From Candidatus Omnitrophota bacterium (GTDB taxonomy: Bacteria > Omnitrophota > Gorgyraeia > Gygaellales > Profunditerraquicolaceae), in assembly GCA_003598025.1 (NCBI GenBank), contig QZKH01000002.1:74133-138132 (forward strand): a stretch of DNA of 64,000 nucleotides. Reading direction: 5' to 3'. How positions within the stretch are numbered: the first letter of the stretch is position 1; each line of letters starts with the position of its first letter. The position numbers were made by a program, and so were the translations under genes. The notes under the pieces were generated by a model. The model worked only from the letters and a program-made list of their open reading frames with translations. It was not told where the DNA came from and ran no database searches. Shown in pieces: positions 1 through 64,000 of the stretch.

Positions 1-216
1 TATATATGTTGATACAAGCGGGGATACTACAAAAGCAAATTTTGATGCCGCGCTTGAATTATTCGGGCCTAAGCATATTTTATGGGGAAGTGACTGGCCG
101 GCTAAGAAGGATATAAAAGCAGGGATTAATGCGGTGAATAATTTGGAGATTACAGAAGAAGATAGGAAGGGTATTTTAGGTTGTAATTTATTGAGTATTT
201 TTAATTCTATTGATTA
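1..216 (+). CDS. C-terminal fragment of an amidohydrolase-family (TIM-barrel metal-dependent hydrolase) protein; the 5-prime end lies outside the window
   Basis: An open frame runs from position 1 to a TAA near 214-216. It contains ...ILWGSDWP..., which looks like the C-terminal Asp region of amidohydrolase-2 family proteins. Confidence 0.35.
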
Positions 217-337
217 AATTTAAGAAAGCTTAACGATCCGCTTTTGTTGCATAGCACGGAGAGAACTTAAAAAATAATCAAGGTAAGCATAATGTGTTAA
301 GTCTTTCTTATCGTTAGCTAATATTAAGGAGAGCAAA

Positions 338-673
338 ATGAAAGATTTTCTGCAGAAAATAATGAAATCTTGGACTTGTAGACACGATATTTTTATATTA
401 TATATTCTTGTGCTATTGTCCTATATGGGTCTCCTATTGAATTTAAGACTCATATCACGTTTGGCAAATATTATCAATAGGATTTCAGTGGTATTAGACG
501 CTTCCAGGATGAGGACCGAAGTTACATCAATACAATTATCAGAACTCACGCAAAAAATTGACTTGTTAAAGATCAGTTATGAAAATGTTATGACATTAGT
601 TCATACATTCTTAATTATAATAGGTGCTCTTCTTATATTTGTAACAGTCAGTCAATTATTTAAGAAACAGTGA
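338..673 (+). CDS. hypothetical small membrane protein
   Basis: 111-aa ORF with two hydrophobic segments and GGAG upstream of the ATG. No recognisable motif. Confidence 0.3.
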   Translation: MKDFLQKIMKSWTCRHDIFILYILVLLSYMGLLLNLRLISRLANIINRISVVLDASRMRTEVTSIQLSELTQKIDLLKISYENVMTLVHTFLIIIGALLIFVTVSQLFKKQ

Positions 674-758
674 TTTAATAATGAGCTGGATAATTCTATT
701 AATAAGTAAAGTCGATGTTGGAGTCAGTAAGTGATCAAGTAAGCGAAAGGATACAATT

Positions 759-1511
759 ATGCAGATGCAAAAAGAAGTCCATCTGACCGGTAAAGATTTA
801 ACACAAATGGTCCAGCTTAGGCCTGAAGATGTGGGAAAATATGCGATTGTGCCCGGGCCAAAAGACAGGCTCGATGTACTCATGAAAAAAATTGAGAGCC
901 CGATAAAGAATTTCTCATTTATGGAATATACCATGTATACCGGGACTTACCAGGGGATAAAAATTACCGGGATCAACGGCGGAAGGTTTTCAACGGATAC
1001 TGCAATTACTTCCGAAGTCATGTGCAATGCCGGAATAAAAAACATTATCAGGATCGGCACCTGCGGTGCACTGGATGAAAATATAAGAGTCGGCGATCTT
1101 TTCATCGTTGACGAAGTGATCCGGGGAGACGGCGTTACGCCGTATTATGTTGATAAAGATTTTAAGACGCAGGCTAATAAAGAGATAAGCGATGTTGTAT
1201 ACCATATTGCTAAGAGCAAAGGGCTTAATGTGCACCGCGGTACTGCCTGGACAACAGATGCGCTTTTACGCGAGACAAGGGAGATAGTCGAAGCAAAACG
1301 CAAGGAGGGCGCGCGTGCCGTAGATATGGTCTCTTCAACACTTTTAACGATCGCCCAGGTACACAATGTTAAAGCAGGTTCAATTCTGGCAGTAAGCGAC
1401 AATGTTATAACAGGTGAGATGGGCTTTATGAATCCTTTGTATTACATGGCAGAGACAAATCTTATTAATATTGCTTTGGAGGCCGTAAAAGAGCTTGAAG
1501 CCGCTTCTTAA
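759..1511 (+). CDS. PNP/UDP-family nucleoside phosphorylase, probably 5-methylthioadenosine phosphorylase given the gene context
   Basis: 250 aa with PNP/UDP phosphorylase family-1 features (GINGGRFS...E..., IRIGTCGAL). It sits directly upstream of mtnA and a class II aldolase. Confidence 0.6.
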   Translation: MQMQKEVHLTGKDLTQMVQLRPEDVGKYAIVPGPKDRLDVLMKKIESPIKNFSFMEYTMYTGTYQGIKITGINGGRFSTDTAITSEVMCNAGIKNIIRIGTCGALDENIRVGDLFIVDEVIRGDGVTPYYVDKDFKTQANKEISDVVYHIAKSKGLNVHRGTAWTTDALLRETREIVEAKRKEGARAVDMVSSTLLTIAQVHNVKAGSILAVSDNVITGEMGFMNPLYYMAETNLINIALEAVKELEAAS

Positions 1512-1544
1512 TCAAGGAGGGACGGTTCTTAGATTAAAGCAGAA

Positions 1545-2507
1545 GTGTCCCTAATAAAAAGGATATGGCACATGAAATATTCACCACTATTTTGGCCAAT
1601 CAGATTGCAGGGTAATAAAATAATTGTTTTGGATGAAACCCTGCTTCCGCACAAGCTGAACTTTATTACCGTCAGGGATTATAAAGACTCATGCCGCGTA
1701 ATCAAACAGATGAAAACCCGCGCAATAGGCCAGGTCTTGTTAGTTTTCTATACCTTCTTGCTTATCCTCAAGCAAAATAACGCCAAGAAAAACACGTTGC
1801 CATTACTCAAGAAGATAGCTAATGCCTTAAATTCAACACGGCCTACACTTTCATTCAAATATATTACCGATATGGTCTTAAGCTGGGCCCAGGCAGATGG
1901 CAAACTCGAGAAAAAAATATTAAGCTTCCTGGAGATGCTTAAAAACATGCGTATAAGGCAAGCTAAAGACTTAAGTAAATTGATTAAGAATAATGACGCA
2001 ATACTTACCCATTGTAATATCAGCGGGCTCTTAAGCCTTGCAGCGGATTTTTCTAGAAAAGAAAAGAAAAAGATCCGTTTTTATGTTACTGAAACCCGGC
2101 CATACTTACAGGGTTCGCGCCTGACTGCCTGGGAATTAAAGAACTCCGGTTTTGATGTTACGGTAATAGCCGACAATATGGTTGCCCAGGTAATGAAAGA
2201 AGGAAAAATATCAAAAGTTGTCGTCGGTGCAGACCATTTAGCGCGAAACGGAGATATCGCAAATAAAATCGGGACTTACCAGATAGCGTTGCTTGCCAAG
2301 CACTTTAAAATACCTTTTTATGCGGTTTGCCCTCCGGCATCTAACGCCAAGGCAGGGAGCGATATAAAGATTGAAATAAGGCCCGAAGATGAATTACTGG
2401 TTTTTAACGGGAAGAAAATCGCTCCTGAAGGCGTAAACGGTTATTATCCGGCATTTGATATTACGCCCGATAAATTGATCACTAGGCATATTTACATGGG
2501 GATTTAA
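1545..2507 (+). CDS. mtnA: S-methyl-5-thioribose-1-phosphate isomerase (eIF-2B alpha/beta/delta family)
   Basis: Motifs typical of MtnA/eIF2B-related isomerases (LLP, GADHLARNGDIANKIGTYQIALLAKHFKIPFYAVCP). The real start is probably the ATG near 1572. Confidence 0.7.
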   Translation: MSLIKRIWHMKYSPLFWPIRLQGNKIIVLDETLLPHKLNFITVRDYKDSCRVIKQMKTRAIGQVLLVFYTFLLILKQNNAKKNTLPLLKKIANALNSTRPTLSFKYITDMVLSWAQADGKLEKKILSFLEMLKNMRIRQAKDLSKLIKNNDAILTHCNISGLLSLAADFSRKEKKKIRFYVTETRPYLQGSRLTAWELKNSGFDVTVIADNMVAQVMKEGKISKVVVGADHLARNGDIANKIGTYQIALLAKHFKIPFYAVCPPASNAKAGSDIKIEIRPEDELLVFNGKKIAPEGVNGYYPAFDITPDKLITRHIYMGI

Positions 2508-2508
2508 T

Positions 2509-3504
2509 ATGAGTGAAATAGATTTAGCCAAAGAGCAGATAATCAAAACAGGGAAAAGATTATATGAAGCCGGGCTTGCGGTTGCAAAGTCAGGGAATTT
2601 GAGCATAAAGATAGACCCTAAAACTATCCTTATAACAGCTACTTCAACGGCTTTGGGTCAGCTGAGCCCGGAAGATATTGTTTCGGTAGAATTAGATAGC
2701 CTTAAGTGCAGCGATAGAAATAAACCCAGTTCTGAACTCCCCTTGCATAGCCTCATCTATAAGAATTCCGCAGCTTGCGTAGTATTACATGCGCACCCGC
2801 CGTTAATTAACGGTTATTTTGCGGTAAATGATAATCTTGAGGCAATGACTTTTGAAACCAGGTTTTATTTAGGTAATGTCCCGGTCATAAAACAGGATAC
2901 CCCCACCGTTACTAACCCCGCACCCGTAATCGAGGCGCTGAAAAATAGCAATATAGTTGTCTTAAAAAACCACGGTGTGGTGTCTATTGCTGATAATTTT
3001 AAGGATGCACTTGCTTTAGTCGAGGCCCTTGAAGAAGCAATAAAATCAGCAGTGGTTGCCAGGCTGTTCAGCAAAGGCAACTTAAGCAATGCCGAAGAGG
3101 TCATTAAAGAAAGATTATCTTCTGATAAGGTATATCCTATGTTTTCAAAAGAGCATATACAGGCAATAGTCGATTTGGTCAATGATGACGATTTTATTGC
3201 CCAAAAGGGCAAGGAGCTTGATTTGACTGTAAACCTTGCAATAAAGCTTAACGAAACAAATCAGGCGTATAAATTTAATTTTGATAAAGGAAAGATAATC
3301 AGGCTGGACTGTGATGCGGATGCTCCTTTTGTAATTTCAGCTCCTGCGGCAGTCTGGGAACAGGTATTTTTAGGCAAGCTCGATTCATTTGTAGCTGTTA
3401 CGCAGGGGAAGATGAAATTGGAAGGCCAATTGGGCCAGCTTTCAAAATGGTATGTGCCCTTTAGCCGGCTCTTCGAAATATTTAAGCAGGTGAAATTTAA
3501 ATGA
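2509..3504 (+). CDS. class II aldolase/adducin-domain protein (MtnB dehydratase or Ald2-type MTRu-1-P aldolase) fused to a C-terminal SCP2 sterol-carrier-like domain
   Basis: The N-terminal 200 aa have the class II aldolase fold signature (LHAHPP..., HG). The C-terminal 110 aa resemble SCP2 (FVISAPAAVWEQVFLGKLDSFVAVTQGKMKLEGQLGQL). Confidence 0.6.
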   Translation: MSEIDLAKEQIIKTGKRLYEAGLAVAKSGNLSIKIDPKTILITATSTALGQLSPEDIVSVELDSLKCSDRNKPSSELPLHSLIYKNSAACVVLHAHPPLINGYFAVNDNLEAMTFETRFYLGNVPVIKQDTPTVTNPAPVIEALKNSNIVVLKNHGVVSIADNFKDALALVEALEEAIKSAVVARLFSKGNLSNAEEVIKERLSSDKVYPMFSKEHIQAIVDLVNDDDFIAQKGKELDLTVNLAIKLNETNQAYKFNFDKGKIIRLDCDADAPFVISAPAAVWEQVFLGKLDSFVAVTQGKMKLEGQLGQLSKWYVPFSRLFEIFKQVKFK

Positions 3505-4982
3505 ATACTAAATTATTAATAAACGGCCAGCTTATCGAGACGAAGCAAAAGGAAAGAATCCTGAACCCTTCAACAGGCAGGGTTATTGAAGAAGTTTCTC
3601 TTGCTTCAAAGGCTGAACTGGAGAATGCCCTTGAGTCAGCGCGCATTGCTTTTGACCGTGGCCAGTGGCCAAGGCTGGGGTATGATGAAAGAAGGGAATT
3701 CATCCTAAAGATTAAGCAGGGTATTTTGGATAATGCAGCAGAGTTGGCAAAGATAGAGACGCTTAACACCGGCAAGCCGATAAAAGAAACAACATTTATG
3801 GATATCCCGTCTTCGGCTAAGAGCTTTGAGTATATGGCGGATAATTTTGAGAAGTTCCTGAGTGAAGAGAAAATATCTATACAGCAAGAGGCAGAGTGCA
3901 GGCTTATGCGTTCGGCCCGCGGCGTAGCCGTATTGATAATCCCATGGAATTATCCTTTGTTAATCGCCTCCTGGAAACTCGCCTCTGCGCTGTGCGCAGG
4001 TAACACCGTGATTTTAAAACCTTCAAGCCTGACACCTTTAAGTGTTTTAGAATTAGCCAGGATCATACATGATATAGGCTTTCCAAAAGGAGCGGTAAAT
4101 ATTATAAACGCGCCAGGCGCCGAAGCCGGCCAGCTGCTTTGCGCAAGCAAGTCAGTTGATATGGTATCATTTACCGGTAGTAACGAGGTCGGCCGGCAGA
4201 TAATCAATTATACCTCCACTAATGTCAAGAAACTGATAATGGAGTTAGGAGGTAAATCTGCCAGCATTATTATGGATGATGTGGACCTTGATGTTGCAGT
4301 AAACAGCAATCTATGTTCGATATTTCTGAATCAGGGCCAGATGTGCACGGCGATGTCACGCATACTCGTTCATGAAAAAATTTACGATAAGTTTGTTGAA
4401 ACCTTTGTCAGAAAAACCAGGTCAATAAAACTAGGGCAGGGAGAAGATTTTCAGACTCAAATGGGGCCGTTGATCTCGATTTCACAGATAAAGAAAATCA
4501 TTACTTATATAGATAAAGCAAAAAAAGAAGGGGCACACGTTTGTTGCGGAGGCAGGGCGCCGGAAGACCCTTCCTTAAAAAATGGGTTTTATTTTGAACC
4601 GACCGTTATTACTAATGTAAATGCGCACATGGAGGTATTTAAAGAAGAGGTCTTTGGGCCGGTTGTCTGTATTATGAAATTCTCTTCCATAGCTGAAGCG
4701 GTTGAAATAGCTAATAACAGTGATTTTGCTTTGGCAGCGTCTATTTGGACCAATAATAAGGAAGTTTCCGATGAGATAGCAAATAAGATAAACGCCGGCA
4801 TTATCTGGATAAATACTTACGGTATGTTTTACAATCAGGCTCCTTACGGCGGTTTTAAGCAGAGCGGTTTCGGTAAAGAGCTTGGCCGGGAAGGTTTTCT
4901 TGAATATACCGGGCTTAAGAATGTCATAGTTGACCGGAACCCGCAAGGCAAGCCTCTGGTAAACTACTGGTATGGTTTTTGA
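3501..4982 (+). CDS. NAD(P)-dependent aldehyde dehydrogenase
   Basis: 493 aa with the ALDH glutamate motif (ELGGKS) and the catalytic Cys region (GQMCTA). Its start overlaps the preceding gene. Confidence 0.85.
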   Translation: MNTKLLINGQLIETKQKERILNPSTGRVIEEVSLASKAELENALESARIAFDRGQWPRLGYDERREFILKIKQGILDNAAELAKIETLNTGKPIKETTFMDIPSSAKSFEYMADNFEKFLSEEKISIQQEAECRLMRSARGVAVLIIPWNYPLLIASWKLASALCAGNTVILKPSSLTPLSVLELARIIHDIGFPKGAVNIINAPGAEAGQLLCASKSVDMVSFTGSNEVGRQIINYTSTNVKKLIMELGGKSASIIMDDVDLDVAVNSNLCSIFLNQGQMCTAMSRILVHEKIYDKFVETFVRKTRSIKLGQGEDFQTQMGPLISISQIKKIITYIDKAKKEGAHVCCGGRAPEDPSLKNGFYFEPTVITNVNAHMEVFKEEVFGPVVCIMKFSSIAEAVEIANNSDFALAASIWTNNKEVSDEIANKINAGIIWINTYGMFYNQAPYGGFKQSGFGKELGREGFLEYTGLKNVIVDRNPQGKPLVNYWYGF

Positions 4983-5227
4983 TGAAGCTTAAACTGAATT
5001 TATACCCGATAGCATCGGACTTAGAGGGTAAAATAGATGAAATCCTAAATAAAGCAGTTGAGAACCGTGCTAAGCTTATCGAAATAGCTTATGGCAAGGC
5101 GTCAGAGGATATTAAAAAAAGGATACTGAATTTTCTAAACCGTAAAGATAAGCGTATTCTTTACCACCGTCTTGAAAAATCAAAAGAGGGGTGGGGAAGG
5201 ATATACATTCATTTTAGGTGGAAATAA
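4979..5227 (+). CDS. small Smr-domain-like protein whose catalytic residues appear degenerate
   Basis: 82 aa. The pattern LNLYP...IAYGKA...GWGRIYIHF parallels the Smr LDLHG...HGKG...GG..L scaffold but with substitutions. Confidence 0.3.
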   Translation: MMKLKLNLYPIASDLEGKIDEILNKAVENRAKLIEIAYGKASEDIKKRILNFLNRKDKRILYHRLEKSKEGWGRIYIHFRWK

Positions 5228-5649
5228 TTAACAAGGAGGCGGATGTGGGTAATAATTATTCCGGGCAAGAGAGGCGTAAGTTTAAAAGAGTTAAGATAAA
5301 CCTGGTAGTAGTTTATCATCCTGACAGGCCTTTGGACGTGGTGGTCATGCAGGGGTCTAAAGAGGAAAGGGCTACTATGCTTGATATAAGCCAGGGCGGT
5401 ATGTCAATCCTGGCAAAGACAAATATCCCCATTTCAACTAATGTATGGATAAAATTTACGCTTATGAGTTCGGACAAAGACCATGCCGATTTCTATGGCA
5501 ATATGGAAGTGAAAGGGCAGGTGCGTTACGGCATAGCTGAGCCCGGCGGTCGATACAGGCTGGGTATAAGCTTTTTGGGTTTGAACGAAAAAGACAGTAT
5601 AAACATCTCCAGCTTTGTAGAATCGTTAGAAAAAGGCAAAAAGAGTTAA
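5218..5649 (+). CDS. PilZ-domain (c-di-GMP-binding) protein
   Basis: Arg-rich RRKFKRVK motif followed by D.SQGG (LDISQGGMSI), as in PilZ. Confidence 0.55.
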   Translation: MEIINKEADVGNNYSGQERRKFKRVKINLVVVYHPDRPLDVVVMQGSKEERATMLDISQGGMSILAKTNIPISTNVWIKFTLMSSDKDHADFYGNMEVKGQVRYGIAEPGGRYRLGISFLGLNEKDSINISSFVESLEKGKKS

Positions 5650-7167
5650 ATGGATATTATTAAAACACTGCAGGAGCGTATAAACACAGATGCCGATAAA
5701 CCGGCTATAATTTTTCGAGGCGGCCAGATATCTTTTAAGGAATTAATAACCAAGGTATATTCTTTAGCAGACAGCCTCGCAAAAATCGGCGTTAAGAATT
5801 CAGATAAAGTAGCTATATACCTGCCTAATTGCCCTGAATATTTCATAAGCTACCTGGCGGCATGGTGTATGGGGTTGGCGGTTGTCCCCTTAGACTATAT
5901 GCTTACCGAAGATGAATTGAATTCGTGTATTGGGCATTCAGAGGCAAAAGTGCTTATCGCCAGGCAGAAACCGGTGATATCACTAAATAATATAAAATCC
6001 AGAAACACAAAGCTTACCCATATTATTGTATCTAATCCTTCTGATAGCGGATTCCTTAAATTCGATGATATGTGTGTTACCTATAAGGCAGGCCCGAAAA
6101 AAGCTTATTCAGAAAAGGATTATGCGATTATTTTTTACACATCAGGCACTACCGGTAAACCCAAGGGTGTCCTGATAAATTACCGTCAATTAGGCGCTCC
6201 CGTACAATCAATGAGTTTTTTTACGGATTTAAACGACAAGGATATTGCCTTGTGCGCATTGCCCTTTTCTCACCTGGGAGGCCTGATTTATATCTTAAAC
6301 TGTGTTTCTTTTGGCATTACGGTTGTGCTTATGGAGCGGTTTAGCCCGTTAGAGTTCCTCAAAAATATAGAGGCCTTTAAGGTGAGCTGCTTCTGGATAG
6401 TGCCCTCGATGTATTATGCCTTCCTTCAGTTAAAAGAATTTGAAAATATCGATCTTTCTTCGCTCAGATGGATAGTTACTTTCGGGGCCTCAAATTCCCC
6501 CGAGGCATTAAGAAGGTTCCATAAATATTGCCCGAGTGCTTATATTTTAAACGGCTGGGGCCTGACCGAAACGAACGCCCCAACTACGGTTCTGCCTATG
6601 GGCTCAAATAAAATCGAGAGTGTAGGCCGTCCTGCCCCGTGGATCGAAGTGAAGATATTTTCCGCAGAGGGTTTGGATACGCCGGACAAAGAATTGCCAA
6701 GAGGCGAAATAGGCGAAATTGTTGTCAAAAGCTGGGTGGTTACTGACGGATATTATAAAGATGAGAACCTTACGCTTCAGACGATCCGTAACGGATGGTT
6801 CCATACCGGAGACCTGGGCAGGTTTGATGACGATGGGCACCTATACATTGTCGGCAGAAAAAAAGAAATGATAAAAGTCGGGGGAGAAATAGTTTTTGAG
6901 CCCGAGGTTGAATCAGTGATTTACAGCCATCCGGATGTAAGCGAAGCAGCTGTTATAGGAGTAAGCGATAAACTAAGAGGCGAAGTACCCAAGGCCTTCA
7001 TTGTCCTTAAAGAAGGCAGGCAGCTTTCAGAGGAGGACATAAGATTTTTCTTAAGACAGCATCTTGCGCATTTTAAAATCCCGCATTATTTCGAATATAA
7101 GGAAAGTCTCCCTAAGAACCGGACAGGCAAGATTGATAAAGAAGCGCTCAGGACAGGTTCTTATTGA
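5650..7167 (+). CDS. AMP-dependent synthetase/ligase (acyl-CoA synthetase family)
   Basis: YTSGTTGKPKGV AMP-binding motif, plus GWGLTE and a C-terminal ...PKNRTGKIDK. Confidence 0.85.
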   Translation: MDIIKTLQERINTDADKPAIIFRGGQISFKELITKVYSLADSLAKIGVKNSDKVAIYLPNCPEYFISYLAAWCMGLAVVPLDYMLTEDELNSCIGHSEAKVLIARQKPVISLNNIKSRNTKLTHIIVSNPSDSGFLKFDDMCVTYKAGPKKAYSEKDYAIIFYTSGTTGKPKGVLINYRQLGAPVQSMSFFTDLNDKDIALCALPFSHLGGLIYILNCVSFGITVVLMERFSPLEFLKNIEAFKVSCFWIVPSMYYAFLQLKEFENIDLSSLRWIVTFGASNSPEALRRFHKYCPSAYILNGWGLTETNAPTTVLPMGSNKIESVGRPAPWIEVKIFSAEGLDTPDKELPRGEIGEIVVKSWVVTDGYYKDENLTLQTIRNGWFHTGDLGRFDDDGHLYIVGRKKEMIKVGGEIVFEPEVESVIYSHPDVSEAAVIGVSDKLRGEVPKAFIVLKEGRQLSEEDIRFFLRQHLAHFKIPHYFEYKESLPKNRTGKIDKEALRTGSY

Positions 7168-7173
7168 ATCCGG

Positions 7174-8199
7174 ATGAACATAAATAATTTCAACCTTGAA
7201 GAGTTGGAGAAAGTGTTGCGCGAATGTGGTCAGCCTGTTTTTCGCGCCCGGCAGATTTTTGCCTGGGTACATAAGAGGAAAGTCTTTGATTTCGGAAAAA
7301 TGTCGGATATGCCGTCAAGCTTAAGAGAAAAACTCAAAAATAAATATTCTATTCAGGATTTAAGCATAAGGAACATAACACGGTCAAGAGACGGAACGCA
7401 AAAATACCTTTTTTCTTTGAATGATGCCAATCTTATTGAAGCGGTGAATATCCCTGCGGCAGGCAGGGTTACGGGATGCGTTTCTACGCAAGCCGGCTGC
7501 AGGTTTGCTTGTAAATTTTGCGCAAGCGGAATTCAGGGATTTGTCAGGAACCTGGAATGTTCTGAGATAATTGAGCAGATTCTTGTCCTTGACAGAGATG
7601 CTTCCGGCGGCCTCACTAACCTCGTTTTTATGGGCACAGGCGAGCCGTTAGATAATTACGATAATGTTATCAAGGCGGCAAGGATAATAAATTCGCAATA
7701 CAGCATTAATCTTGGCGCAAGGAAGATAACCATTTCAACTTCCGGTGTCATTGCCGGCATAGAGCGTCTCAGTAACGAAGGGCTGCAAATCGAACTATCG
7801 GTTTCTTTGCATGCTGCAGATGATAGGACAAGGTCAAGCCTGATGCCCATAAACAAGGTTTATCCTCTAAGTGATCTGATTAAAGCCTGCAGAAAATATA
7901 CCGAGAAAACTAACCGGCAGATAACTTTCGAATACATCCTTATTAAGGGCATTAATTCTACATTGCAGGATGCGCTTAATTTAGTTAAAGTATTAAAAGG
8001 GTTATCCACAATCAAGGTTAATCTTATAGTATCTAATATCGTAGAAGAATCCGGACTTGAGCCGGCGGGCCTGAAAGATGCCGCTGCTTTTAAAGGGTGC
8101 CTTATTAAACACGGCATAAACGTGACGCTGCGTAAGCCGCGCGGACAGGATATTGATGCTGCCTGTGGGCAATTGAGGTTGAGATATGGGGAAGGATAG
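7174..8199 (+). CDS. rlmN: 23S rRNA (adenine2503-C2)-methyltransferase, radical SAM
   Basis: CRFACKFCASG radical-SAM cysteine motif with the conserved RlmN N-terminus (RARQIF.W) and C-terminal region. Confidence 0.9.
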   Translation: MNINNFNLEELEKVLRECGQPVFRARQIFAWVHKRKVFDFGKMSDMPSSLREKLKNKYSIQDLSIRNITRSRDGTQKYLFSLNDANLIEAVNIPAAGRVTGCVSTQAGCRFACKFCASGIQGFVRNLECSEIIEQILVLDRDASGGLTNLVFMGTGEPLDNYDNVIKAARIINSQYSINLGARKITISTSGVIAGIERLSNEGLQIELSVSLHAADDRTRSSLMPINKVYPLSDLIKACRKYTEKTNRQITFEYILIKGINSTLQDALNLVKVLKGLSTIKVNLIVSNIVEESGLEPAGLKDAAAFKGCLIKHGINVTLRKPRGQDIDAACGQLRLRYGEG

Positions 8200-8866
8200 T
8201 TCACTGTTCATAGTTCATAGTTCATGGATTAAGGCGGCAAATTTTATCTTGGCCTTATTTTTATTCTTTGGGATCATCGGGTGTCAGAAGAGGGATATAA
8301 AGAATATTGATTCTAAGGGCACGAATATCATTTGTTTCGGGGATAGCATAACCTTTGGTTACGGCGTTGACCCGGATAAAAGCTATCCTGCGGTTTTAGC
8401 CGGCATAACGCAGTGGCAGGTCATTAACGCAGGGGTAGATGGCGATACTTCAACCGATGGCTTAAACAGGATTAACAAAGATGTTTTAGAAAAAGACCCC
8501 TTACTTGTTGTTATTGAGTTCGGCGGTAATGATTTTCTCAAGAAAATACCAAAAACGCAAACCGCTGAAAACGTAAATAAAATGATTGATCATATACATG
8601 GACGCGGCTCAATGGTAGCGTTGTTAGATATAAGTACAGGCATTTTACTTAGCGATTACCATAAGCTTTTGAAAGACATAGCATCAGAAAGAGGCGCTAT
8701 TTTTATCCCAAAGATTTTAACAGGAATAATCACTAACCCCAGTATGAAGAGCGATTTCCTGCATCCTAATGAAAATGGTTACGCTGTTATCGCCCAACGT
8801 GTTTACCGCACAATTATCCCTTACCTGAATAGGAATTTTACTTTAAAGAGCATCGCCAGCAAATAA
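8186..8866 (+). CDS. SGNH/GDSL hydrolase lipoprotein (TesA/lysophospholipase L1-like)
   Basis: GDSIT block (IICFGDSITFGYG), a GGNDF block, a C-terminal DxxH-type region and a lipobox (GIIGC). The only in-frame ATG, at 8186, overlaps the rlmN stop and the heptamer repeat array. Confidence 0.7.
   Translation: MGKDSSLFIVHSSWIKAANFILALFLFFGIIGCQKRDIKNIDSKGTNIICFGDSITFGYGVDPDKSYPAVLAGITQWQVINAGVDGDTSTDGLNRINKDVLEKDPLLVVIEFGGNDFLKKIPKTQTAENVNKMIDHIHGRGSMVALLDISTGILLSDYHKLLKDIASERGAIFIPKILTGIITNPSMKSDFLHPNENGYAVIAQRVYRTIIPYLNRNFTLKSIASK
8198..8227. repeat. tandem heptamer array (TTCACTG TTCATAG TTCATAG TTCATGG) belonging to the dispersed GTTCATA/TATGAAC family
   Basis: Read directly in the sequence. 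Four 7-nt units at the rlmN/SGNH junction. Confidence 0.85.
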
Positions 8867-8929
8867 AAGTATCTCTTTATTTTAGCCGGTGTTTTTTGAT
8901 ATAATAATATTTAAGCATATACTTTTATA

Positions 8930-9409
8930 GTGATGAGAAATATCCTTCACACGCCAATCCCTGAGAAAAGATATCGGGCCAGGGCTTTTGCCCTGGTAGA
9001 GACGCTTCTTGCCACGGCGATAATGGTGTTTGGGCTTTGCGCGATACTGATAACCTACATATCCTGCCTTTTACTTATTACTACCGCTAAGAACATTAAT
9101 ATAGCTACTAATGCTACGTTAAGCCTGATGGAGGGGATACGCAGCAGCGATTTTACACAGATATCCGCTAATTATAACGGATTAAATTTTGTTTTAAACG
9201 ATATACCTTTAAGCAGGGGAGTAGTTTATGTTGATGATACAAATGCCGAGCTTTTACAGGTGGATATAAGCGTGTGTTGGCAGCAGGGTAACAGGGTAAT
9301 CGGAGAAGATGCAAATTTAAACGGTATGCTTGATCCGGGAGAAGATGTAAATGGTAACGGGATCATTGATTCCACGGTAAAGGCGACAACTTTAATAGCC
9401 AACAGGTGA
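8930..9409 (+). CDS. minor pseudopilin (type II secretion/type IV pilus, GspH/I- or PilV-like)
   Basis: Prepilin-type N-terminal motif (AFALVETLLA) followed by a hydrophobic helix. 159 aa. Confidence 0.5.
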   Translation: MMRNILHTPIPEKRYRARAFALVETLLATAIMVFGLCAILITYISCLLLITTAKNINIATNATLSLMEGIRSSDFTQISANYNGLNFVLNDIPLSRGVVYVDDTNAELLQVDISVCWQQGNRVIGEDANLNGMLDPGEDVNGNGIIDSTVKATTLIANR

Positions 9410-9410
9410 T

Positions 9411-9932
9411 ATGAAAAGGGGCCTTACACTAATAGAAATACTTGTTGCTTCAAGTATCCTGATATTATTAATACTTGCTGTGTTTCAGGTAATGGAAGCA
9501 GGAAGGAGCGCAGTATTTACCGGGGATTTAACAGTGCAATTGCGCCAGGAGATAATCAGAACTTTTATGAGGATGGAAAGGGAGTTAAAAGAGGCACGCC
9601 CCGCGCTGGTGAGTTTAACAAGCGGCAATAGTAGTTCGACTATCACATTCAGTGTCCCTCAGGATATTAATGGCGACGGGACGGTTTTGGATGATTTTGG
9701 CGCTATTGAATGGTCTGCCGTTATTACATATGCTTTAAACGGTTCTAATCAAATAATCAGGACTTCATCCGGTGTTACTAATGTGCTTGCAAACGATATT
9801 GTCAGTTTACAGTTCAGCAGGCCGCTTTCCCCTGTTAATATCTTACAGATTGATATGACGGCGCGCAAGATTTCTTCTTCTGGCAGGCAGTTACAGGACG
9901 CCGGGCAAATGGTAATAGAAATGAGGAATTGA
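9411..9932 (+). CDS. minor pseudopilin (GspJ/PilW-like)
   Basis: MKRGLTLIEILVA prepilin cleavage/methylation motif plus an N-terminal hydrophobic helix. Confidence 0.6.
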   Translation: MKRGLTLIEILVASSILILLILAVFQVMEAGRSAVFTGDLTVQLRQEIIRTFMRMERELKEARPALVSLTSGNSSSTITFSVPQDINGDGTVLDDFGAIEWSAVITYALNGSNQIIRTSSGVTNVLANDIVSLQFSRPLSPVNILQIDMTARKISSSGRQLQDAGQMVIEMRN

Positions 9933-9935
9933 TAA

Positions 9936-11243
9936 ATGCAATATTTCTTCCCAAGGTTAGCAAATAAAAAGGGAGTAGCTTTAATTACTACATTCTTTGC
10001 AATTACCGTGCTGCTTATTTTTTGCGGGCTTTTTGTTATGGTAAGTATAAGCCAAAATATGGCCTCGGATAGGTTCAGAAGGAGAACGCGCGCTTTTTAC
10101 CTGGCTGAATCGGGTTTAGACAGGGCAATTTTTTGGTTAAGGACGCAACCTTCTCCGCCCGTAGGAGACAAGATTGATCCGTGGGGGGGCGCGCAGAATT
10201 TAGGCGAAGGCAGCTATACAGTTTCTATCTTTGACCTGGGCATGGTGGGAGCCAATTCCAGTATCCGAAGGTACAGGGTAAGGTCTTCAGGGTCTTTTGG
10301 GAATATAACCCGCACTTTGACTAATTATGTACAGGTTGATAACTACGCCCGGTATCTCTGGTTTACGGATCGGGAGGTTTATGGAGGAGTAAATGTCTGG
10401 TTTTGGACGCAGGACAGGCTAAACGGCCCAACGCATACCAATTCTCACTTCAATATTTATGGCAATCCTGTTTTTGAAAGCGAGGTCCGCTCCGTAGACG
10501 ACTATATAAGGTTTTATAATAACGGTATTAATGTTAATTTGCAGCAGACTTCCAATTCACCTTATGATGAACCAGTTTTTCTGGAAGGAGTTGACTTCGG
10601 AGTGCAGCCAACAACAATGCCTAACCAGGCTTTAAGCCTGCGCTCAGCGGCAAATAGCAGCGAAGGCATTTATTTAAGCGGCAATACAAAGGTGGTACTA
10701 AACAGCGACGGGACAATGAGTGTCACTAATTCCAAGAAAAAGTGGAAAGACAAAGATATGCCATTACCGGCAAACGGCGCCCTCTTTGTCAATAACGGTT
10801 CTTTGCATGTTTCCGGAACGCTTAATGGAAGGCTTACGGTCGGTTCCAGCAGTGATGTGGTCATCCCGGATAGCATTGTATACGCCGATGACCCAAAGCT
10901 TAACCCCAATTCCGATGATGTCCTCGGGGTTATTTCCGAAAGAGATATAGTTGTAAGTTATGACGCGCCTCACGATCTTGAGATAGACGCTTGCATGATG
11001 TCCCTGGGTACATCTTTTATGATGGAGGATTGGTGGGTAGGCCCGGCTAAAGGCACATTATCTGTTTATGGCGGTATAATTCAGGATGAAAGGGGTCCCG
11101 TCGGGACTTTTAACAGCCTGGCCGGGACAAAAGTAAGCGGGTACTCAAAAGATTATTCTTATGACCCGAGATTGCTGAGCAACCCGCCGCCTTACATGCC
11201 AACAACCGGCGATTATATAACTTTATCCTGGCAGGAGAATTAA
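9936..11243 (+). CDS. large pseudopilin (GspK/PilX-like)
   Basis: N-terminus KKGVALITTFFAITVLLIF resembles the GspK signature (GVAL...). 435 aa, largely beta-type sequence. Confidence 0.45.
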   Translation: MQYFFPRLANKKGVALITTFFAITVLLIFCGLFVMVSISQNMASDRFRRRTRAFYLAESGLDRAIFWLRTQPSPPVGDKIDPWGGAQNLGEGSYTVSIFDLGMVGANSSIRRYRVRSSGSFGNITRTLTNYVQVDNYARYLWFTDREVYGGVNVWFWTQDRLNGPTHTNSHFNIYGNPVFESEVRSVDDYIRFYNNGINVNLQQTSNSPYDEPVFLEGVDFGVQPTTMPNQALSLRSAANSSEGIYLSGNTKVVLNSDGTMSVTNSKKKWKDKDMPLPANGALFVNNGSLHVSGTLNGRLTVGSSSDVVIPDSIVYADDPKLNPNSDDVLGVISERDIVVSYDAPHDLEIDACMMSLGTSFMMEDWWVGPAKGTLSVYGGIIQDERGPVGTFNSLAGTKVSGYSKDYSYDPRLLSNPPPYMPTTGDYITLSWQEN

Positions 11244-11246
11244 TAT

Positions 11247-11690
11247 ATGAAGCCAAAGACAATATATATTATTACTGCAGCTTTAGCAGCGGTTGTCTTT
11301 TCGCTGACTATGTCCATAAGTTTTAAGGATGATAATAAACAGCCTACATTGATGAAAAGGCAAGCCCGTGTCCATAGAACTGAATTTCCCGGTCCTTCAT
11401 TTACAAGTCAGCAGTCTTATAGCGGGTTTACCTCGGTGCCCGGTATTACCGTTGTAAAACCTCCGAAAAAGAAAGAGCCTGTTGAGTCAGTAATAAATAA
11501 TGAACCTTTATCGGATAAGCAAGATATCATTGATAAACAAAGCGTGGATGTTTCCCAAAAAGAGCCTTCCGGATCCCCGGACGAAAATAACGAAGAAGAT
11601 AATAGCACCTCAGGTATTACCGAGCTAAATAAGCGCCCCCCGGAAAAAGAAGCCCGCGAAATGAATCAACATGGGATTATGATGTGGTAA
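11247..11690 (+). CDS. hypothetical membrane-anchored or secreted low-complexity protein
   Basis: N-terminal hydrophobic segment followed by a Pro/Glu/Ser-rich tail. No motif. Confidence 0.3.
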   Translation: MKPKTIYIITAALAAVVFSLTMSISFKDDNKQPTLMKRQARVHRTEFPGPSFTSQQSYSGFTSVPGITVVKPPKKKEPVESVINNEPLSDKQDIIDKQSVDVSQKEPSGSPDENNEEDNSTSGITELNKRPPEKEAREMNQHGIMMW

Positions 11691-11742
11691 TTCTGCTACG
11701 CCCTAAGTAGGCTCAAGTAGGTAGGGCTTCGCAGCAATATAA

Positions 11743-11825
11743 TGCCGAGAGAGGGAGTTGAACCCTCACGAGGTTGCCCTCACCAGTTTTTGAGACTGGC
11801 GTGTATGCCATTCCACCACCTCGGC
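11743..11825 (-). tRNA. tRNA-Leu (anticodon CAA), class II with a long variable arm
   Basis: The reverse complement folds as a cloverleaf. Acceptor is GCCGAGG/CTCTCGGC. The anticodon stem CCAGT/ACTGG carries loop CTCAAAA. There is a long variable arm, a GAGGG-TTCAACT-CCCTC T-arm and discriminator A. Confidence 0.8.
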
Positions 11826-11946
11826 ATAAGTAGATTTGTTTTGAGGTAAGAATATTTACCAGGAAATGCTAGCTACGGCATTTGCTGATTTGCCTTACTT
11901 TTAGCTACAGCAAATCAATCCTGGGGCCTTTTAGCCCGAAGGATTT

Positions 11947-12270
11947 GGACCGTTTTACGCTCGTTTAGTGCCACTTCAAATTTTCCTTGTCGGAAAATAG
12001 TTATGTGGTGGCGCCGCACTCGCTGCCTCACTTGTCGCTCGGCTACGCTCGTTGCGGCATCCACCAATTTTTTCCTTACCGGAAAATTAAAATCCAAGGC
12101 ACTGAACTCGCTACGGTCCTTGTCGGACCGTTTTACGCTCGTTTAGTGCCACTTCAAATTTTCCTTGTCGGAAAATTAAAATCCAAGGCACTGAACTCAC
12201 TACGGTCCTTGTCGGACCGTTTTACGCTCGTTTAGTGCCACTTCAAATTTTCCTTGTCGGAAAATTTGAA
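11947..12270. repeat. 89-bp tandem repeat of about 3.6 units, each carrying two perfect hairpins that share a CCTTGTCGG core; it fills the spacer between tRNA-Ala and tRNA-Leu
   Basis: Units begin at 11947, about 12036 (diverged), 12125 and 12214. They contain GGTCC-TTGTC-GGACC and TTTTCC-TTGTC-GGAAAA hairpins. The last unit abuts the tRNA-Ala 3-prime end. Confidence 0.8.
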
Positions 12271-12271
12271 G

Positions 12272-12344
<73 letters not shown>

Positions 12345-12408
12345 ATTATTATATTTTGCGTTCGTCCCGAGCTACCTTCTCTTGTCTTATGTACCGAGGA
12401 GCAGCCCC

Positions 12409-12522
12409 ATATTTAAAATTTAAAGCTCAGTATACACTCCCAGTCCCGACGCTCATTTGCATTCGGTCGGGATGCCGACTTCACGTATTTTGTGAACGTC
12501 GGCACTGAGCTACAGCCCCATA
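12409..12522 (-). other. structured leader or pseudo-tRNA element upstream of tRNA-Ala that duplicates the tRNA-Ala 5-prime end
   Basis: CTGAGCTACAGCCCCAT (12506-12522) exactly repeats the tRNA 5-prime end at 12330-12346, and a third partial copy, GCAGCCCCATAT, lies at 12409-12420. A long-range AGCTCAGT/ACTGAGCT stem encloses two hairpins. Confidence 0.4.
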
Positions 12523-12544
12523 TTGGCTTAAATTTAGTGTATTA

Positions 12545-12573
12545 AATATAACATTCGGCTATAGCATTGTCAA
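12545..12573 (-). promoter_or_regulatory. sigma70-like promoter driving the minus-strand leader, tRNA-Ala, repeats and tRNA-Leu unit
   Basis: On the minus strand there is TTGACA (-35), a 17-bp spacer and TATATT (-10). It lies 18 bp downstream, in the minus sense, of the left heptamer array. Confidence 0.5.
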
Positions 12574-12594
12574 TACCTTCTGGCTGCCAAACAA

Positions 12595-12690
12595 GTTCAT
12601 GGTTGATAGTTCAAGGTTCATGGACTATGTTAGCGCTTATAGCTATTAAGATTATCTATGAACTATGAACCATGAACAATGAACTATAAA
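12595..12690. repeat. inverted pair of heptamer arrays (GTTCATG GTTGATA GTTCAAG GTTCATG ... CTATGAA CTATGAA CCATGAA CAATGAA CTATAAA) serving divergent promoters
   Basis: Read directly in the sequence. Left array 12595-12622, right array 12656-12690, with a 33-bp spacer. Confidence 0.85.
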
Positions 12691-12701
12691 CCAAGTAGCC
12701 C

Positions 12702-12730
12702 TTGACGCTCCTTACCCCCTGGGGTATAAT
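12702..12730 (+). promoter_or_regulatory. sigma70-like promoter for nfo
   Basis: TTGACG (12702-12707), a 17-bp spacer and TATAAT (12725-12730). The heptamer array ends 11 bp upstream of the -35 box. Confidence 0.6.
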
Positions 12731-12740
12731 GGGTGAAATT

Positions 12741-13583
12741 ATGATATTAGGGGTCCATGTTTCTGCAGCAGGCAATATTTATGATTCGCTTGAGCGTGCC
12801 TATGGGTTAGGCTGTAATACTATGCAGATATTTTCGCGCAATCCTCAAAGATGGCGCGATAATTTTTTAGGGGAGCACGATTTCGATGAATTTCGTAAGG
12901 CTAAGCAAAAATTTAAAATAAACCCCGTCTTTATCCATATACCTTATTTGATAAACCTGGCTTCTCCTGAGCCGGGGCTTTACCGGGCTTCAATCCGCGC
13001 ATATATTGAAGATATTGTTGAAGCAGATAAACTAGGCGCTGATTTTATCGTAACGCATATGGGCAGCCATAAGAAAACATCTGAAAGCCTCGGGATTAAA
13101 AGATTGACGGCTGCCCTGAATAAAATTGCCTTAGCAACAAAAGATTCCAAAGTCGGGATCCTGCTTGAAAATACATCCGGTTCCGGAAGCTGGCTGGGTT
13201 ATGATTTTACGCACCACAAGCGGGTTTTTGATAATTTGAAGGACAGGCAGCGTTTCGGCATATGCCTTGATACCGCCCATGCTTTTTCTGCGGGATATGA
13301 TATATCGAACAAGCCGGGGCTGGATGCGATGCTTGGGGAAATAGACAGGCTGGTTGGTTTAGGTTTGATCAGGTTGATACATCTGAATGACTCAGCTTCA
13401 AGACTTGGGCAGCACTTTGATAAGCACCAGCATATAGGGAAAGGCTATATCGGCATCCCGGGTATGAAAAATATCATTAACCATAAAGGGCTTAAAGATA
13501 AGCCCTTTATATTAGAAACCCCCAAAGAGTATCAATCTTCCGATATTGATAACTTGGAAACAGTGAGGAAACTGAGAAAATGA
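12741..13583 (+). CDS. nfo: endonuclease IV (AP endonuclease family 2, xylose-isomerase-like TIM barrel)
   Basis: N-terminus MILGVHVSAAG, with metal-ligand His/Asp/Glu blocks (HIPYLINL, HMGSH, HLND). The ORF-track start at 12702 lies inside the promoter, so I use the ATG at 12741. Confidence 0.85.
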   Translation: MILGVHVSAAGNIYDSLERAYGLGCNTMQIFSRNPQRWRDNFLGEHDFDEFRKAKQKFKINPVFIHIPYLINLASPEPGLYRASIRAYIEDIVEADKLGADFIVTHMGSHKKTSESLGIKRLTAALNKIALATKDSKVGILLENTSGSGSWLGYDFTHHKRVFDNLKDRQRFGICLDTAHAFSAGYDISNKPGLDAMLGEIDRLVGLGLIRLIHLNDSASRLGQHFDKHQHIGKGYIGIPGMKNIINHKGLKDKPFILETPKEYQSSDIDNLETVRKLRK

Positions 13584-13987
13584 ACAATGAAAAAAAATTT
13601 AAGATCATGATTGTAGACGATGAGCCTGATGTTATTGAATCCTTGAGTTCCAGGATCGCCAGGGAAGGATACGATGTTTCTTCTGCTTATGACGGACAGG
13701 AGGCATTAGATAAAATGGTAAATGACCTGCCCGATATAGTGCTGTTAGACCTGATGATGCCTAAGCTCAACGGCTTTGACGTGCTTAAGGAGATACGAAA
13801 AAAATATAAAGATAAATGGATACCGGTAATAATCGTGAGTGCCAAGACAGAGCTTGAATCGGTAAAACAATGCTACTCGCTTGAGGCAGACCATTATTTG
13901 ACAAAACCATGTACAATTGAAAAAATATTGCAGGGCATAGAGACGATGATCTCATTGATACCGCTAAGAAGGAACGATAACAAGTAA
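13580..13987 (+). CDS. stand-alone response-regulator receiver (CheY-like) protein
   Basis: DD...D phospho-acceptor pocket (IVDDEPD, LLDLMMP) and a conserved K. There is no output domain. Confidence 0.75.
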
Positions 13988-13988
13988 T

Positions 13989-16406
13989 ATGGAATATGAT
14001 TTTAAGGAAATAGAGAAGAAGTGGCAGGGATATTGGGATAAGAGCGGTCTATACCGCGCTGAATATTCTCCGGGCAATAAGAAATATTATTTGCTTGAGA
14101 TGTTCCCTTATCCTTCGGGCAAGATACATATGGGCCATGTAAGGAATTATGCCATTGCCGACGTTGCCGCAAGGTTTAAGTTGATGCAGGGTTATAATGT
14201 CCTGCATCCGATGGGTTTTGACGCTTTTGGCCAGCCTGCAGAAAACGCTGCAATCAAGAACAAAACCAAGCCCGATGCCTGGACCCATAAATGCATAGAC
14301 TGGATGCGCGTTGAGCTTAAGAAGATGGGTTTTTCTTATGATTGGGCAAGGGAGGTATCTACCTGCGACAGCACTTATTATAAGTGGAACCAATGGATAT
14401 TCCTTAAAATGTTTGAGAAGGGCCTTGCTTACAAGAAAGCCTCGAATGTAAACTGGTGCCCGAACTGCGAAACCACACTTGCTAATGAAGAAGTGATAAG
14501 TGAAGAGTGCTGGAGATGCCATAGCAAAGTTGAGCAGCGTAAACTTGACCAGTGGTTTTTAAAGATCACCGGATATAAAGAACGGCTGCTTGAAGATCTG
14601 GGAAAGCTTAAAAATTGGCCGGAGCGCGTTATTGCAATGCAGTCTAACTGGATCGGCAGGAGCCAGGGCGTGGAGATTTATTTTAAAATTAAAGGCAATG
14701 ATGATATCACGATACCGGTTTTTACCACCCGTGTAGATACTATATTCGGCGCCAGCTACGTAGTTTTAGCACCGGAGCATCCTTTGGTCGAGGATATTAT
14801 AAAAGGCATAGCACATGAGCCAGAGATCAGGAAGTTTATCAATAAGGTAAAGAAAGAAAAAAAGAACATACTCTCCAAAGAAGATGTTAAAAAAGAGGGT
14901 ATTTTCAGCGGCCGTTATTGTATCAACCCGGTGAATAATGAAACTATCCCTGTTTGGATCGGTGATTATGTTTTAATGGAGTATGGCACAGGCGCGATTA
15001 TGGCAGTGCCGGCTCATGACCAGAGGGATTTTCTTTTTGCTAAAGAACATGGGTTACCTATGAGAATAGTTATAAACAGTCCACAGTCCACAGTCCACAG
15101 TCCACAGGAATTGACTGAAGCGTATGAGGGGGATGGTTTCCAGGTTAATTCTGGGCAATTTGATGGATTGGATAACCAAAAGGCAAAGTCCGAGATTGCA
15201 AAGTGGATGGAGGCAAAAGGGATAGGCAAAATCCAGACACACTGGAGGCTGCGCGATTGGCTTATATCAAGACAGCGATATTGGGGTACACCTATACCGG
15301 TTATATATTGTGAAAAATGCGGGATCGTGCCTGTCCCATATCATGACCTGCCTGTTGAATTGCCGGCTGATGCCCCTTTTACCGGTGAGGGTGGCAGCCC
15401 CTTGGCAAAAGTGAAAAAATTTGTAAATGTCAAATGCCCTAAATGCAATGGCTCTGCCAGGCGCGAAACAGATACCATGGCTACTTTTTTTGACTCGTCG
15501 TGGTATTTCCTGAGATTCTGTTCCCCTTCTTTTAATGAGGCGCCTTTTGATAAGCAGGAGGCTAGATATTGGATGCCAGTTGACCAGTATATCGGGGGAA
15601 TAGAGCACGCTATTTTACATTTACTCTATTCACGCTTTTTTACTAAATTTTTCAAAGACCTGGGGATGGTGGAATTTGACGAGCCGTTTACATGCCTGCT
15701 TACACAGGGGATGGTCCTTAAAGAAGGCGAAGTAATGTCAAAGTCAAAAGGTAATATAGTTGACCCAGATTCGATTATAAAGAAATACGGTGCAGATGCC
15801 CTGCGGCTTTTTATACTTTTTGCCGCGCCTCCGGAAACTGAACTGGAGTGGGATGACAGGGGGATTGAGGGAGCATCCAAGTTCTTAAACAGGGTATGGC
15901 GCCTGCAGGATAACCTAAGGGATGGCCCGGCAGATAAATCAGGAGGGCTGGCCACCGCAAAAATACTGCATAAAACAGTTAAGAAAGTAACTGATGATAT
16001 AAATCAGTTTAAATTTAATACCGCGATTGCCAGTTTAATGGAGCTGACAAATGTTTTATATCAGTCCGGGGCAGATAAAGAGGATTATTCTACGTTAGTT
16101 GTGTTGCTGGCCCCGATAGCCCCGCATTTTGCAGAGCAAATTTGGGAGAATTTAGGGAACAAAGAATCTGTATTTAAGGCAAAATGGCCGCAGTATAACC
16201 CGGATTATCTTTTTGATTCTGTTGTTGATATAGTAGTCCAGGTAAATGGTAAGCTGCGCTCTAAGCTCGCAGTCCCGTTTGATGTTAGAGAAGAAGAGTT
16301 AAAAGAATTAGTCTTGCGTGATCAGAAGGTACAACCCTGGATTAGCGGTAAGAATATCAGAAGTTTTATATTCGTGCCCAACAAACTTGTCAACATCGTA
16401 GTCTGA
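13989..16406 (+). CDS. leuS: leucyl-tRNA synthetase
   Basis: HMGH motif ([12 protein letters not shown]) and KMSKS motif (VMSKSKGN). 805 aa with a LeuRS-type CP1/editing insertion. Confidence 0.95.
15077..15107. repeat. 7-nt tandem repeat (CAGTCCA, 4.4 copies) inside the leuS coding sequence
   Basis: Read directly in the sequence. It encodes [10 protein letters not shown] in a variable loop of LeuRS. Confidence 0.85.
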
Positions 16407-16407
16407 T

Positions 16408-16789
16408 TTACCCCTGCCTGTTTTTCAATATATCCTTGATAATAAAGATCAATTTATTATAATCCAACGGTTTTTCGCAATATTCAGCAATCCCGCTTTT
16501 TGCCGCAATATGTTTGTCAATATCCTCTTTTTTCAGTGAAATCGCAATAATCGGTATATCCGTAAGTTTGGGTTCGGCTTTTATGTCTTTTGCAATCCTG
16601 AATCCGCTTTGGTCGGGAAGCATAAGGTCCAACAGAATTATATCAGGCTTGATTCCTCTGACCTTACCCAAGGCTTCTTCGCCGTTACCACATGTAAAAA
16701 CTTCAAACCCTTCGGGTTTAAGAAGGTCCGTTATCTCGCGCACGGTGTTATTGTCGTCGTCGATTACAAGGATCCTGGGGGTGTCCATA
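16408..16789 (-). CDS. stand-alone response-regulator receiver (CheY-like) protein
   Basis: MDTPRILVIDDD...ILLDLMLPDQSGF...K. The ORF-track extension to 16845 runs into the heptamer array, so the likely start is the Met at 16789. Confidence 0.7.
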
Positions 16790-16839
16790 TAAATAATTAT
16801 ACCTAAAATATCTGGCGAATGCAAAGAAAAGGATATTTG

Positions 16840-16936
16840 GTTCATAGTTCATAGATCATGGTTCATAGATAATTTATGCTGACGCTTACATTTATCCATG
16901 CTAAGACAACCAACCATGAACCATGCTCTATGAACC
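16840..16936. repeat. inverted pair of heptamer arrays (GTTCATA GTTCATA GATCATG GTTCATA ... CCATGAA CCATGCT CTATGAA) in the divergent intergenic region between the receiver gene and comEA
   Basis: Read directly in the sequence. Arrays at 16840-16867 and 16915-16936. Confidence 0.85.
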
Positions 16937-16989
16937 AATCCCTGTTAGAAATAACATCTGTATGCGTCTTATATCAGGAGGGCAAAAAT

Positions 16990-17322
16990 GTGCTTTTCTT
17001 AACCAAAGATGAAAAAAAGGCAATAATATTTATTGCGGCGCTTATCTTTATTGGGATCAGCAGTAAAATTTTATTAAAGAAGTGCCAAAAAATGGAAAGA
17101 ATGTATTTTGTTTCTTCCGACGAGTTCAAGCTGGACATAAATAAAGCCAAGTATGAAGATTTATTGGGCATCAAAGGCATAGGGCCTTCTTTGGCTGATA
17201 GGATAATTGAATACAGGAATTTGCAGGGGGGATTTAAAAATATAGAGGAATTAAAAAATATCCATGGTGTCGGAGAAAATAAATTCTGCAGGCTGAAGGA
17301 TTTCTTGAAAGCCGATCAATGA
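16990..17322 (+). CDS. comEA: ComEA-like helix-hairpin-helix DNA-binding competence protein
   Basis: C-terminal tandem HhH (LLGIKGIGPSLADRIIEYR...LKNIHGVGENKF) and an N-terminal TM helix. A GTG at 16990 follows AGGAGG, whereas the upstream ATGs fall in the repeat region. Confidence 0.65.
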   Translation: MLFLTKDEKKAIIFIAALIFIGISSKILLKKCQKMERMYFVSSDEFKLDINKAKYEDLLGIKGIGPSLADRIIEYRNLQGGFKNIEELKNIHGVGENKFCRLKDFLKADQ

Positions 17323-18695
17323 AATATATAAGTTTGTGGATAGCTTTGAGTTTCTGCCTTGGATTGGGCCTTGCTTTTAAGGTAAATCTTGGGCTTATCC
17401 AGTTTTATATTCCGGTTATTATATTATTTGGGTTTTGTTTCTGGTGTATAAATCACGATAGGATTTTTCTGTTAATCATTTTTTTCTTATTTATTTCACT
17501 AGGGGCCTTCGCTTTAGCGGCAGAGCATTTAAGGCCGGATGATGATGCAGCTAATTTTATCAGCCCAAGTTCCAGGGAAATAATTTTAGAGGGTGTTGTT
17601 GCCAGCCAGCCGACAGTATATCCGGGGAAGGTTTCATTTTTCTTTAACGTATACAGCATGAATGTTGATGGATACAGGTGCAAATGCAGCGGGAAATTCC
17701 TGGCGTATATGCAGCAAAAACCGGTTTCCTTTGGAGACAGGCTTTTAGTAGAGGCGCGCCTAATGGATAACCCGGATAGCCGCAAAAAAAGGTTATCAAA
17801 AATTTTTATCATTAAAAGCTGCCCGGCGCAGGAAAAAGCTGCCAGGGGTGTGTTTAATTTTATTTGGTTATCCAAGCTGAGAAGCAAGATAAGCCTGATT
17901 ATCAACTCCAGGCTTTCTCCGGTATCGTCGGCACTGGTAAATGCAATGCTGCTGGGGTTAAAAGATGATTTACCGCTGCAGCTTAAGAAAATGTTTATAA
18001 ACACCGGTACCGGGCACATAATTTCCATTTCAGGCCTGCATTTAAGTGTCATAGTGTTCGTCAGCCTGATATTCCTGAAGTTATTGAGATTGCCTTACGC
18101 ATTGAGGACTTCTTTTTCCGTTATACTATTGATATTTTATTGCCTTTTTGCTGGAGCAAGTAGCCCGCTTATGCGCTCGACAATTATGTTTACGGTTACA
18201 TTATTGGCTTATGTTTTAGAAAGGGAGCCGGATATCTTGAATTGCCTGTCACTGGCCGCTCTAGTAATCCTGGTGCTTTTCCCTTCAGAAATAGCTCAGC
18301 CAAGTTTTCAGTTCACTTTTATAAGTATGCTTGCCATGATAATACTGGTTCCGGCTATCAGATCATTGCCGATATTCGGGTATCTCTTAAAGAATAAATA
18401 CCTTAAATTCCCGGTTTTATTAATTATCTCTTCATTATCTGTTTGGGCAGGGTTGCTGCCGCTAAGCCTGTATTATTTCAAGACCTTTTCTTTAATCGCG
18501 GTTGTGGCAAATGCAATAATCGTACCTTACGCGTCCTTAATTGTTATAAACGGATTAATATTTATAATTTCTGCTCTGTTGTTTAAAGACTTATCATGGG
18601 TCTTCGGCCTTCCCTTGGAACTTATGGTTTTCATTTTGGTAAAAATGATAGCCTTCTTTGACCGTTTCCCGGCAGGCCATTTCCACTTTACTTAG
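17319..18695 (+). CDS. comEC: ComEC/Rec2-family DNA internalisation channel, comprising the DUF4131 and Competence domains only, with no metallo-beta-lactamase domain
   Basis: Polytopic membrane protein with a ComEC-type core (GTGHIISISGLHLSVIV). The start overlaps the comEA stop. Confidence 0.65.
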   Translation: MKYISLWIALSFCLGLGLAFKVNLGLIQFYIPVIILFGFCFWCINHDRIFLLIIFFLFISLGAFALAAEHLRPDDDAANFISPSSREIILEGVVASQPTVYPGKVSFFFNVYSMNVDGYRCKCSGKFLAYMQQKPVSFGDRLLVEARLMDNPDSRKKRLSKIFIIKSCPAQEKAARGVFNFIWLSKLRSKISLIINSRLSPVSSALVNAMLLGLKDDLPLQLKKMFINTGTGHIISISGLHLSVIVFVSLIFLKLLRLPYALRTSFSVILLIFYCLFAGASSPLMRSTIMFTVTLLAYVLEREPDILNCLSLAALVILVLFPSEIAQPSFQFTFISMLAMIILVPAIRSLPIFGYLLKNKYLKFPVLLIISSLSVWAGLLPLSLYYFKTFSLIAVVANAIIVPYASLIVINGLIFIISALLFKDLSWVFGLPLELMVFILVKMIAFFDRFPAGHFHFT

Positions 18696-18710
18696 CCTGC
18701 TATCCGTAAC

Positions 18711-18731
18711 TATGAACTATGGACCATGAAC
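18711..18731. repeat. heptamer array (TATGAAC TATGGAC CATGAAC) upstream of the TPR lipoprotein promoter
   Basis: Read directly in the sequence. A TTGACA at 18756-18761 follows 24 bp later. Confidence 0.8.
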
Positions 18732-18792
18732 AAACCTACTTTGCCTACTTAGCAATTGACAAACATTCTGCTCTATGTTACTTTAATTTAAT

Positions 18793-19743
18793 ATGAAAAA
18801 GGCTTTTTTCTTTATTATAACCATTTCTGTTCTTGCTGTTTTCTTACCGCAGGATGCAGGCGCTTATTGGATTTGGACCCCCAAAACCGGTAAATGGGTC
18901 AATCCAAAGAACCAGGTCAAGGGCACGCCGCAAGAGCAGTTCAAACTTGCTAAAGACCTATATGATTCAGGGCAGTTAGCCGAGGCAGACAGGGAGTTTA
19001 AAAAGCTTATAAAAAGATACCCTAAAGCTTTTGAGGCTTCAGAAAGCCAGTATTACCTGGGTTTAATAGAAGAAAAACAGGGGAATCTTTACGAAGCCTT
19101 CACCGCCTACCAAAAGGTCATTGATAAGTACCCTTTTTCTGAAAGGATACAGGAGATAATTGAGAAGGAATATAAGATAGGCGAAGAGTTTATGTCAGGG
19201 TACAAGCGTAAAGGGCTTGGTGCCACTTTTGCGGTTGAAAACCCGGCAATAGAGATTTTTACAAAAGTAGTTGAAAACTCTACATACGGGCCGTTGGCAG
19301 CCAAAGCGCAATATAAACTGGGTTTGGTGCTTAAAGGGCTTATGCGTTATTATGATGCCGAGGAAGCATTTGATAAAGTCATTAATAATTACCCTGACAG
19401 CGAATGGGTCGAGGCCGCCAAATTCCAGATTGCAGAATGCCGGGCAAGCCTTTCCCGCGGGCCGGACTATGATTTAGGGGCTGCCAAGGATGCCAAGGAC
19501 AGGTTTGAAGACTTTTTAATGGAGCATCCCGATGCGGAATTATCCAGGGAAGCTGAAAAGAATATCCAGGAGCTTAACGAAAAAGAGGCAGAAAGTAGTT
19601 ATAATATAGCTTTCTTTTATGAGAAGCAGAGGGACTTTAAGCCAGCCATGATTTATTATCAGGATATAATTGAAAAATACCCAAATAGTATTTGGGCGGC
19701 AAAGGCTTTAGAGAGAATGAGGGTATTGGAAAGGAAGAAATGA
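18793..19743 (+). CDS. TPR-repeat outer-membrane lipoprotein (BamD/YbgF-like)
   Basis: Signal peptide followed by multiple TPR-like repeats (YYLGL..., YKLGLVL...). Its position next to lptE fits an outer-membrane biogenesis role. Confidence 0.45.
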   Translation: MKKAFFFIITISVLAVFLPQDAGAYWIWTPKTGKWVNPKNQVKGTPQEQFKLAKDLYDSGQLAEADREFKKLIKRYPKAFEASESQYYLGLIEEKQGNLYEAFTAYQKVIDKYPFSERIQEIIEKEYKIGEEFMSGYKRKGLGATFAVENPAIEIFTKVVENSTYGPLAAKAQYKLGLVLKGLMRYYDAEEAFDKVINNYPDSEWVEAAKFQIAECRASLSRGPDYDLGAAKDAKDRFEDFLMEHPDAELSREAEKNIQELNEKEAESSYNIAFFYEKQRDFKPAMIYYQDIIEKYPNSIWAAKALERMRVLERKK

Positions 19744-20321
19744 TAGGTCGCAGAAGACACACTATAAATTATGGCTTATTCATTAAATTTGCAATTTTTT
19801 CAACCATGCTATTCATGACCTTGGCGCTTACCGGATGCGGGTATACAACCCGGTCCATGATTTCGAATAAATACCGTACTATATATATTGCGCCTTTTCT
19901 CAATAAAATAGACATAACCAGGGATACCGATACCGCCAATAAATATAAATTATACAGGCCAAAACTTGAGACAGACGTAACCAGAAAGGTCGTCGATAAG
20001 TATTTGTTTGACGGTAACTTGCGCCCGGTGAATTCCGAAACTGCCGATCTCATTCTAAAGGGTGAGGTGGTTGATTTTCGCAAGGACCCTTTGCGTTACA
20101 CAGAAAGCGATGAAGTCAAGGAATACAGGGTAAGCATAAGCGTAAATATCACCTTGTGGGACCAGAAAGAACAGAAGATGCTTTGGCAGGAAGGAAATTT
20201 TACCGGAGATAATACTTATTTTACCCAGGGCGCACTCAGCAAATCGGAAGCCACGGCTGTAAATGATGCCATTAATGATTTAGCCCGCAGGATAGTCGAG
20301 CGTACAGTTGAGCAATGGTAA
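19740..20321 (+). CDS. lptE: LPS-assembly lipoprotein LptE
   Basis: Lipobox LTGCGY. It is about 190 aa and shows conserved leuS-lptE-holA synteny. Start taken at the ATG that overlaps the upstream stop. Confidence 0.55.
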   Translation: MIGRRRHTINYGLFIKFAIFSTMLFMTLALTGCGYTTRSMISNKYRTIYIAPFLNKIDITRDTDTANKYKLYRPKLETDVTRKVVDKYLFDGNLRPVNSETADLILKGEVVDFRKDPLRYTESDEVKEYRVSISVNITLWDQKEQKMLWQEGNFTGDNTYFTQGALSKSEATAVNDAINDLARRIVERTVEQW

Positions 20322-20983
20322 GAATTGATAACGGGATTTATGTTTTTATAGGAGAAGATCCTTTCTCAAAGGATGCGCAGCTAGGCAGGATAAAAAAAGA
20401 ATTCTTAAATAAGGAAACAGAACAGTTCAATACCGATACTTTCAGCGCCCGCGAAACCAAACTAGCCAATCTTCAAGAAAAATTATTATTCCTTCCCTTT
20501 AAATCCGATAAAAGGATCGTAGTTATAAGGCATGCCCAGCTTCTGGATAAAAGCATACAGGAGTTCATTATCTCTTATGCATCAAAGCCGCATACAAATA
20601 ACCTGCTTATCCTGGATATAGACCGGTTTGAAGCAAAAGACAAGTTTATCCGTCAGGTCATCACAGGAGCCAAAGTCTTCCGTTTCAGGCAGGAGGATCG
20701 GGTTGACACTTTCAATTTAGTAAGGCAGATAGACTCAAAGCATCCTGGATATGCCTTGCGAACGCTTGGGTTATTGCTGGATAAAGGAGAAAAGCCCGAG
20801 CGTATCCTGGGGGGGTTAAGGTACTCCTGGGAGAATTACCGGGGTCCGCTTAAAGATAGGCGAAGGAAGCTTAAATTGTTGCTTGATTGCGATATAGAAA
20901 TGAAAACGGGCAAATTGAAAGCTCAATTTGCCCTTGAAAAACTGGTTGTTAAGTTATGCGCTTTTGGAGATACGCTGCATTAA
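20315..20983 (+). CDS. holA: DNA polymerase III delta subunit (compact form)
   Basis: N-terminus YVFIGEDPFSKDAQLGRI, with synteny after lptE. At 222 aa it is shorter than the usual delta subunit. Confidence 0.55.
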   Translation: MVRIDNGIYVFIGEDPFSKDAQLGRIKKEFLNKETEQFNTDTFSARETKLANLQEKLLFLPFKSDKRIVVIRHAQLLDKSIQEFIISYASKPHTNNLLILDIDRFEAKDKFIRQVITGAKVFRFRQEDRVDTFNLVRQIDSKHPGYALRTLGLLLDKGEKPERILGGLRYSWENYRGPLKDRRRKLKLLLDCDIEMKTGKLKAQFALEKLVVKLCAFGDTLH

Positions 20984-21217
20984 GCGTGATTTCTTGCGGC
21001 TAGCCATACTTTTATGGATTACATTCTTCTTGGCGGCCTTGTCAAGCTTAGAAAAAACCATGCTGAGAAGTTTCTTCGCTTCCTCAATGTTCTTTGCTGC
21101 TGCCAAAGAATTGAATTTTTTAAGGACTTTCTTTAATTCATTTTTTATCTTTAGGTTTCTCAGGCGCCTTTTGCTGTCTGCGCGTTTTCTTTTGATCGAT
21201 GTTCTGCGTCTAGGCAT
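20954..21217 (-). CDS. rpsT: 30S ribosomal protein S20
   Basis: Lys/Arg-rich 87-aa protein with S20 signature (SAKKRHRQ-like: IKRKRADSKRRLRN...KAAKKNVIHK). AAGGAG lies 7 nt upstream. Confidence 0.85.
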   Translation of the reverse strand: MPRRRTSIKRKRADSKRRLRNLKIKNELKKVLKKFNSLAAAKNIEEAKKLLSMVFSKLDKAAKKNVIHKSMASRKKSRLMQRISKSA

Positions 21218-21269
21218 ATCAAATTCTCCTTTTGAATGATTTTAGTAAATATAACATAATTGAATAGAG

Positions 21270-22865
21270 GTGTCAATATTTAACATGGGGACAGAAAATA
21301 CTCATGATTCAAACAGGCAGATAGCTAAATCAAGCGGGATAATCGGCCTTGCTACACTTTGTTCCCGCCTGCTTGGGTTTATCAGGGATATAGTAATAGC
21401 CAGGCTGTTCGGGGTGTATGTTTATGCCCAGGCTTTTGTAATAGCTTTCAGAATACCGAATCTTTTCAGGGATTTAGTGGCAGAAGGTGCTGCAAATTCT
21501 GCTTTTGTGCCTGTTTTTAGCGAATATAAGGTCAAGCATTCAAAAGAAGATTTTTGGGAGCTTGCGAATGTAGTTTTAAACCTGCTTTTAGTGGTATTAG
21601 CCGGAATAACAGTGTTAGGGATTACTTTCTCTCCGGCTATAGTACGTATTATAGCCCCCGGGTTTATAGCCGAACCGGACAAACTGGAAGCAACAATAAG
21701 GTTAAACAGGCTGATTTTCCCTTATATTTTGCTGGTAGGGTTATCTGCTTATTCGGCAGCTATTCTGAATTCACTCCGGCATTTTTCCGTGCCGGCTTTT
21801 TCGCCCTGCATTTTAAATATCTCCATAATAGTATTTGCTTTAATATTCGGCGAGAATATAAAAGGCCTAGCGCTTGGTGTTCTGATAGGAGGCCTGCTCC
21901 AATTAGCTATACAGATTCCCGTTTTATATAAGAAGGGGTTCCGTCTCAGGTTCCCGAAACATTTTAAGCACCCGGCTGCTTTTGAAATAGGCCATCTTAT
22001 GCTGCCCAGGCTGGGTAGCTCGGCAATATACCAGTTAAATACTTTTATTGATTCCGTATACGGCTCTTTATCTTCAATTGTCGGAGAGGGGGGAGTAGCC
22101 GGGTTATATTTCGGCTACAGGCTTATACAATTCCCTATAGGTATATTCAGTAATTCCCTTGCGCAGGTAATATTGCCTACTTTTTCCACGCAGGCATTGG
22201 AAGAAGGGCTCCTGAATTTAAAGAAAACACTCTCTTGGGGGCTGCGGACGGTATTTTTTATAATGATCCCGGCTTCTGCCGGGTTCATGGTTTTATCACA
22301 GCAAATAGTCTTTACGCTTTTCCAGGGCGGGAAATTTGATGCCTATGCAACAGGCTTAACGGCAAGCGCGCTATTTTATTATAGTATCGGCCTTTTTGCT
22401 TACGCAGGCATAAAAATAATCCAATGTTGTTATTTTGCCTTAAAAGATACCGTAACCCCGGCCAAAGTTTCTATTCTTACTTTAGCCTTAAATATAATAT
22501 TCAATACTATTTTTATGTTCCCTTTGAAATTAGCAGGTTTGGCTTTGGCTACCTCTTTATCCGGTATAATCAGCTTTCTGGTGCTGGGAATTATGTTGAG
22601 AAAGAAACTCGGAGGTTTCGGCCTTAAAGAAGTTGTTTTTTCTTTCACAAAGATTTTGCTGGCCAGCATTGCCATGAGCATGGCGCTGTTTTATTGTTCT
22701 AGATATTCATCTTTTGACGGGGCGATGCCGTTAAAATTGTTAAAGATATCGGGGATAGTGTTGATAGGAGCTGTTTTTTATTTGATTTTTTGTTTTTTAT
22801 TCCGCGTAAAAGAGGCGCGGGATTTTTTCAGATGGGTTTTTGAACTCAAAAACAGGCATGGTTAA
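21270..22865 (+). CDS. murJ: lipid II flippase MurJ (MviN)
   Basis: N-terminal ...LSRLLGFIRDIVIARLFG...DAF..AFRIPNL. 14 TM. 531 aa. Confidence 0.85.
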   Translation: MSIFNMGTENTHDSNRQIAKSSGIIGLATLCSRLLGFIRDIVIARLFGVYVYAQAFVIAFRIPNLFRDLVAEGAANSAFVPVFSEYKVKHSKEDFWELANVVLNLLLVVLAGITVLGITFSPAIVRIIAPGFIAEPDKLEATIRLNRLIFPYILLVGLSAYSAAILNSLRHFSVPAFSPCILNISIIVFALIFGENIKGLALGVLIGGLLQLAIQIPVLYKKGFRLRFPKHFKHPAAFEIGHLMLPRLGSSAIYQLNTFIDSVYGSLSSIVGEGGVAGLYFGYRLIQFPIGIFSNSLAQVILPTFSTQALEEGLLNLKKTLSWGLRTVFFIMIPASAGFMVLSQQIVFTLFQGGKFDAYATGLTASALFYYSIGLFAYAGIKIIQCCYFALKDTVTPAKVSILTLALNIIFNTIFMFPLKLAGLALATSLSGIISFLVLGIMLRKKLGGFGLKEVVFSFTKILLASIAMSMALFYCSRYSSFDGAMPLKLLKISGIVLIGAVFYLIFCFLFRVKEARDFFRWVFELKNRHG

Positions 22866-24108
22866 CAAAAAAGAGCTAAGAGAGAAGATAAATGTATTCC
22901 CGGATACACCCGGGGTATATATCTTTAAAGATAGCCTGGGAAACGTATTGTATGTGGGCAAAGCCAAAGCGCTTAAAAAGCGCGTATCTTCTTATTTGCG
23001 TAAGAATATATCCGGCAAAACCCAGGCAATGATGCTTAAAGTCTGTGATGCCGAATATATAGGAGTAAATACAGAAAGCCAGGCAGAGATCCTGGAAGCG
23101 TCTCTTATAAAGGATAAGCAGCCCCCTTATAATATCAGCCAGAAAGATGACAAAAGTTTTCCGCGTATAAAGATAACCAATGAGGATTTTCCGGTTATCT
23201 CTATTTGCCGGAAGAAAACCATAGATAAAAATGATAATGCCGTATATTTTGGGCCTTACACTGATGCCGCATTCCTCAAGCAGGCGCTTAAATTAATACG
23301 TAAAATATTCGGTTTCCGTTCCTGCAAGAATATGCCTCATAAAATGTGCTTGTATGGAAGGATAAAGTTGTGCCCTGCGCCTTGCCAGGGCCGGATACCC
23401 AAACAGCAGTACAATGAGTTGATAGAACAGATAAAATTGTTTTTGAATTCTAAATACCAGGATTTATCTAACAGGCTTAGGCTTAAGATGCAGGAGGCGG
23501 CGGATTCTCATAATTATGAGGAGGCTGCTCATGTCCGCGATCAAATAGGGGCTTTGGCGGCTATCTCTAACTCGGATATACAGGATTTTACTTTAGATAA
23601 TCTGGTTGAACTTAAGAGGGCGTTGGGCCTTAAGAAGACGCCTTACAGGATTGAAGCTTTTGATATCTCCAATATTTCCGGTAAAGAGGCATGCGGCTCG
23701 ATGGTAAGTTTTTATAAAGGATCGCCTGATAAAAACAATTACCGCAGGTTCCGTATAAAGACTATAGATGCAATCGATGATTATGCCATGATAAAAGAAG
23801 TGGTAAGAAGGCGTTATGGGAGGCTTCTTAATAATAGCTTGCCTTTACCGGATTTGATCATTATTGACGGAGGCAAGGGGCATCTTCAGGCTGTTTACGA
23901 AGAGCTGGGTAAGCTCGCTGCACCTATTCCTTTAGCCAGTATCGCTAAAGCCGAAGAGAATATTTATGTCATGGAGAGTAAAGGCCCTGTAAGGTTGTCT
24001 AAAGACTCTGCCGCATTGAATATAGTGCGCAGGATACGCGATGAAGCGCATCGTTTTGCCCTCGCTTATCACCATATCCTGAGAAGAAAAAAAATAATCG
24101 GTAAATGA
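22858..24108 (+). CDS. uvrC: excinuclease ABC subunit C, short form lacking the C-terminal HhH domain
   Basis: GIY-YIG (GVYIF...LYVGKAKALKKRVSSY), a UVR domain (YEEAAHVRDQIGAL) and the RNase-H-like endonuclease domain. It ends right after that domain. Confidence 0.7.
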   Translation: MVNKKELREKINVFPDTPGVYIFKDSLGNVLYVGKAKALKKRVSSYLRKNISGKTQAMMLKVCDAEYIGVNTESQAEILEASLIKDKQPPYNISQKDDKSFPRIKITNEDFPVISICRKKTIDKNDNAVYFGPYTDAAFLKQALKLIRKIFGFRSCKNMPHKMCLYGRIKLCPAPCQGRIPKQQYNELIEQIKLFLNSKYQDLSNRLRLKMQEAADSHNYEEAAHVRDQIGALAAISNSDIQDFTLDNLVELKRALGLKKTPYRIEAFDISNISGKEACGSMVSFYKGSPDKNNYRRFRIKTIDAIDDYAMIKEVVRRRYGRLLNNSLPLPDLIIIDGGKGHLQAVYEELGKLAAPIPLASIAKAEENIYVMESKGPVRLSKDSAALNIVRRIRDEAHRFALAYHHILRRKKIIGK

Positions 24109-24377
24109 TCAGCCCTTTTGCCAGAAAAGTTTATAAAGTAGTTTTGAGTATACCATTAGGCCAGGTGCGCACTTATAAATGGGTGGCCCGCGCCTCCGGC
24201 AGGCCTAAAGCATACAGGGCAGTAGGTTCAATCCTTAGAAAAAATCCCTATCCTTTAATAATACCATGCCATAGGGTAGTGAGTTCCGGCAAGGACATAG
24301 GCGGATATGCTTACGGCAAGAAGAATAAGGGGATACTGTTAAAACTGGAAAGACAAATAAGCAAATTAGTGCTATAA
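24105..24377 (+). CDS. minimal methylated-DNA-protein-cysteine methyltransferase (MGMT/Ogt C-terminal domain only)
   Basis: PCHRVV active-site motif with its Cys retained, and a helix-turn-helix region (YKWVA...GRPKAYRAVGS). 90 aa. Confidence 0.7.
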   Translation: MISPFARKVYKVVLSIPLGQVRTYKWVARASGRPKAYRAVGSILRKNPYPLIIPCHRVVSSGKDIGGYAYGKKNKGILLKLERQISKLVL

Positions 24378-24416
24378 TAAACCACTATTAATATTGAATT
24401 TTTTGGGAGGTGTTAC

Positions 24417-25490
24417 ATGCTGATAAAAGATTTTATAAAAGAGATGGTCGATAAAAAAGCATCTGATTTATTTTTCCGTGCCGGAGGCGTGCCGCACCTG
24501 CGCATAGACGGCAAGGTCATGCCTGTAGGAGACAAGGTATTAAGCCTTGAACAGGTCTTAAAAGCAGTGGATGATATTACTACTCCGAAACAGCGGGAGG
24601 CTTTCAGGCAGAAATTAGATATCGATTTTGCCCTTTACAGCGATGAGATGTCCAGGCGTTTCCGCGTAAGTATTTTTTTGCAGAGGAATTGGCCTTCGAT
24701 TGTAATAAGGAATATTAACAATACGGTATCTAATTTTGAGGAGTTGTTCCTGCCTGCGGATATACTTAAGAAGCTTTGTTCGGAAAGCAGAGGGCTCGTG
24801 CTTTTGACCGGAAGTGCCGGAAGCGGTAAATCCACGACCATAGCAAGCATGATAGAGTATATAAACAGCAACACAAACAGGCATGTCCTTACCGTAGAAG
24901 AGCCGATAGAATATACATTTAAAGACAACCAGTCAATTGTAAACCAAAGAGAGCTTGGCCAGGATGTAAGCTCATATGCGGTAGCGCTGCGTTCTTTCAA
25001 TCTGCAGAGCCCAGATGTGATTTTTATCGGCAATATCATGGATGTCGAGACTATGGCAGCTGCCCTTAGGGCAGCAGAGACCGGGGTCCTGGTTTTAAGT
25101 ACCCTGCATACGGTAAATGCCGCGCAGACTGTGGAAAGAATAATCAATTTCTTTCCGCCGCATCAACACCAGCAGATAAGGATACAGCTTTCCTATTTGT
25201 TAAAAGGAGTTATTTCATTAAGGCTGCTCCCGCTTAATAACCAAGCCGGGCGAATACCGGCTTACGAAGTCATGCTTTTGACTCCGACGATAAGCAGGCT
25301 TATCAGGGAAGCCAAGACCTGGGAGATACCCCAGTTTATAGAAGAAGGCAATATTTTCGGGATGTCTTCTTTTAACCAAAATTTGGTCAGGTTGGTCAGA
25401 GAGGGCAAGATCACCGAAGAAAATGCCAAACGTTTCTCTGATAATGAAGAGGAGCTGGTGCTTTCTTTAAGGGGCATCAGGAAGACTTAA
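24417..25490 (+). CDS. pilT: type IV pilus retraction ATPase of the PilT/PilU family
   Basis: Walker A GSAGSGKSTT, and Asp and His boxes typical of PilT-class secretion ATPases. Confidence 0.8.
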   Translation: MLIKDFIKEMVDKKASDLFFRAGGVPHLRIDGKVMPVGDKVLSLEQVLKAVDDITTPKQREAFRQKLDIDFALYSDEMSRRFRVSIFLQRNWPSIVIRNINNTVSNFEELFLPADILKKLCSESRGLVLLTGSAGSGKSTTIASMIEYINSNTNRHVLTVEEPIEYTFKDNQSIVNQRELGQDVSSYAVALRSFNLQSPDVIFIGNIMDVETMAAALRAAETGVLVLSTLHTVNAAQTVERIINFFPPHQHQQIRIQLSYLLKGVISLRLLPLNNQAGRIPAYEVMLLTPTISRLIREAKTWEIPQFIEEGNIFGMSSFNQNLVRLVREGKITEENAKRFSDNEEELVLSLRGIRKT

Positions 25491-25518
25491 TGAAAGTCAA
25501 AAAGTATAAGGAGTAATA

Positions 25519-26629
25519 ATGTTAGACGAGTTAAAAGCAAGCCTGGCACAGATAGAAATAAAACTTCAGCAACTAAGAGGTTATCTTTGACATAGATAAT
25601 AAGAAGCAGGAAATAGATGCTTTATCTAACCAGATGTCTTCAGCAAGCTTTTGGGATGACAGCATACAATCGGCAAAGACAGTCAAGCAGTTAAAGTTTT
25701 TAAAAGGCATAGTAGAGCCCTGGCAGGCTTCTTATAATAAATTCATAGAGATCAGGGAAATGGCCGGGATAGTTAGCAGCCAGGATAGTTCTTTTTTAAG
25801 CGAATTATCCGGAGAGACTGTCAAGCTTTCTGCGGAATTGGAAAGATTGGAGTTTAAGACACTCCTGGGCGAAGAGTTTGATAAAAATAACGCCATCCTC
25901 AGCATCAATTCAGGGGCAGGCGGCACTGAGTCGTGCGATTGGGCTTCTATGCTTATGAGGATGTATATCCGTTTTGCTGAGAAGCAGGGATATAGCGCTA
26001 AAGTAATGGATGTCCTTCCCGGAGACGAAGCCGGTATAAAAAACGTAACTGTGCTAATGACCGGTGATTACGCTTACGGTTATCTTAAGGCTGAACGAGG
26101 GGTTCACAGGCTGGTGCGTATATCTCCATTCGATGCCAACAAGCGCAGGCATACCTCTTTTGCGTCAGTAGATGTAATTCCTGAGGTAGATGAAGAGATT
26201 GATTTAAAAGTCAGCGAAAGTGATTTACGCATAGATGTATACCGTTCAAAAGGAGCAGGCGGCCAAAGCGTAAATACGACAGATTCGGCGGTGCGTATCA
26301 CCCATGTGCCTACAGGCATAGTCGCCCAGTGCCAGAACGAAAGGTCCCAGCATCAGAACAAACAGATGGCCATGAAGATACTGAAAGCCAGGCTTTATGA
26401 ATACGAGAAATCAAAAAAAGAGCAGGAATTATCCAAGTATTATGATTCTGACAAAAAGAAAATAGAATGGGGAAGCCAAATACGTTCTTATGTCATGCAT
26501 CCTTATAATATGGTCAAGGACCATCGCACAGACTATGAGACAGGAGATGTCTCTAGTGTTATGGACGGAGAATTAGAAAAGTTCATAGAGGCATATTTAA
26601 GAAAAAAAAGAAGCAATGGCAATATATAA
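25519..26629 (+). CDS. prfB: peptide chain release factor 2 with programmed +1 ribosomal frameshift at CTT TGA C (25585-25591)
   Basis: ORF1 [23 protein letters not shown] stops at 25588-25590. The internal SD-like AGAGG and the CUU UGA C slippery site are canonical. The +1 frame continues [10 protein letters not shown]... into the RF2 body, which has the SPF and GGQ motifs. Confidence 0.85.
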
Positions 26630-26631
26630 AA

Positions 26632-29562
26632 ATGTTAGGATTCATCAAGAAAAGATCTTTAGAGAATAAAAAGAGGGTAATAAAACAACGTTATCCTTCT
26701 GCTAAAATAAATTTACACCCCGATATACCCAACCCATCGGTCAATAAAATCGTCGAGCTTGCCGCGATAGTCGAGCAAATCAACTCTCTGGAACCTGTGA
26801 TATCCTCTCTCTCGGACACGGAATTGAAACACAAGACTTCGGAGTTTAGAGAGGCTATTATGAAATCATCTGAGGACTACGAAGCTAGAATAGCTGAGCT
26901 GGAAGACTTATTATCACAGGCCAGCATCCAGGAAGAACGCCAAAACTTAAAAGATAAAATCAAGGTTACGCGCAACAAAATATTTGCCGGCGTTCTGCCT
27001 GAGGCCTTTGCGGTCGTGCGCGAAGCTTCACGCAGGACTATAGGATTGCGCCATTTTGACGTGCAGTTACTGGGGGGCATAGTGTTGCATGAAGGCAAGA
27101 TCGCAGAAATGGCAACAGGCGAAGGCAAAACACTGGTAGCTACACTGCCGGCATATTTAAATGCGCTCCTGGGTAAAGGCGTACATATAGTCACTGTCAA
27201 TGATTACCTGGCAAGAAGAGACCGCGATTGGATGGGCCCCATATTTGAATTCTTAGGCTTGTCCGTCGGGGTGATCCAGCACGATATTTCTGATGAAGAA
27301 AGAAGGCATGCCTATTCCTGCGATATCACCTATGGTACCAATAATGAATTCGGGTTTGATTACCTAAGGGATAATATGAAATACAGTCTTGATGCGTTAG
27401 TCCAGAGGCCGTTTTATTTTGCCATAGTTGATGAGGTAGATTCTATACTTATCGATGAAGCGCGCACACCTTTGATTATTTCCGGTCCCGCAGAAGAATC
27501 AACGGACAAGTATTACATAATCGATAAGATCGTCCCGCGGTTAAGAGGCAGGAGGGTTTTAGAGAAAGAAGAGATTGAAGCAAAACATAAGGGCCAGGAC
27601 CTTTCTAAGGGCTATGATTATATGGTCGATGAGAAAGCCCACACCGCGCATTTAACGGAAGAAGGCGAATCAAAAGTATGCAGCATGCTCAATATCGATA
27701 ACCTGCATGAGATCAGCACTATGGAATGGCGCCATCATGTGATCCAGGCACTCCGCGCCCACAATTTGTATAAGAAGGACGTCGATTATGTTATTAAAGA
27801 CGGGCAGGTGATCATAGTCGATGAATTTACCGGCAGGATGATGCCGGGGAGGCGCTGGTCAGACGGCCTGCATCAGGCAGTAGAAGCAAAAGAGGGCTTA
27901 AAGATCGAAAGGGAGAACCAGACACTGGCTACGATTACCTTCCAGAATTATTTCCGCATGTATGAGAAATTATCAGGCATGACCGGTACGGCATTTACCG
28001 AGGCAAATGAGTTTAAAAATATTTACCAGCTTGATGTCGTAGTATTACCTACCAATAGGCCTCTGATACGCAATAATTTTCAGGATAGAGTTTATAAGTC
28101 AAAAAATGAGAAAATGAAAGCCGTAGTTGATGAGATAGTTGAACTTTATAATACCGGCAGGCCGGTATTGGTGGGTACGATATCTATCGATAAATCAGAG
28201 CTTCTTTCGGAAATGTTAAAGAGGCGCGGGGTCGAACATCAGGTGCTCAACGCTAAGTATCATGAAATGGAAGCCCAGATCGTTGCCCAGGCCGGCAGGT
28301 ATAAAGCAGTGACCATAGCTACTAACATGGCTGGCCGCGGCACAGACATACTGCTGGGAGGCAACCCTGAATTTATTGCCAGGAGTATAATAAACCAGAA
28401 ATTTGAGCGCGCTGACCCAGGCTATGAGGAAGCTTATGGCAAGCTGCTGAATGAATATAAAATCAAAACACAAAAAGAGCATGAAGAAGTAGTTAAGCTT
28501 GGCGGGTTGCATGTCATAGGCACCGAGCGTCATGAGGCAAGGCGTGTAGACAACCAGCTGCGCGGCAGATGCGGCCGCCAGGGAGACCCCGGTTCTTCAA
28601 GGTTCTACGTTTCCTTTGAAGACGACCTTATGAGGCTTTTTGGCTCGGATAGAATATTGAATTTAATGGATAAACTTGGATTAGAGGAAGGGCAGGTCAT
28701 AGATCACCCTTGGGTTTCCAAATCCATTGAGATAGCCCAGAAGAGGGTAGAGGAGCACAATTTTGAAATAAGGAAACAGCTCCTTGAATATGATAATGTG
28801 ATGAATAAGCAGAGGGAGATTATTTACGGCCAGCGCAGGCAGGTTCTTGATGGTGCATCTATGAGGGACGATATACTCTCCGGCTCAGACAAAATACTTG
28901 ATGAATTGTTATCGATATATTTGCCTGCTGAGCCCGGTGCGGAAACTGATATCGAGGGATTATCCAGCGCGATAAAGTCTAAATTCGGCCTTGATCTGGA
29001 GCCGGATTTACGGAGCATAGTCGATAGGGCGGTTTTAGCTGAAAAATTATCCGGGATTATCCGCAGCGCCTATGATGAAAAAGAAAAAGCAATCGGTGCT
29101 GATATGTTAAGGCACCTTGAACGCATGGTTTATCTCCAGATCACAGATGCCAAATGGAAAGACCACCTCTATGCGATGGACAGCCTAAGGGAAGGTATAG
29201 GGCTGCGTGCTTACGGACAAAGGGACCCGTTGATAGAATATAAACGTGAAGCATTTAATATGTTTAGCGAAATGATTTATAAGATTGAAGATGAGGCAGT
29301 TGAGATTTTATTCAGGCTCCAGCCAGCTAAACCAGCCACAGATTTTAAGGGTGTTTTTAAAGAGTCAAGCCAGCAGCTGTTGCATCCCGATAGTAAGTCT
29401 TTTAACCAGCAGCCGGAATCTTTAACACAAGATAGCCTTAGCAGTAGCCAACAAATAAGCCATCAGGCCCTTCCCAATAAATCTTCAGCAGAAAAAGTAG
29501 GCAGAAATGACCCCTGTCCTTGCGGCTCAGGGAAAAAATACAAGAAATGTTGCGGAAAATGA
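26632..29562 (+). CDS. secA: preprotein translocase ATPase SecA
   Basis: 976 aa with Walker A (MATGEGKT) and DEAD-like motifs, and a C-terminal zinc finger ([14 protein letters not shown]). Confidence 0.95.
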
Positions 29563-31073
29563 TTCCCCAAAGGATAAACAAAATTTTTAATCTCGGCAAA
29601 AAAGGTTTTTTCTTAAGTATTCTTTCCGGTATTCTACTGGCATTTTCTTTTCCCTCTTTTAATCTCTGGATAACCGCCTGGGTGGCTTTTATCCCGTTGC
29701 TCTTGGCTATAAGAGGGAAAAATAAGGCGCAATCTTTCGTATCAGGTTATATCTCAGGGCTGGTTTTCTGGTCTATGACAGTTTATTGGCTGAGCCACGT
29801 TACTGTCCCGGGAGTCTTGCTGATGGTTTCTTACTTATCCTTATATTCGGCGTTATTTACTCTGTTTATAAAGCTATTTAGCCGGAATAAAAACTCAGGC
29901 GTAATAATCATCCCGGCATTATGGGTGATGCTGGAATATTTACGCAGCCACGCCTTTACTGGTTTTGGCTGGGCCCTTTTGGGATATTCCCAATATCAGA
30001 ATATTTATATTATTCAAATCGCTGATTTATTTGGCGCCTGGGGAGTATCATTCCTGGTCATGGTTATTAATGTATGTATTTATAATTATCTTATATCAGA
30101 TGCTAAGCCCGGGCTGAGAATAAGGAAACTTCTGTTAGCCGCATCCCTGCTTATCGCAGTTTTGTCCTATGGTTGCTATAAGTCCAAAGCAGTAGAACCC
30201 GGGGAAAATAAAAAAGGGATAAAGATTTCGGTTATCCAGGGCAACATTCCTCAAGAGCTTAAGTGGGATGTTAAATCCAGAGATATGATAATGAACAGGT
30301 TCCTTGGGTTAAGCAGAGAGGTGTTGCCTGATAATCCGGAAATAATAATTTGGCCTGAGGCTGCTATCCCGGTAGTTATCTCGGAAGAGCCATGGTATCT
30401 GGGTAGAGTAAGAAAATTTGCGGATGATAATAAGATCTTTATGCTCCTGGGTGCGGTTGATGCTGTAGGGGAGGCTTATTATAACGAAGCGATTTTGCTT
30501 TCTCCCGGCAAGGAAGACCACACCGTTTATAAGAAACTCCACCTGGTTCCGTTCGGAGAGTACATCCCTCTTAGAAAATACCTGAAATTTCTGGAGCCAT
30601 TTGTGCCCATAGGTGATTTTACCGCAGGCAATGAATATACGGTATTTCCATCTCCGGTTAAATTCTCCGTATTAATTTGTTTTGAGGATAATATTGCTGA
30701 GATCTCCAGAAATTTTGTAAGACGCGGCTCAAGGCTTCTGGTCAATATCACAAATGACGCCTGGTTTAACCTTAGTTCGGCGCCGTATCAGCATATGCAA
30801 TCATCGGTTTTCCGTGCTGTTGAGAACAGGGTTTATGTTATACGTTCGGCAAATACCGGGGTGTCCGGATTTATAGCGCCTACCGGAAAAATATTATCTT
30901 CTGTCAGCGATGCAGGCGGAAACAGGATATTTATCACCGGCTACGCAACCCATGAGATATTTACTTCTATAGATTACTTGAGTTTTTATACGCGATTTGG
31001 AGATTTATTTATAATTTTTTGTATTATGGCGATTTTATATGGTATAATCCCTCCCAAAATCCCGAAGAAATGA
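29559..31073 (+). CDS. lnt: apolipoprotein N-acyltransferase
   Basis: N-terminal polytopic membrane domain plus a CN-hydrolase domain with the E-K-C triad context (ICFEDNI). Confidence 0.8.
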
Positions 31074-31558
31074 AAAAAACATTTATTATTATATTTATAA
31101 TTTCTTTAATCTCTATTCCTGCGGCAATATATTTATTAGATAAAGAAACTTTTCTTTGCCCGATAGAGTATGGCTATGATTTTGTAATACGCAATGATTC
31201 TATGGGAGAGGGCCAATTCGGCGCCAAACGCAGCGGAGGCAGGCTGCATAATGGTATTGACCTATTTGCAGATATCTGGGCTCCGGTGCGGGCAAGTAAT
31301 TGCGGTATAGTTGTAGCTTCTGAGTCGAGCCGTGGAATGGGTAAATTTGTCGTGATCAAACATCCTGGCTCTGTATCTACGGTATACGGGCATCTAAATG
31401 AGTTGTGTGTTAAAGAGGGGCAGTTTGTGCGGCAAGGAGATATAATCGGAAAAGTTGGTAAGACCGGTAATGCAAATTACCGTAGCATGGACGCACATCT
31501 TCATCTTGAAATAAGAAAGAACGGCTCTCCTCAGGAGCCGTTGGATTATCTGGAGTGA
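31070..31558 (+). CDS. M23 (LytM-type) metallopeptidase
   Basis: HxxxD (HNGIDL) and HLH (HLHLEIRKNG) zinc-ligand motifs, with a signal-anchor N-terminus. Confidence 0.75.
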   Translation: MKKTFIIIFIISLISIPAAIYLLDKETFLCPIEYGYDFVIRNDSMGEGQFGAKRSGGRLHNGIDLFADIWAPVRASNCGIVVASESSRGMGKFVVIKHPGSVSTVYGHLNELCVKEGQFVRQGDIIGKVGKTGNANYRSMDAHLHLEIRKNGSPQEPLDYLE

Positions 31559-32709
31559 TTATGCTGAATATAATATTACTGGGAATCACAAGTTTTCTTA
31601 CTGATGTATCAAGCGAGATGGTCTATCCTTTGCTGCCTGTTTACCTGGTAACTGTTCTCGGTGCAGGTCCGGCAGTACTGGGATTAATCGAGGGCGTTGC
31701 AGAGAGCTTGGCAAGCATAACGAAGGTCTTCTCTGGATATTTTTCGGATAAATTGAAGTCCCGCAAGCCATTCACTATATTAGGATATTTTGCTTCCGCA
31801 TTAGGAAAAGTTTTTTTATTTTTGTCAATAGGCTGGGGATTTGTTTTAGTCGGACGTCTGCTTGACAGGTTTGGCAAAGGGGTACGTACTGCTCCGCGGG
31901 ATGCCTTGATTGCCGATAGCACATCGAAAGGTAAGAGGGGCTCTGCTTTTGGCCTGCACCGGGCCATGGATACATGCGGGGCAGCCGTAGGAGTCGTACT
32001 GGCTTATTTCTTGGTTTCTCATTATACGGGCAATTTTAAGCGGGTTTTCTTTTATTCTCTTATTCCTGCTTTTATCGGCGTGTTGGTGCTTTTTTTGGTA
32101 AAAGAGAAGAAAGAAAAGAGAGATGAGCAGCTCGGCAGGAAAAAAATATCTTTCAGCTGGAAAGGCCTGGATAAAAGGCTTAGGCTTTTCTTGATCTTCA
32201 GTTTTATTTTTACTCTCGGCAATTCTTCAAACCAGTTTTTGCTGCTTAAGGCCAAAGACATGGGCAGCCCTGTCACCAGCGTGATTATTTTATACCTTGT
32301 TTTTAATGTTATTCAGGCTGTGGTGATATATCCTGCCTCATGGTTATCTGATAAGATCGGCAAGAAAAAACTTCTTGTAGCCGGATATCTCTTCTACGGT
32401 TTAGTTTACCTTGGGTTTGCTTTAAACAATTCATTAGGCCATTTATGGATTTTGTTTGCCTTGTATGGGATTTATATGGGCCTGACTGAAGGAGTGGAAA
32501 AGGCGCTTATTGCGGATATTTCACCTGCTGGGCTTAGGGCAACTACGATTGGGCTGCATGCTACAATTATCGGGATAGGTTTATTGCCTGCATCTGTGTT
32601 AGCCGGTGTACTTTGGAAATTATTCGGCGCACAGGCTCCTTTTTATTTCGGATCGTTTATGGGAATATTGGCAAGCTGCGGATTCTTTTTTGTGCTGAAA
32701 GGCCTTTAG
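31555..32709 (+). CDS. MFS transporter
   Basis: 12 predicted TM helices. MFS loop motif GRLLDRFGK. Confidence 0.7.
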   Translation: MIMLNIILLGITSFLTDVSSEMVYPLLPVYLVTVLGAGPAVLGLIEGVAESLASITKVFSGYFSDKLKSRKPFTILGYFASALGKVFLFLSIGWGFVLVGRLLDRFGKGVRTAPRDALIADSTSKGKRGSAFGLHRAMDTCGAAVGVVLAYFLVSHYTGNFKRVFFYSLIPAFIGVLVLFLVKEKKEKRDEQLGRKKISFSWKGLDKRLRLFLIFSFIFTLGNSSNQFLLLKAKDMGSPVTSVIILYLVFNVIQAVVIYPASWLSDKIGKKKLLVAGYLFYGLVYLGFALNNSLGHLWILFALYGIYMGLTEGVEKALIADISPAGLRATTIGLHATIIGIGLLPASVLAGVLWKLFGAQAPFYFGSFMGILASCGFFFVLKGL

Positions 32710-33587
32710 TTATTTTCCTTCGGTTCAAGATGCACAATCACGTCTGTAACCCCTTCGATATTTAATTTGATAACGCGTTCTATGTCGTAGCAGACTTTAT
32801 GAGCTTCATCCATATGCATATCCGGGTCTACCTGTACGTGCAGGTCTATATAGATATCATCTGACCTTCCCCGTGTACGTATCTTATGACAGGACCTGAC
32901 TCCTTTTATACGTAAAACCAGATCGACTATTTTTTTAGAGTCTATTATTGCTGCTGTATCACAGAGCACCCTGGAAGATTCCTGGATGATCCTGTACCCA
33001 GAGTAGGCTATAAATAAAGAAATCACCATTGTAACGATAGGATCGATTATAGGGAAGCCTAATTTTATAGCGGCTAAAGCTATAATAACAGATATAGAGG
33101 TGAATATATCTGTCTGCGTATGCATCGAGTCAGAAATGAGGATATCACTCTTCAATTTCAGGCCCTGTTTTTTCTCGTAAATCATGACAGCTAGATTTAT
33201 GCTTAGAGTTGTCAGCATGACAATGAGAGCGCCAAGCCCGATATCAGGGATTACAGGGTTATTTATACGCAATAATCCTACCCTAAACAGATTGAATGCG
33301 ACTATAAACAGGAAAGCGGATATCGCTAACGAGAATAAAGTTTCGTATTTCCTATGCCCGTAAGGATGGTCTAAATCTTTAGGTTTCGAAGCAAGATGAA
33401 TTCCGATAAGCGCAATTATATTAGATGCCCCGTCTGACAGAGAATGAAAGCCGTCAGCGCTTATGCTGGAACATTTGCTTAAAGCGCCATAAACAATCTT
33501 GGCTAAAGCAACTCCCCAGTTAAAGGCAAGGATTATAATCAGTATCTTCTTGATCTCTGCGGTTCTTCTTGATAAATCCTGCTCCAT
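32706..33587 (-). CDS. cation diffusion facilitator (CDF) family divalent-metal exporter
   Basis: TM2 and TM5 HD/DH-type motifs (SDGFHSLSD..., LHVQVDPDMH) and a C-terminal cytoplasmic domain. Confidence 0.8.
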   Translation of the reverse strand: MEQDLSRRTAEIKKILIIILAFNWGVALAKIVYGALSKCSSISADGFHSLSDGASNIIALIGIHLASKPKDLDHPYGHRKYETLFSLAISAFLFIVAFNLFRVGLLRINNPVIPDIGLGALIVMLTTLSINLAVMIYEKKQGLKLKSDILISDSMHTQTDIFTSISVIIALAAIKLGFPIIDPIVTMVISLFIAYSGYRIIQESSRVLCDTAAIIDSKKIVDLVLRIKGVRSCHKIRTRGRSDDIYIDLHVQVDPDMHMDEAHKVCYDIERVIKLNIEGVTDVIVHLEPKENN

Positions 33588-33697
33588 ATAGTAATTATAA
33601 TTGCAGATTCAGGCTAATTCAATAAATATTACTTTTAGTCCGCGGTGCACGGAGCACAGTTCACTGAGCGTAGTTTATAGAAGTATGACCCACATAT

Positions 33698-33711
33698 CCT
33701 CTGTGAACTAT
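33698..33711. repeat. short heptamer array (GTGAACT ATGAACC) upstream of the promoter of gene 33816, with a degenerate inverted copy at 33658-33680
   Basis: Read directly in the sequence. TTGAAC (33730-33735), a 17-bp spacer and TAGAAT follow. Confidence 0.6.
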
Positions 33712-33815
33712 GAACCAATGTACTGCTTATTGAACTCATACTTTTTCCATGATAGAATACAATACAATGAGCAAAAATATTTATTGAGCCACTGATAGAA
33801 TAACTGGAGGTAGCT

Positions 33816-34301
33816 ATGCTGGAATTTAAAAGCGTTAAAATAATTAAACCCCAGGATTTAAATATCATATTAGGCCAGAGCCATTTTATTAAGACTGTGG
33901 AAGATATCTATGAGGTATTAGTCAGCAGTGTGCCGAATATAAAGTTTGGTTTGGCTTTTTGCGAGGCATCAGGCGCCTGTAAAGTAAGAAGCGAAGGCAA
34001 TGACCCCGGATTAAAGAAACTTGCCATTGACAATGCGCTGGAATTGGGCGCCGGGCACAGTTTTATTTTATTTCTGGATCAGGCCTATCCGATCAATGTA
34101 TTAAACGCAATAAAGGCATTACCTGAAGTGTGTTCCGTATATTGCGCATCCGCTAACCCCGTAGAAGTCATTATTGCTCAAACAGATTCGGGGCGCGGGA
34201 TAATGGGTGTGATCGATGGAGCACAGCCAAAAGGCATTGAAACAGAGGAGGATATAAAGTGGCGTAAGGGCCTTTTGCGCAAAATAGGATATAAACTTTG
34301 A
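33816..34301 (+). CDS. conserved hypothetical protein (resembles the small adenosine-specific-kinase/PF04008-like family)
   Basis: 161 aa with conserved blocks GQSHFIKTVEDIYE and GLAFCEASG. The assignment is from memory only. Confidence 0.3.
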   Translation: MLEFKSVKIIKPQDLNIILGQSHFIKTVEDIYEVLVSSVPNIKFGLAFCEASGACKVRSEGNDPGLKKLAIDNALELGAGHSFILFLDQAYPINVLNAIKALPEVCSVYCASANPVEVIIAQTDSGRGIMGVIDGAQPKGIETEEDIKWRKGLLRKIGYKL

Positions 34302-34353
34302 GCATTTATTAAAAAAGGTATTAATTATCAAGTTTGCTGTTATAATAACTGGC

Positions 34354-35904
34354 ATGCGCACGTTTATGAAGAAAGATTTCTCAAGACAGTTCCTTTGCCT
34401 GGTATTTTTTTTACTGGTAGCTTATACAATATTCCTCCAATTCATTGCTCCGGTCCTTTATGGCGAAGACAGCTATTACCATGTGGCTGTAGCTAAATTC
34501 ATAAGGCAATTCGGGCTGCATTATGATTTCCATTGGGCGCAATTTTCCACCTTTAAAGAATTTTTCTCTGATAAGGATTTATTATTCCATGTCCTTATAT
34601 GCCCGTTTACTTATCTAACCGATAATATAGTCCTGGCAGGTAAATACGCAGTCATATTCTTTGATGTATTATTTCTTCTTGCCTATCTCTATATCCTCAG
34701 GAAGTATTTACCGGATTTTTTGGTTGCCTGTTTTTTGATCTTGCCATTTTTATCCGGAGTTTTTTATGCTTATTTTACGTTTTTGAGGCCGACAACTTTA
34801 GCTAATGTTCTATTTATATTCAGTATATATTTCCTGATAAATAAAAATCCCGTCAAACTATTCATAGCCACCGTACTATTTACGCTTTCGCACTTATTTT
34901 TTCCTCTAATATTCATATTCGCGTTGATAACAGAGGCTATAAGATATTTCTCTAAGAAGGAATTTTACCTTAGGAATATTTACAGCGTTTTATTGGGTAT
35001 AGCCTTAGGCACGATTATACATCCTAATTTTCCGAATAATCTGCTATCATTTCATTTAAATGTTATTTTGGTGCCCTATTACTCTTTTTTAAATGTTCCG
35101 ATAAGTTTTGGAGGCGAGCTAAGCAGCGGCCCCACCAAAAACGTGCTTCTTGAAGAGTTCGTCGTCTTTTTTTCTTTCAATATAATTATTTGGTTGTTGT
35201 TGGTGCGGCGCATAAAAATAAGCTTTTCTACCCTGGTTTGGTGGGCTTGCTCCAGTATTTTCATGGCCAGTTCATTCATAAGCAACAGATACTGGTATAA
35301 TAATATTGTTTTATTCCTTGTATTTTTTGCTTCTTTTGTGAAAGATCTGTCAGATACCTTCCAACCGGGCAGAATAATTACAAAGTCCAGATATTTCATT
35401 TTATCGTATTTATGCGTACTTGTTTTATTCCTTAAGGTAGGCCTGGAGCCTATAGTGAAGCTTTTTGAGAGCCAAATAGTCCTAAACGGAGATTATGAAG
35501 AAGTAGGCAAATGGATGCTTAAGAACATACCTGCAAATGAAATGATTTATCATGCCTATTGGAGCGATTCGCCATACTTTATTGCGTTGAACCCTAAAAA
35601 CAACTATTTAGTTGTTCTGGACCCGATGTATATGCTTTACAGATACCCCAAGGAATACATGCTTTATTCTGATATACTGAAAGGCCAGGTACAGCATCCT
35701 TATAAGGATATCCAGGGTACTTTTAAATCGAAGTATGCTTTTACGAGAAAAGAAGCCCCGTTTTATTCCCAGATGAATAATGACCACATGCATTTTAAGA
35801 AGCTGTATGATACTAATTGGTCGGCTGTTTTTGAAATACTTCCGCAAGCAGAGGAAACAGAAAAGGCTAACACAAAAAAAGAAATAAGAACCAAGAAAAA
35901 ATAA
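34354..35904 (+). CDS. polytopic membrane protein with a GT-C-type (ArnT/PMT-like) glycosyltransferase signature and a C-terminal soluble domain
   Basis: About 11 TM helices. GEDSYYH in the first extracytoplasmic loop resembles the DE/DD motif of GT-C enzymes. It lies adjacent to an LpxL-family gene. Confidence 0.35.
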   Translation: MRTFMKKDFSRQFLCLVFFLLVAYTIFLQFIAPVLYGEDSYYHVAVAKFIRQFGLHYDFHWAQFSTFKEFFSDKDLLFHVLICPFTYLTDNIVLAGKYAVIFFDVLFLLAYLYILRKYLPDFLVACFLILPFLSGVFYAYFTFLRPTTLANVLFIFSIYFLINKNPVKLFIATVLFTLSHLFFPLIFIFALITEAIRYFSKKEFYLRNIYSVLLGIALGTIIHPNFPNNLLSFHLNVILVPYYSFLNVPISFGGELSSGPTKNVLLEEFVVFFSFNIIIWLLLVRRIKISFSTLVWWACSSIFMASSFISNRYWYNNIVLFLVFFASFVKDLSDTFQPGRIITKSRYFILSYLCVLVLFLKVGLEPIVKLFESQIVLNGDYEEVGKWMLKNIPANEMIYHAYWSDSPYFIALNPKNNYLVVLDPMYMLYRYPKEYMLYSDILKGQVQHPYKDIQGTFKSKYAFTRKEAPFYSQMNNDHMHFKKLYDTNWSAVFEILPQAEETEKANTKKEIRTKKK

Positions 35905-35982
35905 TTAATACTAAAATATAGGCAAAATTGATCAGGGTTTATTAAGTAATTTTGCCTTTTTAGCATAACTGCGATAATTAGA

Positions 35983-36918
35983 ATGTTATCGAAAGACAGG
36001 CGTAAAAAAATAGGATACTTTATTTCTTGGCTGGCGCTTAATTTTTGTTCCTGGCTGGTTATGGTTATGCCGCGAAAGTTGCATTATATTTTCGCAGCCA
36101 TGATTGCTTCTTTGGGATATAAATTTGCTAAAAAGCAAAGAATAATTGCCCAGGAAAGCCTTAAGCTTGCTTTTGGCAGCCAGAAGGATAGGCAAGAGAT
36201 AGATAAGATTGTCAGAGATTGTTTTCTGGGCATTGCTAAATCAGGGCTTGAGCTGGTATATTTTATGAACAAGCCGAATTTACTTGCCGGATATGTTGAA
36301 ATAACAGGTAAAGATAAACTAGACAAAGCTTTATCGAAAGGCAATGGGGTCATATTGGTAAGCGCGCATTTCGGCAACTTCCCGTTATTATTGGGGCGTT
36401 TAAGCGTAGAGGGGTATAAAACTGCCGGTATAATGCGCCCGATGCGTAACCTAAGAGTAGAAAAATTATTCATGGAGAAAAGGATAAGCTACGGCGTTAA
36501 AACCATACACAGCTACCCGCGGAATGTTTGTGTGAGCAGTTCTCTGCGCAGCCTAAGGGATAATGAGATCCTTTTTATACCTCTTGACCAGAACTTCGGT
36601 ACTTCTGGAGTGTTCGTTAATTTTTTTGGCAGAAAAGCAGCGACTGCAACCGGCCCGGTTATCCTGGCGTCGCGCACCGGCAGCCCAATACTGCCATGTT
36701 TTATCATAAGGCAGGAAGATAACAGCCATAAGATTATATTTGAAGACCCTATTGTAATAGAGGAAAATAAGGTGGATAAGGAAGCTATAATCAAGTATGT
36801 GCAGAGAATAACCGACATTATTGAGTCTTATATCCGGAAGTACCCTGCGGAATGGGGTTGGATACACAGGAGATGGAAGAGCAGGCCGGAGAAGGAAGGA
36901 GGTGTTGAAAATGGCTGA
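35983..36918 (+). CDS. lipid A biosynthesis (Kdo)2-lipid IVA acyltransferase (LpxL/HtrB family)
   Basis: HxxxxD-type acyltransferase context (SAHFGNF) and a C-terminal YPEQYLWLHRRWK-like motif (YPAEWGWIHRRWKSRP). Confidence 0.75.
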   Translation: MLSKDRRKKIGYFISWLALNFCSWLVMVMPRKLHYIFAAMIASLGYKFAKKQRIIAQESLKLAFGSQKDRQEIDKIVRDCFLGIAKSGLELVYFMNKPNLLAGYVEITGKDKLDKALSKGNGVILVSAHFGNFPLLLGRLSVEGYKTAGIMRPMRNLRVEKLFMEKRISYGVKTIHSYPRNVCVSSSLRSLRDNEILFIPLDQNFGTSGVFVNFFGRKAATATGPVILASRTGSPILPCFIIRQEDNSHKIIFEDPIVIEENKVDKEAIIKYVQRITDIIESYIRKYPAEWGWIHRRWKSRPEKEGGVENG

Positions 36919-37129
36919 CGATATTAAACAGGAAGGCAAAAACTGTTGTTTTAGCTCGGGTAAAGTATTTTCAACAATTATTAAGGTGTTTTTGGGCTTT
37001 ACGTTTCTGGTGTTGGGTATTTTGGCAGTAATCAAATGGTTACCGGCGCTTTGGACGATCATTACCGGTTGTATTGGGTTATTTTTGATCCTGGCAGGAA
37101 TAGTTACTTTGGCAGTCGCCAAAGAATAA
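36912..37129 (+). CDS. small two-TM membrane protein
   Basis: 72 aa starting MADDIKQEGK with AGGAAGGAGGTG upstream. It overlaps the lpxL-family stop. Confidence 0.35.
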
Positions 37130-37259
37130 AGTATATCCTCCGATAAAAGGGTTAATAGGAAAAACACCTCCTGTTAGCCCTTTGCCTTTATCAATACATC
37201 TTTACTAAATGTAGATTAAGAGTATAATAGTTGCCAATATTAATTTTACAAATACGGAG

Positions 37260-37832
37260 ATGATTATGGAGACTGTTTTAAGAAGAGAACTTATAGTAGA
37301 TAGGAGAATTTGCAAGATCATTGGGGTGGGGTTTTTTGTCATGGCTACTGCCTTAGGCGCATTTGTGCGTATACCTCTTCCTTTTACTCCTGTCCCTATA
37401 ACGATGCAGACATTCTTCGTCTTGCTTTCCGGGGCTTTCCTTGGTTCGGGTTTAGGGCTTACTTCGCAGGCCATCTACCTTGTAATAGGGTGCTTAGGAC
37501 TGCCTATTTTCTCACAAGGTAATTTCGGTTTTGCTTATATTTTAGGGCCTACCGGGGGGTATATATTAGGTTTTATTATGGCCGCATATTTTATCGGCAG
37601 GTCACTGGATGCCGGCATCAATAAACCCTGGAGAGTATTCCTTTATTTTCTAACCGCAGATTTAATAATTCTTTCTTGCGGGAGCCTATGGCTCTCGAAG
37701 GTATTTAACATAAGTTTATTTAAGGCTTCTTTGCTTGGTTTCCTTCCTTTTGTGCCCGGAAATTTAATTAAAATATCCTTTGCCACTATTTTGTATGGCA
37801 AGCTGAAAAACCGCCTTGAGCAGATATTCTAG
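37260..37832 (+). CDS. bioY: BioY biotin ECF-transporter S component
   Basis: VRIPLPFTPVPITMQTFFVLLSG, which is highly characteristic of BioY. Confidence 0.8.
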   Translation: MIMETVLRRELIVDRRICKIIGVGFFVMATALGAFVRIPLPFTPVPITMQTFFVLLSGAFLGSGLGLTSQAIYLVIGCLGLPIFSQGNFGFAYILGPTGGYILGFIMAAYFIGRSLDAGINKPWRVFLYFLTADLIILSCGSLWLSKVFNISLFKASLLGFLPFVPGNLIKISFATILYGKLKNRLEQIF

Positions 37833-37862
37833 CCAAAACACGCTTTATAAAAAGGAGAAAGT

Positions 37863-38312
37863 ATGAAGATAAAGGAGATAATGGTTAAGGATGTAAAAAG
37901 CATTGCTCCTGATTCTACTGCTCTGGAAGCCATGAATTTATTGTATCAACTCGAAATAAGCGGTTTGCCTGTGATTGATAAAAATAATAAACTTGTAGGT
38001 ATGTTTACGGAGAAGAACATTCTTTCATTTTTATTGCCGAGTTATATAGAAAAGGTCGGCAGGTTTATTTATGAAGATAATCCGAAAGCCACAAAGAAAA
38101 AGCTTAACGAACTTGCCACGGTTAAAGTCGCACAATTGATGAGGAGCGATGTAATTACCGTCAGACAAGATGCAGCTTTGTGCGAAGTAGCAAGGTTGAT
38201 GCTGACTCAAAAAGTACGCCGGGTGCCCGTGGTGGATAATTCCGGATCAGTCGTCGGGATAGTGGCAAGATGTGATGTCTTAAAGGCAATGTTCAGGATG
38301 GCAGGAGAGTAA
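37863..38312 (+). CDS. CBS-domain pair protein
   Basis: Two CBS motifs (GLPVIDKNNKLVGMFT and RRVPVVDNSGSVVGIV). Confidence 0.75.
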   Translation: MKIKEIMVKDVKSIAPDSTALEAMNLLYQLEISGLPVIDKNNKLVGMFTEKNILSFLLPSYIEKVGRFIYEDNPKATKKKLNELATVKVAQLMRSDVITVRQDAALCEVARLMLTQKVRRVPVVDNSGSVVGIVARCDVLKAMFRMAGE

Positions 38313-38325
38313 AAGGCTTAAGAAA

Positions 38326-39702
38326 ATGTTCAAAAAACTATTAACACTAATTTTTATTTCAACCAGTTTGGGTTTTATATCTTCAAGGCTAGGTTTGAAT
38401 TACCATCAGGCCTTGTCCATAGGCATATTCTCAGCATCTATCCTTGGGACCTTGTTATTCTGGGATTTCCGCCTGGCTTTTGCATTTTGGGGCGTGTCAA
38501 TATTAATGCTGACTAAGACCATTGACCTAGAGAATATGATTAAATTCTCTTCATTGGAAGTAATACTCTTTTTAGTAGGTATGATGGTGTTAGTAGGCCT
38601 CTTAAAAGATTCAGGATTCTTTGCCTGGATAGTGCAGCTTATATTGCGTGTCAGGAATATGACTGCGCAGCGGTTTGTAATCATGATCACGCTTATTTCC
38701 GCGATACTTTCTGCTATGACATCAGAGGTTGTATCCATAATATTCATGGTTGCCGCTATTCTTGAAATCTGCGATTATTTTGAAGTTGACCCTGTGCCAT
38801 TTGTTATCATATCGGTTTTAGCTACCAATATCGGAAGCGCTTCTACTGTCTTGGGTAATCCCATAGGTATATTGATCGCCTCAAAAGCAGGTCTTACATT
38901 CGAAGATTTTATAATCAAGGCCTTTCCTCTTGCGATGGTGTGCTTATTTTTCACAATATTTTTGGTCTTATTTTGGTATAGGGACTCGATTAAAAGACTC
39001 AATAAGCACATAAAGGAGATGGGTGCTAATGAAATCCTTATAAGGCTTATTTCTGTCCCACCGGAAAAAGATTTAAAGACAGGGTTGATTATTTTCGGGG
39101 TAACTCTGTTTTTCATTGCCATGCACCACAGGATTGAGTTGCTCTTCAGCCTGGAACATAATACCGTACTTTTAATGATGCCGTTGCTTTCGAGCGGCGG
39201 GGTAATGATGTGGAAATACAATAAAGCCAGGGATTTTATAGAGAAGGATGTTGAGTGGTGGACACTTCTGTTTTTTATGATGCTCTTTGCTCAGGCAGGG
39301 ACACTTAAGTATACCGGAGCCACGGATATTATAGCAGGCAAGCTTGCCCATATCGCCGGGCAGAATCATTTGTCTCTCATTGGTATAGTCTTATGGGTTT
39401 CAGCGATAGGCTCAAGCATCCTGGATAATGTCGTCTTAGTCGCAGCTTTCATACCTGTAATACAGAGTTTTCAGGAGATAAACTTACAGCCTTTATGGTG
39501 GGCGTTACTGTTCGGAGGGTGCCTGGGAGGCAATATTACAATCGTTGGCTCTACAGCCAATATAGTTGCTTTAGGCATCCTTGAGAAAGAACAGAATATT
39601 AGAATGTCTTTCTTGAAGTGGTTCTGGATCGGTCTTTCCGTTGGGTTGATTACGGTAGGGATAGTCTGGGTAGCTTTAATATTTTTACCGTTTTATAATT
39701 AA
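38326..39702 (+). CDS. ArsB/NhaD-superfamily (CitMHS-like) anion permease
   Basis: Hairpin-loop motifs GNPIGILIA and GGNITIVGSTANIVA, repeated in the two halves. Confidence 0.6.
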   Translation: MFKKLLTLIFISTSLGFISSRLGLNYHQALSIGIFSASILGTLLFWDFRLAFAFWGVSILMLTKTIDLENMIKFSSLEVILFLVGMMVLVGLLKDSGFFAWIVQLILRVRNMTAQRFVIMITLISAILSAMTSEVVSIIFMVAAILEICDYFEVDPVPFVIISVLATNIGSASTVLGNPIGILIASKAGLTFEDFIIKAFPLAMVCLFFTIFLVLFWYRDSIKRLNKHIKEMGANEILIRLISVPPEKDLKTGLIIFGVTLFFIAMHHRIELLFSLEHNTVLLMMPLLSSGGVMMWKYNKARDFIEKDVEWWTLLFFMMLFAQAGTLKYTGATDIIAGKLAHIAGQNHLSLIGIVLWVSAIGSSILDNVVLVAAFIPVIQSFQEINLQPLWWALLFGGCLGGNITIVGSTANIVALGILEKEQNIRMSFLKWFWIGLSVGLITVGIVWVALIFLPFYN

Positions 39703-39742
39703 AGTTTATGGATAAATTAACCATCAACAGGAGGATGAAACT

Positions 39743-40192
39743 GTGAGAAAGGGAATTTTCTTAATTCTAATAGCTTTCTTATTTAGTGTCGCCTGCGCAA
39801 ACCTGGTTTTGTCAGAGGAGCTTGCTCCGGAAAAGGCTGTAGAAGAGGTTTCTGCGCCTCAAATAGATTTTCTCTGGGGGCATGTAGTAAGTATAAATAC
39901 TGAAAACGGTACGATTTTGATCGGATATAATGATATCGAAACAAACCAGGATAAGCAGGCAAATATAAGTGTTACCAAAGATACAGTTTTAGAAAATGTA
40001 ACCGAGTTAAAGGAGATAGCCCCGGGTGATTCAGCAAGTATCGATTATACTCTTTCTCCTTCGCAAGACATGATTGCAAAGAGCATATGGATAGAGAAGC
40101 CCCAGCAGAATGAGAGCGAGATATCTCCGGGTGACCTGCAGAATAAAGATGAAGCGGTTGCCATCGAACCTTCGGAAGTTCCAGCAGATTAA
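39743..40192 (+). CDS. hypothetical secreted acidic protein
   Basis: Signal peptide, then an Asp/Glu-rich sequence. No motif. Confidence 0.3.
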   Translation: MRKGIFLILIAFLFSVACANLVLSEELAPEKAVEEVSAPQIDFLWGHVVSINTENGTILIGYNDIETNQDKQANISVTKDTVLENVTELKEIAPGDSASIDYTLSPSQDMIAKSIWIEKPQQNESEISPGDLQNKDEAVAIEPSEVPAD

Positions 40193-40246
40193 CCCTGTTT
40201 TTTAACATTTAATCAGGCAGGATTATATCATCCTGCCTTTTTTAAC

Positions 40247-40885
40247 ATGGCCGAAAATAAACTTTTTATATTTGATTTGGACGGAACATTGATAGACGCA
40301 TATCCGGCGATAATAGATAGCTTTAATTTTACTATGGCAAAACTATGCTTACCATGCGTTTCACCGTCTATTATCCGAAAGAGCGTAGGAAGAGGCGACG
40401 AGAATCTCCTGCTTCCTTTCACAGGCAGGTTATTATTGAAAAAGGCTTTGTCAGTATACAGGAAGCATCATTCAAAAGCCCTGCTTAGCGGATCGAGATT
40501 GTTTCCTCAAACCAGAGAAGTGTTGCGGGGACTAAAAGAAAAAGGTTATCTGCTTGCAGTTGCAAGCAACAGGCCGACAAGATTTTCAGGGATACTCATA
40601 AAACACCTAAGAATAGACAGGTATTTTGATTACGTGCTTTGCGCAGACAAGCTTAAAAGAGGTAAGCCGGACCCGCTTATCCTGAATAAAATAATGAAGC
40701 GTTTGCATGTTAAGCCTTCAAATTCTTTCTATGTAGGTGACATGGTAATAGATGCGCAGGCAGGCAGGCGCGCGGGTGTTAAGTCTATAATCGTAACAAC
40801 CGGCTCCAGCAGCAGGGCTGAGATTAAAAGAGAAAGGCCGTATAAAATTATTCGGCATATCGGCAGCCTTTTAAAGCTGGCGTAA
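40247..40885 (+). CDS. HAD-superfamily hydrolase (phosphoglycolate-phosphatase-like)
   Basis: Motif I (FIFDLDGTLID), motif II (S/T), and a motif III/IV K...GD.V.D. Confidence 0.75.
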   Translation: MAENKLFIFDLDGTLIDAYPAIIDSFNFTMAKLCLPCVSPSIIRKSVGRGDENLLLPFTGRLLLKKALSVYRKHHSKALLSGSRLFPQTREVLRGLKEKGYLLAVASNRPTRFSGILIKHLRIDRYFDYVLCADKLKRGKPDPLILNKIMKRLHVKPSNSFYVGDMVIDAQAGRRAGVKSIIVTTGSSSRAEIKRERPYKIIRHIGSLLKLA

Positions 40886-40938
40886 TATGTTTCTCTTGAC
40901 ATGGGGCGCTTTTAATATATAGTAAAAATGGTGATGAT

Positions 40939-41676
40939 GTGAGGACAAAACTGATTTTATCGTTATTACTGGTCTTTGGTATTGTGGGATGCGCTAAACT
41001 CAATCCCTTTATCAAAGATAAATCCAAAAGGAATGCTTCGCTATCTCTACCTGATTATTCCGGCCTTAAGGCGAGTATGACAGTTGCCGATTTTGAGGTA
41101 AAGAATCAAAATACTGCTGCCGAGGTTGCTGCAAGCCTGCATCGGATGCTCGTAGAATCTCTGAGTAAAACGAACAGGTACGTTATTATTGATCCAAAAG
41201 TGCTTTCAGCAGTTAATGCCGCAAATGAGCAAACTGGCGCCTTGGCACCATCCGAGGGCACGCAAAAAAAGGAAGAGGCTGAGAAGCCGCCGGTGCCTGA
41301 CTTGATAGTATCTGTAAATATAGTTGAATTTCAACCCCAGGCATCCGGGGGTGCTTCAGGCGTAGGCGGAGGCGGAGGAGTAGGTAGCGGTACGCTTGGA
41401 GCTCTTTTAGGGGCAGCCTTAAACAGGGCGCACATGATACTTGATGTAAGGGTAATTGAAAGGGAAACTTCAAAGATTTTAGCCAGCACTAAGATCCAAG
41501 CCCAAGCATCAGATACAAGTGGTCCGATCATGGAGAACCTGCTTGGTGCAACGACACTCGGTAATGGTTTAGGCGCATTTGCCAACACGCCCATGGAAAA
41601 AGTGATTAGGATCTGTCTTAGTGAAACAGTAAGATATATTTATGACACGGTTCCATTAAAATATTACAAACAATAA
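40939..41676 (+). CDS. CsgG-family lipoprotein
   Basis: Lipobox VGC and a VADFEVKN block. SGG-Gly-rich loop followed by ILDVRVIE...ILAST, paralleling the SGGVGA...LRVVNV...ILSS region of CsgG. Confidence 0.5.
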   Translation: MRTKLILSLLLVFGIVGCAKLNPFIKDKSKRNASLSLPDYSGLKASMTVADFEVKNQNTAAEVAASLHRMLVESLSKTNRYVIIDPKVLSAVNAANEQTGALAPSEGTQKKEEAEKPPVPDLIVSVNIVEFQPQASGGASGVGGGGGVGSGTLGALLGAALNRAHMILDVRVIERETSKILASTKIQAQASDTSGPIMENLLGATTLGNGLGAFANTPMEKVIRICLSETVRYIYDTVPLKYYKQ

Positions 41677-41816
41677 ACTGATATGGGAAAACGTAAACGA
41701 AGAGGAAAACTTAACTGGCGCTCCAAGAGGGCCAATAAAGGCAAAAGACCCTGTTTGGGTTCGTAGTCTTTATTTTATAGCCGGATTTATCGTATTAAAA
41801 TTCAGGCTGGTTTTAT

Positions 41817-42560
41817 ATGATGGTTTTAACCTTAAGCCTTATTAGCACAGTCATTGTCAGCCTAATATCTCTCATAGGGATTTTCACCTTATTTATAAAT
41901 GAAAGGCTTTTAGGAAAAATCCTTTTTGGGCTGATTGGTTTTTCTGCCGGCTCGCTAATAGGCGGCGCCTTTCTGCATATCTTACCTGAAGTTTTAGAGC
42001 ATACTCAAGCCAACAGAACATTCTCCTATGTCATCGCAGGCATGGTTATTTTCTTTATTATGGAAAAGTATTTTTACTGGCGGCATTGTCATGAAGGCAA
42101 GTGTGATGTCCACGCCTTTACTTATTTAAACATTATTGGTGATGGTGTGCATAATTTTATTGATGGTATGCTGATAACCGCCAGTTTCTCCGTATCCGCA
42201 GGTTTAGGATTAGTCACGACTACGGCTGTTATTCTTCATGAGATACCGCAGGAGCTGGGCGACTTTGGGGTATTGGTTTATGGAGGCTTTAGCAGAAAGA
42301 AGGCATTATTTTTTAATTTTATTTCTGCTCTTGCAGCGATAATAGGCGCTTTAGTTTCTTATTTTATTATTGGGGCCGTGGAAGGTTTCTCCAATTTTCT
42401 CCTGCCGCTTACGGCAGGAGGTTTTATTTATATAGCTTCTTCGGATCTAATCCCCGAAATCCACAAGGAAGGCAATTTTAGGCGTAGTATTCTAGCCTTT
42501 GGTTCTTTTATACTCGGTCTTGCAGTTATGGCACTGGCCCGTGTCTTTATCCCAGGATAA
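41817..42560 (+). CDS. ZIP-family divalent metal transporter (ZupT-like)
   Basis: HEIPQELGDFGVL signature helix and His-rich motifs. Confidence 0.8.
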   Translation: MMVLTLSLISTVIVSLISLIGIFTLFINERLLGKILFGLIGFSAGSLIGGAFLHILPEVLEHTQANRTFSYVIAGMVIFFIMEKYFYWRHCHEGKCDVHAFTYLNIIGDGVHNFIDGMLITASFSVSAGLGLVTTTAVILHEIPQELGDFGVLVYGGFSRKKALFFNFISALAAIIGALVSYFIIGAVEGFSNFLLPLTAGGFIYIASSDLIPEIHKEGNFRRSILAFGSFILGLAVMALARVFIPG

Positions 42561-42602
42561 CAATACCTGAGCACCCCCCCCATAATATTTCTAAAAAAAT
42601 TC

Positions 42603-42646
42603 TTGACAAAATACAGTTATATGTTATTATTGAAAATGTATTTCAA
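42603..42646 (+). promoter_or_regulatory. promoter (TTGACA, 17 bp, TATTAT) with an overlapping 7-1-7 Fur-family box TTGAAAATGTATTTCAA upstream of the fur-family gene
   Basis: Read directly in the sequence. The box at 42630-42646 sits immediately downstream of the -10 element. Confidence 0.55.
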
Positions 42647-42656
42647 TAATATCTAG

Positions 42657-43103
42657 ATGAAAAAAGAAGTAGAGATTTTCAATAATTATATAAACCGTCG
42701 TAGATTCAGGCATACTCCGCAAAGGATAAAGATATTGGATGTGTTCCTGGAAACCGAGGGACATGTTTCATTCCAGGAGCTGTATAGGCTGGTTAAGAAG
42801 AAGCATCCTGAAATCGGCCTTACCACAGTTTATAGAAGCATGAAGCTTTTTTCAGAATGTGGGCTCTGCAGCGAAATCGATTTTGGCGATGGCGTCTTAA
42901 GGTTTGAGCATAAGTATAATCATAAACACCATGACCACCTTATCTGTACAAAATGCGGCCAGCTTATAGAAGTGGTAAGCCCAAGGCTTGAAAAGATGCA
43001 GGAAGCAATGGCGAAAAAGCATGGTTTTGTTTCATTGAGTCATAAGCTTGAAATATTCGGGATATGTAGCTCTTGTTATGGTCTGAGGTCACCTGCCAGG
43101 TAA
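42657..43103 (+). CDS. Fur-family metalloregulator (Fur/Zur)
   Basis: Winged-helix N-terminus (RHTPQRIKILDVF), HHDH, and C-terminal CxxC pairs (CTKCGQ..., CSSC). Confidence 0.85.
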   Translation: MKKEVEIFNNYINRRRFRHTPQRIKILDVFLETEGHVSFQELYRLVKKKHPEIGLTTVYRSMKLFSECGLCSEIDFGDGVLRFEHKYNHKHHDHLICTKCGQLIEVVSPRLEKMQEAMAKKHGFVSLSHKLEIFGICSSCYGLRSPAR

Positions 43104-43121
43104 ATTTTTTTTGTAATATAG

Positions 43122-43138
43122 TTGAAAATGATTATCAA
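43122..43138 (+). promoter_or_regulatory. second Fur-family-type box TTGAAAATGATTATCAA upstream of the OM-protein/feoB operon
   Basis: Matches the box at 42630-42646 at 14 of 17 positions. It lies 24 bp upstream of the ATG at 43162. Confidence 0.5.
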
Positions 43139-43161
43139 TAACATATAAACAAGGAGGAGAG

Positions 43162-43884
43162 ATGAAAAAAACATACTTGTTACTTTTAACAGTAATTTTA
43201 AATACTGTTATATTTTCTGTTTCTGCTTATGCCGACAACAGAAGCTATGTGTGGACATACGAATACATGACTATGCCTAAGGGGCTTTGGGAGGCAGAGG
43301 TTTATGCAACAACCGAGATCAAGGATATAAACCGGTCGAATATTAACACTGTTAAACATTGGCTTGAGCTTGAATACGGCCTAACCGACAGGCTTGATCT
43401 GGCAGTATACCAGATGTGGAAGACAGGCAATAAAATCTCGGAGAATGATACCGAGTATGACGGGTTTAAGGTCAGGGCTAGGTACCGATTCGGTGAAAAA
43501 GGAAAATTTTTGCTGGACCCGTTAGTATATTTGGAGTATATACGTAACGATGATCTGCATAAACCCAATGTGGGGGAAGCCAAGCTTATCTTGGCACGCG
43601 ATATCGGAAGAGTCAATATAAGCTACAACCAGATACTCAAAGCAAACCTTGAATCTGAGGGCCTGGCTGAATGGGAGTATGCAGCAGGAGGTAGCTATAA
43701 AATAAGCGAAACCTTTCGCTTTGGGCTTGAATCCAAGGGCAGTTATACAAAGGATAAAATTGCTGTCGGGCCAGTGGTTTCTTTCAGATTTGGGAAGAAC
43801 TGGATGGCTTTAGGGTCTGCGTTTGGATTGAATGAGAGGACCGATGATCTGCAGGTTAGGTTGATTGTAGGAATCCCGTTTTAA
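43162..43884 (+). CDS. hypothetical outer-membrane beta-barrel protein
   Basis: Signal peptide, alternating hydrophobic beta-strand pattern and a C-terminal aromatic residue (…GIPF). Confidence 0.35.
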   Translation: MKKTYLLLLTVILNTVIFSVSAYADNRSYVWTYEYMTMPKGLWEAEVYATTEIKDINRSNINTVKHWLELEYGLTDRLDLAVYQMWKTGNKISENDTEYDGFKVRARYRFGEKGKFLLDPLVYLEYIRNDDLHKPNVGEAKLILARDIGRVNISYNQILKANLESEGLAEWEYAAGGSYKISETFRFGLESKGSYTKDKIAVGPVVSFRFGKNWMALGSAFGLNERTDDLQVRLIVGIPF

Positions 43885-43916
43885 TAGTAAACTATATAGT
43901 ATTAGGAAAGGAATTT

Positions 43917-44414
43917 ATGCGTAAGATTGCCATATTCGGCTCTCCAAATGTCGGTAAATCCGTAATGTTTAGTAACCTTACGGGCAGTTATGCCATAGTT
44001 TCTAATTATCCCGGGACAACCGTTGAGGTTTCCCGTGGTAAAGCAAGGATAGGAGATGAAGAATTTGAAGTCATAGATACTCCGGGAGCGTATTCTTTAC
44101 TTCCGGTTACAGAAGAAGAGAGAGTGGCGCGCTCGATATTGATAAACGAAAGGCCTTCTATCGTGCTGCATATGCTAGATGCCAAGAATCTAGAGCGTAT
44201 GCTGCCTTTGACTTTACAGCTTTTAGAGGCGGGTATGCCAGTTATTTTAATATTAAATATAACCGATGAAGCAGAGGACGCAGGCATAAATATAGATGCA
44301 AACCGTCTGGAAAGAGATCTAAGCATACCGGTTTTAGCTACTGTTTCCACTACCGGCAAAGGACTGGATATTTTAAAGGGGAGAATAGAAGAATATGTTA
44401 AGAAACTTTTATAG
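43917..44414 (+). CDS. feoB: FeoB N-terminal GTPase domain as a separate ORF
   Basis: G1 GSPNVGKS, G2 T (PGTT), G3 DTPG and G4 NITD motifs. It stops at 44412-44414. Confidence 0.8.
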   Translation: MRKIAIFGSPNVGKSVMFSNLTGSYAIVSNYPGTTVEVSRGKARIGDEEFEVIDTPGAYSLLPVTEEERVARSILINERPSIVLHMLDAKNLERMLPLTLQLLEAGMPVILILNITDEAEDAGINIDANRLERDLSIPVLATVSTTGKGLDILKGRIEEYVKKLL

Positions 44415-45852
44415 AAAGATAGGTTATGATGATCCTCTGGAGTTGAGTTTATCCAGGCTGGAATCACTTTTATTATCGGACTATACCCTTTCTAAGCGCA
44501 GCATTTCTTTGCTTCTTCTGCAGGAAGATACGGAGATATTAGGCTTGGTCAAAGAAAGAGAGAAAGAGAGATTTTCAGAAATAACCACTATTATAGAAGA
44601 AACAAAAGCACATTATTCTCAGCCGCTTCTGCTTATCATTAGCCAGCGCCGCCAGGAAGAGGCAAGCCGTATAGCTAGAAGCGCCATCAGTCTTAAGGAA
44701 AAGCACAGACGCAGCATCAAGGGATATTTAAGTAAAATCATGATGAATCCTTTGACCGGAGGCCCTATACTTTTGGCAGTGCTTTATTACGGACTGTATA
44801 AATTTGTTGGAACTTTCGGTGCTGGCGTCTTGGTAGATTTTCTGGAGGAAAAGGTATTCGGAAATTTTATCAACCCGTTTATGATTAATATAATCACCCG
44901 CTATATACATTTTGAGCTACTACAGGATCTTCTTGTGGGGGAATATGGCATCATAACTCTTGGGGTCCGTTATGCCGTGGCAATCATATTACCGATTGTG
45001 GCGACATTTTTCTTTGCTTTTGCTATTGTCGAAGATACAGGTTATCTCCCGAGGCTGGCTATGTTAGTAGACAGGATGTTTAAGCGTATAGGCCTTTCCG
45101 GCAGGGCGGTGATACCTCTGGTATTAGGTTTCGGTTGTGATACGATGGCAACCATGGTAACACGGACGTTACCTACTAAACGTGAGCGGATTATCGCAAC
45201 ACTTTTGTTGGCTCTTGCTATTCCTTGTTCTGCACAGATGGGGGTAATCTTAGGGCTTCTTGGAGATAAACCGATTGGTTTGATTGTTTGGCTAGGGGTA
45301 ATAATAGCGGTATTTATGTTTATAGGATATTTGGCGGCGAAAATAATGCCGGGAGAGATGCCTACATTTTATATGGAGATTCCGCCTCTTAGGCTTCCTA
45401 AGTTATCCAATATCCTGCGTAAAACATGGTTTCGTCTTAGATGGTATTTTCTTGAGATATTGCCTATATTCTTGATTGCCAGTTTCATTATCTGGTTGGG
45501 GCAGATTACCGGGGTATTTAATTTCCTAGTGAAGCTTCTTGGTTTTCCTGTACGCTGGATAGGCCTCCCTAATGAGGCTGCAGTTGCTTTTTTATTTGGA
45601 TTCTTCCGCCGTGATTACGGGGCGGCAGGCCTCTATGATTTAAAAAAAGCAGGCCTTTTATCGGGTAATCAATTAGTAATAGCATGCGTTACACTTACCT
45701 TATTTTTACCATGTATCGCTCAATTGATGATAAATGTTAAGGAGCGCGGTATACGCATGGGGATAGCCATGTCTATATTCATTCTATTTTTTTCTTTTGG
45801 CACCGGATACATTCTAAATATACTCTTGACTCTGTTTAGCCTGCACTTATAA
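44395..45852 (+). CDS. feoB: FeoB helical/GDI and membrane (gate) domains as a separate ORF overlapping the G-domain ORF by 20 nt
   Basis: Polytopic membrane region with FeoB gate motifs and a nucleoside-recognition-like repeat. Starts MLRNFYRK in a different frame. Confidence 0.8.
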   Translation: MLRNFYRKIGYDDPLELSLSRLESLLLSDYTLSKRSISLLLLQEDTEILGLVKEREKERFSEITTIIEETKAHYSQPLLLIISQRRQEEASRIARSAISLKEKHRRSIKGYLSKIMMNPLTGGPILLAVLYYGLYKFVGTFGAGVLVDFLEEKVFGNFINPFMINIITRYIHFELLQDLLVGEYGIITLGVRYAVAIILPIVATFFFAFAIVEDTGYLPRLAMLVDRMFKRIGLSGRAVIPLVLGFGCDTMATMVTRTLPTKRERIIATLLLALAIPCSAQMGVILGLLGDKPIGLIVWLGVIIAVFMFIGYLAAKIMPGEMPTFYMEIPPLRLPKLSNILRKTWFRLRWYFLEILPIFLIASFIIWLGQITGVFNFLVKLLGFPVRWIGLPNEAAVAFLFGFFRRDYGAAGLYDLKKAGLLSGNQLVIACVTLTLFLPCIAQLMINVKERGIRMGIAMSIFILFFSFGTGYILNILLTLFSLHL

Positions 45853-45870
45853 TTAAAACAAGGAGATTTT

Positions 45871-46509
45871 ATGTTATCGCAATCGGCGGAAGAAATTTTA
45901 GAGGCATTGGCGGTTCAGCAAGAACAGGGCAAAAAACCGCTGGATCTGGGAGCGTCTCGCGATGACCCTGCGATCGAAGAATTAGTGCGATTAGGGTTTG
46001 TGCGTAAGGACGGCACCCATATACATCTGTTAGAAAAAGGGGAATCTGCAGCCCAGGGTGCTTTACGCAGGCATCGTTTGGCAGAACGCCTTTTGGTTGA
46101 TGTCTTTGATGTGAAAAAAAAGATAATAGATGAGGTAAGTTGCAAGTTTGAACATATCCTTCATGCCGGGCTTGAAGATAACGTCTGTACTATTTTAGGC
46201 CATCCCAGGGTCTGTCCGCACGGCAAGCCTATTCCTCCAGGAAAATGCTGCGGGAAGAAATATAATACTAAATTCCTGAGATTTGTTGCTCGCCTATCTG
46301 AATTGGAGGTGCATGATAAGGGAAATATCGCCTATCTTCAGAGTAAGAATGCCTCGCAAATGCAGAAACTCATCAGTATAGGCGCGCTTCCCGGAATATC
46401 AGTAACCTTAATACAAAAGTTTCCTTCCTATGTTTTTCAATTAGGCCAGAGCCAGTTTGCCATAGACAAGGAGCTGGCATCCGCAATTTATGTTCGCTTG
46501 ACTAAGTAA
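45871..46509 (+). CDS. DtxR-family metal-dependent regulator fused to a C-terminal FeoA (SH3-like) domain
   Basis: N-terminal DtxR-type HTH/dimerisation helices (ALRRHRLAERLL) and a C-terminal FeoA-like beta domain. Confidence 0.6.
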   Translation: MLSQSAEEILEALAVQQEQGKKPLDLGASRDDPAIEELVRLGFVRKDGTHIHLLEKGESAAQGALRRHRLAERLLVDVFDVKKKIIDEVSCKFEHILHAGLEDNVCTILGHPRVCPHGKPIPPGKCCGKKYNTKFLRFVARLSELEVHDKGNIAYLQSKNASQMQKLISIGALPGISVTLIQKFPSYVFQLGQSQFAIDKELASAIYVRLTK

Positions 46510-46532
46510 GAGATAGCCTTATAATAAAATCC

Positions 46533-47537
46533 ATGAAAGCAATAGGACTTATTTCCGGAGGGCTGGATAGTATATTGGCTGCAAGGATAATGAAGGATTC
46601 TGGTATTGAACTGATAGCTTTACATACCAGCAGCCCATTCTGTCTTTGCAACAAGAGAGGTTCTTCGGGATGTGTGCATAGTGCCCAGAAGGCAGCCGAT
46701 GACCTTGGCATCAGGCTTATTAACATAAATGTTTCAAGAGAAATAATTGATATTGTAAAAAAGCCTAAATACGGCTACGGCTCTAATATGAATCCCTGTA
46801 TTGATTGCCGTATCCTGCTTTTTAAGAAAGCAAAAGAAGCTATGAGCAGGGAGAATGCCTCTTTTGTGATTACAGGTGAAGTCCTGGGCCAGAGGCCAAT
46901 GTCGCAAAAAAGAGATATTATGAAGTTAATAGACAGAGAGTCGGGCCTGGAGGGGTTAGTATTAAGACCATTATCAGCCAGGGTTATGGAGCCGACACTT
47001 GCTGAAGAGAAAGGCTGGATTGATAGAAACAAACTCTTGGCGATAAGCGGCAGGGGCAGGAAAGAGCAGATATCGTTAGCCCGCTCATTTGGAGTATATG
47101 ATTATCCTTGCCCCAGCGGAGGATGCCTGCTTACAGACCCTCAGTTCAGCAGACGCTTAAAGGATCTGATTAAATACGGGAATATTGGTTTAAATGAGGT
47201 AAACTTGCTTAAGGTCGGCAGGCATTTCAGGATAAATGACAAGTTAAAGCTTGTTGTGGGGCGCAATGAAAAAGAAAACCAACAGTTGCTGAATTTAGCA
47301 AGCAGCCCGGATATGCTATTTTTACCACCCGATGATATTGCCGGCCCTATCTCCTTAGCCCGCGGGCAGATAGACAATGAATCCAGAGATTTCTGTTGCC
47401 GTATCGTATCCAGGTATTATGACAACCATGATAGCGGTCCTGTTAAGGTGGTATATAAATATTTTGGAGATTCCCAGGGCAAAGAATGCATAATTTCTCC
47501 TGCAGTTGATAAGGAAATTCAGGATATGAAGGTATAA
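46533..47537 (+). CDS. PP-loop ATP pyrophosphatase of the ThiI/MnmA tRNA-thiolation type, no THUMP domain, with CxxC+C candidate Fe-S ligands
   Basis: SGGLDS PP-loop, NPCIDC and YPCPSGGC cysteines, and a TGEVLGQ block resembling ThiI TGESLGQ. Confidence 0.5.
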   Translation: MKAIGLISGGLDSILAARIMKDSGIELIALHTSSPFCLCNKRGSSGCVHSAQKAADDLGIRLININVSREIIDIVKKPKYGYGSNMNPCIDCRILLFKKAKEAMSRENASFVITGEVLGQRPMSQKRDIMKLIDRESGLEGLVLRPLSARVMEPTLAEEKGWIDRNKLLAISGRGRKEQISLARSFGVYDYPCPSGGCLLTDPQFSRRLKDLIKYGNIGLNEVNLLKVGRHFRINDKLKLVVGRNEKENQQLLNLASSPDMLFLPPDDIAGPISLARGQIDNESRDFCCRIVSRYYDNHDSGPVKVVYKYFGDSQGKECIISPAVDKEIQDMKV

Positions 47538-47553
47538 CTTTTATCCAGAAAAG

Positions 47554-48570
47554 ATGAAAGAAGCTTATTTGTATGAAGTTATAAGTGGCGGGTATCTGCA
47601 TTGTTATCTTTGTTCACATAATTGTAAAATTAAAGAAGGGAATTCCGGATTTTGCGGCGTCAGGAAGAATATCGCCGGCAAGCTTTATTCTTTAAATTAC
47701 GGAAATCCGATAGCCATGCAGGTTGACCCGGTTGAAAAGAAGCCGCTTTATCATTTCCTCCCCGGTACAGACACCTTTTCTATAGCGACAATAGGATGTA
47801 ATTTCCGCTGTGGATTTTGCCAAAATTGGCAGATCTCACAGGCCCGGCTCGATGATAAAGCCGCAGCCGAGGGTAAGAAATTAATCCTGCCGGAGGCAAT
47901 TGTAAATTCCGCAATAAGAACCCGCTGCCCCAGTATATCTTATACTTATACTGAACCGACAATATTCTTTGAATATGCATATGATATAGCAAAGATTGCC
48001 AAGGAAAATAAGCTCTGTAATATTTTTGTAACGAATGGCTTCATGTCGAAAGATGCAATATTGATGATTAAGCCGTATCTTGATGCTGCTAATGTGGATT
48101 TAAAATTCTTTGATGATGAGATTTATAAAAAAGACTGTTCCGGAAGGCTCAACCCGGTACTGGATAGCATAAGGCTTATGAAGGAGCTGGATATATGGGT
48201 CGAGATAACAACCCTGATAATACCGGGCGAAAATGATTCGGAGGTTCAATTGAGCGGCATCGCCGGATTTATCTCCGGTATAGATAAAGGTATCCCCTGG
48301 CATATATCAAGGTTTTTCCCTAATTATGAGTTCGGTGACAGGCTGCCCACAGAAGAATCTGTTTTAAATAAGGCCAAGGAGATCGGCCTTGATGCCGGAC
48401 TTAAATACATTTATTTAGGAAATCTGCAAACAGGGGATAATAATACTTATTGCCCGGGATGCAAAAAACTATTGGTAGAAAGAACAGGATTTTCTATGCT
48501 TTCAAACCGGATAAAAGTTGATAGGTGCCCCCATTGTAATTCAACTATTCCTGGAAAGTTTGTCCCTTAA
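47554..48570 (+). CDS. radical SAM enzyme of the AmmeMemoRadiSam-system type
   Basis: N-terminal Cys cluster (C..C..C), CNFRCGFCQNW radical-SAM motif, and a C-terminal CPGC...CPHC. Confidence 0.55.
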   Translation: MKEAYLYEVISGGYLHCYLCSHNCKIKEGNSGFCGVRKNIAGKLYSLNYGNPIAMQVDPVEKKPLYHFLPGTDTFSIATIGCNFRCGFCQNWQISQARLDDKAAAEGKKLILPEAIVNSAIRTRCPSISYTYTEPTIFFEYAYDIAKIAKENKLCNIFVTNGFMSKDAILMIKPYLDAANVDLKFFDDEIYKKDCSGRLNPVLDSIRLMKELDIWVEITTLIIPGENDSEVQLSGIAGFISGIDKGIPWHISRFFPNYEFGDRLPTEESVLNKAKEIGLDAGLKYIYLGNLQTGDNNTYCPGCKKLLVERTGFSMLSNRIKVDRCPHCNSTIPGKFVP

Positions 48571-48574
48571 TAAT

Positions 48575-49135
48575 ATGAAAGTCAGCAAAAATAAACTCAG
48601 TTACACCCGGTCCGGAAAACCAGTAGTTTTATCCGGCAAGGCTTTGTTTAAAGGTAAGCTATTAAATTTACATAAAGCCAGCGTTAATCTGCCGACAGGA
48701 TATGCGGCCGAGCTTGAGATTATAAAACATCCTGGCGCAGCCCTGGTCGTGCCGGTGTTGCCGGGAAATAAGATTGTAATGCTCAGGCAGTTCAGGCCTG
48801 TAATCGGTAAATATATCTATGAATTACCGGCAGGAACATTAGAGAAAGGCGAGAATCCTTTGTCTTGTGCCAGGCGTGAAATAGAAGAGGAAACCGGATA
48901 TCACGCGGATAAATTCAAACGGCTGGGCACTATATTTCCTGTCCCCGGGTATTCTACAGAAAAGATTGAGATATTTAAAGCAACCGGGCTTAAGAAAAGA
49001 AGATTCTCGCCTGAAAGAGATGAAGTAATCTCTGTTTTTGTGGTTACTAAATTACAGATCAGAGAATTATTAAGGAAAGGCAAACTTGTCGATGCAAAAA
49101 CTATTTGCGCGTTTTGTTTGTGCGGATGGATTTAA
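48575..49135 (+). CDS. NUDIX hydrolase (ADP-ribose pyrophosphatase-like)
   Basis: Nudix box GTLEKGENPLSCARREIEEETGY. Confidence 0.75.
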   Translation: MKVSKNKLSYTRSGKPVVLSGKALFKGKLLNLHKASVNLPTGYAAELEIIKHPGAALVVPVLPGNKIVMLRQFRPVIGKYIYELPAGTLEKGENPLSCARREIEEETGYHADKFKRLGTIFPVPGYSTEKIEIFKATGLKKRRFSPERDEVISVFVVTKLQIRELLRKGKLVDAKTICAFCLCGWI

Positions 49136-49205
49136 GTCCTGCGCTTTTTTATTGCAAAGACAAGCAAACCTGGTATATATTAATTGTAACTAACCGAAGA
49201 AAAGC

Positions 49206-49565
49206 ATGAAAAAAGAGTTGATCGTAGTAGGCGACAGGGTTTTAATATTGCCCGATGATAACCAGGATAAGACCGAGACAGGCTTGTATCTTCCTCAAGG
49301 TGTGAGAGAAAAGGAAAAAGTCCAAAGCGGCATTGTTGTCAAAACCGGTCCCGGATACCCTATGCCTGAACCCGGGGCTGTTGATATTGAGCCCTGGCAA
49401 TCTCCTAAGGTGGATAACAGGTATTTTCCACTACAAGCCAAAGAAGGAGACTACTGTATTTTTTTAAGGAGTGCCGGGATAGAGGTTGAGTATGAAGGCA
49501 AAAAGCATATAATCGTTGCTCACTCGGCAATACTGGTTTTACTTAGAAATAACGAAGTATTATAG
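49206..49565 (+). CDS. GroES/Cpn10-fold small protein with no adjacent groEL
   Basis: 119 aa. LIVVGDRVLILP...GLYLP...GIVVKTG...GD...F pattern follows the Cpn10 beta-barrel. Confidence 0.45.
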   Translation: MKKELIVVGDRVLILPDDNQDKTETGLYLPQGVREKEKVQSGIVVKTGPGYPMPEPGAVDIEPWQSPKVDNRYFPLQAKEGDYCIFLRSAGIEVEYEGKKHIIVAHSAILVLLRNNEVL

Positions 49566-49595
49566 AGATTTTTTATGCGTTTAGAGGAATAAAAA

Positions 49596-50867
49596 ATGGA
49601 TCCAAGATTAATTTCAATAACGGTTTTCATTCTAGCGTATCTATTTTTCGTATTATTACCTAACAAAAGGTCGTTGACTGCGGCTGTAGGGGCTTCTTTG
49701 CTTATTTTAACCGGAGTAATCCCTTTAAATAAGGTAATTACTTCAATAAACTGGAATGTCATGGGTATCTTTGTCGGCATGCTTTTTGTAGCAGACATAT
49801 TCATGAAAAGCAGGGTACCGGCTTTTATCGCAGAGGTTTTTGTGAATAATTCCAAGAACACGGCCTGGGCTATATTGTTTATATGTGCGCTGGCTGGTTT
49901 TATTTCCGCATTCGTAGAGAACGTTGCTACGGTCCTGATAATTGCTCCGATTGCGCTATCTTTAGCGAGAAAATTAAAAATAAGCCCTGTAAACATGATG
50001 ATTGCTATAGCTGTCTCTAGCAACCTGCAGGGCACAGCTACACTTATAGGAGATCCTCCCAGTATGTTGCTGGCCGGTTTTGCGAAGATGAACTTTATGG
50101 ACTTCATAATCTATAAAGGCAAGCCAGGTATATTTTTTGCTGTAGAATTAGGAGGCATACTCTCTTTTATAGTACTGTATATGTTCTTCAGAAAACATAA
50201 GGAGAGAGTGAAGTTAGTTTCTGTAGAAAAAATAAATTCCTGGATCCCTACAATTATGCTGGTAATTTTAATAATGGCTCTTGCAATATCTTCTTTCTGG
50301 GATACCGGGTTTTCTTATCTTGCCGGTATAATCTGTATGATATTCGGCATTCTTTCTCTTATCTGGGATAAGTTTGTTAACAAAGCCGCTCTATTTCAAT
50401 CAATAAAAAGCGTGGATTGGGATACTACAATTTTTTTAATAGGGATTTTTATTATAATCGGCAGCCTTACATTGACCGGCTGGATCGATACCATATCAAC
50501 ATCATTGTCTTCAATAGTAGGGGATAGGCTTTTCTTTGGGTATACCATTATAGTAGTTTTTTCCGTTATAATCTCCGGTTTTGTCGATAATGTTCCTTTT
50601 CTGGCTACAATGCTGCCTGTAGCTATATCTATGTCCAGTAAACTTAACATAGACCCGTCATTATTTCTCTTCGGCCTGCTTATAGGCGCTAGCTTAGGCG
50701 GAAACATTACCCCGATCGGGGCATCCGCTAATATCGTAGCATGCGGGCTTCTTAAGAAGGAAGGTTATAAAGTGACCTTCGGGGATTTCATGAAAATAGG
50801 CCTGCCTTTTACTATAGCTGCGGTTTTCGCCGGGTACCTATTCATCTGGTTTGTTTGGGGGAAGTAA
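49596..50867 (+). CDS. ArsB/NhaD-superfamily (CitMHS-like) permease, paralogous in type to the one at 38326
   Basis: Motifs GDPPSML and GGNITPIGASANIVA. Confidence 0.6.
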   Translation: MDPRLISITVFILAYLFFVLLPNKRSLTAAVGASLLILTGVIPLNKVITSINWNVMGIFVGMLFVADIFMKSRVPAFIAEVFVNNSKNTAWAILFICALAGFISAFVENVATVLIIAPIALSLARKLKISPVNMMIAIAVSSNLQGTATLIGDPPSMLLAGFAKMNFMDFIIYKGKPGIFFAVELGGILSFIVLYMFFRKHKERVKLVSVEKINSWIPTIMLVILIMALAISSFWDTGFSYLAGIICMIFGILSLIWDKFVNKAALFQSIKSVDWDTTIFLIGIFIIIGSLTLTGWIDTISTSLSSIVGDRLFFGYTIIVVFSVIISGFVDNVPFLATMLPVAISMSSKLNIDPSLFLFGLLIGASLGGNITPIGASANIVACGLLKKEGYKVTFGDFMKIGLPFTIAAVFAGYLFIWFVWGK

Positions 50868-50876
50868 AGATTTTTC

Positions 50877-50928
50877 TTGACATAGGGTAGGGGGGTATGG
50901 TATATTTGTACAAGGAAGGAGGTACCCT
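50877..50928 (+). promoter_or_regulatory. promoter (TTGACA, 18 bp, TATATT) containing a CsoR-type GC-rich pseudo-palindrome ATAGGGTAGGGGGGTATGGTAT, with the inverted copy TACCCTAT at the start codon
   Basis: Read directly in the sequence. Confidence 0.55.
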
Positions 50929-51213
50929 ATGAAACAGATCACCACTCATGAAGAACAACTCGCCTTTTTAAGGAAGATCGAAGGCCAGATACGCGGTATA
51001 CAGAAGATGATCCAGGATAAGAGGTACTGCGTAGATATAATCACTCAAATCCATTCTATCATTGGCGCGCTATACAGGGTGGAGGATGAAATATTAAGAA
51101 AACACCTTGATGGCTGCGTTGTCAGCGCTCTTAAAGGCAAATCAGATTCAGACAAACAAAAGAAAATAGAAGAGATCATGTCATTGATAACTAAATTCAG
51201 GCGGAGCCCCTGA
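50929..51213 (+). CDS. csoR: CsoR/RcnR-family (DUF156) metal-sensing repressor
   Basis: W-X-Y-Z fingerprint residues C...H...C (RYCVDIITQIHSIIGAL...LDGCV). 94 aa, all-helical. Confidence 0.75.
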   Translation: MKQITTHEEQLAFLRKIEGQIRGIQKMIQDKRYCVDIITQIHSIIGALYRVEDEILRKHLDGCVVSALKGKSDSDKQKKIEEIMSLITKFRRSP

Positions 51214-51217
51214 TATT

Positions 51218-52477
51218 ATGTTGAAGAAGTTATTGATTATAATATTGCTTAGCATATTTATTCTTAACCATCCGGTTTTTGCACAGGGGATATTGTCCCT
51301 GGGGCCGCTTATCGAAGAAGCAAGGGAGAATAACCCTGGTATTCTGGCTGCCAAAAAGCGCTGGGAGGCTGCTTTGGCCCGGGTGCCTCAGGCAAAGTCT
51401 TTACAGGACCCGACTATTGGTATAGCTTTTGAGAAGATTCCGCGCGGAACGTTGAAGTTGAACAAAGTCATGGCAGATGACAGGATGCTTTCACTGCAGC
51501 AATTCTTCCCTTTTTTCGGTAAATTAACTTTGAAAGGCAAGATTGCCATGGTTGAATCTCAGATGTTTGCTGCCGAATATAAGAATAAGGAATTAGAAAT
51601 CATAAACCTTCTCAAAAATGCATATTACGATCTATTCATGAAGCAAAAAGAAATAGAATTAAGCCGCCAGAGCCTCAGGTTATTGCAAAATATCGCCAAT
51701 GTCGCCGAGGCAGGTTATACGGTTGGAGGCATCCCTCAAGAAGAGGTGTATAAAATAAATTCTGAAATAGCCCGTCTTAGTACCAATATTAAAAATTTAG
51801 ACCAGGAAAAATCTGCCAAACAGACATTAATTAATTCCCTTTTAAATAGAGACCCTGAAATGCCATTAGGAGACCCTGATTTAAAAGAAGATGTCTTATT
51901 TGATAAGGATGTCAGGGCTTTATACCAGGCTACTCTTCTTAACCAGCCAGAGCTGGTTATCTTTTCTTATTCTATAGAGAAAAACAAATATTCTAAATCA
52001 TTAGCCAAAAGAAGTTTTTTCCCTGATTTTATGGCAAGTATTGTCCAGCGGGGGATCACTTCCGGGATGCTCGGGCCGTGGGATTTGATGCTGGCTTTTA
52101 ATGTGCCACTATGGTTTTGGACGAAACAGCGTTATGAGATTAAGGAGGCCATTGCCAATTTAGAAGAGGCAGAAGCCGCATATAAGGCAATGCAGAATAA
52201 GGCATTCAGCGAAGTAAAAGACCTGGCTGCGAAGATAGAGGTCTCCAAGAACAAAATCACATTGAATAAAACAAGCTTGATCCCGATGCTGGAAGCCTCC
52301 ATTGAATCTTCGCTGGCGGCTTTTAATTCAGGCAAAGGTGATTTTATGATGCTTTTGGATAGCCAGAGAATGCTTATTGAAACAAAAATGGACTATTATA
52401 GAGCGCTGGTTGAATATAATATGAATCTAGCGGACTTAGAAAGAACTGTAGGCATTCAGCTACAAGAGGAGAAATAA
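51218..52477 (+). CDS. outer-membrane efflux protein (TolC/CusC/CzcC family)
   Basis: Signal peptide, and two OEP repeats with conserved LS/LL...A motifs. Confidence 0.75.
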   Translation: MLKKLLIIILLSIFILNHPVFAQGILSLGPLIEEARENNPGILAAKKRWEAALARVPQAKSLQDPTIGIAFEKIPRGTLKLNKVMADDRMLSLQQFFPFFGKLTLKGKIAMVESQMFAAEYKNKELEIINLLKNAYYDLFMKQKEIELSRQSLRLLQNIANVAEAGYTVGGIPQEEVYKINSEIARLSTNIKNLDQEKSAKQTLINSLLNRDPEMPLGDPDLKEDVLFDKDVRALYQATLLNQPELVIFSYSIEKNKYSKSLAKRSFFPDFMASIVQRGITSGMLGPWDLMLAFNVPLWFWTKQRYEIKEAIANLEEAEAAYKAMQNKAFSEVKDLAAKIEVSKNKITLNKTSLIPMLEASIESSLAAFNSGKGDFMMLLDSQRMLIETKMDYYRALVEYNMNLADLERTVGIQLQEEK

Positions 52478-52478
52478 A

Positions 52479-53663
52479 ATGAATAGAAAGATGCTAGTTA
52501 TTATTTTATCGTTGATTTTTGTTACTGCATACCAGATAGGTTCCCCGGCTTATTCTTTTGCCCAGCACCAAGGCCATACCGACGGAACTTCTTCTAAAAA
52601 AGGCAAGGGTCAGGAACCAGCGCCTATGAAAATATATCGCTGCCCGATGCATCCTCAAGTTGTATCTGATAAGCCTGGTAAATGCCCTATCTGCGGTATG
52701 GTTTTATCTGAGGTTATTGAAAGCGATACAAAAGCCGTAGAAACATCCGGAGAAGGCCCGGTCATTAAAATAAAGGAAAGCCAGGCTGAGCTTATTGGTG
52801 TTGTGACAGAACCTATTGTATCGGTTGGTTTGATGCGCATGATACCTGCGGTTGCCAAAATCGCTTTTGACCCGGAACTCTATCAGGCCCAGGCAGAATT
52901 TATACAGGCCAATAAGACTAAAGATGCCGTAAGCCTGAGTAGCTCTTCCGAAATCAGAGATAGGCTAGAAGCCCTGGTGCTTGCCGCTACTTCCAAGCTT
53001 AAGCTCATGGGTTTATCAGATTCGCAAATTGAAGAACTAAGAAATGAAGAAGAGCCCGATAGTGTTCTTTTGATGTCAAAAGGCCAGAGCTCTTATACTT
53101 GGGCATACTTGACTATTTATGAGCATGATTTAGGTTCAGTAAAACAAGGGGATCATGTTGTATTGAAAGCAATTGCTTATCCGGCAGAAGAGTTTAATGG
53201 CAAGATAGTCGCAATTGATCCTGTCTTAGATACGAATACGCGAAGCGTTCGTGCCCGTGTGCAGGTGGATAATCCGGAAGCAAAACTGAAACCCAATATG
53301 TATGCCGATGCTTTTATCCATGTTGACTTAGGCCAGAGGCTTGCTGTTCCAAGGGAAGCGGTATTGGATACAGGCGTAAGAAAAATTGTGTATGTTGAAT
53401 TAGGCAAAGGGCAATTCAGGCCTCAAGAGGTACAGACAGAGTCAGAAGCAATTGCATTAATTGACGGTAAAGAACGTAAATTTTATCCGGTGTTGTCCGG
53501 GCTTAATGAGAATGATATTGTGGTGACAACCGGAAATTTCTTGATTGACTCGCAAAGCCAGCTTACCGGAGGAATGTCTGCCTTGTGGGGAGCATCAACA
53601 GAGATAAAGCAGGATCAGGTTGAGGGTGTTGCAGGAGAGGTAAAAACGCAACATCGCCATTGA
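52479..53663 (+). CDS. RND efflux membrane-fusion (periplasmic adaptor) protein, CusB/CzcB-like, with an N-terminal metal-binding CxxC region
   Basis: CPMHPQV...CPICGM, and biotinyl/lipoyl-like plus beta-barrel MFP blocks. Confidence 0.75.
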   Translation: MNRKMLVIILSLIFVTAYQIGSPAYSFAQHQGHTDGTSSKKGKGQEPAPMKIYRCPMHPQVVSDKPGKCPICGMVLSEVIESDTKAVETSGEGPVIKIKESQAELIGVVTEPIVSVGLMRMIPAVAKIAFDPELYQAQAEFIQANKTKDAVSLSSSSEIRDRLEALVLAATSKLKLMGLSDSQIEELRNEEEPDSVLLMSKGQSSYTWAYLTIYEHDLGSVKQGDHVVLKAIAYPAEEFNGKIVAIDPVLDTNTRSVRARVQVDNPEAKLKPNMYADAFIHVDLGQRLAVPREAVLDTGVRKIVYVELGKGQFRPQEVQTESEAIALIDGKERKFYPVLSGLNENDIVVTTGNFLIDSQSQLTGGMSALWGASTEIKQDQVEGVAGEVKTQHRH

Positions 53664-53673
53664 AAGGCAAGAT

Positions 53674-56600
53674 ATGATAAATAAAATAATAAATTATTGT
53701 TTAAAGACCCCGTTTGTGGTTTTTGTTGCCTATTCGGCAGTGTTTTTTTGGGGTTTATGGGCAATTACTAATATACCGGTTGATGCGATACCGGATATCG
53801 GCGAGAAACAGGTAATAATATATACCGAATGGCCCGGCCGTTCTGCAAAAGATGTAGAAGATCAGGTTACGTATCCGCTTTCCGTATCCCTACGCGGTAT
53901 CCCCGGAGTAAAGACCATACGCGCATCAAGCGCTTTTGGCTTTTCTGAAGTATACCTTATTTTTAATGACAATATAGATTACTATTGGGCCCGCTCCCGA
54001 GTTTTAGAGAAATTAAATCTTGCCTCCAGCCGCCTGCCAATGGGCGTTATGCCTGTTTTAGGTCCTGATGCCACAGGTTTGGGGCAGATTTTCTGGTATA
54101 CCGTTGAGGGTAAAGGCTACGGTATTGACCAGTTGAGGAGCATTCAGGATTGGTTTATCCGCTATCAGCTTAATTCAGTTCAGGGTGTATCTGAAGTTGC
54201 TTCTATCGGAGGGTTCGTTAAGCAGTACCAGATCGATATCGACCCTAACAAGATGCTGGCTTACAACATTCATTTAGGCCAGATAATGGAAGCGGTTAAA
54301 AAATCGAATATAGATGTAGGAGCTAAGGTCGTTGAAAATAATGCTATGGAATATATTATCCGCGGTTTAGGGTTTATAAAATCCCTGGAGGACATCGAGA
54401 ACATTGCGGTAGGCGAAATAAATGGCGTGCCTATTTATATCAAGAATATTGCCAATGTTCAGCTTGGGCCTGAATTCCGAAGAGGAGCGCTGGATAAAGA
54501 TGGCCAAGAGGCAGTCGGTGGCGTGGTCATTATGCGTTACGGGGAAAACGCAATGCAGGTTATCCATCGTGTAAAAGAAGCCATAAAGGAACTGCAGAAA
54601 GGTTTACCCGAAGGAGTAAAAATAGTTCCCTTTTACGACCGGACAGACCTGATCCATCGCACTATAGGGACTCTTCGCGAAGCCCTCATCTTGGAAATTA
54701 TTATTACCATGGCAGTAGTCGTGCCGTTCCTGGCTCATATCTGGGCAGGCGTAATCATTAGCATTACTTTGCCGTTCTCGGTTTTGATAGCATTTATTGC
54801 GATGTACTATTTAAAAGTAGATTCTAATATTACATCTTTATCCGGTATTGCGATTGCGATAGGAACACTGGTAGATATGGGTATTGTTATGACCGAAAAT
54901 ATTTACCGGCGTTTAATCGAATATAGCGATGATATTAAGAAAGGGGTAAAGTCCAGGCTGGATGTAGTATTTAAGGCATCTTCAGAGGTAGGTTCTGCGG
55001 TTATCACGGCAATACTTACTACGGTAGTATCATTCCTTGCTGTATTTGCACTCGAAGCCCAGGAAGGAAAACTCTTTAAACCACTTGCATATACTAAGAC
55101 TTTTACCCTTTTGGCCTCTGTTACAGTTGCACTTACCTTGACTCCGGTCCTTTGCATGTATCTTCTAAAAGGAAGATTGCGGGCCCCGGAGGAAAACATA
55201 TTGGTGAAGATACTACAGAGGAACTATGAGAAAGTCTTGCGTTGGTGTTTGAATCACAGGGTTACTTTCTTACTCATACCGGCAGTTTTACTTATAACCA
55301 GCATACCTTTTATATTGCCAAAAGATATTACTTCTTTGGCTGTTTTCCTGCTTATTGTTGTAGCGTTACTGGTATTTATTCTGCCTAAGAAGACAAAATC
55401 AGTAATCGCCTCTGTTTTAGTCGTGGTTATAAGCCTGGGCTGGTTCTGGTTTTCACCTCGCATAGGGCGTGAGTTCATGCCTCCATTTGATGAGGGTTCG
55501 ATCCTGTTCATGCCGGTAATGCATCCTTCAGTATCCTTGACCGAAGCAATCCGCGTAATCCAGATACAGGACAAGATAATAAAATCATTCCCGGAGGTAG
55601 AATTGGTAGTAGGCAAGGTCGGCCGGGCAGAATCTGCGACTGACCCTGCTCCGGTTGAAATGTTTGAGACCATAATTACTCTAAAGCCGAAAAAAGATTG
55701 GCGTAAGGGTATGACAAAGGAAAAACTTATCCGCCAGATGGATGCTGCCTTACAAATCCCCGGGGTATCGAATATCTGGACACAGCCTATTGTTAACCGT
55801 ATTGATATGTTAGCTACGGGTATCAGGACCTCTGTAGGTGTAAAGGTTTTTGGGCCTGACCTCAAAAAAATTGAGGAGATTGCAACAGAGATAGAGAAAG
55901 TCCTCAGGGCTGTACCTGGAGCCGTAGATTTATATTCAGAAAAGATTGTAGGTAAGCCCTATATAGAGTTTAAAATCAAAAGAGAGCAATTAGCCCGTTA
56001 TGGCATATCCATACGCGAAGTTCAGGATGTTATAGAGATGGCCATAGGCGGTGAAAATCTCACTACTACTGTTGAAGGTAGGGAGCGTTACCCTGTTCGC
56101 GTACGCTATGCCAGGGAGCTGAGAGATAATATAGATGCCTTAAGAAGGGTCCTGGTATCAACAAAAGATGGTGCTCAAATCCCGATCAGCCAGCTGGTTG
56201 ATATATATTTTGTTACCGGTCCGGCAATGATTAATTCGGAGAACGGGCTTTTGCGCGCCTATGTCTTGATGAATGTCCGCGGCAAAGATATGGTTACATT
56301 TGTCGAAGATGCGTCTAAAATCGTATCTGAAAAAGTAAAATTGCCTGCAGGGTATTTTATTCAATGGTCAGGCCAATTTGAAAATCAAGTCCGGGCCAAG
56401 AAAAAGATAGCCGTGCTTTTACCGGTCAGCCTGTTAATAAACTTTATGCTGATTTATATGAATTTCCGTTCCATAATAAAGTCGGTATTTATTTTTACGG
56501 CTGTTCCTGTGACATTGGCCGGTGGGATATGGCTTTTGGCATTTTCAGGATTTAATTTTTCAGTTGCTGTATGGGTAGGTTTTATCGCACTATTCGGGAT

Positions 56601-56940
56601 CGCTGTTGACGATGGAGTATTGATTACAACGTATCTTGACGACGTATTTGGAGAGAGGAAAGATAAGATAAAAAACAGGCAGGACGTTGTTGAGGCGACT
56701 GTCCATGCAGGTTTAGGTAGGATCAGGCCGGCGTTTCTCACAACTATGACTACTATTGTTGCGCTTCTACCGATTATGTTCTTAAAAGGAACAGGCGCGG
56801 AAGTTATGCAGCCCATGGCTATACCTTCCATAGGCGGGATGGTTTTTGAGATGGTTACCTGGTTTATAGTTCCGGTTTTATATTCATGGCGCGAAGAAAG
56901 AAAGATAGCGAAAGCAAAACCTTTACTATCTAAACCTTAA
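53674..56940 (+). CDS. heavy-metal efflux RND pump (CusA/CzcA, HME family)
   Basis: 1088 aa with 12 TM and two large periplasmic loops. AcrB/CzcA family conserved TM4 region. Confidence 0.9.
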   Translation: MINKIINYCLKTPFVVFVAYSAVFFWGLWAITNIPVDAIPDIGEKQVIIYTEWPGRSAKDVEDQVTYPLSVSLRGIPGVKTIRASSAFGFSEVYLIFNDNIDYYWARSRVLEKLNLASSRLPMGVMPVLGPDATGLGQIFWYTVEGKGYGIDQLRSIQDWFIRYQLNSVQGVSEVASIGGFVKQYQIDIDPNKMLAYNIHLGQIMEAVKKSNIDVGAKVVENNAMEYIIRGLGFIKSLEDIENIAVGEINGVPIYIKNIANVQLGPEFRRGALDKDGQEAVGGVVIMRYGENAMQVIHRVKEAIKELQKGLPEGVKIVPFYDRTDLIHRTIGTLREALILEIIITMAVVVPFLAHIWAGVIISITLPFSVLIAFIAMYYLKVDSNITSLSGIAIAIGTLVDMGIVMTENIYRRLIEYSDDIKKGVKSRLDVVFKASSEVGSAVITAILTTVVSFLAVFALEAQEGKLFKPLAYTKTFTLLASVTVALTLTPVLCMYLLKGRLRAPEENILVKILQRNYEKVLRWCLNHRVTFLLIPAVLLITSIPFILPKDITSLAVFLLIVVALLVFILPKKTKSVIASVLVVVISLGWFWFSPRIGREFMPPFDEGSILFMPVMHPSVSLTEAIRVIQIQDKIIKSFPEVELVVGKVGRAESATDPAPVEMFETIITLKPKKDWRKGMTKEKLIRQMDAALQIPGVSNIWTQPIVNRIDMLATGIRTSVGVKVFGPDLKKIEEIATEIEKVLRAVPGAVDLYSEKIVGKPYIEFKIKREQLARYGISIREVQDVIEMAIGGENLTTTVEGRERYPVRVRYARELRDNIDALRRVLVSTKDGAQIPISQLVDIYFVTGPAMINSENGLLRAYVLMNVRGKDMVTFVEDASKIVSEKVKLPAGYFIQWSGQFENQVRAKKKIAVLLPVSLLINFMLIYMNFRSIIKSVFIFTAVPVTLAGGIWLLAFSGFNFSVAVWVGFIALFGIAVDDGVLITTYLDDVFGERKDKIKNRQDVVEATVHAGLGRIRPAFLTTMTTIVALLPIMFLKGTGAEVMQPMAIPSIGGMVFEMVTWFIVPVLYSWREERKIAKAKPLLSKP

Positions 56941-56952
56941 AAAGGAGGTAAG

Positions 56953-57324
56953 ATGTATATGGCAAGGATTTATTTTCTAAGTTTAGCTGTAGTTTTTGCA
57001 TCGGTTTCTTTGGTATTTGCACAAATGCACGAGCACGCAGATATGCATAAGAATATGATGGAGCAAGCAGAACAAAGTAAGGCCGAGAATGTGGGAAATA
57101 AGATTTGCCCTGTAAGCGGGGAGAAGATAATTGAAGAATTCAAAGCAACATATGAATACAAGGGTAAGATTTACAATTTTTGTTGCGCTTCTTGCGTTGA
57201 AGAATTCAAAAAAGACCCGGAAAAATATATTAAAAAGATAGAGGAAGAGGAAAAAGCAGCTCTCAAAGAAGAGAACAAAGTTACAAAGCCGGATTCAGAC
57301 ACCCATAAGGGACACCAACACTAA
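56953..57324 (+). CDS. YHS/TRASH-domain copper-binding protein with signal peptide
   Basis: CPVSGEKI...KGKIYNFCCASC, a YHS-like motif, plus His/Met-rich termini. Confidence 0.65.
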   Translation: MYMARIYFLSLAVVFASVSLVFAQMHEHADMHKNMMEQAEQSKAENVGNKICPVSGEKIIEEFKATYEYKGKIYNFCCASCVEEFKKDPEKYIKKIEEEEKAALKEENKVTKPDSDTHKGHQH

Positions 57325-57336
57325 AAACACAGTTAT

Positions 57337-58056
57337 ATGGCTAAGAGAATCAGTTTGTTAAATAAATCCATACTTCTAAGCATTATTATGCTATTAGTTG
57401 TTACTGTCATTTCTTTTGCTAAAGATCAGTCTGGGCTTAAAAAGGAGATCTATTCAAAATTAAAGTGTTGTAATTGCGCTGTATCTTTTGAAAAGTGCAC
57501 TTGCGCTGAGGCTAATGAAATAAAACCATATGCAGACAAGCTTATTGCGGATGGATTTAGGCCAGAAGAGATTTTTTATAGGTTAGCTAAACGTTTCTCG
57601 TTGAAGATAATTACTGACCCTCAAATAAAACAACAGGTTGAAAAAAGGCTGATTAAAGAAATGAAAGGTATGTCCCCCAAGATAGCTGTCGAAAATGGGA
57701 CAGTTAATTTAGGGGCTATCAGTAAAAAGAAAAATAAACTTTATAAAAGCAGCTACAAGCTGGTCAATGAAGGCAATGCTGCTTTAAGAATCTCAAACAT
57801 AAAGACATCATGTCCTTGCGTAAGTGTTGCGCTTAAATCAAGAGATTCAGTCACTCCCTATTTTGGAGTGGGGGGTTCAGCAGTAGACTTAGGTGTAACC
57901 ATTGAGCCGGGAAGCTCTGCAGATTTGATGATAATATTTGATTTGACACATCCGAGCGTAAGCAGGGGCAAGCTCATAAGATATATTTTTATAAACAGTA
58001 ACGACCCTTTAACTCCTCAGTTTGAATTGGAATTAACCGCAGATATAATCAAATAG
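57337..58056 (+). CDS. DUF1573-domain protein with an N-terminal Cys-rich segment
   Basis: C-terminal SCPCVS motif in an Ig-like fold typical of DUF1573. N-terminal KCCNCAVSFEKCTCAEA. Confidence 0.45.
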   Translation: MAKRISLLNKSILLSIIMLLVVTVISFAKDQSGLKKEIYSKLKCCNCAVSFEKCTCAEANEIKPYADKLIADGFRPEEIFYRLAKRFSLKIITDPQIKQQVEKRLIKEMKGMSPKIAVENGTVNLGAISKKKNKLYKSSYKLVNEGNAALRISNIKTSCPCVSVALKSRDSVTPYFGVGGSAVDLGVTIEPGSSADLMIIFDLTHPSVSRGKLIRYIFINSNDPLTPQFELELTADIIK

Positions 58057-58122
58057 TATATTTGTTAAAGCATAGCCTATTTAAAAACAAAATAGGACCG
58101 TAAAAAAGATAAATTTTTTTCT

Positions 58123-58148
58123 TGACAAATGATACCATTATGGTATCA
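58123..58148 (+). promoter_or_regulatory. -35 TTGACA followed by a perfect 9-1-9 palindrome TGATACCATTATGGTATCA, a candidate Rrf2/NsrR operator
   Basis: Read directly in the sequence. Confidence 0.55.
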
Positions 58149-58169
58149 TTTAACGAGAAAGGAGGTAAT

Positions 58170-58247
58170 ATGGATATAACTATCAGGTATATGCTTCGGC
58201 CGGTAGCTCACTGCAAAGAAGGTTGTAGTATTTTGTCCTGGGTATGA
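58170..58247 (+). CDS. candidate 25-aa leader/upstream ORF (MDITIRYMLRPVAHCKEGCSILSWV)
   Basis: GGAGGT lies 4 nt upstream of the ATG, immediately after the palindrome and 95 bp before the Rrf2 gene. Confidence 0.2.
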   Translation: MDITIRYMLRPVAHCKEGCSILSWV

Positions 58248-58341
58248 CGTTAAATCGCCCGGCTCGCATTTGCCTGCCGGATGACACTCGGGATCAATCT
58301 GAGTGCTGCCCATTTAACCCCTGATAAATAAAAAGGAAAAT

Positions 58342-58737
58342 ATGAAATTATTAACCAGAGATACGGATTATGCGGTAAGGGCGCTTTGTTTTATAGCAAG
58401 AATGGATAATAAAGTTGTTCCTGTTCCGGAATTAGTCAGGGAGCTTGATGTCCCCAGGCCATTTTTGAGGAAGATCCTGCAGATACTGCACAAAAAGGGT
58501 ATTTTGTATTCTTTTAAAGGTAAAGGAGGCGGATTCTCTTTGGCAAAACCTCCAGATAAGATATTAATTACCGATTTAATAAAGATATTTCAGAATTCTC
58601 TTAAATTAAATGAGTGCATACTGAAAAAAAGAATATGCCCTAATAAGGGCGCCTGTTCTCTAAGGCGTAAGATCGATGGTATTGAAAAGATTGTTGCTAA
58701 GGAGCTAAGTTCTATAACTGTAAAGTCATTAATCTAG
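58342..58737 (+). CDS. Rrf2-family transcriptional regulator (NsrR/IscR-like, three Cys)
   Basis: Rrf2 HTH (DYAVRALCFIAR...) and C-terminal Cys residues (CILKKRICPNKGAC). Confidence 0.8.
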   Translation: MKLLTRDTDYAVRALCFIARMDNKVVPVPELVRELDVPRPFLRKILQILHKKGILYSFKGKGGGFSLAKPPDKILITDLIKIFQNSLKLNECILKKRICPNKGACSLRRKIDGIEKIVAKELSSITVKSLI

Positions 58738-58752
58738 AAAAGGAGTTAAGAA

Positions 58753-60432
58753 ATGAGTAATAAAATGTTTTGCTATCAATGTGAGGAGACTGTAAACGGC
58801 AAAGGATGCACAATCGAAGGCATCTGCGGGAAAACCCATGTAGTAGCTAATTTACAGGACCTTCTTATTTATCTTGCTAAAGGTATATCTGTATATGCAA
58901 ATAAGGCAAGGGAATTAGGCGTAAACAATGCAGAGGTAGACTTATTTGTAATTGAATCGCTGTTTTCGACTGTCACAAACGTTAATTTTGACCAAGATAG
59001 AATGATTGAATTGATAAAAAAAGCGTTCTATTACAGGGATGATATAAAGAATATGTTTTTCGGGGCATATAAAGCTAAGAACGCAAACAAAGGCTTTGAA
59101 GGGAAGCTCCCGGATGCTTGTATCTGGCATTGGGATGGCAGCGTAGACAGCCTTTACACAAAGGCAATAAGCGTAAGTATATTATCTGAGGCCAATGAAG
59201 ATATACGTTCATTAAGAGAATTATTAGTTTACGGGCTTAAAGGGATAGCTGCATATGCAGACCATGCATATATATTAGGTAAAGAAGATAACGATATACT
59301 GGCTTTTGTCGAAGAGGGGCTTGCTGCTACGCTTGATAATACCTTAGGGGCCCAGGAGCTAGTCGGCTTAGTTATGAAAGCCGGTGAATATGCAGTTAAA
59401 ACAATGGCACTTTTAGATAACGCTAATACGTCTGCCTATGGTAATCCTGAAATAACCCAGGTATTTACCGGCACTAAAGAAGGCCCGGCGATACTTGTTA
59501 GCGGACATGATCTGTTGGATTTGGAAGAGATACTTAAACAGACGCAAGGAACCGGTATAAATGTTTATACTCATGGTGAGATGTTGCCTGCAAATGCATA
59601 TCCGAAATTAAAGAAGTATAGCAATCTTGTAGGTAATTACGGTACTTCCTGGTATAACCAGCAAAAAGAATTCGAGGCATTTAACGGGGCTATAGTAATG
59701 ACTACCAATTGCCTCCAGAGGCCAAAAGATTCTTACAGAGACAGGATGTTTACCACAGGCTTAGTCGCATGGCCGCAAGTCCAGCATATTAAGGACAGGG
59801 TAGGCAGCGCTCAAAAAGATTTTTCTGCTGTAATTGAGAAGGCGCTTGCCCTGGGTGGCCTTGAAGAAACCCCAGGTAAATATATTACAATCGGTTTTGC
59901 CCACGTATCTGCTATCAAAGTCGCAGCAAAGATAGTAGATGCTGTTAAATCAGGGAGTATAAAGAGATTTGTGGTAATGGCTGGTTGTGACGGAAGGCAC
60001 AAGGAGAGGAATTATTTCAGTGAGGTAGCAAGGCAACTTCCGGAAGATGCGGTGATATTGACCGCAGGATGCGCCAAATACAGATATAATATGCTGGATC
60101 TCGGAGATATAGGGGGAATACCCAGAGTTATAGACGCCGGCCAGTGCAATGATTCCTATTCTCTGGTTGTGATCGCCCAGGAGCTGGCAAAGGTATTCAA
60201 AGTTAAAGATATAAATGAACTGCCGGTTTCGTTTGATATAGCATGGTATGAACAAAAGGCAGTATGCGTGCTTTTAGCTTTGTTATATCTTGGAGTAAAA
60301 AATATAAGGCTGGGACCGAACCTGCCAGCTTTCATTTCTCCTGCTGTTTTAAAGGTGCTGGTTGAGAAATTCGATATTAAGCCCATCAGTACTCCGGAAA
60401 AAGATATAGAAGCTATGCTGGCGGCTAAATAA
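58753..60432 (+). CDS. hcp: hybrid-cluster protein (hydroxylamine reductase)
   Basis: N-terminal MFCYQCEETVNGKGCT...GICGK cubane-cluster motif and conserved hybrid-cluster ligands. Confidence 0.9.
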   Translation: MSNKMFCYQCEETVNGKGCTIEGICGKTHVVANLQDLLIYLAKGISVYANKARELGVNNAEVDLFVIESLFSTVTNVNFDQDRMIELIKKAFYYRDDIKNMFFGAYKAKNANKGFEGKLPDACIWHWDGSVDSLYTKAISVSILSEANEDIRSLRELLVYGLKGIAAYADHAYILGKEDNDILAFVEEGLAATLDNTLGAQELVGLVMKAGEYAVKTMALLDNANTSAYGNPEITQVFTGTKEGPAILVSGHDLLDLEEILKQTQGTGINVYTHGEMLPANAYPKLKKYSNLVGNYGTSWYNQQKEFEAFNGAIVMTTNCLQRPKDSYRDRMFTTGLVAWPQVQHIKDRVGSAQKDFSAVIEKALALGGLEETPGKYITIGFAHVSAIKVAAKIVDAVKSGSIKRFVVMAGCDGRHKERNYFSEVARQLPEDAVILTAGCAKYRYNMLDLGDIGGIPRVIDAGQCNDSYSLVVIAQELAKVFKVKDINELPVSFDIAWYEQKAVCVLLALLYLGVKNIRLGPNLPAFISPAVLKVLVEKFDIKPISTPEKDIEAMLAAK

Positions 60433-60447
60433 AATACGGGGGAAACT

Positions 60448-61284
60448 ATGCAGAAAAGGAAAATAATAAAAATTGATGAAAATAAATGTACTGGGTGCGG
60501 CCTGTGCATACCGAATTGCCCTGAGGGCGCTATACAGATAATTGATGGTAAGGCGCGCCTCATAAGCGATTTGTTTTGTGACGGTTTAGGCGCATGTATC
60601 GGCCATTGCCCCGAGGGAGCTATAACTATAGAGGAGAGGGAAGCCCAGGCCTACGACGAGGATAAAGTGATGGAAAATATCGTAAAGCAAGGCCCGAATG
60701 TAATAAAAGCCCACCTCCATCATTTAAAAGCTCATGGCGAGGTAAATTATTATAACCAGGCTTTGGCTTTCTTGAAGGAACACAACATCAATATCCCTGT
60801 AGATAAGAAATGCGGCCCCGCTGGCCACGGGCCATCTGGTTGTCCTGGCTCAAGGATGATGGATTTGCGCAAAAAGAAAAAAACAGAACACGATGTAAGC
60901 TCTGCGGCAAAGCAGGAGTCTGAACTTGGCCAGTGGCCGGTGCAGCTTATGCTTGTGCCCAGCTATGCGCCTTATTTGAATAATTGCGATCTTCTGATAG
61001 CTGCCGATTGCGTTCCTTTTGCTTATGCTGATTTTCATCGCGACCTTTTGAAAGGCAAAACTTTGCTCGTGGGCTGCCCCAAACTTGACGATGTTTCAAT
61101 ATATCAGAATAAACTGGAACAGGTTTTTGCCAATAACGATATAAAATCAGTTACTTATGCCCATATGGAAGTGCCTTGCTGTTTTGGTTTGGTTAATATA
61201 ATACAATCGGCGATAGAGAAATCAGGTAAAGCAATACCTTTTAAAGAAGCTGTCATAAGTATAAGCGGAGAGAGGCTAAGATGA
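60448..61284 (+). CDS. 2x[4Fe-4S] ferredoxin-domain protein with a C-terminal Cys-containing domain of unclear function
   Basis: CTGCGLCIPNCP and CDGLGACIGHCP. The C-terminal half has further cysteines, but I cannot place it in a family. Confidence 0.55.
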   Translation: MQKRKIIKIDENKCTGCGLCIPNCPEGAIQIIDGKARLISDLFCDGLGACIGHCPEGAITIEEREAQAYDEDKVMENIVKQGPNVIKAHLHHLKAHGEVNYYNQALAFLKEHNINIPVDKKCGPAGHGPSGCPGSRMMDLRKKKKTEHDVSSAAKQESELGQWPVQLMLVPSYAPYLNNCDLLIAADCVPFAYADFHRDLLKGKTLLVGCPKLDDVSIYQNKLEQVFANNDIKSVTYAHMEVPCCFGLVNIIQSAIEKSGKAIPFKEAVISISGERLR

Positions 61285-62024
61285 TGCTTGGGTGTCCTGG
61301 TTCAGGGCCGTTCAAGCAGCCAAAGCCCGAAGACCTAAAGTGTTCCAGGTGTAATGCTGAAATTGAGATCTGGAGCGATGAAGCCAAGGCTAAATGCCCG
61401 TCTTGCGGAAATATTGTATTACGCAAATTTTCCGGAAACACATGCCTTGACTGGTGTAAAGAAGCCCGTTTCTGCGTCGGAGATAAAGTTTATAAAAATT
61501 ATATTCAGGGCAAGGCAGCATCCTTAAAACAGGGGATAGTCGAAGAGATGGAGCGTTATTTCGGAGATGATACAAAGAGGATAAGGCACGCAAGGAATGT
61601 TATGGGATTTGCTGAAATGATCCTCAAGGAACATAAAGCAGATTGGCATATCGTTATACCCGCTAGCCTATTGCATGATATAGGGATTAAGCGGGCTCAG
61701 GAGAAATACGGCTCAACCTCGGGGCATTACCAGGAGATAGAAGGGCCTGCAATCGCAGAGGCCATACTTAATAAATTGGGGGTCAAAAAAAGCGATATTG
61801 ATGAAATTTGCCAGATTATTGCACATCATCATTCCCCGGGCATAGTTAATACTGAGAATTTTAAAGTCTTATATGATGCTGATTGGCTGGTAAATTTAAA
61901 AGACGAGTATGATATTAAAGACAGGCAAAAACTGATCCGGATTATCGATAGGGTATTTCTGACGGAAACAGGCAAAAGGTTAGCCAACGATACTTACGTT
62001 AACTTAAAAAGGAGTAATCTATGA
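61281..62024 (+). CDS. HD-domain phosphohydrolase with an N-terminal zinc-ribbon
   Basis: CSRC...CPSCG ribbon. HD motifs H...HD...H (RHARNV, LLHDIG, AHHH). Confidence 0.65.
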
Positions 62025-62242
62025 AAGAAAAAGTTTTAGATGTTTTGACAAAAATCCGGCCTATGCTTCAGGCTGACGGAGGGGATGTGGAGTTGGTTGA
62101 GGTTACGCCGGAAAATGTCGTTAAGGTCAGGCTTAAAGGTGCATGCGGAAGCTGTCCCATGAGCCAGATGACTTTAAAAATGGGGGTTGAGAGGCTGTTA
62201 AAAAAGGAAATCCCTGAGATTAAAGAAGTAGTGGCGGTATAG
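62021..62242 (+). CDS. NifU-like (Nfu) Fe-S cluster carrier domain protein
   Basis: GACGSCPMS CxxC motif in the Nfu fold. Confidence 0.7.
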
Positions 62243-62302
62243 TAAATTTATCCCAGGCGGTTAGTTAGCCGTATTAAATAAATAGTGTTTTTAAATAACC
62301 TT

Positions 62303-62344
62303 CCATGAACCACGAACTATGAACTATGAACTATGAACTATGAA
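62303..62344. repeat. heptamer array, six units (CCATGAA CCACGAA then CTATGAA four times), upstream of the flavodiiron gene promoter
   Basis: Read directly in the sequence. TTGACT (62362-62367) and TATAAT (62384-62389) follow. Confidence 0.9.
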
Positions 62345-62414
62345 CTAATATGCTATACCCTTTGACTATTATCAGCCCGCTGTTATAATGGGACAGGATA
62401 GGCGGAGGTGTAAT

Positions 62415-63602
62415 ATGAAGACAGAGATAGCAAAGAATATTTATTCGGTAGGGGTGCTTGATTGGAATATGCGTTCTTTTCACGGGCACACTTATTCAAC
62501 AAGCAGGGGCACGACTTATAATTCTTATCTTATAATCGATGATAAAGTTACCCTTGTAGACGGGGTCTTAGGTTCATTTTCAGGGGAACTGATTAATAAC
62601 ATAAGCGAGATTGTTTCGCCTGAGAAAATAGACTACATTATTGTAAATCACCTTGAAGCTGACCATACGGGGGCATTACCCGAGGTGATTAAGATTTGTC
62701 CTAACGCAAGAATATTTTGCTCCCAGAAATGTAAAGAAGGATTATATAAGCATTATTATGAAAATTGGAATTTTAATGTCGTAAAAACCGGGGATATCCT
62801 TAAGCTGGGAGAAAAAACACTGTCTTTTATCGAGGCCCCCATGATCCATTGGCCGGATAGCATGTTTACATATTGCCGGCAGGACGCCCTGCTTATGCCT
62901 AACGATGCATTCGGACAGCACTATGCAACCAGCCAAAGATTTGATGATCAGGTTGACCAATGCGAACTTATGGATGAAGCTGTAAAATATTACTCAAATA
63001 TTCTTTGGCCGTTGAGTGCAATAATCTCCAAGAAAATAGAGGAGATTGAGAAAATGGATATCCCGATTAAGACAATTGCTCCTAGCCACGGGATAGTATG
63101 GCGTAGGGACCCAGCCAAAATAATAAATGCTTATAAAAAATGGTCTAAAAATGAATCAGAGCCCAAGGTTGTAATCATCTATGAGACTATGTGGGGCTCA
63201 ACTGAGAAAATGGCAAGGGCCATATCGCAGGGGCTTATGGATTCAGGTGTTAAGGTCAAGATTTTCGATGTTGCAGTCTCTGACAGGACGGAGATGACAA
63301 AAGAAATGATGGAGAGCCGGGGCTATTTGTTTGGTTCTTCCACGCATGATAATGATATGCTCCCGACAATGGCGGGATTCATGGAATTCGTAAAGGGCCT
63401 GAAGCCTAAGAACAGGCTGGTTTCAGTTTTTGGTTCTTATGGCTGGGCAGGAGGCGCGGTAAAAGAGATTGAAGGAGTTATAAAAGAGACAGGCCTGAAT
63501 ATAAACCAACCTTCTTTATCAATCCAATATGTACCTGATAACAAGGCTTTAAAAGACTGCTACAATTTTGGCGTAAATTTCAGCAAGCTGGTCAAGTTTT
63601 AA
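62415..63602 (+). CDS. flavodiiron protein (metallo-beta-lactamase plus flavodoxin; FprA/NorV-like without a rubredoxin domain)
   Basis: HxExDH di-iron motif (HLEADHTG) and the flavodoxin signature in the C-terminal half. GGAGGTG RBS precedes the ATG at 62415. Confidence 0.85.
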   Translation: MKTEIAKNIYSVGVLDWNMRSFHGHTYSTSRGTTYNSYLIIDDKVTLVDGVLGSFSGELINNISEIVSPEKIDYIIVNHLEADHTGALPEVIKICPNARIFCSQKCKEGLYKHYYENWNFNVVKTGDILKLGEKTLSFIEAPMIHWPDSMFTYCRQDALLMPNDAFGQHYATSQRFDDQVDQCELMDEAVKYYSNILWPLSAIISKKIEEIEKMDIPIKTIAPSHGIVWRRDPAKIINAYKKWSKNESEPKVVIIYETMWGSTEKMARAISQGLMDSGVKVKIFDVAVSDRTEMTKEMMESRGYLFGSSTHDNDMLPTMAGFMEFVKGLKPKNRLVSVFGSYGWAGGAVKEIEGVIKETGLNINQPSLSIQYVPDNKALKDCYNFGVNFSKLVKF

Positions 63603-63606
63603 GATT

Positions 63607-64000
63607 ATGAGTTTAGAACATACACATCATAACCGGATTGTAAAGATATCCCGCCTGAGGCTGGCGATAGCATTTACCGGACTGGGCATGGTCATTGAAA
63701 TTATCGGTGGTTTCATGTCCAATAGCCTTGCCCTTATTTCCGATGCCGGGCATATGCTTACCCATATGTTTGCTTTGGGGATGAGTTATTTCGCTCTGCT
63801 TTTATCCGGCCGGCCGGCTACTAAAAAACGTACTTATGGCTATTACAGGGCAGAGGTCTTAGCTGCATTTATAAACGGCATAGTCTTGATCCTGATATCG
63901 TTTTATCTTATTTACGAAGCCATCCTAAGGTTTATTTCTCCCGAACCAATAAAAATATCTGAAATGCTTCTGGTCGCCGTTATAGGTCTGGCAATCAACG
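63607..64000 (+). CDS. cation diffusion facilitator (CzcD-like), N-terminal part only; the 3-prime end lies outside the window
   Basis: TM2 motif SDAGHMLTH and a CDF N-terminus. Confidence 0.75.
   Translation, partial: MSLEHTHHNRIVKISRLRLAIAFTGLGMVIEIIGGFMSNSLALISDAGHMLTHMFALGMSYFALLLSGRPATKKRTYGYYRAEVLAAFINGIVLILISFYLIYEAILRFISPEPIKISEMLLVAVIGLAIN

Follow-up and report, generated by a model that had tools for sequence, protein, structure and literature searches.

A compact operon in the 64-kb stretch of Candidatus Omnitrophota DNA analysed here (64,000 nucleotides; hereafter the window) seems to degrade a 5'-deoxynucleoside derived from SAM, yielding adenine, DHAP and a two-carbon acid, by means of atypical forms of the known DHAP-shunt enzymes. 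Five closely packed genes, all in one direction, encode a phosphorylase (PNP), an isomerase, an aldolase-fold protein, an aldehyde dehydrogenase (ALDH) and an acyl-CoA synthetase (Table 1). The reading we favour, though tentatively, is that the genes at 759-4982 and 5650-7167 form a variant DHAP shunt through which 5'-deoxyadenosine (5'-dAdo) released by a co-clustered radical-SAM enzyme is removed.

Table 1. Position and assignment of the genes at the start of the window.
Feature	Position	Strand	Evidence
Amidohydro_2, last 71 codons (3' end)	2..217	+	translation
PNP-family phosphorylase, DeoD/Udp-like, hexameric-type, divergent	759..1511	+	PF01048 115.8 bits
MtnA-like pentose-1-phosphate aldose-ketose isomerase	1572..2507	+	PF01008 201.9 bits
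Class II aldolase-fold + SCP2 protein	2509..3504	+	Aldolase_II 115 bits
Non-acylating NAD(P)-aldehyde dehydrogenase	3501..4982	+	PF00171 536 bits
Smr-domain gene	4979-5227	+	Pfam 28.6 bits
PilZ-domain gene	5218-5649	+	Pfam 49.4 bits
FadD-like acyl-CoA (or acyl-AMP/ACP) synthetase	5650..7167	+	PF00501 + PF13193

Gene arrangement and conservation

A first-pass annotation of this DNA had described a phosphorylase, MtnA, a class II aldolase and an overlapping ALDH, with an acyl-CoA synthetase next to them; all five open reading frames were recovered in place and matched their families well above threshold, and the ALDH start and the aldolase stop share 4 nt (ATGA). The gene order indeed follows the DHAP-shunt logic recognised there, i.e., phosphorolysis, 1-phosphate isomerisation, C3-C4 cleavage and then aldehyde oxidation. 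The Smr and PilZ genes, whose tblastn searches against the 85 other loci gave no homologue, are probably a lineage-specific insertion outside the pathway.

Co-conservation of the five genes was determined in 85 related loci (a few being one contig fetched twice), counting only Omnitrophota loci with sufficient flank. In 76/77 loci MtnA is found ahead of the aldolase, and the ALDH lies downstream of it in 73/74 as well as in all 5 of the divergent clusters described below. PNP is found in 60/70 loci, and a sub-clade without a dedicated PNP (8/70) has an Aminotran_4 gene in the same place. The synthetase follows the ALDH in 54/68 loci, the median distance between the two being 32 nt; it abuts the ALDH in many of them and has orthologues in the Ca. 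Desulfofervidus cluster (L086) and in L089, bearing out the earlier suggestion that it could act together with the set. The module order is kept in about 80 Omnitrophota species-level genomes, and the arrangement is far beyond chance.

The operon does not stand alone as a salvage operon; it is one module of a bigger, multi-phylum cluster. In 57/59 loci with room, an Amidohydro_2 gene precedes the module, and the fragment at the edge of the window shares 65% identity with the C-terminal end of the L001 Amidohydro_2 protein. This is the last gene of a conserved upstream block, just beyond the window, that includes KS, B12 radical-SAM, ACP, cyclase, SRPBCC and SDR genes.

The first-pass annotation had also reported that mtnC, mtnD and mtnW are missing. 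Our Pfam scan covered the genes at 338-8866 and, from 12.7 to 64 kb, all 40 open reading frames that we took for genes and that encode 150 aa or more; pilin-like frames at 8930-11690 lie between these two sets. Among the scanned genes there is no MtnC, MtnD/ARD, MtnW/RLP, MtnK or MtnN, the sole HAD protein (40247-40885) being phosphoglycolate-phosphatase-like; later methionine-salvage genes were found neither in the window nor in the related loci.

Phosphorylase, isomerase, ALDH and synthetase

The phosphorylase is 77-87% identical among Omnitrophota orthologues and scores best with the NCBIfam models Udp (109.6 bits) and DeoD (94 bits), all under cut-off; identity with MtnP/MTAP is ruled out by the MTAP model (21.6 bits versus 274.85). 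It retains the purine-type acid of the S-D-N motif and two phosphate Arg. In all 8 cluster PNPs compared, the 5'-OH-binding His is replaced by Met (Ser in one) and EME by DMV; the window enzyme is also without the ribose-binding Glu (a Val there) and one phosphate Arg. Taking residue roles to be those of E. coli PNP and UP, where His hydrogen-bonds the 5'-OH and the Asp is purine-type, the Met together with the retained Asp fits a 5'-deoxy purine nucleoside, which the enzyme is predicted to phosphorolyse to a pentose-1-phosphate. The lost Glu and Arg mean that even phosphorolysis is only predicted, and count against the 5'-deoxyadenosine reading.

The isomerase reading frame opens with GTG at 1545, but ATG 1572 agrees with homologue starts and is likely the true start. 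The protein passes the NCBIfam subfamily model TIGR00524 (214.3 bits; cut-off 185.85) and falls below the equivalog TIGR00512 (234.3 < 279). Among PDB entries it matches T. maritima MtnA (1t9k) best, and both catalytic residues, the Cys of THCN and the Asp of GAD, are present.

The ALDH has the ELGGKS Glu and GQMCTA Cys. It reaches no NCBIfam equivalog, the best being BADH (501 < 668), and its top PDB matches are betaine-aldehyde dehydrogenases (approximately 408 bits). Translationally coupled to the aldolase, it is predicted to oxidise an aldehyde to an acid, which the synthetase is predicted to activate. The best NCBIfam model for the latter is the long-chain-fatty-acid-CoA ligase PRK06187 (420.8 < 476), with a score of 238/729 for the acetate-CoA ligase model, and its WGLTET motif has Gly at the position of the gate Trp of acetyl-CoA synthetase. 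A ligase that is FadD-like and not acetate-specific counts against the 5'-deoxyadenosine reading.

The aldolase-SCP2 protein

The aldolase-fold domain (residues approximately 1-189) is followed by a disordered linker (191-200) and an SCP2 lipid-binding domain (approximately 205-331) that is kept in every family member and had been overlooked. The protein is predicted to split a ketose-1-phosphate into DHAP and an aldehyde. It had been compared with the Ald2-type aldolase of the DHAP shunt, and a phylogeny alongside MtnB and Ald2 had been proposed; in our NJ tree it lies outside MtnB and does not group with Ald2. Membership of the Ald2/DrdA/FucA group is rejected, as the protein forms a separate clade and shares 22% identity with E. 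coli Ald2 and 27% with DrdA. Both of these are FucA-like with a Tyr113 motif, whereas the window protein has Phe-Glu there, plus SCP2. Membership of MtnB is likewise rejected: MtnB models give 53-71 bits against cut-offs of 137-281, less than several aldolase models, and, with APIP as the root, 161/200 NJ bootstraps place Aquifex aq_1979 outside the family clade. APIP is absent from the phmmer PDB matches. The aldolase-fold protein keeps the FucA-type Glu (E76) as well as the phosphate motif. In alignments, the invariant Glu116 of the family falls at the position of the catalytic Glu139 in human MtnB/APIP and of a Glu in aq_1979; here the proven aldolases FucA, Ald2 and DrdA carry Tyr-Met/Leu instead. 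That the protein is not an orthologue of proven 5-deoxyribulose-1-phosphate aldolases and shares Glu116 with MtnB weighs against our preferred reading.

Association with a B12 radical-SAM enzyme

PNP, MtnA, aldolase-SCP2 and ALDH stay together in five divergent clusters, from Ca. Desulfofervidus and metagenome contigs, with proteins 33-63% identical to those of the window. Four of the five have the same BchE/HpnJ-like B12 radical-SAM gene (207-220 bits) within the module, in shuffled gene order and with short or overlapping gaps: it adjoins PNP in L086, sits in the order MtnA-radical SAM-fragment-aldolase in L087 and L088, and precedes Amidohydro_2 and PNP in L090. We found this association in no paper. 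In BchE/HpnJ-type enzymes, the 5'-deoxyadenosyl radical takes a hydrogen and 5'-dAdo is released, which is also textbook knowledge (PMC13459092). The released 5'-dAdo inhibits radical-SAM enzymes and is removed by kinase-or-phosphorylase, isomerase and aldolase chemistry, the known DHAP-shunt enzymes being bifunctional for MTA and 5'-dAdo (PMC6079011, PMC10986504).

HAE3 (HpnN-like) RND lipid exporters and DUF1302 proteins are present in L086 and L088, and DUF1329 in L086 only, which argues against mere 5'-dAdo disposal. KS, ACP, SDR, cyclase, SRPBCC and ACPS genes occur in Omnitrophota, L089 or L090. To our knowledge, it is not usual for radical-SAM gene clusters to include dedicated genes for removing 5'-dAdo, and this, together with the tight cross-phylum link, suggests more than by-product removal.

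Proposed pathway

From the gene content, domains, catalytic residues, co-conservation and radical-SAM link, we infer all substrates and reactions as follows. 5'-dAdo, an inhibitory by-product of the co-clustered BchE/HpnJ-like enzyme and of other radical-SAM enzymes, would be converted by PNP to adenine and 5-deoxyribose-1-phosphate, and the MtnA-like enzyme would isomerise the latter to 5-deoxyribulose-1-phosphate. The SCP2-fused aldolase would cut C3-C4 to give DHAP and acetaldehyde, the coupled ALDH would produce acetate, and the FadD-like ligase would turn the acid into its CoA (or ACP) thioester, acetyl-CoA. Some relatives may run a second, ATP-saving branch alongside, in which a Zn-dehydrogenase would oxidise C4 of 5-deoxyribulose-1-phosphate, and an LsrF-type thiolase would convert the resulting 3-hydroxy-2,4-pentanedione-5-phosphate to DHAP and acetyl-CoA. 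The 'DeoC' of L004 passes the NCBIfam LsrF thiolase equivalog cut-off (356.4 > 297); LsrF-type and Zn-ADH genes lie between aldolase and ALDH in L004, L005, L038 and L084, and after the ALDH in L072. On chemical grounds, the LsrF substrate has the same constitution as C4-oxidised 5-deoxyribulose-1-phosphate, and these inserts support a methyl-ended C5 intermediate, but their rarity (about 5 of approximately 70 loci) counts against the scheme. Given the radical-SAM partner and the thiolase, acetaldehyde and acetate are likelier than methylthioacetaldehyde and methylthioacetate.

Alternative explanations

HpnH adenosylates diploptene and MqnE adenosylates enolpyruvyl-benzoate, and an adenosyl group might similarly be on-pathway here; this is the main rival reading, which we consider unlikely. 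The B12 enzyme would couple C5' of the 5'-deoxyadenosyl group to a hydrophobic acceptor and the module would trim the ribose to a C2 extension: PNP would take off adenine, the MtnA-like enzyme would isomerise, the aldolase, its SCP2 gripping the lipid tail, would release DHAP and R-CH2-CHO, and the ALDH would form R-CH2-COOH, loaded by the ligase onto CoA/ACP for the neighbouring KS/ACP/KR/cyclase or export. The net result would be a two-carbon homologation from C5'/C4' of the SAM ribose. Interleaving of the radical-SAM gene with the module across phyla, at overlapping or nearly overlapping junctions, favours this, as do the hydrophobic residue at the 5' position of PNP, the FadD-like ligase, the exporter and DUF genes of L086 and L088, and the KS-to-ACPS set. 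There are precedents in HpnH/HpnG, where a PNP-family gene beside a SAM-using enzyme handles an on-pathway adenosyl intermediate (PMC13459092), and in the fluorinase FlA/FlB-isomerase-aldolase-ALDH system, which does likewise (PMC3999930). However, the adenosylating HpnH and MqnE lack a B12 domain, whereas the enzyme here resembles the hydrogen-abstracting type; the equivalog-level thiolase of some loci suits a C5 skeleton that ends in a methyl group and not in a lipid; the PNP-less sub-clade implies that a housekeeping phosphorylase can feed the substrate; and no candidate acceptor is recognisable. Quite improbable is the MTA-fed shunt of the first-pass annotation, in which methylthioribulose-1-phosphate would yield DHAP and 2-methylthioacetaldehyde, then methylthioacetate for activation by the synthetase. 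Its chemistry is identical to that with 5'-dAdo, both being served by known DHAP-shunt enzymes (PMC6079011, PMC10986504); the hydrophobic methylthio group suits the Met in the PNP 5' pocket, and the ligase is not acetate-type. Nothing points to MTA specifically, however: spermidine synthase, ACC/AHL synthase and sulfur-recovery genes are absent from all 90 loci, the conserved radical-SAM partner yields 5'-dAdo, the MTAP score is low, and the LsrF-type branch suits a methyl ketone. We also know of no fate for methylthioacetyl-CoA.

Since the class II aldolase fold is functionally plastic, also housing dehydratases, epimerases, decarboxylases and dioxygenases, the aldolase-fold protein could be an MtnB-like dehydratase or other non-aldolase on an O2-independent route from (methylthio/deoxy)ribulose-1-phosphate, with the ALDH acting later. 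Glu116 fits this, as does the class IV aminotransferase, of a type able to finish methionine salvage, that replaces PNP in one sub-clade. In AraD, an acidic residue at the same position drives retro-aldol cleavage; with this, the MtnB scores, the tree, the retained E76 and phosphate motif, the lack of MtnC/D/W/X anywhere nearby, and an ALDH coupled by overlapping codons that needs an aldehyde supplied only via aldol cleavage, we regard this as very unlikely. General ribonucleoside catabolism, a bacterial analogue of the haloarchaeal ribulose-1-phosphate aldolase route, would lead via ribose-1-phosphate and ribulose-1-phosphate to DHAP and glycolaldehyde, and on to glycolate. The Udp/DeoD affinity of PNP, a weak NCBIfam ribulose-1-phosphate aldolase match (65 bits versus 300) and the common oxidation of glycolaldehyde by ALDHs agree with it, but Met occupies the 5'-OH site, the isomerase is in the MtnA clade and not of the ribose-1,5-bisphosphate type (115 bits versus 314), and the radical-SAM link and lipid/ACP genes would be left unexplained, making this highly improbable.

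For 5'-dAdo disposal, our preferred reading, the SCP2 domain counts as a point against, its role with acetaldehyde not being obvious. Speculatively, it may hold or channel the aldehyde in a hydrophobic environment on its way from the aldolase to the ALDH.

Gene organisation

In the window, which comes from a Candidatus Omnitrophota MAG, the plus strand between positions 759 and 8866 carries a continuous run of genes that either overlap or are separated by tiny gaps. The phosphorylase, MtnA-like isomerase, class II aldolase-fold protein and aldehyde dehydrogenase (ALDH) at its head, together with a nearby acyl-CoA synthetase, had been described in the first-pass annotation as a methionine-salvage-like operon; the genes and their families are indeed present, but the picture was incomplete, since the SCP2 domain on the aldolase and a wider conserved cluster had been missed. 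The absence of mtnC, mtnD and mtnW noted there is borne out: no MtnC, MtnD, MtnW, MtnK or MtnN was found among the genes scanned in the 64-kb window, no MtnC, MtnD or MtnW/MtnX in the window or in approximately 90 related loci, and the sole HAD protein of the window is phosphoglycolate-phosphatase-like. Rfam detected no SAM, SAH, cobalamin or fluoride riboswitch within or upstream of the operon, its only matches in the window being two tRNAs.

The Smr gene has a TTG start and overlaps the ALDH stop; Smr and PilZ together separate the ALDH from the ligase, and tblastn found no counterpart of either in any of the other 85 related loci. RlmN, directly after the ligase, keeps this position in most Omnitrophota loci and is one of two further radical-SAM (rSAM) genes in the window.

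Features of the window and of related loci. Coordinates without prefix refer to the window; L086 to L090 are divergent clusters, the other L numbers related Omnitrophota loci.
Position	Strand	Feature	Support or remark
2-217		Final 71 residues of Amidohydro_2 protein	
338-673		Hydrophobic 111-aa ORF	No Pfam family; between Amidohydro_2 and PNP
759-1511	+	PNP_UDP_1 phosphorylase (PNP)	Pfam 115.8 bits
1545/1572-2507	+	IF-2B/MtnA-like isomerase	Pfam 201.9 bits
2509-3504	+	Aldolase_II with C-terminal SCP2 domain	Pfam 115 and 28.3 bits
3501-4982	+	ALDH	Pfam 536 bits; ATGA overlap with aldolase
4979-5227	+	Smr-domain protein	Pfam 28.6 bits
5218-5649	+	PilZ-domain protein	Pfam 49.4 bits
5650-7167	+	AMP-forming acyl-CoA synthetase (ACS, ligase)	PF00501 plus PF13193
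7174-8199	+	RlmN	TIGR00048 383 bits
8186-8866	+	GDSL lipase	Pfam 87.9 bits
8930-11690		Four ORFs after GDSL gene	Hydrophobic pilin-like N-termini
11743-11825	-	tRNA	
12272-12344	-	tRNA	
33816-34301		161-aa protein	PF04008 "adenosine specific kinase" 250 bits; no NCBIfam model reached
34354-35904		516-aa ORF	No Pfam family at E <= 1e-5
43917-44414		FeoB_N GTPase	
44395-45852		Gate/FeoB_C membrane part	Overlaps FeoB_N ORF
47554-48570		AmmeMemoRadiSam-system rSAM	TIGR04337, 328 > 220; followed by NUDIX gene
L001:1-6322; L004:1-5531; L089:12174-18131; L090:140-5306		Conserved upstream block	
L003:6201-7013		Class IV aminotransferase	
L004:5596-6313		CrcB and DUF190	CrcB TIGR00494, 102 > 80
L004:9013-10843		LsrF-type insertion	LsrF equivalog NF006081, 356 > 297
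L086:2155-4458 and 10418-12693		HAE3 RND, DUF1302, DUF1329	DUF1329 in L086 only
L088:981-3395 and 10822-11883		HAE3 RND, DUF1302	
L086:7546-8004; L087:7548-8000; L088:7157-7660; L090:7383-7853		IF-2B/MtnA-fold fragment	150-167 aa

The aldolase-SCP2 family

The aldolase-fold protein, identical to NCBI locus C4533_00555 on a 409-kb contig, belongs to a two-domain family of approximately 30 clusters at 50% identity, with 44 representatives under E 1e-30 among 1.8 billion sequences. Its SCP2 domain is supported by the Pfam gathering score and by a fold match, and is kept in every member of the family; no full-length homologue (aldolase plus SCP2) was found on plasmids by tblastn. Because G29, N30, S32, E76, H80, H94, H96, E116, H155, G156 and E175 are invariant, the metal ligands (three His), the phosphate motif and the displaced catalytic Glu (FucA E73/DrdA E76) are all present; S74 is invariant or nearly so in 26 members, and the phosphate motifs G-N-x-S/S-S are kept.

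The earlier label "Ald2-type" does not hold. Identity of the aldolase-fold protein is 22% with Ald2, 27% with DrdA and 23% with FucA, it has T-F-E at the Tyr113 site (I-H-Y-M in Ald2, V-S-Y-L in DrdA), and it falls into a separate clade. The Ald2 used here is the experimentally studied protein from the leuX island of E. coli ATCC 25922, which is 58% identical to FucA; the DHAP shunt is not present in E. coli CFT073. Scores with the MtnB models TIGR03328 (64.5 bits, cut-off 137), NF006672 (71.2, cut-off 226) and NF005244 (53.4, cut-off 281) are low, and several aldolase models score higher. In neighbour-joining trees, which are small, have few references and include some partial PDB sequences taken from printed alignments, the fusion family, a few single-domain relatives and Thermus thermophilus 2fk5 form their own group, excluding Ald2/DrdA/FucA in 156 of 200 bootstraps and Aquifex aq_1979 in 161 of 200. 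Placed alongside MtnB and Ald2, the protein thus groups within neither, and on sequence grounds we regard the family as distinct from both Ald2/DrdA and MtnB.

Glu116 aligns with catalytic Glu139 of APIP, the human MtnB (sequence verified against 4m6r), and with a Glu of aq_1979. Its equivalent also occurs in many uncharacterised single-domain relatives and in 2fk5, and is not exclusive to dehydratases. Since AraD likewise relies on an acidic residue at this site for its retro-aldol reaction, Glu116 does not settle the choice between aldolase and dehydratase, and the function of the family has to be argued from context. For both domains, the best structural matches are T. thermophilus proteins (2fk5 and 2cx7). 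A split version of the fusion in Thermus was considered and rejected: the 2fk5 orthologue lies after rpoBC, with no SCP2, MtnA or PNP gene nearby.

Phosphorylase, isomerase, dehydrogenase and ligase

The isomerase most likely starts at ATG 1572, which is preceded by an AAGGA-like site and agrees with the N-termini of homologues. It reaches the subfamily model TIGR00524 (214.3 > 185.85) and misses the equivalog cut-offs of TIGR00512 (234.3 < 279) and NF004326 (252.8 < 271); the catalytic Cys (THCN) and Asp (GAD) are kept, and the best solved relative is T. maritima MtnA (1t9k). It appears to belong to the MtnA clade, of which it is the only recognisable member in the locus.

The phosphorylase belongs to PNP_UDP_1, in line with the PNP family named in the first-pass annotation, and is not the MtnP/MTAP of methionine salvage, with 21.6 bits against a cut-off of 274.85 (TIGR01694). 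Scores for DeoD (94/232), Udp (110/280), HpnG (52.8/187) and futalosine hydrolase (20.9/124.7) all lie under the cut-offs as well; the protein is a divergent enzyme of the DeoD/Udp type, outside every curated model. Eight PNPs of such clusters, drawn from several lineages, were aligned with E. coli PNP and UP. All retain the S-D-N motif of the purine type (PNP Asp204) and two of the phosphate Arg. The N-terminal His that hydrogen-bonds the ribose 5'-OH in the E. coli enzymes (PNP His4/UP His8) is Met in 7 of the 8 and Ser in one; the ribose motif E-M-E has become D-M-V, with the ribose Glu (PNP E181/UP E198) replaced by Val in all 8, and the inter-subunit phosphate Arg (R43*/R48* equivalent) is missing in all 8. 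Despite these altered ligands, the PNPs are the best-conserved proteins of the module (77-87% identity within Omnitrophota). A hydrophobic 5' pocket of this kind would fit a 5'-deoxy or 5'-substituted nucleoside, and not an ordinary ribonucleoside.

The ALDH belongs to the non-acylating superfamily, carries both catalytic residues (Cys and the general-base Glu; motifs GQMCTA and ELGGKS) and reaches no substrate-specific equivalog. The ligase is FadD-like (PRK06187, 421 bits); the Gly of its WGLTET motif sits where acetyl-CoA synthetase has its gating Trp.

Conservation within Omnitrophota

A genome scan found relatives of the aldolase-SCP2 protein in 272 species-level genomes, of which the best 80 are all Omnitrophota MAGs, some under other depositor labels. 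We compared 85 loci (a few being the same contig fetched twice) by tblastn with proteins of the window and of the first-fetched loci as queries, counting for each gene the loci with enough flank to show it. The near-universal order is B12-rSAM, ACP, cyclase (PF04199), SRPBCC, SDR, (CBM_11), hypothetical, Amidohydro_2, (CrcB, DUF190), PNP, MtnA, aldolase-SCP2, ALDH, ACS, RlmN and GDSL, with ketosynthase (KS) genes further upstream. The five genes grouped in the first-pass annotation are conserved together: alongside the aldolase, MtnA is found in 76/77 loci, ALDH in 73/74, PNP in 60/70 and ACS in 54/68, the last at a median gap of 32 nt from ALDH. Of the upstream genes, Amidohydro_2 is present in 57/59 loci, ACP in 45/48 and B12-rSAM in 35/40.

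The upstream block comprises FabF-like KS (two in L089), ACP, a PF04199 "cyclase", an SRPBCC/Polyketide_cyc2 protein, a FabG-like SDR, a CBM_11 protein with a hydrophobic N-terminus, a coiled-coil-like hypothetical protein and Amidohydro_2, and looks like a type II FAS/PKS-like cluster. In L001, just 12 nt separate Amidohydro_2 from PNP. Judging from the 71-codon Amidohydro_2 remnant and from synteny with related loci, the approximately 10 kb upstream of the window presumably hold this block.

In 8 loci of one Omnitrophota sub-clade (L003, L009, L012, L013, L020, L025, L036 and L077), a class IV aminotransferase, BCAT/PabC-like and below cut-offs, precedes MtnA in place of PNP, with no PNP within 10 kb. 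A gene for the fluoride exporter CrcB and a DUF190 gene lie exactly between Amidohydro_2 and PNP in 14 of the 61 loci with room for them. This position is curious, given that the one known route through these four enzyme steps leads to fluoroacetate; since no fluorinase-like gene was seen, it may be a coincidence. RlmN, GDSL and CrcB adjoin the module in Omnitrophota only, which probably reflects no more than synteny.

Four of the five divergent clusters share a B12-rSAM partner

Homologues found with a profile built from divergent family members carry the labels Ca. Desulfofervidus auxilii, Latescibacterota and other Omnitrophica. Outside the Omnitrophota clade, gene contexts were read for five family members and for a single-domain relative, P0137, whose 2.7-kb contig was uninformative. 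The proteins of the five clusters are 33-63% identical to those of the window.

Gene order in the five divergent clusters.
Locus	Source	Genes
L086	Ca. Desulfofervidus auxilii	HAE3 RND exporter, B12-rSAM, PNP, MtnA, IF-2B fragment, aldolase-SCP2, ALDH, DUF1329, DUF1302, FadD-like ligase
L087	JGI metagenome contig	PNP, MtnA, B12-rSAM, IF-2B fragment, aldolase, ALDH
L088	ENA metagenome contig	HAE3 RND exporter, PNP, MtnA, B12-rSAM, IF-2B fragment, aldolase-SCP2, ALDH, DUF1302
L089	JGI/NCBI metagenome contig	ligase, PNP, MtnA, aldolase, ALDH, ..., KS, KS, ACP, cyclase, SRPBCC
L090	JGI metagenome contig	ACP, cyclase, SRPBCC, SDR, hypothetical, B12-rSAM, Amidohydro_2, PNP, ACPS, MtnA, IF-2B fragment, aldolase-SCP2, ALDH

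Besides Omnitrophota, the module occurs in Ca. Desulfofervidus and at least one other lineage; one divergent member has a close homologue labelled Latescibacterota. In L089, 9 kb of flank showed no rSAM gene. Across the loci, the rSAM proteins, whose gene lies outside the window, share long motifs that make them one family, with B12-binding and Radical_SAM Pfam domains and a CX3CX2C-type motif GCPxxCxFC. They are BchE/HpnJ-like (BchE 207-220/481 bits, HpnJ 128-152/578) and match no named equivalog. From these gene contexts we conclude that PNP-MtnA-aldolase-SCP2-ALDH, usually with the ligase, travels with one B12-rSAM family and that the two are functionally linked, because the association is kept through gene-order shuffling in several lineages; mere inherited synteny was considered and rejected, since the adjacency persists in other lineages at 33-47% protein identity.

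The HAE3 RND transporters, to whose family the hopanoid exporter HpnN belongs, and the DUF1302 proteins that flank the module in L086 and L088 hint at an exported hydrophobic product. The IF-2B/MtnA-fold fragment, directly upstream of the aldolase in divergent clusters and missing from the window's clade, keeps the motifs E-x-R-P and T-D-N-M and may be a non-catalytic partner subunit.

A proposed pathway and its alternatives

The DHAP shunt is established for MtnK/MtnP-MtnA-Ald2 and for DrdKIA (PMC6079011, PMC10986504). As an MtnA-type ketose-1-phosphate connects to a translationally coupled ALDH only by aldol cleavage, the products here would be DHAP and an aldehyde. The neighbouring rSAM is of the H-abstracting type, for which 5'-deoxyadenosine (5'-dAdo) is an inhibitory by-product, making 5'-dAdo the simplest substrate. 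It would be phosphorolysed and isomerised to the ketose-1-phosphate, which C3-C4 aldol cleavage would split into DHAP and acetaldehyde; the latter would be converted to acetate by the ALDH and then to a thioester by the ligase. That the predicted enzymes form such a DHAP-shunt variant acting on 5'-dAdo is our favoured reading, to which we give slightly less than an even chance. As pure speculation, SCP2 would then be a hydrophobic conduit that passes the volatile aldehyde to the ALDH.

In five loci (L004, L005, L038, L072 and L084), an LsrF-type thiolase, whose gene reaches the LsrF equivalog cut-off, and a Zn-dependent dehydrogenase lie beside the aldolase and ALDH; in L072 the insertion follows the ALDH, and it was not found in the window. 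Oxidation of 5-deoxyribulose-1-phosphate at C4 would give 3-hydroxy-2,4-pentanedione-5-phosphate, which has the same constitution as the substrate of LsrF, and an LsrF-type split would yield DHAP and acetyl-CoA, the same end point as aldolase, ALDH and ligase. The insertion suggests that the DHAP shunt has an "oxidative-thiolytic" branch, so far undescribed, that would yield DHAP and acetyl-CoA directly. Since such a route needs a methyl-ended C5 skeleton, it is an independent hint for a 5-deoxy substrate. No connection between LsrF and 5-deoxyribulose was found in the literature searched.

Several features sit awkwardly with disposal of 5'-dAdo. The lipid-binding SCP2 domain, kept in every member, has no obvious role with acetaldehyde, and to our knowledge it is unusual for an rSAM gene cluster to have 5'-dAdo disposal genes of its own. 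In the known pairings of a PNP-family gene with a neighbouring SAM-using enzyme (HpnH/HpnG, MqnE/MqnB, FlA/FlB), the pathway runs through the adenosylated product as an intermediate (PMC13459092, PMC3999930). These misfits and precedents lead to the main alternative, that the rSAM adenosylates a hydrophobic acceptor at C5' and that the module trims the ribose, leaving C5'-C4' as a -CH2-COOH extension that is then converted to a thioester. The FadD-like ligase, the HAE3 (HpnN-like) lipid exporters and DUF1302 proteins around two divergent clusters, and the KS, ACP, KR, cyclase and even ACPS genes in Omnitrophota, L089 and L090 would all suit it, and are left unexplained by disposal. We nevertheless consider it unlikely, given that the rSAM has a B12 domain and is BchE/HpnJ-like, unlike HpnH and MqnE, that the LsrF-type branch fits a methyl end, and that one sub-clade has no dedicated PNP. 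If true, it would be categorically new, with SAM serving, in a way not known before, as a source of two carbons for building lipids or polyketides or for activating alkenes anaerobically.

The MTA-fed shunt of the first-pass annotation, with an ALDH that oxidises methylthioacetaldehyde, would follow the chemistry of the 5'-dAdo pathway, and the hydrophobic methylthio group would fit the 5' pocket of the PNP; as the phosphorylase scores far below MTAP and the conserved partner is an rSAM, which yields 5'-dAdo and not MTA, we consider it improbable. We give still less credence to a dehydratase or another activity of the fold: the fold, the metal ligands, the place after MtnA and the second Glu (APIP E139, window E116) are as in MtnB, but the protein is below all MtnB cut-offs, stands in its own clade, is followed by an ALDH and has no MtnC/D/W/X beside it. 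Ordinary ribonucleoside catabolism is the least credible reading, the closeness of the PNP to the Udp/DeoD models speaking for it and the altered 5' pocket against it.

Relation to known systems

Like the DHAP shunt and 5-deoxyribose disposal (MtnP or MtnN+MtnK, MtnA, Ald2; DrdK-DrdI-DrdA), the proposed pathway would lead from a 5'-deoxynucleoside via pentose-1-phosphate and ketose-1-phosphate to DHAP and an aldehyde, and one operon encodes both an MtnA-like isomerase and a metal-dependent enzyme of the class II aldolase fold (PMC6079011, PMC10986504). It differs in its aldolase (another clade, Phe-Glu for Tyr113, SCP2 fusion), in a DeoD/Udp-like phosphorylase with altered ribose ligands where Ald2/DrdA systems pair with MtnK or MtnP, in having ALDH and acyl-CoA ligase inside the operon where known systems reduce the aldehyde or use housekeeping enzymes, and in its physical tie to one B12-rSAM family. 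The oxidation step has one described precedent, in the fluorometabolite pathway of Streptomyces cattleya/Nocardia brasiliensis (FlA fluorinase, FlB phosphorylase, 5-FDRP isomerase, aldolase, fluoroacetaldehyde dehydrogenase), the only described route found with all four steps including ALDH. There, phosphorylase, isomerase and aldolase act in turn on a 5'-X-5'-deoxyadenosine, the resulting X-CH2-CHO is oxidised to the acid X-CH2-COOH, and the SAM-using enzyme is likewise encoded beside the phosphorylase (PMC3999930); its aldolase and ALDH are not clustered, however, and the loci described here have a B12-rSAM instead of a fluorinase/chlorinase-type SAM enzyme. HpnH/HpnG (adenosylhopane formation, adenine removal) and MqnE/MqnB (futalosine) also combine an rSAM, in their case without a B12 domain, with a PNP_UDP_1-family purine remover (PMC13459092), but keep or cyclise the ribose, which here would be isomerised and aldol-cleaved. 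LsrF of AI-2 degradation (3-hydroxy-5-phosphonooxypentane-2,4-dione thiolase) gives the end products expected of aldolase, ALDH and ligase; the loci with the insertion have no LsrK or LsrG, the partner being the Zn-dependent dehydrogenase. The combination of module and rSAM returned nothing relevant in the full-text literature searched, including by Pfam combinations, and the module is unmentioned in the ladderane-cluster paper, methionine-salvage paralogue reviews and lipid rSAM reviews.

Disposal of 5'-dAdo is a near-universal need in anaerobes rich in rSAM enzymes, and we know of only one characterised enzyme set for it (MtnK/MtnP, MtnA and FucA-like Ald2/DrdA). The locus seems to behave as a DHAP shunt whose aldolase and phosphorylase are outside the standard families, and would represent a second, non-orthologous set for 5'-deoxynucleoside cleavage, with oxidation, activation and possibly a thiolytic branch. 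Its new elements are a clade of the aldolase fold with an SCP2 fusion, a hexameric phosphorylase that seems re-tooled, and built-in oxidation and activation, by which the C2 fragment would reach a thioester rather than leave as an excreted alcohol. The strict linkage across phyla provides a first functional handle on an uncharacterised B12-rSAM family and poses a choice between dedicated by-product recycling and use of the SAM ribose as a C2 donor. As the proteins are small and soluble-looking, this question is tractable in vitro even though the organisms are uncultured.

Other features of the window

The window is nearly all plus strand, the two tRNA genes being among its few minus-strand features, and GC skew is positive throughout. 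Between 12.7 and 64 kb, the 40 ORFs of at least 150 aa judged to be genes encode housekeeping or transport functions according to a Pfam scan. FeoB is present as two overlapping ORFs, which represent either a genuine split gene or a frameshift.

Follow-up and report, generated by a model that had tools for sequence, protein, structure and literature searches.

Genomic setting of the array

The window, by which is meant the whole 64-kb stretch of DNA analysed here, carries on its minus strand a tRNA-Ala(GGC) gene, a tRNA-Leu(CAA) gene, and a tandem repeat array between the two (Table 1). Open reading frames in the neighbourhood encode RlmN, a GDSL lipase, a DUF4900 protein, a TIM-barrel protein, a response regulator, and LeuRS; exact-sequence look-ups returned no record of either the TIM-barrel protein or LeuRS. 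The tRNA-Ala gene has no encoded CCA; its acceptor strand closes with ...CAGCUCC and the discriminator A at 12272, after which the sequence continues with CUU.

Tandem Repeats Finder places 3.6 units with a period of 89 bp at 11947-12266 (77% matches, score 387), in agreement with what an earlier, sequence-only reading of this DNA had described. That reading also held that the array fills the spacer between the two tRNA genes, which it does not, as about 120 nt of non-repeat sequence (11827-11946) remain before tRNA-Leu. A repeat search identified an 89-nt pair, 12070-12158 and 12159-12247, that is 97% identical, together with three 52-nt segments (11947-11998, 12125-12176, and 12214-12265) that are 100% identical. 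The motif CCTTGTCGG occurs five times in the 64-kb window against an expectation of 0.21, every time within the array, and a motif search of the window found no dispersed copies of the core motifs outside it. The open reading frames of 60-84 amino acids that span the array are artefacts of the repeat. A CRISPR array can be dismissed, as it was at the outset: there are no unique spacers, the whole 89-bp period is repeated with its inter-hairpin segments included, and no cas gene lies among the neighbouring open reading frames. An array of type III toxin-antitoxin RNA (ToxI-like) was likewise rejected, as tRNA-Leu lies downstream and no toxin-like open reading frame (ToxN/AbiQ) is present.

The array is co-oriented with both tRNA genes and had been proposed to be transcribed with them, and the local signals accord with that proposal. 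A promoter-like site lies upstream of tRNA-Ala, and a terminator scan found no terminator between tRNA-Ala and tRNA-Leu, the array included, so that the array itself is not an intrinsic terminator. It is probably contained within one precursor together with tRNA-Ala, and with tRNA-Leu too.

Table 1. Features of the tRNA-Ala–tRNA-Leu interval, in window coordinates
Feature	Position	Strand	Description
Promoter-like site	12545..12573	-	TTGACA-17-TATATT, 5' of tRNA-Ala; 11/12 matches, TG extension; consensus match only
tRNA-Ala(GGC)	12271/12272-12344	-	ARAGORN and Rfam
Unit 1	12187..12278	-	Type A, adjoins tRNA-Ala; R1 89.5 bits, E 3.9e-21
Unit 1, clamp hairpin	12259-12274 and 12238-12253 (arms)	-	Loop GACAA 12254-12258
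Unit 1, long hairpin	12187-12239	-	Apical loop GACAA 12209-12213
Unit 2	12098..12186	-	Type A, internal; R1 72 bits; 97% identical to unit 1 over 89 nt
Unit 2, short hairpin	12165-12169 (loop)		Stem of only 6-8 bp
Unit 2, long hairpin	12120-12124 (apical loop)		
Unit 3	12010..12096 (~12007-12096)	-	Type B subtype; R1 46.3 bits; fold computed
Unit 3, short hairpin	12076-12080 (loop)		Loop GGUAA; 3' arm AAUUGGUGG complementary to CCACCAAUU end
Unit 3, long hairpin	12007-12065		GGUGGAUGCCGC (also given as GGTGGATGCCGC)...GCGGCGCCACC; loop GACAA 12032-12036
Unit 4	11947..12009	-	Truncated type A; 52 nt 100% identical to units 1 and 2
Unit 4, content	11987-11991 (short-hairpin loop)		Short hairpin and 5' half of long hairpin; ends within apical stem
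Non-repeat spacer	11827..11946	-	~120 nt, between array and tRNA-Leu; several local hairpins
tRNA-Leu(CAA)	11742-11826	-	ARAGORN and Rfam; starts GC, ends ...GGC-A; element-free

Structure of the two-hairpin module

The array is composed of four tandem copies of a module, two full copies of type A, one of type B, and one that is truncated. Each unit joins one short hairpin to one long hairpin of about 53-60 nt, of which the GGTCC/GGACC stem forms the tip. The sequence-only reading gave each unit a GGTCC-TTGTC-GGACC hairpin, but this hairpin is complete in just two units. It also placed a perfect 15-bp stem directly against tRNA-Ala; this stem is a 16-bp inverted repeat (12238-12253 with 12259-12274), and beyond abutting the tRNA it overlaps it by 3-4 nt (C71, C72, and A73). 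Unit 2 retains the 3' arm of unit 1, UUUGAAGUGG, and the type B subtype of unit 3 is present at other loci as well (L041, L045/L105, L005, L112, and L088).

Across the family introduced below, the hairpin nearest the tRNA is a clamp of about 15 bp whose 5' arm consists of the tRNA's own end (C71-C72-N73) and the trailer, and whose 3' arm covaries with the 5' arm. The long hairpin follows without a linker and contains an internal tandem G.A motif, GCGAGC/GCGAGC. This motif is not a K-turn, since it has two Watson-Crick pairs on each side and departs from the k-turn consensus. Both hairpins are capped by the same G-R-Y-R-A pentaloop, closed by a C-G pair and mostly GACAA; the loops of the short hairpin, which the search did not constrain, comprise GACAA, GGCAA, GAUAA, GACGA, and GGUAA. 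Counted from the discriminator, the loop lies 13 nt away in 49 of 65 cases and 12-14 nt away in 57. The GUUAAAC stretch is 1 to 5 nt long across copies, and a conserved GUAG lies inside the long hairpin, 3' of the apical stem. For pre-tRNA-Ala with unit 1, the predicted fold (-72.6 kcal/mol) comprises the cloverleaf, the clamp, and the long hairpin joined by linkers of zero length, such that the acceptor stem passes into the clamp, and the clamp into the long hairpin, without an intervening unpaired nucleotide.

The structure is backed by covariation. When 24 first copies are aligned with MAFFT, paired cells amount to 95.5%, as compared to 31-46% in slid controls, and both sides change in 22 of 31 pairs; RNAalifold is in agreement. 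Among 105 metagenome copies aligned to the covariance model, 95.6% of the cells are paired and compensatory changes occur in 28 of the 31 pairs. G-U pairs number 56 and A-C pairs 26, which points to a structure formed in RNA of the sense strand, but the excess is only about 2:1 and a single-stranded DNA hairpin of the sense strand would look similar.

Several likenesses that suggested themselves did not hold. A CsrA-binding site (ACAAGGA) was rejected, as GGG and GGC are common in the long hairpin where GGA would have to be conserved, and the GG is paired. Resemblances noted by eye to the 3' region of 16S rRNA (ACAAGG...CCGUAG) and to human Y1 RNA (GGUCCGA...GUAGUGAGUU) are taken to be chance, both involving stretches that are specific to the window and not conserved in the family. 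A self-cleaving ribozyme is unlikely, there being no Rfam ribozyme match and the two-hairpin form having neither junction nor pseudoknot.

Distribution and dependence on the tRNA end

The sequence-only reading had proposed that the unit be sought elsewhere, its absence there pointing to a simple local duplication. The unit instead proved to be one member of a widespread family. When public genomes and metagenomes were scanned with patterns and then with a covariance model, more than 130 copies came to light. They are distributed over about 95 loci in metagenome-assembled genomes (MAGs) of Candidatus Omnitrophota, Planctomycetales, and Brocadiia and in metagenomes; the family is specific to Omnitrophota and Planctomycetota. 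The genome scan returned 48 matches, about half of which had arisen by chance within the coding sequence of unrelated bacteria (Gemmiger and CheA-like genes among them) and were dropped. Of the 23 real loci that remained, at least 20 have the element no more than a few nucleotides from a tRNA or tmRNA 3' end and on the same strand. The pattern used for metagenomes constrained the long hairpin only, and the 72 real loci it recovered again possess the clamp and an upstream tRNA T-arm. A family of this size in other organisms, with a covarying structure, refutes the notion that the array is a tandem duplication of spacer DNA without wider significance, even though the 100% identical 52-nt stretches shared by units 1, 2, and 4 do indicate recent duplication within it.

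Scans of viral contigs with two patterns gave no real match (L123 is a coding Asp-Lys-Glu repeat), and blastn found none in plasmids and phages. Rfam 15 reports only tRNA, tmRNA, and rRNA, both in the window, scanned at the gathering threshold and again with E values up to 10, and in 17 related loci, scanned at the gathering threshold; a few miRNA and plastid matches are noise. No description of the element was found in the literature, and it is apparently undescribed. A cyanobacterial origin and an sRNA array of the NsiR1 type, suspected from the heptamer repeats, were ruled out by the synteny of a Planctomycetales MAG and by the lack of an Rfam match.

Tandem organisation is not the essential feature of the element, as 90 of 110 clusters consist of a single copy. 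Arrays reach four copies, and truncated and interrupted copies (the latter in L048) also occur. With few exceptions, a first copy starts directly where a tRNA or tmRNA gene ends and is read in the same direction; the long 5' arm is missing from internal copies. In the two phyla the hosts comprise tmRNA and at least 12 different tRNA species, and in at least eight loci it is the 3' end of tmRNA that meets the element. The Tyr-Gly spacer carries it in more than 12 loci, and in the Cys-Leu-Val cluster it follows different tRNAs in different genomes. Among the 190 tRNA and tmRNA genes of these loci, only 67 (about a third) are carriers, so the element is not a general requirement for tRNA maturation.

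Which genes carry it depends on the tRNA end. The element is found on 42 of 83 tRNAs starting with GG and on 1 of 42 starting with GC; the element-free tRNA-Leu(CAA) of the window agrees with this CC-R rule of the family. The clamp arm adapts to G73 (CGG) and to the G72 of tRNA-Pro (UGGUCG in L099), and in tRNAs with U73 it is shifted onto the encoded CCA. Fusion to tRNA and tmRNA 3' ends, with complementarity between arm and tRNA, is the defining property of the module, of which the sequence-only reading recorded no more than that the two abut.

The exceptions are few. One copy is antisense at the 5' end of a tRNA-Ser (L001), which can be explained by inversion of the tRNA between its acceptor arms. 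One comes after the degenerate 3' remnant of a tRNA, some 100 nt away from tRNA-Ile (L019), one lies about 50 nt past tRNA-Ala behind a CCTCCACCA fragment (L034), and in four loci the element comes after a small non-tRNA hairpin (L077, L078, L092, and L120). Copies beside tRNA fragments are seen in L019, L065, L081, and L097.

These exceptions bear on the question of whether the module is a selfish, non-autonomous hairpin repeat akin to REP/BIME, Correia, or mitochondrial double-hairpin elements. Such a repeat would propagate as DNA and either favour the 3' edge of tRNA-like genes with a CC-R end or persist nowhere else. Its hairpins would then be single-stranded DNA recognition structures for a trans-acting enzyme, or simply palindromes kept perfect by template switching, and co-transcription with tRNA would be incidental. 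Such an origin would account for the patchy distribution among tRNAs, which varies by lineage, for the arrays of up to four copies, the truncated copies, and those interrupted by insertions, and for the copies beside tRNA fragments and the small non-tRNA hairpin. The one copy with an inverted loop (L102) is typical of a DNA-level hairpin event. Furthermore, in internal units (L087, L114, and unit 3 of the window) the 3' arms match older trailers or those belonging to other loci, which implies exchange or successive insertion. However, there are no terminal inverted repeats or target-site duplications, and no transposase or recombinase was noticed beside the copies, with the neighbouring open reading frames of the window scanned systematically. 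The element is absent from viral contigs, phages, and plasmids; it has no copy off the tRNA in the window and almost none off tRNA or tmRNA ends elsewhere. Essentially every copy runs in the sense direction, with one antisense case; the loops follow a GNRA-like RNA rule (G-R-Y-R-A), and orthologous sites are kept over deep divergence, as in the Tyr-Gly spacer and at tRNA-Ala(ggc) in the window and L048. We consider a selfish repeat the main rival account, doubtful but still to be taken seriously. A MITE was rejected, since the inverted repeats are hairpin arms, one of them tRNA, and no target-site duplication is seen. A REP-like element, as the sequence-only reading had suggested, is a loose fit; dispersed copies are lacking in the window, where the core motifs are confined to the array, and copies elsewhere are tied to tRNA and tmRNA ends almost without exception.

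The surroundings of the element in relatives place it inside the transcription unit. Past the tRNA and the element comes a further tRNA in 35 clusters of the family and a canonical terminator in 21; examples of the latter are L048, L062, L095, and L010. In L048, the Planctomycetales MAG syntenic with the window, tRNA-Ala(ggc), an array, and an intrinsic terminator occur in succession, and LeuRS is 73% identical. This context makes it highly improbable that the module is a boxB/nut-like antitermination site or an unconventional terminator for tRNA operons. Its pentaloop is identical to that of P22 boxB, and in L019 the element sits in an rRNA spacer between tRNA-Ile and tRNA-Ala, as such a site might. 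Yet no conserved boxA-like sequence is adjacent (the GUUAAAC stretch varies in length), the position is not one before read-through terminators, and the element follows monocistronic tmRNA genes and directly precedes canonical terminators in some loci. The hairpins, moreover, have AU-rich stems and are followed by no U tract, and the tRNAs downstream need read-through.

A proposed role at the 3' ends of tRNA-like RNAs

The maturation of bacterial tRNA and tmRNA 3' ends is regarded as well understood, involving RNase Z, RNase E and exonucleases, and CCA addition. To our knowledge, nearly all of this work concerns Proteobacteria and Firmicutes. A covariation-backed module built onto the acceptor end of tmRNA and of a defined subset of tRNAs, in two phyla that have received little study, points to lineage-specific handling of tRNA precursors, and suggests a new factor or layer of control in stable-RNA maturation.

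Our preferred reading, to which we assign a probability of about one half, is that the module is a conserved structured RNA, co-transcribed with tRNA-Ala as its 3' trailer and linked to the processing of the 3' end. From its anatomy we infer that an RNA-processing scaffold or protein-binding array, both proposed by the sequence-only reading, is the most plausible class of function, and the module is probably recognised by protein. The two identical GNRA-like loops may serve as recognition sites for an RNA-binding factor or endonuclease, and a loop at a fixed distance from the tRNA end could act as a ruler or clamp that sets how and when the 3' end of a tRNA-like RNA matures. Because the clamp renders discriminator and trailer double-stranded, it may enforce 3'-before-5' processing. 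Processing might release a stable double-hairpin RNA, and the additional units of an array would be products of duplication or exchange that are dispensable for function.

A more explicit version casts the module as a lineage-specific device for the maturation or quality control of tRNA-like 3' ends. The clamp would make discriminator and trailer double-stranded, the loop, 13 nt away and repeated on the second hairpin, would anchor a dedicated protein or nuclease measuring the distance to the cut, and the device would determine which end, 3' or 5', is processed first in a defined tRNA subset and in tmRNA while releasing a stable double-hairpin RNA. In this full detail the proposal is speculative, and we think it unlikely. 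Against any role in processing, truncation, interruption, and amplification resemble the behaviour of a duplicative, possibly selfish repeat, and the perfect complementarity of the arms could come from quasi-palindrome template switching at the DNA level, without selection on RNA.

Alternatively, the tRNA may be merely a promoter and 5'-processing handle for a trans-acting sRNA or protein sponge, in the manner of E. coli 3'ETS-leuZ or of snoRNAs and miRNAs linked to tRNAs. An RNase Z-type cut after the discriminator would produce a double-hairpin RNA of about 85 nt, whose boxB-like loops would titrate or recruit a protein and whose dose would rise with tandem copies. The location in tRNA spacers and trailers and the two identical loops of protein-binding type are in keeping with this idea, as are arrays, which would multiply the product. 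After cleavage at N73 the 5' end of the RNA is predicted to be base-paired and would therefore be protected. The four loci with a small non-tRNA hairpin, moreover, resemble stand-alone genes in which a promoter-like TTTTATAAGTA, the hairpin, and the element follow one another. What such a sponge leaves unexplained is why the 3' arm must pair with C71-N73 of the tRNA and why tRNAs without CC-R are avoided. We deem it rather unlikely as a separate account; it overlaps with a role in 3'-end processing and does not exclude one.

Whether the module acts in processing or spreads as a selfish repeat, it is a candidate new RNA family for Rfam. As a repeat it would be an unusual one, targeting tRNA-like ends and using their sequence as an arm of its own hairpin. 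The covariance model, the loop rule, and the distance rule offer a handle on it.

Comparison with known systems

Among bacterial repeats, REP/BIME, Correia/NEMIS, and ERIC elements are short extragenic hairpin repeats that are co-transcribed, cluster, and carry a GTAG motif, and some of them are cut by RNase III or RNase E. The module likewise is a short, repeated, hairpin-forming extragenic element. In contrast to their tens to hundreds of copies dispersed at the 3' ends of protein genes, it occurs essentially only in the sense orientation at tRNA and tmRNA 3' ends, and one of its arms is built from the tRNA. The double-hairpin elements and GC clusters of fungal mitochondria are small, two-hairpin, patchy, and apparently mobile, and are often near tRNA genes. 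They are organellar, however, unrelated in sequence, and not fused to the acceptor end, and we know of no pentaloop rule for them.

Spacer RNAs provide a second parallel. The E. coli 3'ETS-leuZ of the glyW-cysT-leuZ operon is, like the module, co-transcribed in the 3' external or internal spacer of a tRNA operon, and spacer RNAs of this kind may be released by the tRNA-processing machinery. The module has the location expected of a tRNA-trailer-derived RNA, in a transcribed spacer or trailer on the same strand. Whereas 3'ETS-leuZ is a single locus-specific sequence that base-pairs with sRNAs through Hfq, the module recurs after many tRNAs and tmRNA and pairs with the tRNA's own 3' end.

A lineage-specific archaeal palindrome, found at a fixed distance after about half of tRNA genes, has been proposed as a signal for 3' maturation (PMC5217627). 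It differs from the module in lying 10 bp from the tRNA, in being single and short, and in having neither a second hairpin nor complementarity to the tRNA. For the loop, the closest likeness is to the boxB of P22 and lambda, which have the GACAA loop in common with the module; in P22 boxB it adopts a GNRA-like pentaloop with the C looped out, and the G-R-Y-R-A variation fits a GNRA-like fold in which the third base is looped out (PMC12550061). Apart from this GNRA-like pentaloop, the module departs from boxB in having no boxA partner or antitermination context and two loops per unit. Its stem of 15 bp is AU-rich and includes tRNA nucleotides, and it is host-chromosomal and lineage-wide.

The idea of a conserved loop as an anchor has a precedent in the yeast RNase III Rnt1p, for which an AGNN tetraloop is the anchor from which the nuclease measures a fixed number of base pairs to the cut site. 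That system is eukaryotic, employs another loop, and has experimentally demonstrated cleavage; by analogy, the pentaloop of the module would serve as the fixed point of a hypothetical ruler at the 3' end of the tRNA.

The array and its fold

The repeat between tRNA-Ala and tRNA-Leu belongs to a new family of elements, either structured tRNA-trailer elements or hairpin repeats, in which the 3′ end of a tRNA or tmRNA forms one arm of the element's own hairpin. The sequence-only reading had described an 89-bp tandem repeat of about 3.6 units, and this is a real and unusual feature: Tandem Repeats Finder returns a period of 89, 3.6 copies and a score of 387, and a repeat search of the window gives 97% identity between two 89-nt units and 100% among three 52-nt segments. 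Five copies of the core CCTTGTCGG are present in the 64 kb against 0.21 expected, all of them within the array, and the longer hairpin patterns likewise have no match in the window outside it. The perfect stem noted at tRNA-Ala is present, at 16 rather than 15 bp, and reaches 3–4 nt into the tRNA rather than merely abutting it (table).

Folding of the tRNA-sense (minus) strand, a check proposed with that reading, does yield hairpins, two per full unit (z about −5 for each unit and −11 over the entire spacer): a short one, UUUUCC-GACAA-GGAAAA, and a long one of about 53–60 nt tipped by CGGUCC-GACAA-GGACCG. Counted in transcript order, unit 3 keeps this architecture with other stem sequences, and unit 4 is truncated. 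In the predicted fold of pre-tRNA-Ala with unit 1 (−72.6 kcal/mol), the cloverleaf, the short "clamp" hairpin (from A73) and the long hairpin follow one another with zero unpaired nucleotides between the three helices; an alternative 16-bp clamp that opens two acceptor pairs is just 2.4 kcal/mol worse.

A strong promoter-like site lies upstream of tRNA-Ala, and no terminator was found between tRNA-Ala and tRNA-Leu. Between this site and the real tRNA-Ala lie two extra copies of the tRNA 5′ end. The first continues with GGGGCUGUAGCUCAG, about 62 nt with two hairpins, and then CUGGGAG, and has the look of a 5′ piece of a tRNA whose D-loop took up an insertion; the arrangement suggests that this locus was duplicated or rearranged earlier and has a structured leader of about 190 nt.

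Scattered through the window are short heptamer tandem repeats that belong to one family and occur in either orientation (Tandem Repeats Finder; units CTATGAA, ATGAACT, GTTCATA, AACTATG and ATAGTTC, plus ACAGTCC), some near gene ends and some overlapping listed ORFs; they resemble cyanobacterial STRR repeats, here in what is most likely a planctomycete-like genome. A separate 36-bp repeat (1.9 copies, 78% matches) within an ORF encodes a short Gly/Asp/Asn-rich peptide repeat.

Positions of features in the window and in loci (L numbers) from public genomes and metagenomes
Feature	Source	Position	Strand	Remark
Tandem array	window	11947-12266		
Unit 3	window	12010-12096		
tRNA-Leu(caa)	window	11742-11826	minus	ARAGORN + Rfam
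tRNA-Ala(ggc)	window	12271/2-12344	minus	ARAGORN + Rfam
Perfect inverted repeat	window	12238-12253 with 12259-12274		
Promoter-like site	window	12573-12545	minus	
Stretch with extra 5′ ends	window	12345-12545		
Extra tRNA-Ala 5′ ends	window	12394-12410, 12505-12521	minus	AUGGGGCUGUAGCUCAG exact, AUGGGGCUGCUCCUCGG degenerate
Two hairpins after first extra copy	window	12458-12504		
Heptamer repeats	window	8196-8225, 12656-12691, 15076-15107, 16840-16937, 18708-18731, 62305-62347		
36-bp repeat	window	9302-9370		within ORF 8930-9409
Small hairpin in place of tRNA	L077	~930-1053 (region)		
Small hairpin in place of tRNA	L078			
Small hairpin in place of tRNA	L092	8111-8301 (region)		on both sides of element
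Small hairpin in place of tRNA	L120	6680-6796 (region)		
GAUYCCnnGC...GGRAUYAAUUC module	L020			behind each of three tRNA-Ser elements
GAUYCCnnGC...GGRAUYAAUUC module	L048	1960-2010		
GAUYCCnnGC...GGRAUYAAUUC module	L049, L073			
AAUGU-loop hairpin	L034	~1225-1262		between tRNA-Ala and CCTCCACCA fragment
Copy with inverted short-hairpin loop	L102	~3434-3523		

A lineage-restricted family

Scanning one genome per species with the pattern TTCCGACAAGGAA-N20-50-CCGACAAGG gave 48 loci. About half are fortuitous hits to coding sequence; the remaining 23 are real and come from MAGs of Candidatus Omnitrophota, 'Planctomycetales' and Brocadiia plus one unclassified MAG. The spacing is 53–56 nt, as in the window, in almost all 23, and in at least 20 the element starts at the 3′ end of a same-strand tRNA (including Ser, Ala, Asp, Leu, Tyr, Val and Cys) or, at L016, tmRNA gene. 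A metagenome scan with GCGAGCGT..CCGACAAGG..AGCGAGCG, which constrains the long hairpin only and requires neither short hairpin nor tRNA, gave 74 loci, 72 of them real; nearly all first copies have the clamp, with a tRNA T-arm and acceptor immediately upstream, and at eight or more loci the element adjoins the tRNA-like 3′ end of a tmRNA lying upstream. With R1, a covariance model of the element, 105 copies are detected among the metagenome loci, and 33 in the window together with the genome loci. The proposed search of relatives thus uncovered a family of related copies, so the unit is not absent elsewhere. The pattern scans gave no real match in viral contigs, none was found in the phage or plasmid records searched, no Rfam 15 family matches the element, and the literature searched gave no description of it. 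The family is lineage-restricted and previously undescribed.

Anatomy and pairing support

The 5′ arm of the clamp consists of tRNA C71-C72-N73 (N73 being the discriminator), the next three nucleotides (CCA if encoded, otherwise mostly U-rich) and an A/U-rich stretch with CC at its end. The clamp's 3′ arm is exactly complementary to this and varies along with the tRNA, the pairings including CCGUUGAAA with UUUCAACGG and CCACCAAAA with UUUUGGUGG. The stem is about 15 bp, and the loop-to-end geometry is fixed: discriminator and loop are 13 nt apart in 49 of 65 measurable cases and 12–14 nt apart in 57. At tRNA-Pro (G72) the clamp pairs with UGGUCG or else contains a tandem G·A, and at the U73 tRNAs (Cys, Gly) the hairpin has moved onto the encoded C74-C75-A76. 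Internal array copies retain the 3′ arm, with a short stem of only 5–8 bp.

The long hairpin directly abuts the clamp with zero linker and runs GGCACU, N, AA, GCGAGC, then a bulge that varies and an apical stem of 7 bp; GCGAGC pairs with GCGAGC across a tandem G·A, and the apical stem covaries freely (GGCCC, GCCCC, AGCCC, CCGCC, GGUCC and others). The two-hairpin structure is conserved and covarying on the sense strand. In a MAFFT alignment of 24 first copies, 95.5% of cells are paired, with both-side changes in 22 of 31 pairs (slid controls, 31–46%), and RNAalifold recovers the same helices; the 105 metagenome copies, aligned to R1 and hence biased towards its structure, give 95.6% and 28 of 31 (controls, 37–46%). 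The tRNA-sense strand has 56 G-U pairs versus 26 A-C. Short-hairpin loops, which the metagenome search left unconstrained, are GACAA (about 70), GGCAA (9), GAUAA (7), GACGA (2) and GGUAA (1), a G-R-Y-R-A rule with invariant first G and last A; the closing pairs covary (CC/GG, GC/GC, AC/GU, CU/AG).

At one locus, L102, the short-hairpin loop is inverted (CCC-UUGUC-GGG versus the usual CCC-GACAA-GGG), which looks like a DNA-level inversion within the palindrome. At L035 and L012, tRNA-Gly(UCC) downstream of the element in the Thr-Tyr-Gly cluster begins GCGAGCGUAG; the same 9–10 nt form the conserved long-hairpin strands GCGAGCGU and GUAGCGAGCG, a match that may be chance or a hint at the element's origin.

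Carriers, arrays and exceptions

The element is present on 67 of the 190 tRNA and tmRNA genes in element-bearing loci: tRNA-Tyr 8/8, tmRNA 6/7, tRNA-Ala 15/21, tRNA-Cys 7/13, tRNA-Ser 11/31, tRNA-Leu 9/26, tRNA-Gly 1/20, and none of 14 tRNA-Thr, 6 tRNA-Arg and 6 tRNA-Lys. With few exceptions it is bound to tRNA-like 3′ ends finishing CC-R (C71-C72-purine). Such an end is nearly necessary and not sufficient, since 42 of 83 tRNAs starting GG (thus ending CC) carry the element versus 1 of 42 starting GC.

Elements sit inside transcription units. Of 110 clusters, 35 are followed next by a co-oriented tRNA and 21 by a canonical intrinsic terminator, which at some loci (e.g., L062, L095) lies only 8–15 nt past the element. 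A syntenic locus in an uncultured Planctomycetales MAG, L048 (amino acid identity 59% for RlmN, 53% GDSL, 54% TIM barrel, 73% LeuRS), runs tRNA-Ala(ggc), unit 1, a unit 2 with an interruption of about 170 nt, part of a unit 3, and a textbook terminator; because both syntenic loci have an array, the element has been retained at tRNA-Ala(ggc) across considerable divergence. By this synteny the source of the window is most likely a relative of planctomycete-like character. Likewise, it occupies the Tyr-Gly spacer of the Thr-Tyr-Gly cluster in more than 12 loci.

The main rival explanation is a selfish hairpin repeat, spreading as DNA to tRNA-like ends, the arm complementarity being made by quasi-palindrome template switching. 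We consider it rather unlikely. A duplicative look is given by the patchy occupancy (67/190), by the Cys-Leu-Val cluster, where the element lies behind Cys in some genomes and behind Leu or Val in others, and by multi-copy arrays in which the 3′ arms of some internal units match other trailers (L087, L114, and window unit 3, which carries AAUUGGUGG, complementary to a CCACCAAUU end absent from the window's tRNA-Ala). Arrays are outnumbered by lone copies: 90 clusters are single, 13 have two copies, 6 three and 1 four; the tandem repetition on which the sequence-only reading had focused is real, and is the least important part of the feature. Since the arrays of the window, L045/L105, L112 and L088 contain long hairpins of type A alongside type B, unit 3 is a genuine subtype, not a decayed copy.

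Three genome loci depart from the tRNA 3′-end start. L001, the sole antisense case, can be explained by a tRNA-Ser inverted between its acceptor arms; at L019 and three near-identical metagenome loci (L065, L081, L097) the element sits in a spacer between tRNA-Ile and tRNA-Ala, behind the degenerate remains of a tRNA 3′ portion; and at L034 it lies about 50 nt past tRNA-Ala, behind a CCTCCACCA fragment. At four further loci (table) the tRNA is replaced by a small hairpin, upstream of which lies a promoter-like TTTTATAAGTA; the hairpin is about 31 nt long, reads GG(Y)AGGUUCGC..CGACU(R)CCCG and covaries (GUAG/CUAC vs GCAG/CUGC). This arrangement could be a stand-alone module gene or a decayed tRNA remnant.

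Other hairpins accompany the element. GAUYCCnnGC...GGRAUYAAUUC recurs just downstream in several genomes, and the family may have longer, three-hairpin variants. CCGAAAYAAUGURUUUCGG (loop AAUGU) recurs beside or inside elements at L016, L034, L054, L082 and L117, in the last taking the place of the interior of a long hairpin of type B. Downstream of the element at L084, a tRNA-Gly-like sequence (GCGAGCGUAGUUCAAUGGUAGAACA...) without an ARAGORN call appears to be broken by a UUUUUCC...GGAAAAA hairpin just past its anticodon stem, either through an intron-like insertion or, equally conceivable, as a disrupted gene.

Interpretation

At roughly even odds (about 0.5), we read the element as a module acting as RNA, with its loops as protein sites and its clamp controlling 3′-end maturation; the uncertainty concerns mostly the actual function, less the RNA-level nature. 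The clamp would render discriminator and trailer double-stranded and therefore could control the timing or position of 3′-end maturation; it would also block RNase P access until removed, and cleavage would set free a stable double-hairpin RNA. Another possibility, which overlaps with this reading, is an sRNA acting in trans or a protein sponge, with the tRNA as its handle for processing. A terminator, an antiterminator, CRISPR, a ToxI-like array and plain local duplication were tested as alternatives and rejected, and the element is not among the known RNA families or mobile-element collections searched.

The two identical GNRA-like loops would, for the RNA module, serve for recognition by a protein. 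Phage P22 boxB has GACAA as its pentaloop, with a GNRA fold in which the C is looped out (PMC12550061); the element has the same pentaloop, and by analogy all loop variants observed would keep the P22 boxB-type GNRA fold.

What the first reader, a model, noticed from the sequence alone, without database searches (positions are those of the whole stretch)
12595..12690. Inverted heptamer arrays bracket a divergent promoter pair feeding nfo and a minus-strand tRNA/ncRNA unit
The left array (GTTCATG-type, 12595-12622) lies 21 bp from a minus-strand -35 TTGACA. The right array (CTATGAA-type, 12656-12690) lies 11 bp from the plus-strand -35 TTGACG of nfo. Each promoter therefore gets an array in the same relative orientation. 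This mirrors the comEA/receiver locus at 16840-16936 and is the cleanest evidence that the heptamer array is a directional promoter-proximal module.
Basis: seen in the sequence. Interest (0 to 1): 0.6.

Follow-up and report, generated by a model that had tools for sequence, protein, structure and literature searches.

The report
Dispersed heptamer-repeat element beside two promoters
The two inverted 7-base repeat arrays are real, but they are the two arms of one copy of a scattered repeat family found in many bacteria, lodged next to two promoters and not shown to be a part that those promoters need.

Summary
(RGTTCAT)x4 at 12594-12622 and (ATGAACY)x5 at 12658-12692 lie 21 bp and 9-11 bp upstream of two near-consensus divergent sigma-70 promoters, one for nfo and one for a minus-strand tRNA/ncRNA unit. 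The unit is massively over-represented: 19 hits against 0.13 expected.

The window (Candidatus Omnitrophota) holds at least 8 such arrays. Five of the 8 have a promoter-like site 5-25 bp ahead in the pointing direction; random placement gives 0.37.

The "directional promoter module" reading is only partly supported:
- The nfo promoter is conserved in relatives that have no arrays.
- Array-adjacent genes are functionally unrelated.
- A relative carries the same unit inside a pre-tRNA leader, an operon spacer and a signal-peptide coding region.
- In 120 loci from many phyla the same unit forms about 4-unit arrays that are 165/166 intergenic and unbiased towards genes.
- Paired arrays there are always GTTCAT...ATGAAC (23:0), in divergent, co-directional and convergent gaps alike.

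This matches the published Xanthomonas and Nostoc heptamer families: modal 4 units, fixed-polarity inverted pairs, no known function. Across this Omnitrophota clade, four-copy 7-8-nt arrays also sit in frame inside leuS and a lipase signal peptide.

Best reading: a member of a dispersed heptanucleotide-repeat family whose promoter adjacency is incidental or at most modulatory.

The parts
12594..12622 (-). Left arm: four heptads. They read ATGAACC TTGAACT ATCAACC ATGAACT on the minus strand, pointing at the minus-strand promoter.
12623..12657 (.). Spacer between the arms. About 60 % identical to the spacer of the second module at 16871-16911 (shared TATGyTrrCGCTTAyA core). Not itself a significant hairpin (z = 0.06).
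12658..12692 (+). Right arm: five heptads ATGAACT ATGAACC ATGAACA ATGAACT ATAAACC, pointing at the nfo promoter.
12702..12730 (+). nfo promoter TTGACG-17-TATAAT. Conserved in relatives that lack the arrays.
12741..13583 (+). nfo (endonuclease IV). The conserved ATG lies 10 nt after the -10, so the leader is very short or absent.
12545..12573 (-). Minus-strand promoter TTGACA-17-TATATT for the tRNA/ncRNA unit.
12345..12519 (-). Structured leader with two pieces that start like tRNA-Ala (GGGGCUG...). Folds with z = -3.95. No Rfam match.
12271..12344 (-). tRNA-Ala(GGC).
11947..12266 (-). 89-nt tandem repeat (3.6 copies) of paired hairpins with GACAA loops, between tRNA-Ala and tRNA-Leu.
11742..11826 (-). 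tRNA-Leu(CAA).
16839..16870 (-). Family copy: left arm of the second paired module, 14 bp upstream of the receiver-gene promoter (16825-16796).
16912..16937 (+). Family copy: right arm of the second module, facing comEA. No scan-level promoter ahead of it.
18708..18732 (+). Family copy: solo array in the comEC-bamD gap.
33703..33716 (+). Family copy: two heptads 13 bp upstream of TTGAAC-17-TAGAAT (adenosine kinase gene). A possible decayed partner arm lies at 33658-33678.
62305..62347 (+). Family copy: six heptads 15 bp upstream of TTGACT-16-TATAAT (flavodiiron protein gene).
8196..8225 (-). Family copy in the opposite orientation. Starts at the rlmN stop codon and is translated in frame as part of the GDSL-lipase signal peptide. 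An orthologous array is present in L246, L274 and L302.

Best explanation
The two arrays are the two arms of one copy of a dispersed heptanucleotide tandem-repeat element. The unit is ATGAACY, with about four units per arm, and the arms are always arranged GTTCATR...spacer...YATGAAC. It belongs to the same kind of element as the cyanobacterial STRR sequences and the Xanthomonas GGGAATC and Nostoc GGGGAYT families.

Shown:
- The family has at least 8 copies in 64 kb here.
- It recurs in a related Omnitrophota genome.
- With the same unit, the same modal length of 4 units and the same arm polarity, it occurs in Bacteroidota, Cyanobacteria, Planctomycetota and other phyla.
- It is almost entirely confined to DNA where sequence is unconstrained: intergenic DNA, RNA leaders, and signal-peptide or loop codons.
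- The adjoining nfo promoter exists unchanged in relatives that have no array.

Inferred:
- The arrays arise through a replication- or repair-type amplification that produces about four copies (roughly 30 bp) of a 7-8-nt unit.
- A palindromic partner arm is made or inherited together with the first arm.
- Copies persist only at permissive sites. In this compact genome those are chiefly the stretches just upstream of -35 elements.
- Each arm therefore 'points' at its promoter because of the element's fixed symmetry, not because promoters recruit it.

Any effect on transcription is secondary and untested. Possible effects are displacement of upstream DNA, cruciform extrusion between divergent promoters, or weak protein binding.
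For: - Enrichment and family size in the window.
- The nfo promoter is conserved without arrays in L121 and L125, and in L246 a terminator rather than an array lies next to it.
- Same-family arrays in L246 lie in non-promoter contexts.
- Pairs always have '-+' polarity (23:0), in all types of intergenic gap.
- The modal length is 4 units for the real unit. Composition-matched control heptamers have a mode of 3.
- No protein family recurs next to the arrays.
- Array-adjacent genes are unrelated in function.
- Census of the clade over 775 kb: period 7 is the commonest tandem period (91 arrays), with a mode of 4 copies. Arrays occupy the leuS loop in 22 of 23 lineages, the lipase signal peptide, and the pre-tRNA-Ala leader, with lineage-specific units.
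- Published precedent with the same anatomy and no function found: PMC4692102.
Against: - Within this window the arrays are closer to promoter-like sites, and better oriented towards them, than random intergenic placement allows (5 of 8 against 0.37). All three paired modules lie in divergent gaps.
- In five further lineages the left arm of a leader module lies 6-14 bp upstream of the -35 of the tRNA-Leu promoter.
- The strict 23:0 polarity and the reuse of one unit across phyla are not explained by simple local slippage. They hint at a sequence-specific factor or a mobile origin.
- No mechanism that writes about four copies is known.
Confidence: 0.55

Rival explanations
1. Directional cis-regulatory module. 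Contiguous heptads upstream of -35 are an operator or activator platform for a protein that binds one heptad per dimer and polymerises along the DNA. This is how the omega repressor of pSM19035 works on WATCACW heptads (my own knowledge). The protein would co-regulate about a tenth of the promoters.
For: Arrays end 9-21 bp upstream of five scan-level promoters and point at them. Pairs occupy the divergent gaps. Positions 1-6 of the unit are well kept, with C6 invariant in 34 units, while position 7 is Y. The arms do not co-vary, which fits reading as duplex DNA rather than as a hairpin. L053, from another phylum, shows an array 10 bp upstream of TTGACA-17-TACATT.
Against: The orthologous nfo promoter works without arrays. 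The target genes are unrelated. The distance to -35 is not fixed (9, 13, 14, 15 and 21 bp). Three of the 8 arrays have no promoter ahead of them. Same-unit arrays in L246 lie in a leader, an operon spacer and coding DNA. In other phyla there is no orientation or promoter bias. Pfam scans of about 58 of the window's ORFs found no ribbon-helix-helix or other candidate protein, only Fur, DtxR and Rrf2 regulators.
Confidence: 0.2
2. Hairpin- or cruciform-forming palindromic element that acts through structure, in the manner of REP/BIME elements. It would serve as an insulator or supercoil sink between divergent promoters, or as an RNA stem-loop when transcribed.
For: The modules fold as long imperfect hairpins (z = -4.7 to -8.1). 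At the pre-tRNA-Ala leader site, different lineages carry pairs built from different units, yet the two arms are always reverse complements of each other. Lineages without arrays have a plain stem-loop at the same place. In L087 the arms flank a bidirectional terminator.
Against: Within the ATGAACY family, cognate arms are no more complementary than arms taken from different genomes (0.843 vs 0.842, P = 0.38). Seventh-base variants are not mirrored between arms. The window module lies upstream of both promoters, so neither promoter transcribes it. Solo arrays are common. Either arm polarity would give an equally good hairpin, yet only one polarity occurs.
Confidence: 0.15
3. Phase-variable simple-sequence contingency locus. 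Gain or loss of units by slippage would tune promoter strength, as the 7-bp repeats upstream of Haemophilus influenzae hmw1A do (PMC8262952, PMC12721329, listed).
For: The array is heptanucleotide, tandem and close to a promoter. The array at 62319-62347 has four perfect units.
Against: The arrays at this locus are short and imperfect (2 mismatched units of 4, and 1 of 5). All non-coding arrays of at least 3.5 copies in the clade are imperfect. The flanking genes are housekeeping genes, not surface or virulence genes. The arrays lie upstream of -35, where unit number does not change promoter geometry. Copy number clusters at 4 instead of varying widely.
Confidence: 0.05

Closest known systems
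GGGAATC repeats of Xanthomonas and GGGGA(C/T)T repeats of Nostoc PCC 7120 (Rehm et al. 2015, PMC4692102)
   Same: Tandem heptamers with about 180 dispersed copies per genome, 89-93 % of them intergenic. Most arrays have four units. Many occur as nearby inverted pairs with one fixed relative orientation. Neighbouring genes fall in random functional classes, and no function was found.
   Different: Those units are G-rich, and their preference for four units was attributed to G-quadruplex formation. ATGAACY cannot form a quadruplex yet shows the same mode of four. The Xanthomonas arrays lie closer to the upstream gene and are under-represented between divergent genes. Here the pairs sit between divergent promoters.
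Cyanobacterial STRR (short tandemly repeated repetitive) heptanucleotide sequences (Mazel et al. 1990; my own knowledge, cited as ref. 39 in PMC4692102)
   Same: Dispersed intergenic tandem heptamers. In the scan, ATGAACY arrays are themselves abundant in Nostocaceae, Symploca and Coleofasciculus genomes and abut other heptamer arrays.
   Different: The host here is an Omnitrophota bacterium with no HIP1 sites. The classical STRR units are different sequences.
Omega-repressor heptad operators of inc18 plasmids such as pSM19035 (my own knowledge)
   Same: Contiguous 7-bp units with no spacing, in direct and inverted orientation, just upstream of several promoters.
   Different: The unit sequence differs (WATCACW). 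Those operators are on a plasmid, in a partition and copy-control setting, with a known ribbon-helix-helix protein. No such protein was found here, and the arrays are not needed for the orthologous promoter.
REP/BIME/REPIN extragenic palindromes with RAYT transposases (my own knowledge)
   Same: Dispersed, extragenic, inverted doublets with fixed polarity. Genome-specific abundance.
   Different: Each REP is itself a hairpin, whereas here each arm is a direct tandem array. No transposase-like gene recurs next to the arrays. The arms do not co-vary.
Heptanucleotide repeats upstream of H. influenzae hmw1A/hmw2A (PMC8262952, PMC12721329)
   Same: 7-bp tandem repeats near a promoter.
   Different: Those repeats are long, perfect, strain-variable tracts between the promoter and the gene of a surface adhesin. 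Here the arrays are short, imperfect and upstream of -35 of housekeeping genes.
SARP-binding heptameric direct repeats in Streptomyces (PMC5930380, listed)
   Same: Heptamer direct repeats adjoining or overlapping the -35 of target promoters.
   Different: The SARP heptamers recur every 11 bp, on one face of the helix. Here the period is 7 bp with no spacer.

Membership tests
Dispersed bacterial heptanucleotide tandem-repeat families (STRR; Xanthomonas GGGAATC; Nostoc GGGGAYT) | Tandem repeat with a 7-nt unit | tested here: met
   TRF finds period 7 with 3.4-6.1 copies at seven sites. The unit register is shown.
Dispersed bacterial heptanucleotide tandem-repeat families (STRR; Xanthomonas GGGAATC; Nostoc GGGGAYT) | Many dispersed copies of one unit in a genome, far above chance | tested here: met
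   At least 8 arrays in 64 kb; 19 two-unit hits against 0.13 expected.
Dispersed bacterial heptanucleotide tandem-repeat families (STRR; Xanthomonas GGGAATC; Nostoc GGGGAYT) | Strong bias to non-coding DNA | tested here: met
   Seven of 8 window arrays are intergenic. 165 of 166 arrays in the 120 genome loci are intergenic.
Dispersed bacterial heptanucleotide tandem-repeat families (STRR; Xanthomonas GGGAATC; Nostoc GGGGAYT) | Modal array length of four units | tested here: met
   Four units in 76 arrays against 40 with three units (genome loci), and 25 against 13 (viral contigs). Control units have a mode of three. The window arms have 4, 5, 4, 3-4, 3, 2, 6 and 4 units.
Dispersed bacterial heptanucleotide tandem-repeat families (STRR; Xanthomonas GGGAATC; Nostoc GGGGAYT) | Frequent nearby inverted pairs with one fixed relative orientation | tested here: met
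   23 pairs are GTTCAT...ATGAAC and none has the other polarity. The window holds 2 clear pairs and 1 decayed pair.
Dispersed bacterial heptanucleotide tandem-repeat families (STRR; Xanthomonas GGGAATC; Nostoc GGGGAYT) | G-tracts able to form a G-quadruplex (the Xanthomonas/Nostoc subtype only) | tested here: not met
   The unit ATGAACY has a single G. The element is therefore not a member of the G4 subtype, only of the wider class.
Omega-type heptad operators (inc18 plasmids) | Contiguous heptads, direct or inverted, upstream of the regulated promoters | tested here: met
Omega-type heptad operators (inc18 plasmids) | Heptad consensus WATCACW | tested here: not met
   The unit is (Y)ATGAAC.
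Omega-type heptad operators (inc18 plasmids) | Cognate ribbon-helix-helix protein encoded in the system | tested here: inconclusive
   Pfam scans of about 58 of the window's ORFs found no RHH domain. The rest of the genome could not be reached.
Phase-variable SSR contingency loci | Long perfect tract | tested here: not met
   The tracts have 4-5 units with 1-2 mismatched units.
Phase-variable SSR contingency loci | Unit-number polymorphism between strains or reads | not testable with these tools
   The source genome is not retrievable: exact-protein look-ups failed and the metagenome scan with the nfo promoter 30-mer gave 0 hits.
REP/BIME/REPIN | Each repeat is itself an imperfect palindrome, and the family is linked to a RAYT transposase | tested here: not met
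   The arms are direct tandem arrays. No protein family recurs near the arrays.
UP element | A+T-rich tract at -40 to -60 matching the alpha-CTD consensus | tested here: not met
   The 9-21 bp next to -35 are not A/T tracts (for example AAGTAGCCC), and the heptads carry G and C in every unit. The comparison with the consensus rests on my own knowledge.
SARP heptamer repeats | Heptamers recurring at 11-bp intervals | tested here: not met
   The period is 7 bp with no spacer.

The most novel reading that the evidence does not exclude
ATGAACY arrays, and the wider class of four-copy 7-8-nt micro-arrays, could be the product or the target of a dedicated, phylogenetically widespread machinery that has not been described. 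One form would be a sequence-specific protein or domesticated transposase that recognises four contiguous heptads and copies the palindromic module, as a REP/RAYT-like system with 7-bp periodic arms. Another would be a repair polymerase that writes about 30 nt of reiterated 7-8-mer in one step and keeps the copies identical. That would explain three things together: the 23:0 arm polarity across phyla, the mode of four units without any G-quadruplex, and the concerted evolution of a four-copy array inside the essential leuS gene in 22 of 23 lineages.
Probability: 0.2. Interest if true: 0.8.

Novelty: new member of a known kind. Interest (0 to 1): 0.5.

Why it matters
Heptamer tandem repeats have been reported as over-represented among simple sequence repeats in many bacterial genomes, but they remain unexplained (PMC4692102). 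This case adds three things.

First, it documents such a family in Omnitrophota, a phylum with no isolate.

Second, an A+T-rich unit that cannot form a quadruplex shows the same four-unit mode and the same fixed-polarity inverted pairs. That undercuts the G-quadruplex explanation given for the Xanthomonas and Nostoc families and points to a common generating or recognising mechanism.

Third, the same clade keeps four-copy 7-8-nt arrays in frame inside an essential gene and inside signal peptides. The position is conserved while the unit changes in concert. This gives a natural system for studying how such arrays are made and homogenised.

For annotation, it is a warning: a striking repeat next to a strong promoter need not be a regulatory site.

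Tried and rejected
- Chance. Rejected.
- Known RNA family. Rfam gives only the two tRNAs at gathering score; the permissive search adds only sub-threshold matches, a partial tmRNA-model match over tRNA-Ala and weak microRNA/plastid chance hits.
- Retrieving the source genome or other strains. Exact-protein look-ups for Nfo (two alternative starts) and LeuS were not on record. The metagenome scan with the nfo promoter 30-mer gave 0 hits. Copy-number polymorphism and a whole-genome census were therefore impossible.
- 'Cross-phylum presence means a universal function.' Weakened by controls: composition-matched heptamers AGTAACY and ATCAAGY give 38 and 29 viral loci against 50 for the real unit. 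Only the four-unit mode and the arm polarity set the real unit apart.
- Insertion next to hairpins. Spacers between the arms are mostly not significant hairpins (median z = -0.55).
- Arm co-variation. Two tests were negative.
- A fixed 28-bp sequence. Seventh-base patterns vary (TTTT 21, CCCC 12, TCTT 11).
- A linked transposase or other gene. None recurs.
- Promoter association in other phyla. Absent for the sigma-70 scan; 15 vs 9 for the Bacteroidota -7 motif, which I judge unconvincing (no test was run).
- LexA (GAAC-N4-GTTC), Fur, FNR, IHF, NarL, Spo0A and CtsR motifs. I compared these by eye from memory and none fits a 7-bp direct repeat. They were not formally tested.
- Literature search by sequence string. 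It returned only unrelated primer matches.

Full report
**Observation**

The sequence is as described. GTTCATG GTTGATA GTTCAAG GTTCATG lies at 12595-12622. CT ATGAACT ATGAACC ATGAACA ATGAACT ATAAACC lies at 12656-12692. The two arrays are in inverted orientation around a 33-36 bp spacer. The consensus scan finds two strong divergent sigma-70-type sites:
- TTGACA-17-TATATT on the minus strand (12573-12545, 11/12 matches);
- TTGACG-17-TATAAT on the plus strand (12702-12730, 11/12 matches).

These lie 21 bp and 9-11 bp from the arrays. The two-unit pattern ATGAACYATGAAC, with at most one mismatch, occurs 19 times in the window against 0.13 in shuffles.

**Local anatomy**

On the plus side is nfo. 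The closest database protein is 100 % identical and named deoxyribonuclease IV of a Candidatus Omnitrophota MAG. A receiver gene and leuS follow it.

The minus-side promoter drives a unit made of:
- a structured leader that twice starts like tRNA-Ala;
- tRNA-Ala(GGC);
- 3.6 copies of an 89-nt double-hairpin repeat;
- tRNA-Leu(CAA).

Several genes have their ATG 6-12 nt after the -10, so leaders are very short.

**The family in the window**

Arrays of the same unit lie at 8196-8225, 16839-16870, 16912-16937, 18708-18732, 33703-33716 and 62305-62347. In 34 units, positions 1-6 are well kept, C6 is invariant, and position 7 is C or T.
- Five of the 8 arrays have a scan-level promoter 5-25 bp ahead in the pointing direction, and none do when flipped.
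- Random placement in intergenic DNA gives a mean of 0.37, and no simulation of 5000 reached 5.
- The three paired modules all sit in divergent gaps.
- Downstream genes are unrelated in function: endonuclease IV, tRNAs, an orphan receiver, ComEA, BamD, adenosine kinase, a flavodiiron protein and a GDSL lipase.

**Relatives**

The nearest Nfo homologues other than the source itself are only about 67 % identical. Syntenic loci L121, L125, L246, L247 and L248 were fetched.

The block CCTTGACGCT..CTGGGGTATAAT..ATGAT(A/T)TTAGGGGT is conserved in L121 and L125, but nothing upstream of -35 is, and neither has ATGAACY arrays. The arrays are therefore not part of the promoter.

L246 is the closest relative found by LeuS (75.6 % identity), and it does carry the family. 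Its arrays lie:
- as four heptads 25 nt upstream of a start codon inside an operon spacer;
- as four heptads in the lipase signal-peptide codons, the same site and orientation as window 8196-8225;
- as a (GTTCGTA)4...(ACGAACY)4 pair inserted between a conserved promoter and tRNA-Ala, that is, in the pre-tRNA leader.

**Other phyla**

The hits come from Cyanobacteria, Bacteroidota, Planctomycetota, Verrucomicrobiota, Poribacteria, Methylomirabilota, Acidobacteriota and others. Controls show that mere presence is not special: composition-matched heptamers give 38 and 29 viral loci against 50 for the real unit.

Three properties do set the real unit apart:
- 165 of 166 arrays are intergenic;
- the modal length is four units, whereas controls peak at three;
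- whenever two arrays of opposite strand lie within 200 bp, the order is always GTTCATR...YATGAAC, 23 cases to 0.

Of the 16 pairs with a called gene on both sides, 5 are divergent (6 counting the window's tRNA unit, which the ORF call missed), 7-8 co-directional and 3 convergent. The polarity therefore belongs to the element, not to promoters. Further results:
- Orientation towards gene starts is unbiased in Bacteroidota (34 vs 35) and in the other phyla (16 vs 14).
- Promoter-like sites are not enriched ahead of the arrays.
- No protein family recurs next to them.
- Cognate arms are no more complementary than arms from different genomes.
- The spacers are mostly not hairpins.

**The clade**

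The conserved overlapping tRNA-Leu/tRNA-Ala promoter served as a probe and retrieved 103 related metagenome loci. Over 775 kb:
- Period 7 is the commonest tandem period (91 arrays; period 6 has 9, period 8 has 49).
- The mode is four copies.
- About half of the 7-8-nt arrays lie in frame inside ORFs.
- All 21 perfect arrays of at least 3.5 copies are in coding DNA.

The leuS loop between RIVI and EAYEG is built from a four-copy 7- or 8-mer in 22 of 23 distinct lineages. The units are related but lineage-specific, and the window has (AGTCCAC)4 at 15076-15107.

The lipase signal peptide carries four to five copies of different units in different lineages.

The pre-tRNA-Ala leader carries inverted pairs of many different units. 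The two arms are always complementary. Other lineages have a plain stem-loop there, or no insert at all.

**Literature**

Rehm et al. (PMC4692102) describe GGGAATC repeats in Xanthomonas and GGGGAYT repeats in Nostoc. There are about 180 per genome, 89-93 % intergenic, and most have four units. 70-75 pairs per genome are inverted with one fixed orientation. Gene classes are random and no function was found. They linked the preference for four units to G-quadruplexes.

The present A+T-rich unit shows the same anatomy without that possibility. The omega heptads, REP/RAYT elements, UP elements and STRR are compared from my own knowledge. The hmw1A repeats and the SARP heptamers are cited.

**Interpretation**

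The finding is one copy of a dispersed heptanucleotide-repeat element. Its position next to two promoters is real and, in this window, non-random. But the evidence favours persistence at permissive sites plus an intrinsic palindromic symmetry over a dedicated directional promoter module (confidence 0.55).

The rivals are:
- a heptad-binding regulator (0.2);
- a structural hairpin or cruciform role (0.15);
- phase variation (0.05).

The fixed polarity, the four-copy rule, and concerted evolution inside leuS remain unexplained. They are the reason the score is not lower.

Noticed in passing
window 15076-15107 (leuS); also L121 10715-10746, L125 4052-4086, L246 11934-11966, L247 11927-11959, L248 12311-12341: A perfect four-copy 7-nt array, (AGTCCAC)4, sits in frame in a surface loop of the essential leuS gene. 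In 22 of 23 distinct lineages of the clade, the loop between RIVI and EAYEG has its best periodicity at 7 or 8. The units are related but lineage-specific. The repeat structure is conserved while the peptide is not, which is concerted evolution of a micro-array.
   Followed up: partly
window 8196-8225; L246 8846-8873; L274 2107-2138; L247 4841-4875; L345 1464-1536: The first codons of the GDSL-lipase signal peptide, right after the rlmN stop, carry a four- to five-copy 7/8-mer array in many lineages. The units differ: GTTCATR, ATTGGTT, GTCACAAA plus TCTTGTGC, and GTCACAC. L121 has only a single GTTCAT there.
   Followed up: partly
clade loci L249-L351 plus the window (775 kb): Period 7 is the commonest tandem-repeat period, with a mode of four copies. 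All 21 perfect arrays of at least 3.5 copies lie in coding DNA, and none lies in non-coding DNA.
   Followed up: partly
window 11947-12266 (-): An 89-nt tandem repeat (3.6 copies) lies between tRNA-Ala and tRNA-Leu. Each unit folds into two hairpins with identical GACAA loops (z = -8.25), and there is no Rfam match. A related single piece (..AAGCGAGCGTAGCGAGGCGACAAGCCGAGCAGCGAG..) follows tRNA-Ala in L246 9850-9900.
   Followed up: partly
window 12345-12519 (-); L286 and L278 leaders: The transcript upstream of tRNA-Ala contains two elements that begin like the tRNA-Ala acceptor strand (GGGGCUGUAGCUCAG..., GGGGCUGCUCCUCGG...). L286 has 3-4 tandem copies of a similar ~65-nt GGGGCTGCCCCTCG...CTCGGGA element in the same place.
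   Followed up: no
L121 6768-6806, L125, L246 9626-9666, L247 6018-6056, and 103 metagenome loci: A highly conserved pair of overlapping divergent promoters (TTGACG-N17-TAAAAT on one strand, TTGACC-N17-TAAAAT on the other) lies between tRNA-Leu(CAA) and tRNA-Ala(GGC) across the clade. The window has lost this arrangement: both of its tRNAs are on the minus strand.
   Followed up: partly
window 12730-12741, 16796-16789, 33594-33585, 18784-18793: Start codons lie only 6-12 nt after the predicted -10 hexamers of several genes (nfo, receiver, cation-efflux gene, bamD). This suggests leaderless or near-leaderless mRNAs are common in this organism. The NCBI start of Nfo (284 aa) is probably four codons too early.
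   Followed up: no
window 12623-12657 versus 16871-16911: The spacers of the two paired modules share about 60 % identity, including a TATGyTrrCGCTTAyA core. Both inner array ends carry ATTATCT next to the first heptad, which hints that whole modules are copied.
   Followed up: partly
window 58342-63602: A cluster of an Rrf2-family regulator, hybrid-cluster protein (Prismane), ferredoxin, HD-domain protein and flavodiiron protein looks like a nitrosative or oxidative-stress unit. The longest ATGAACY array (six units) sits upstream of its last gene.
   Followed up: no
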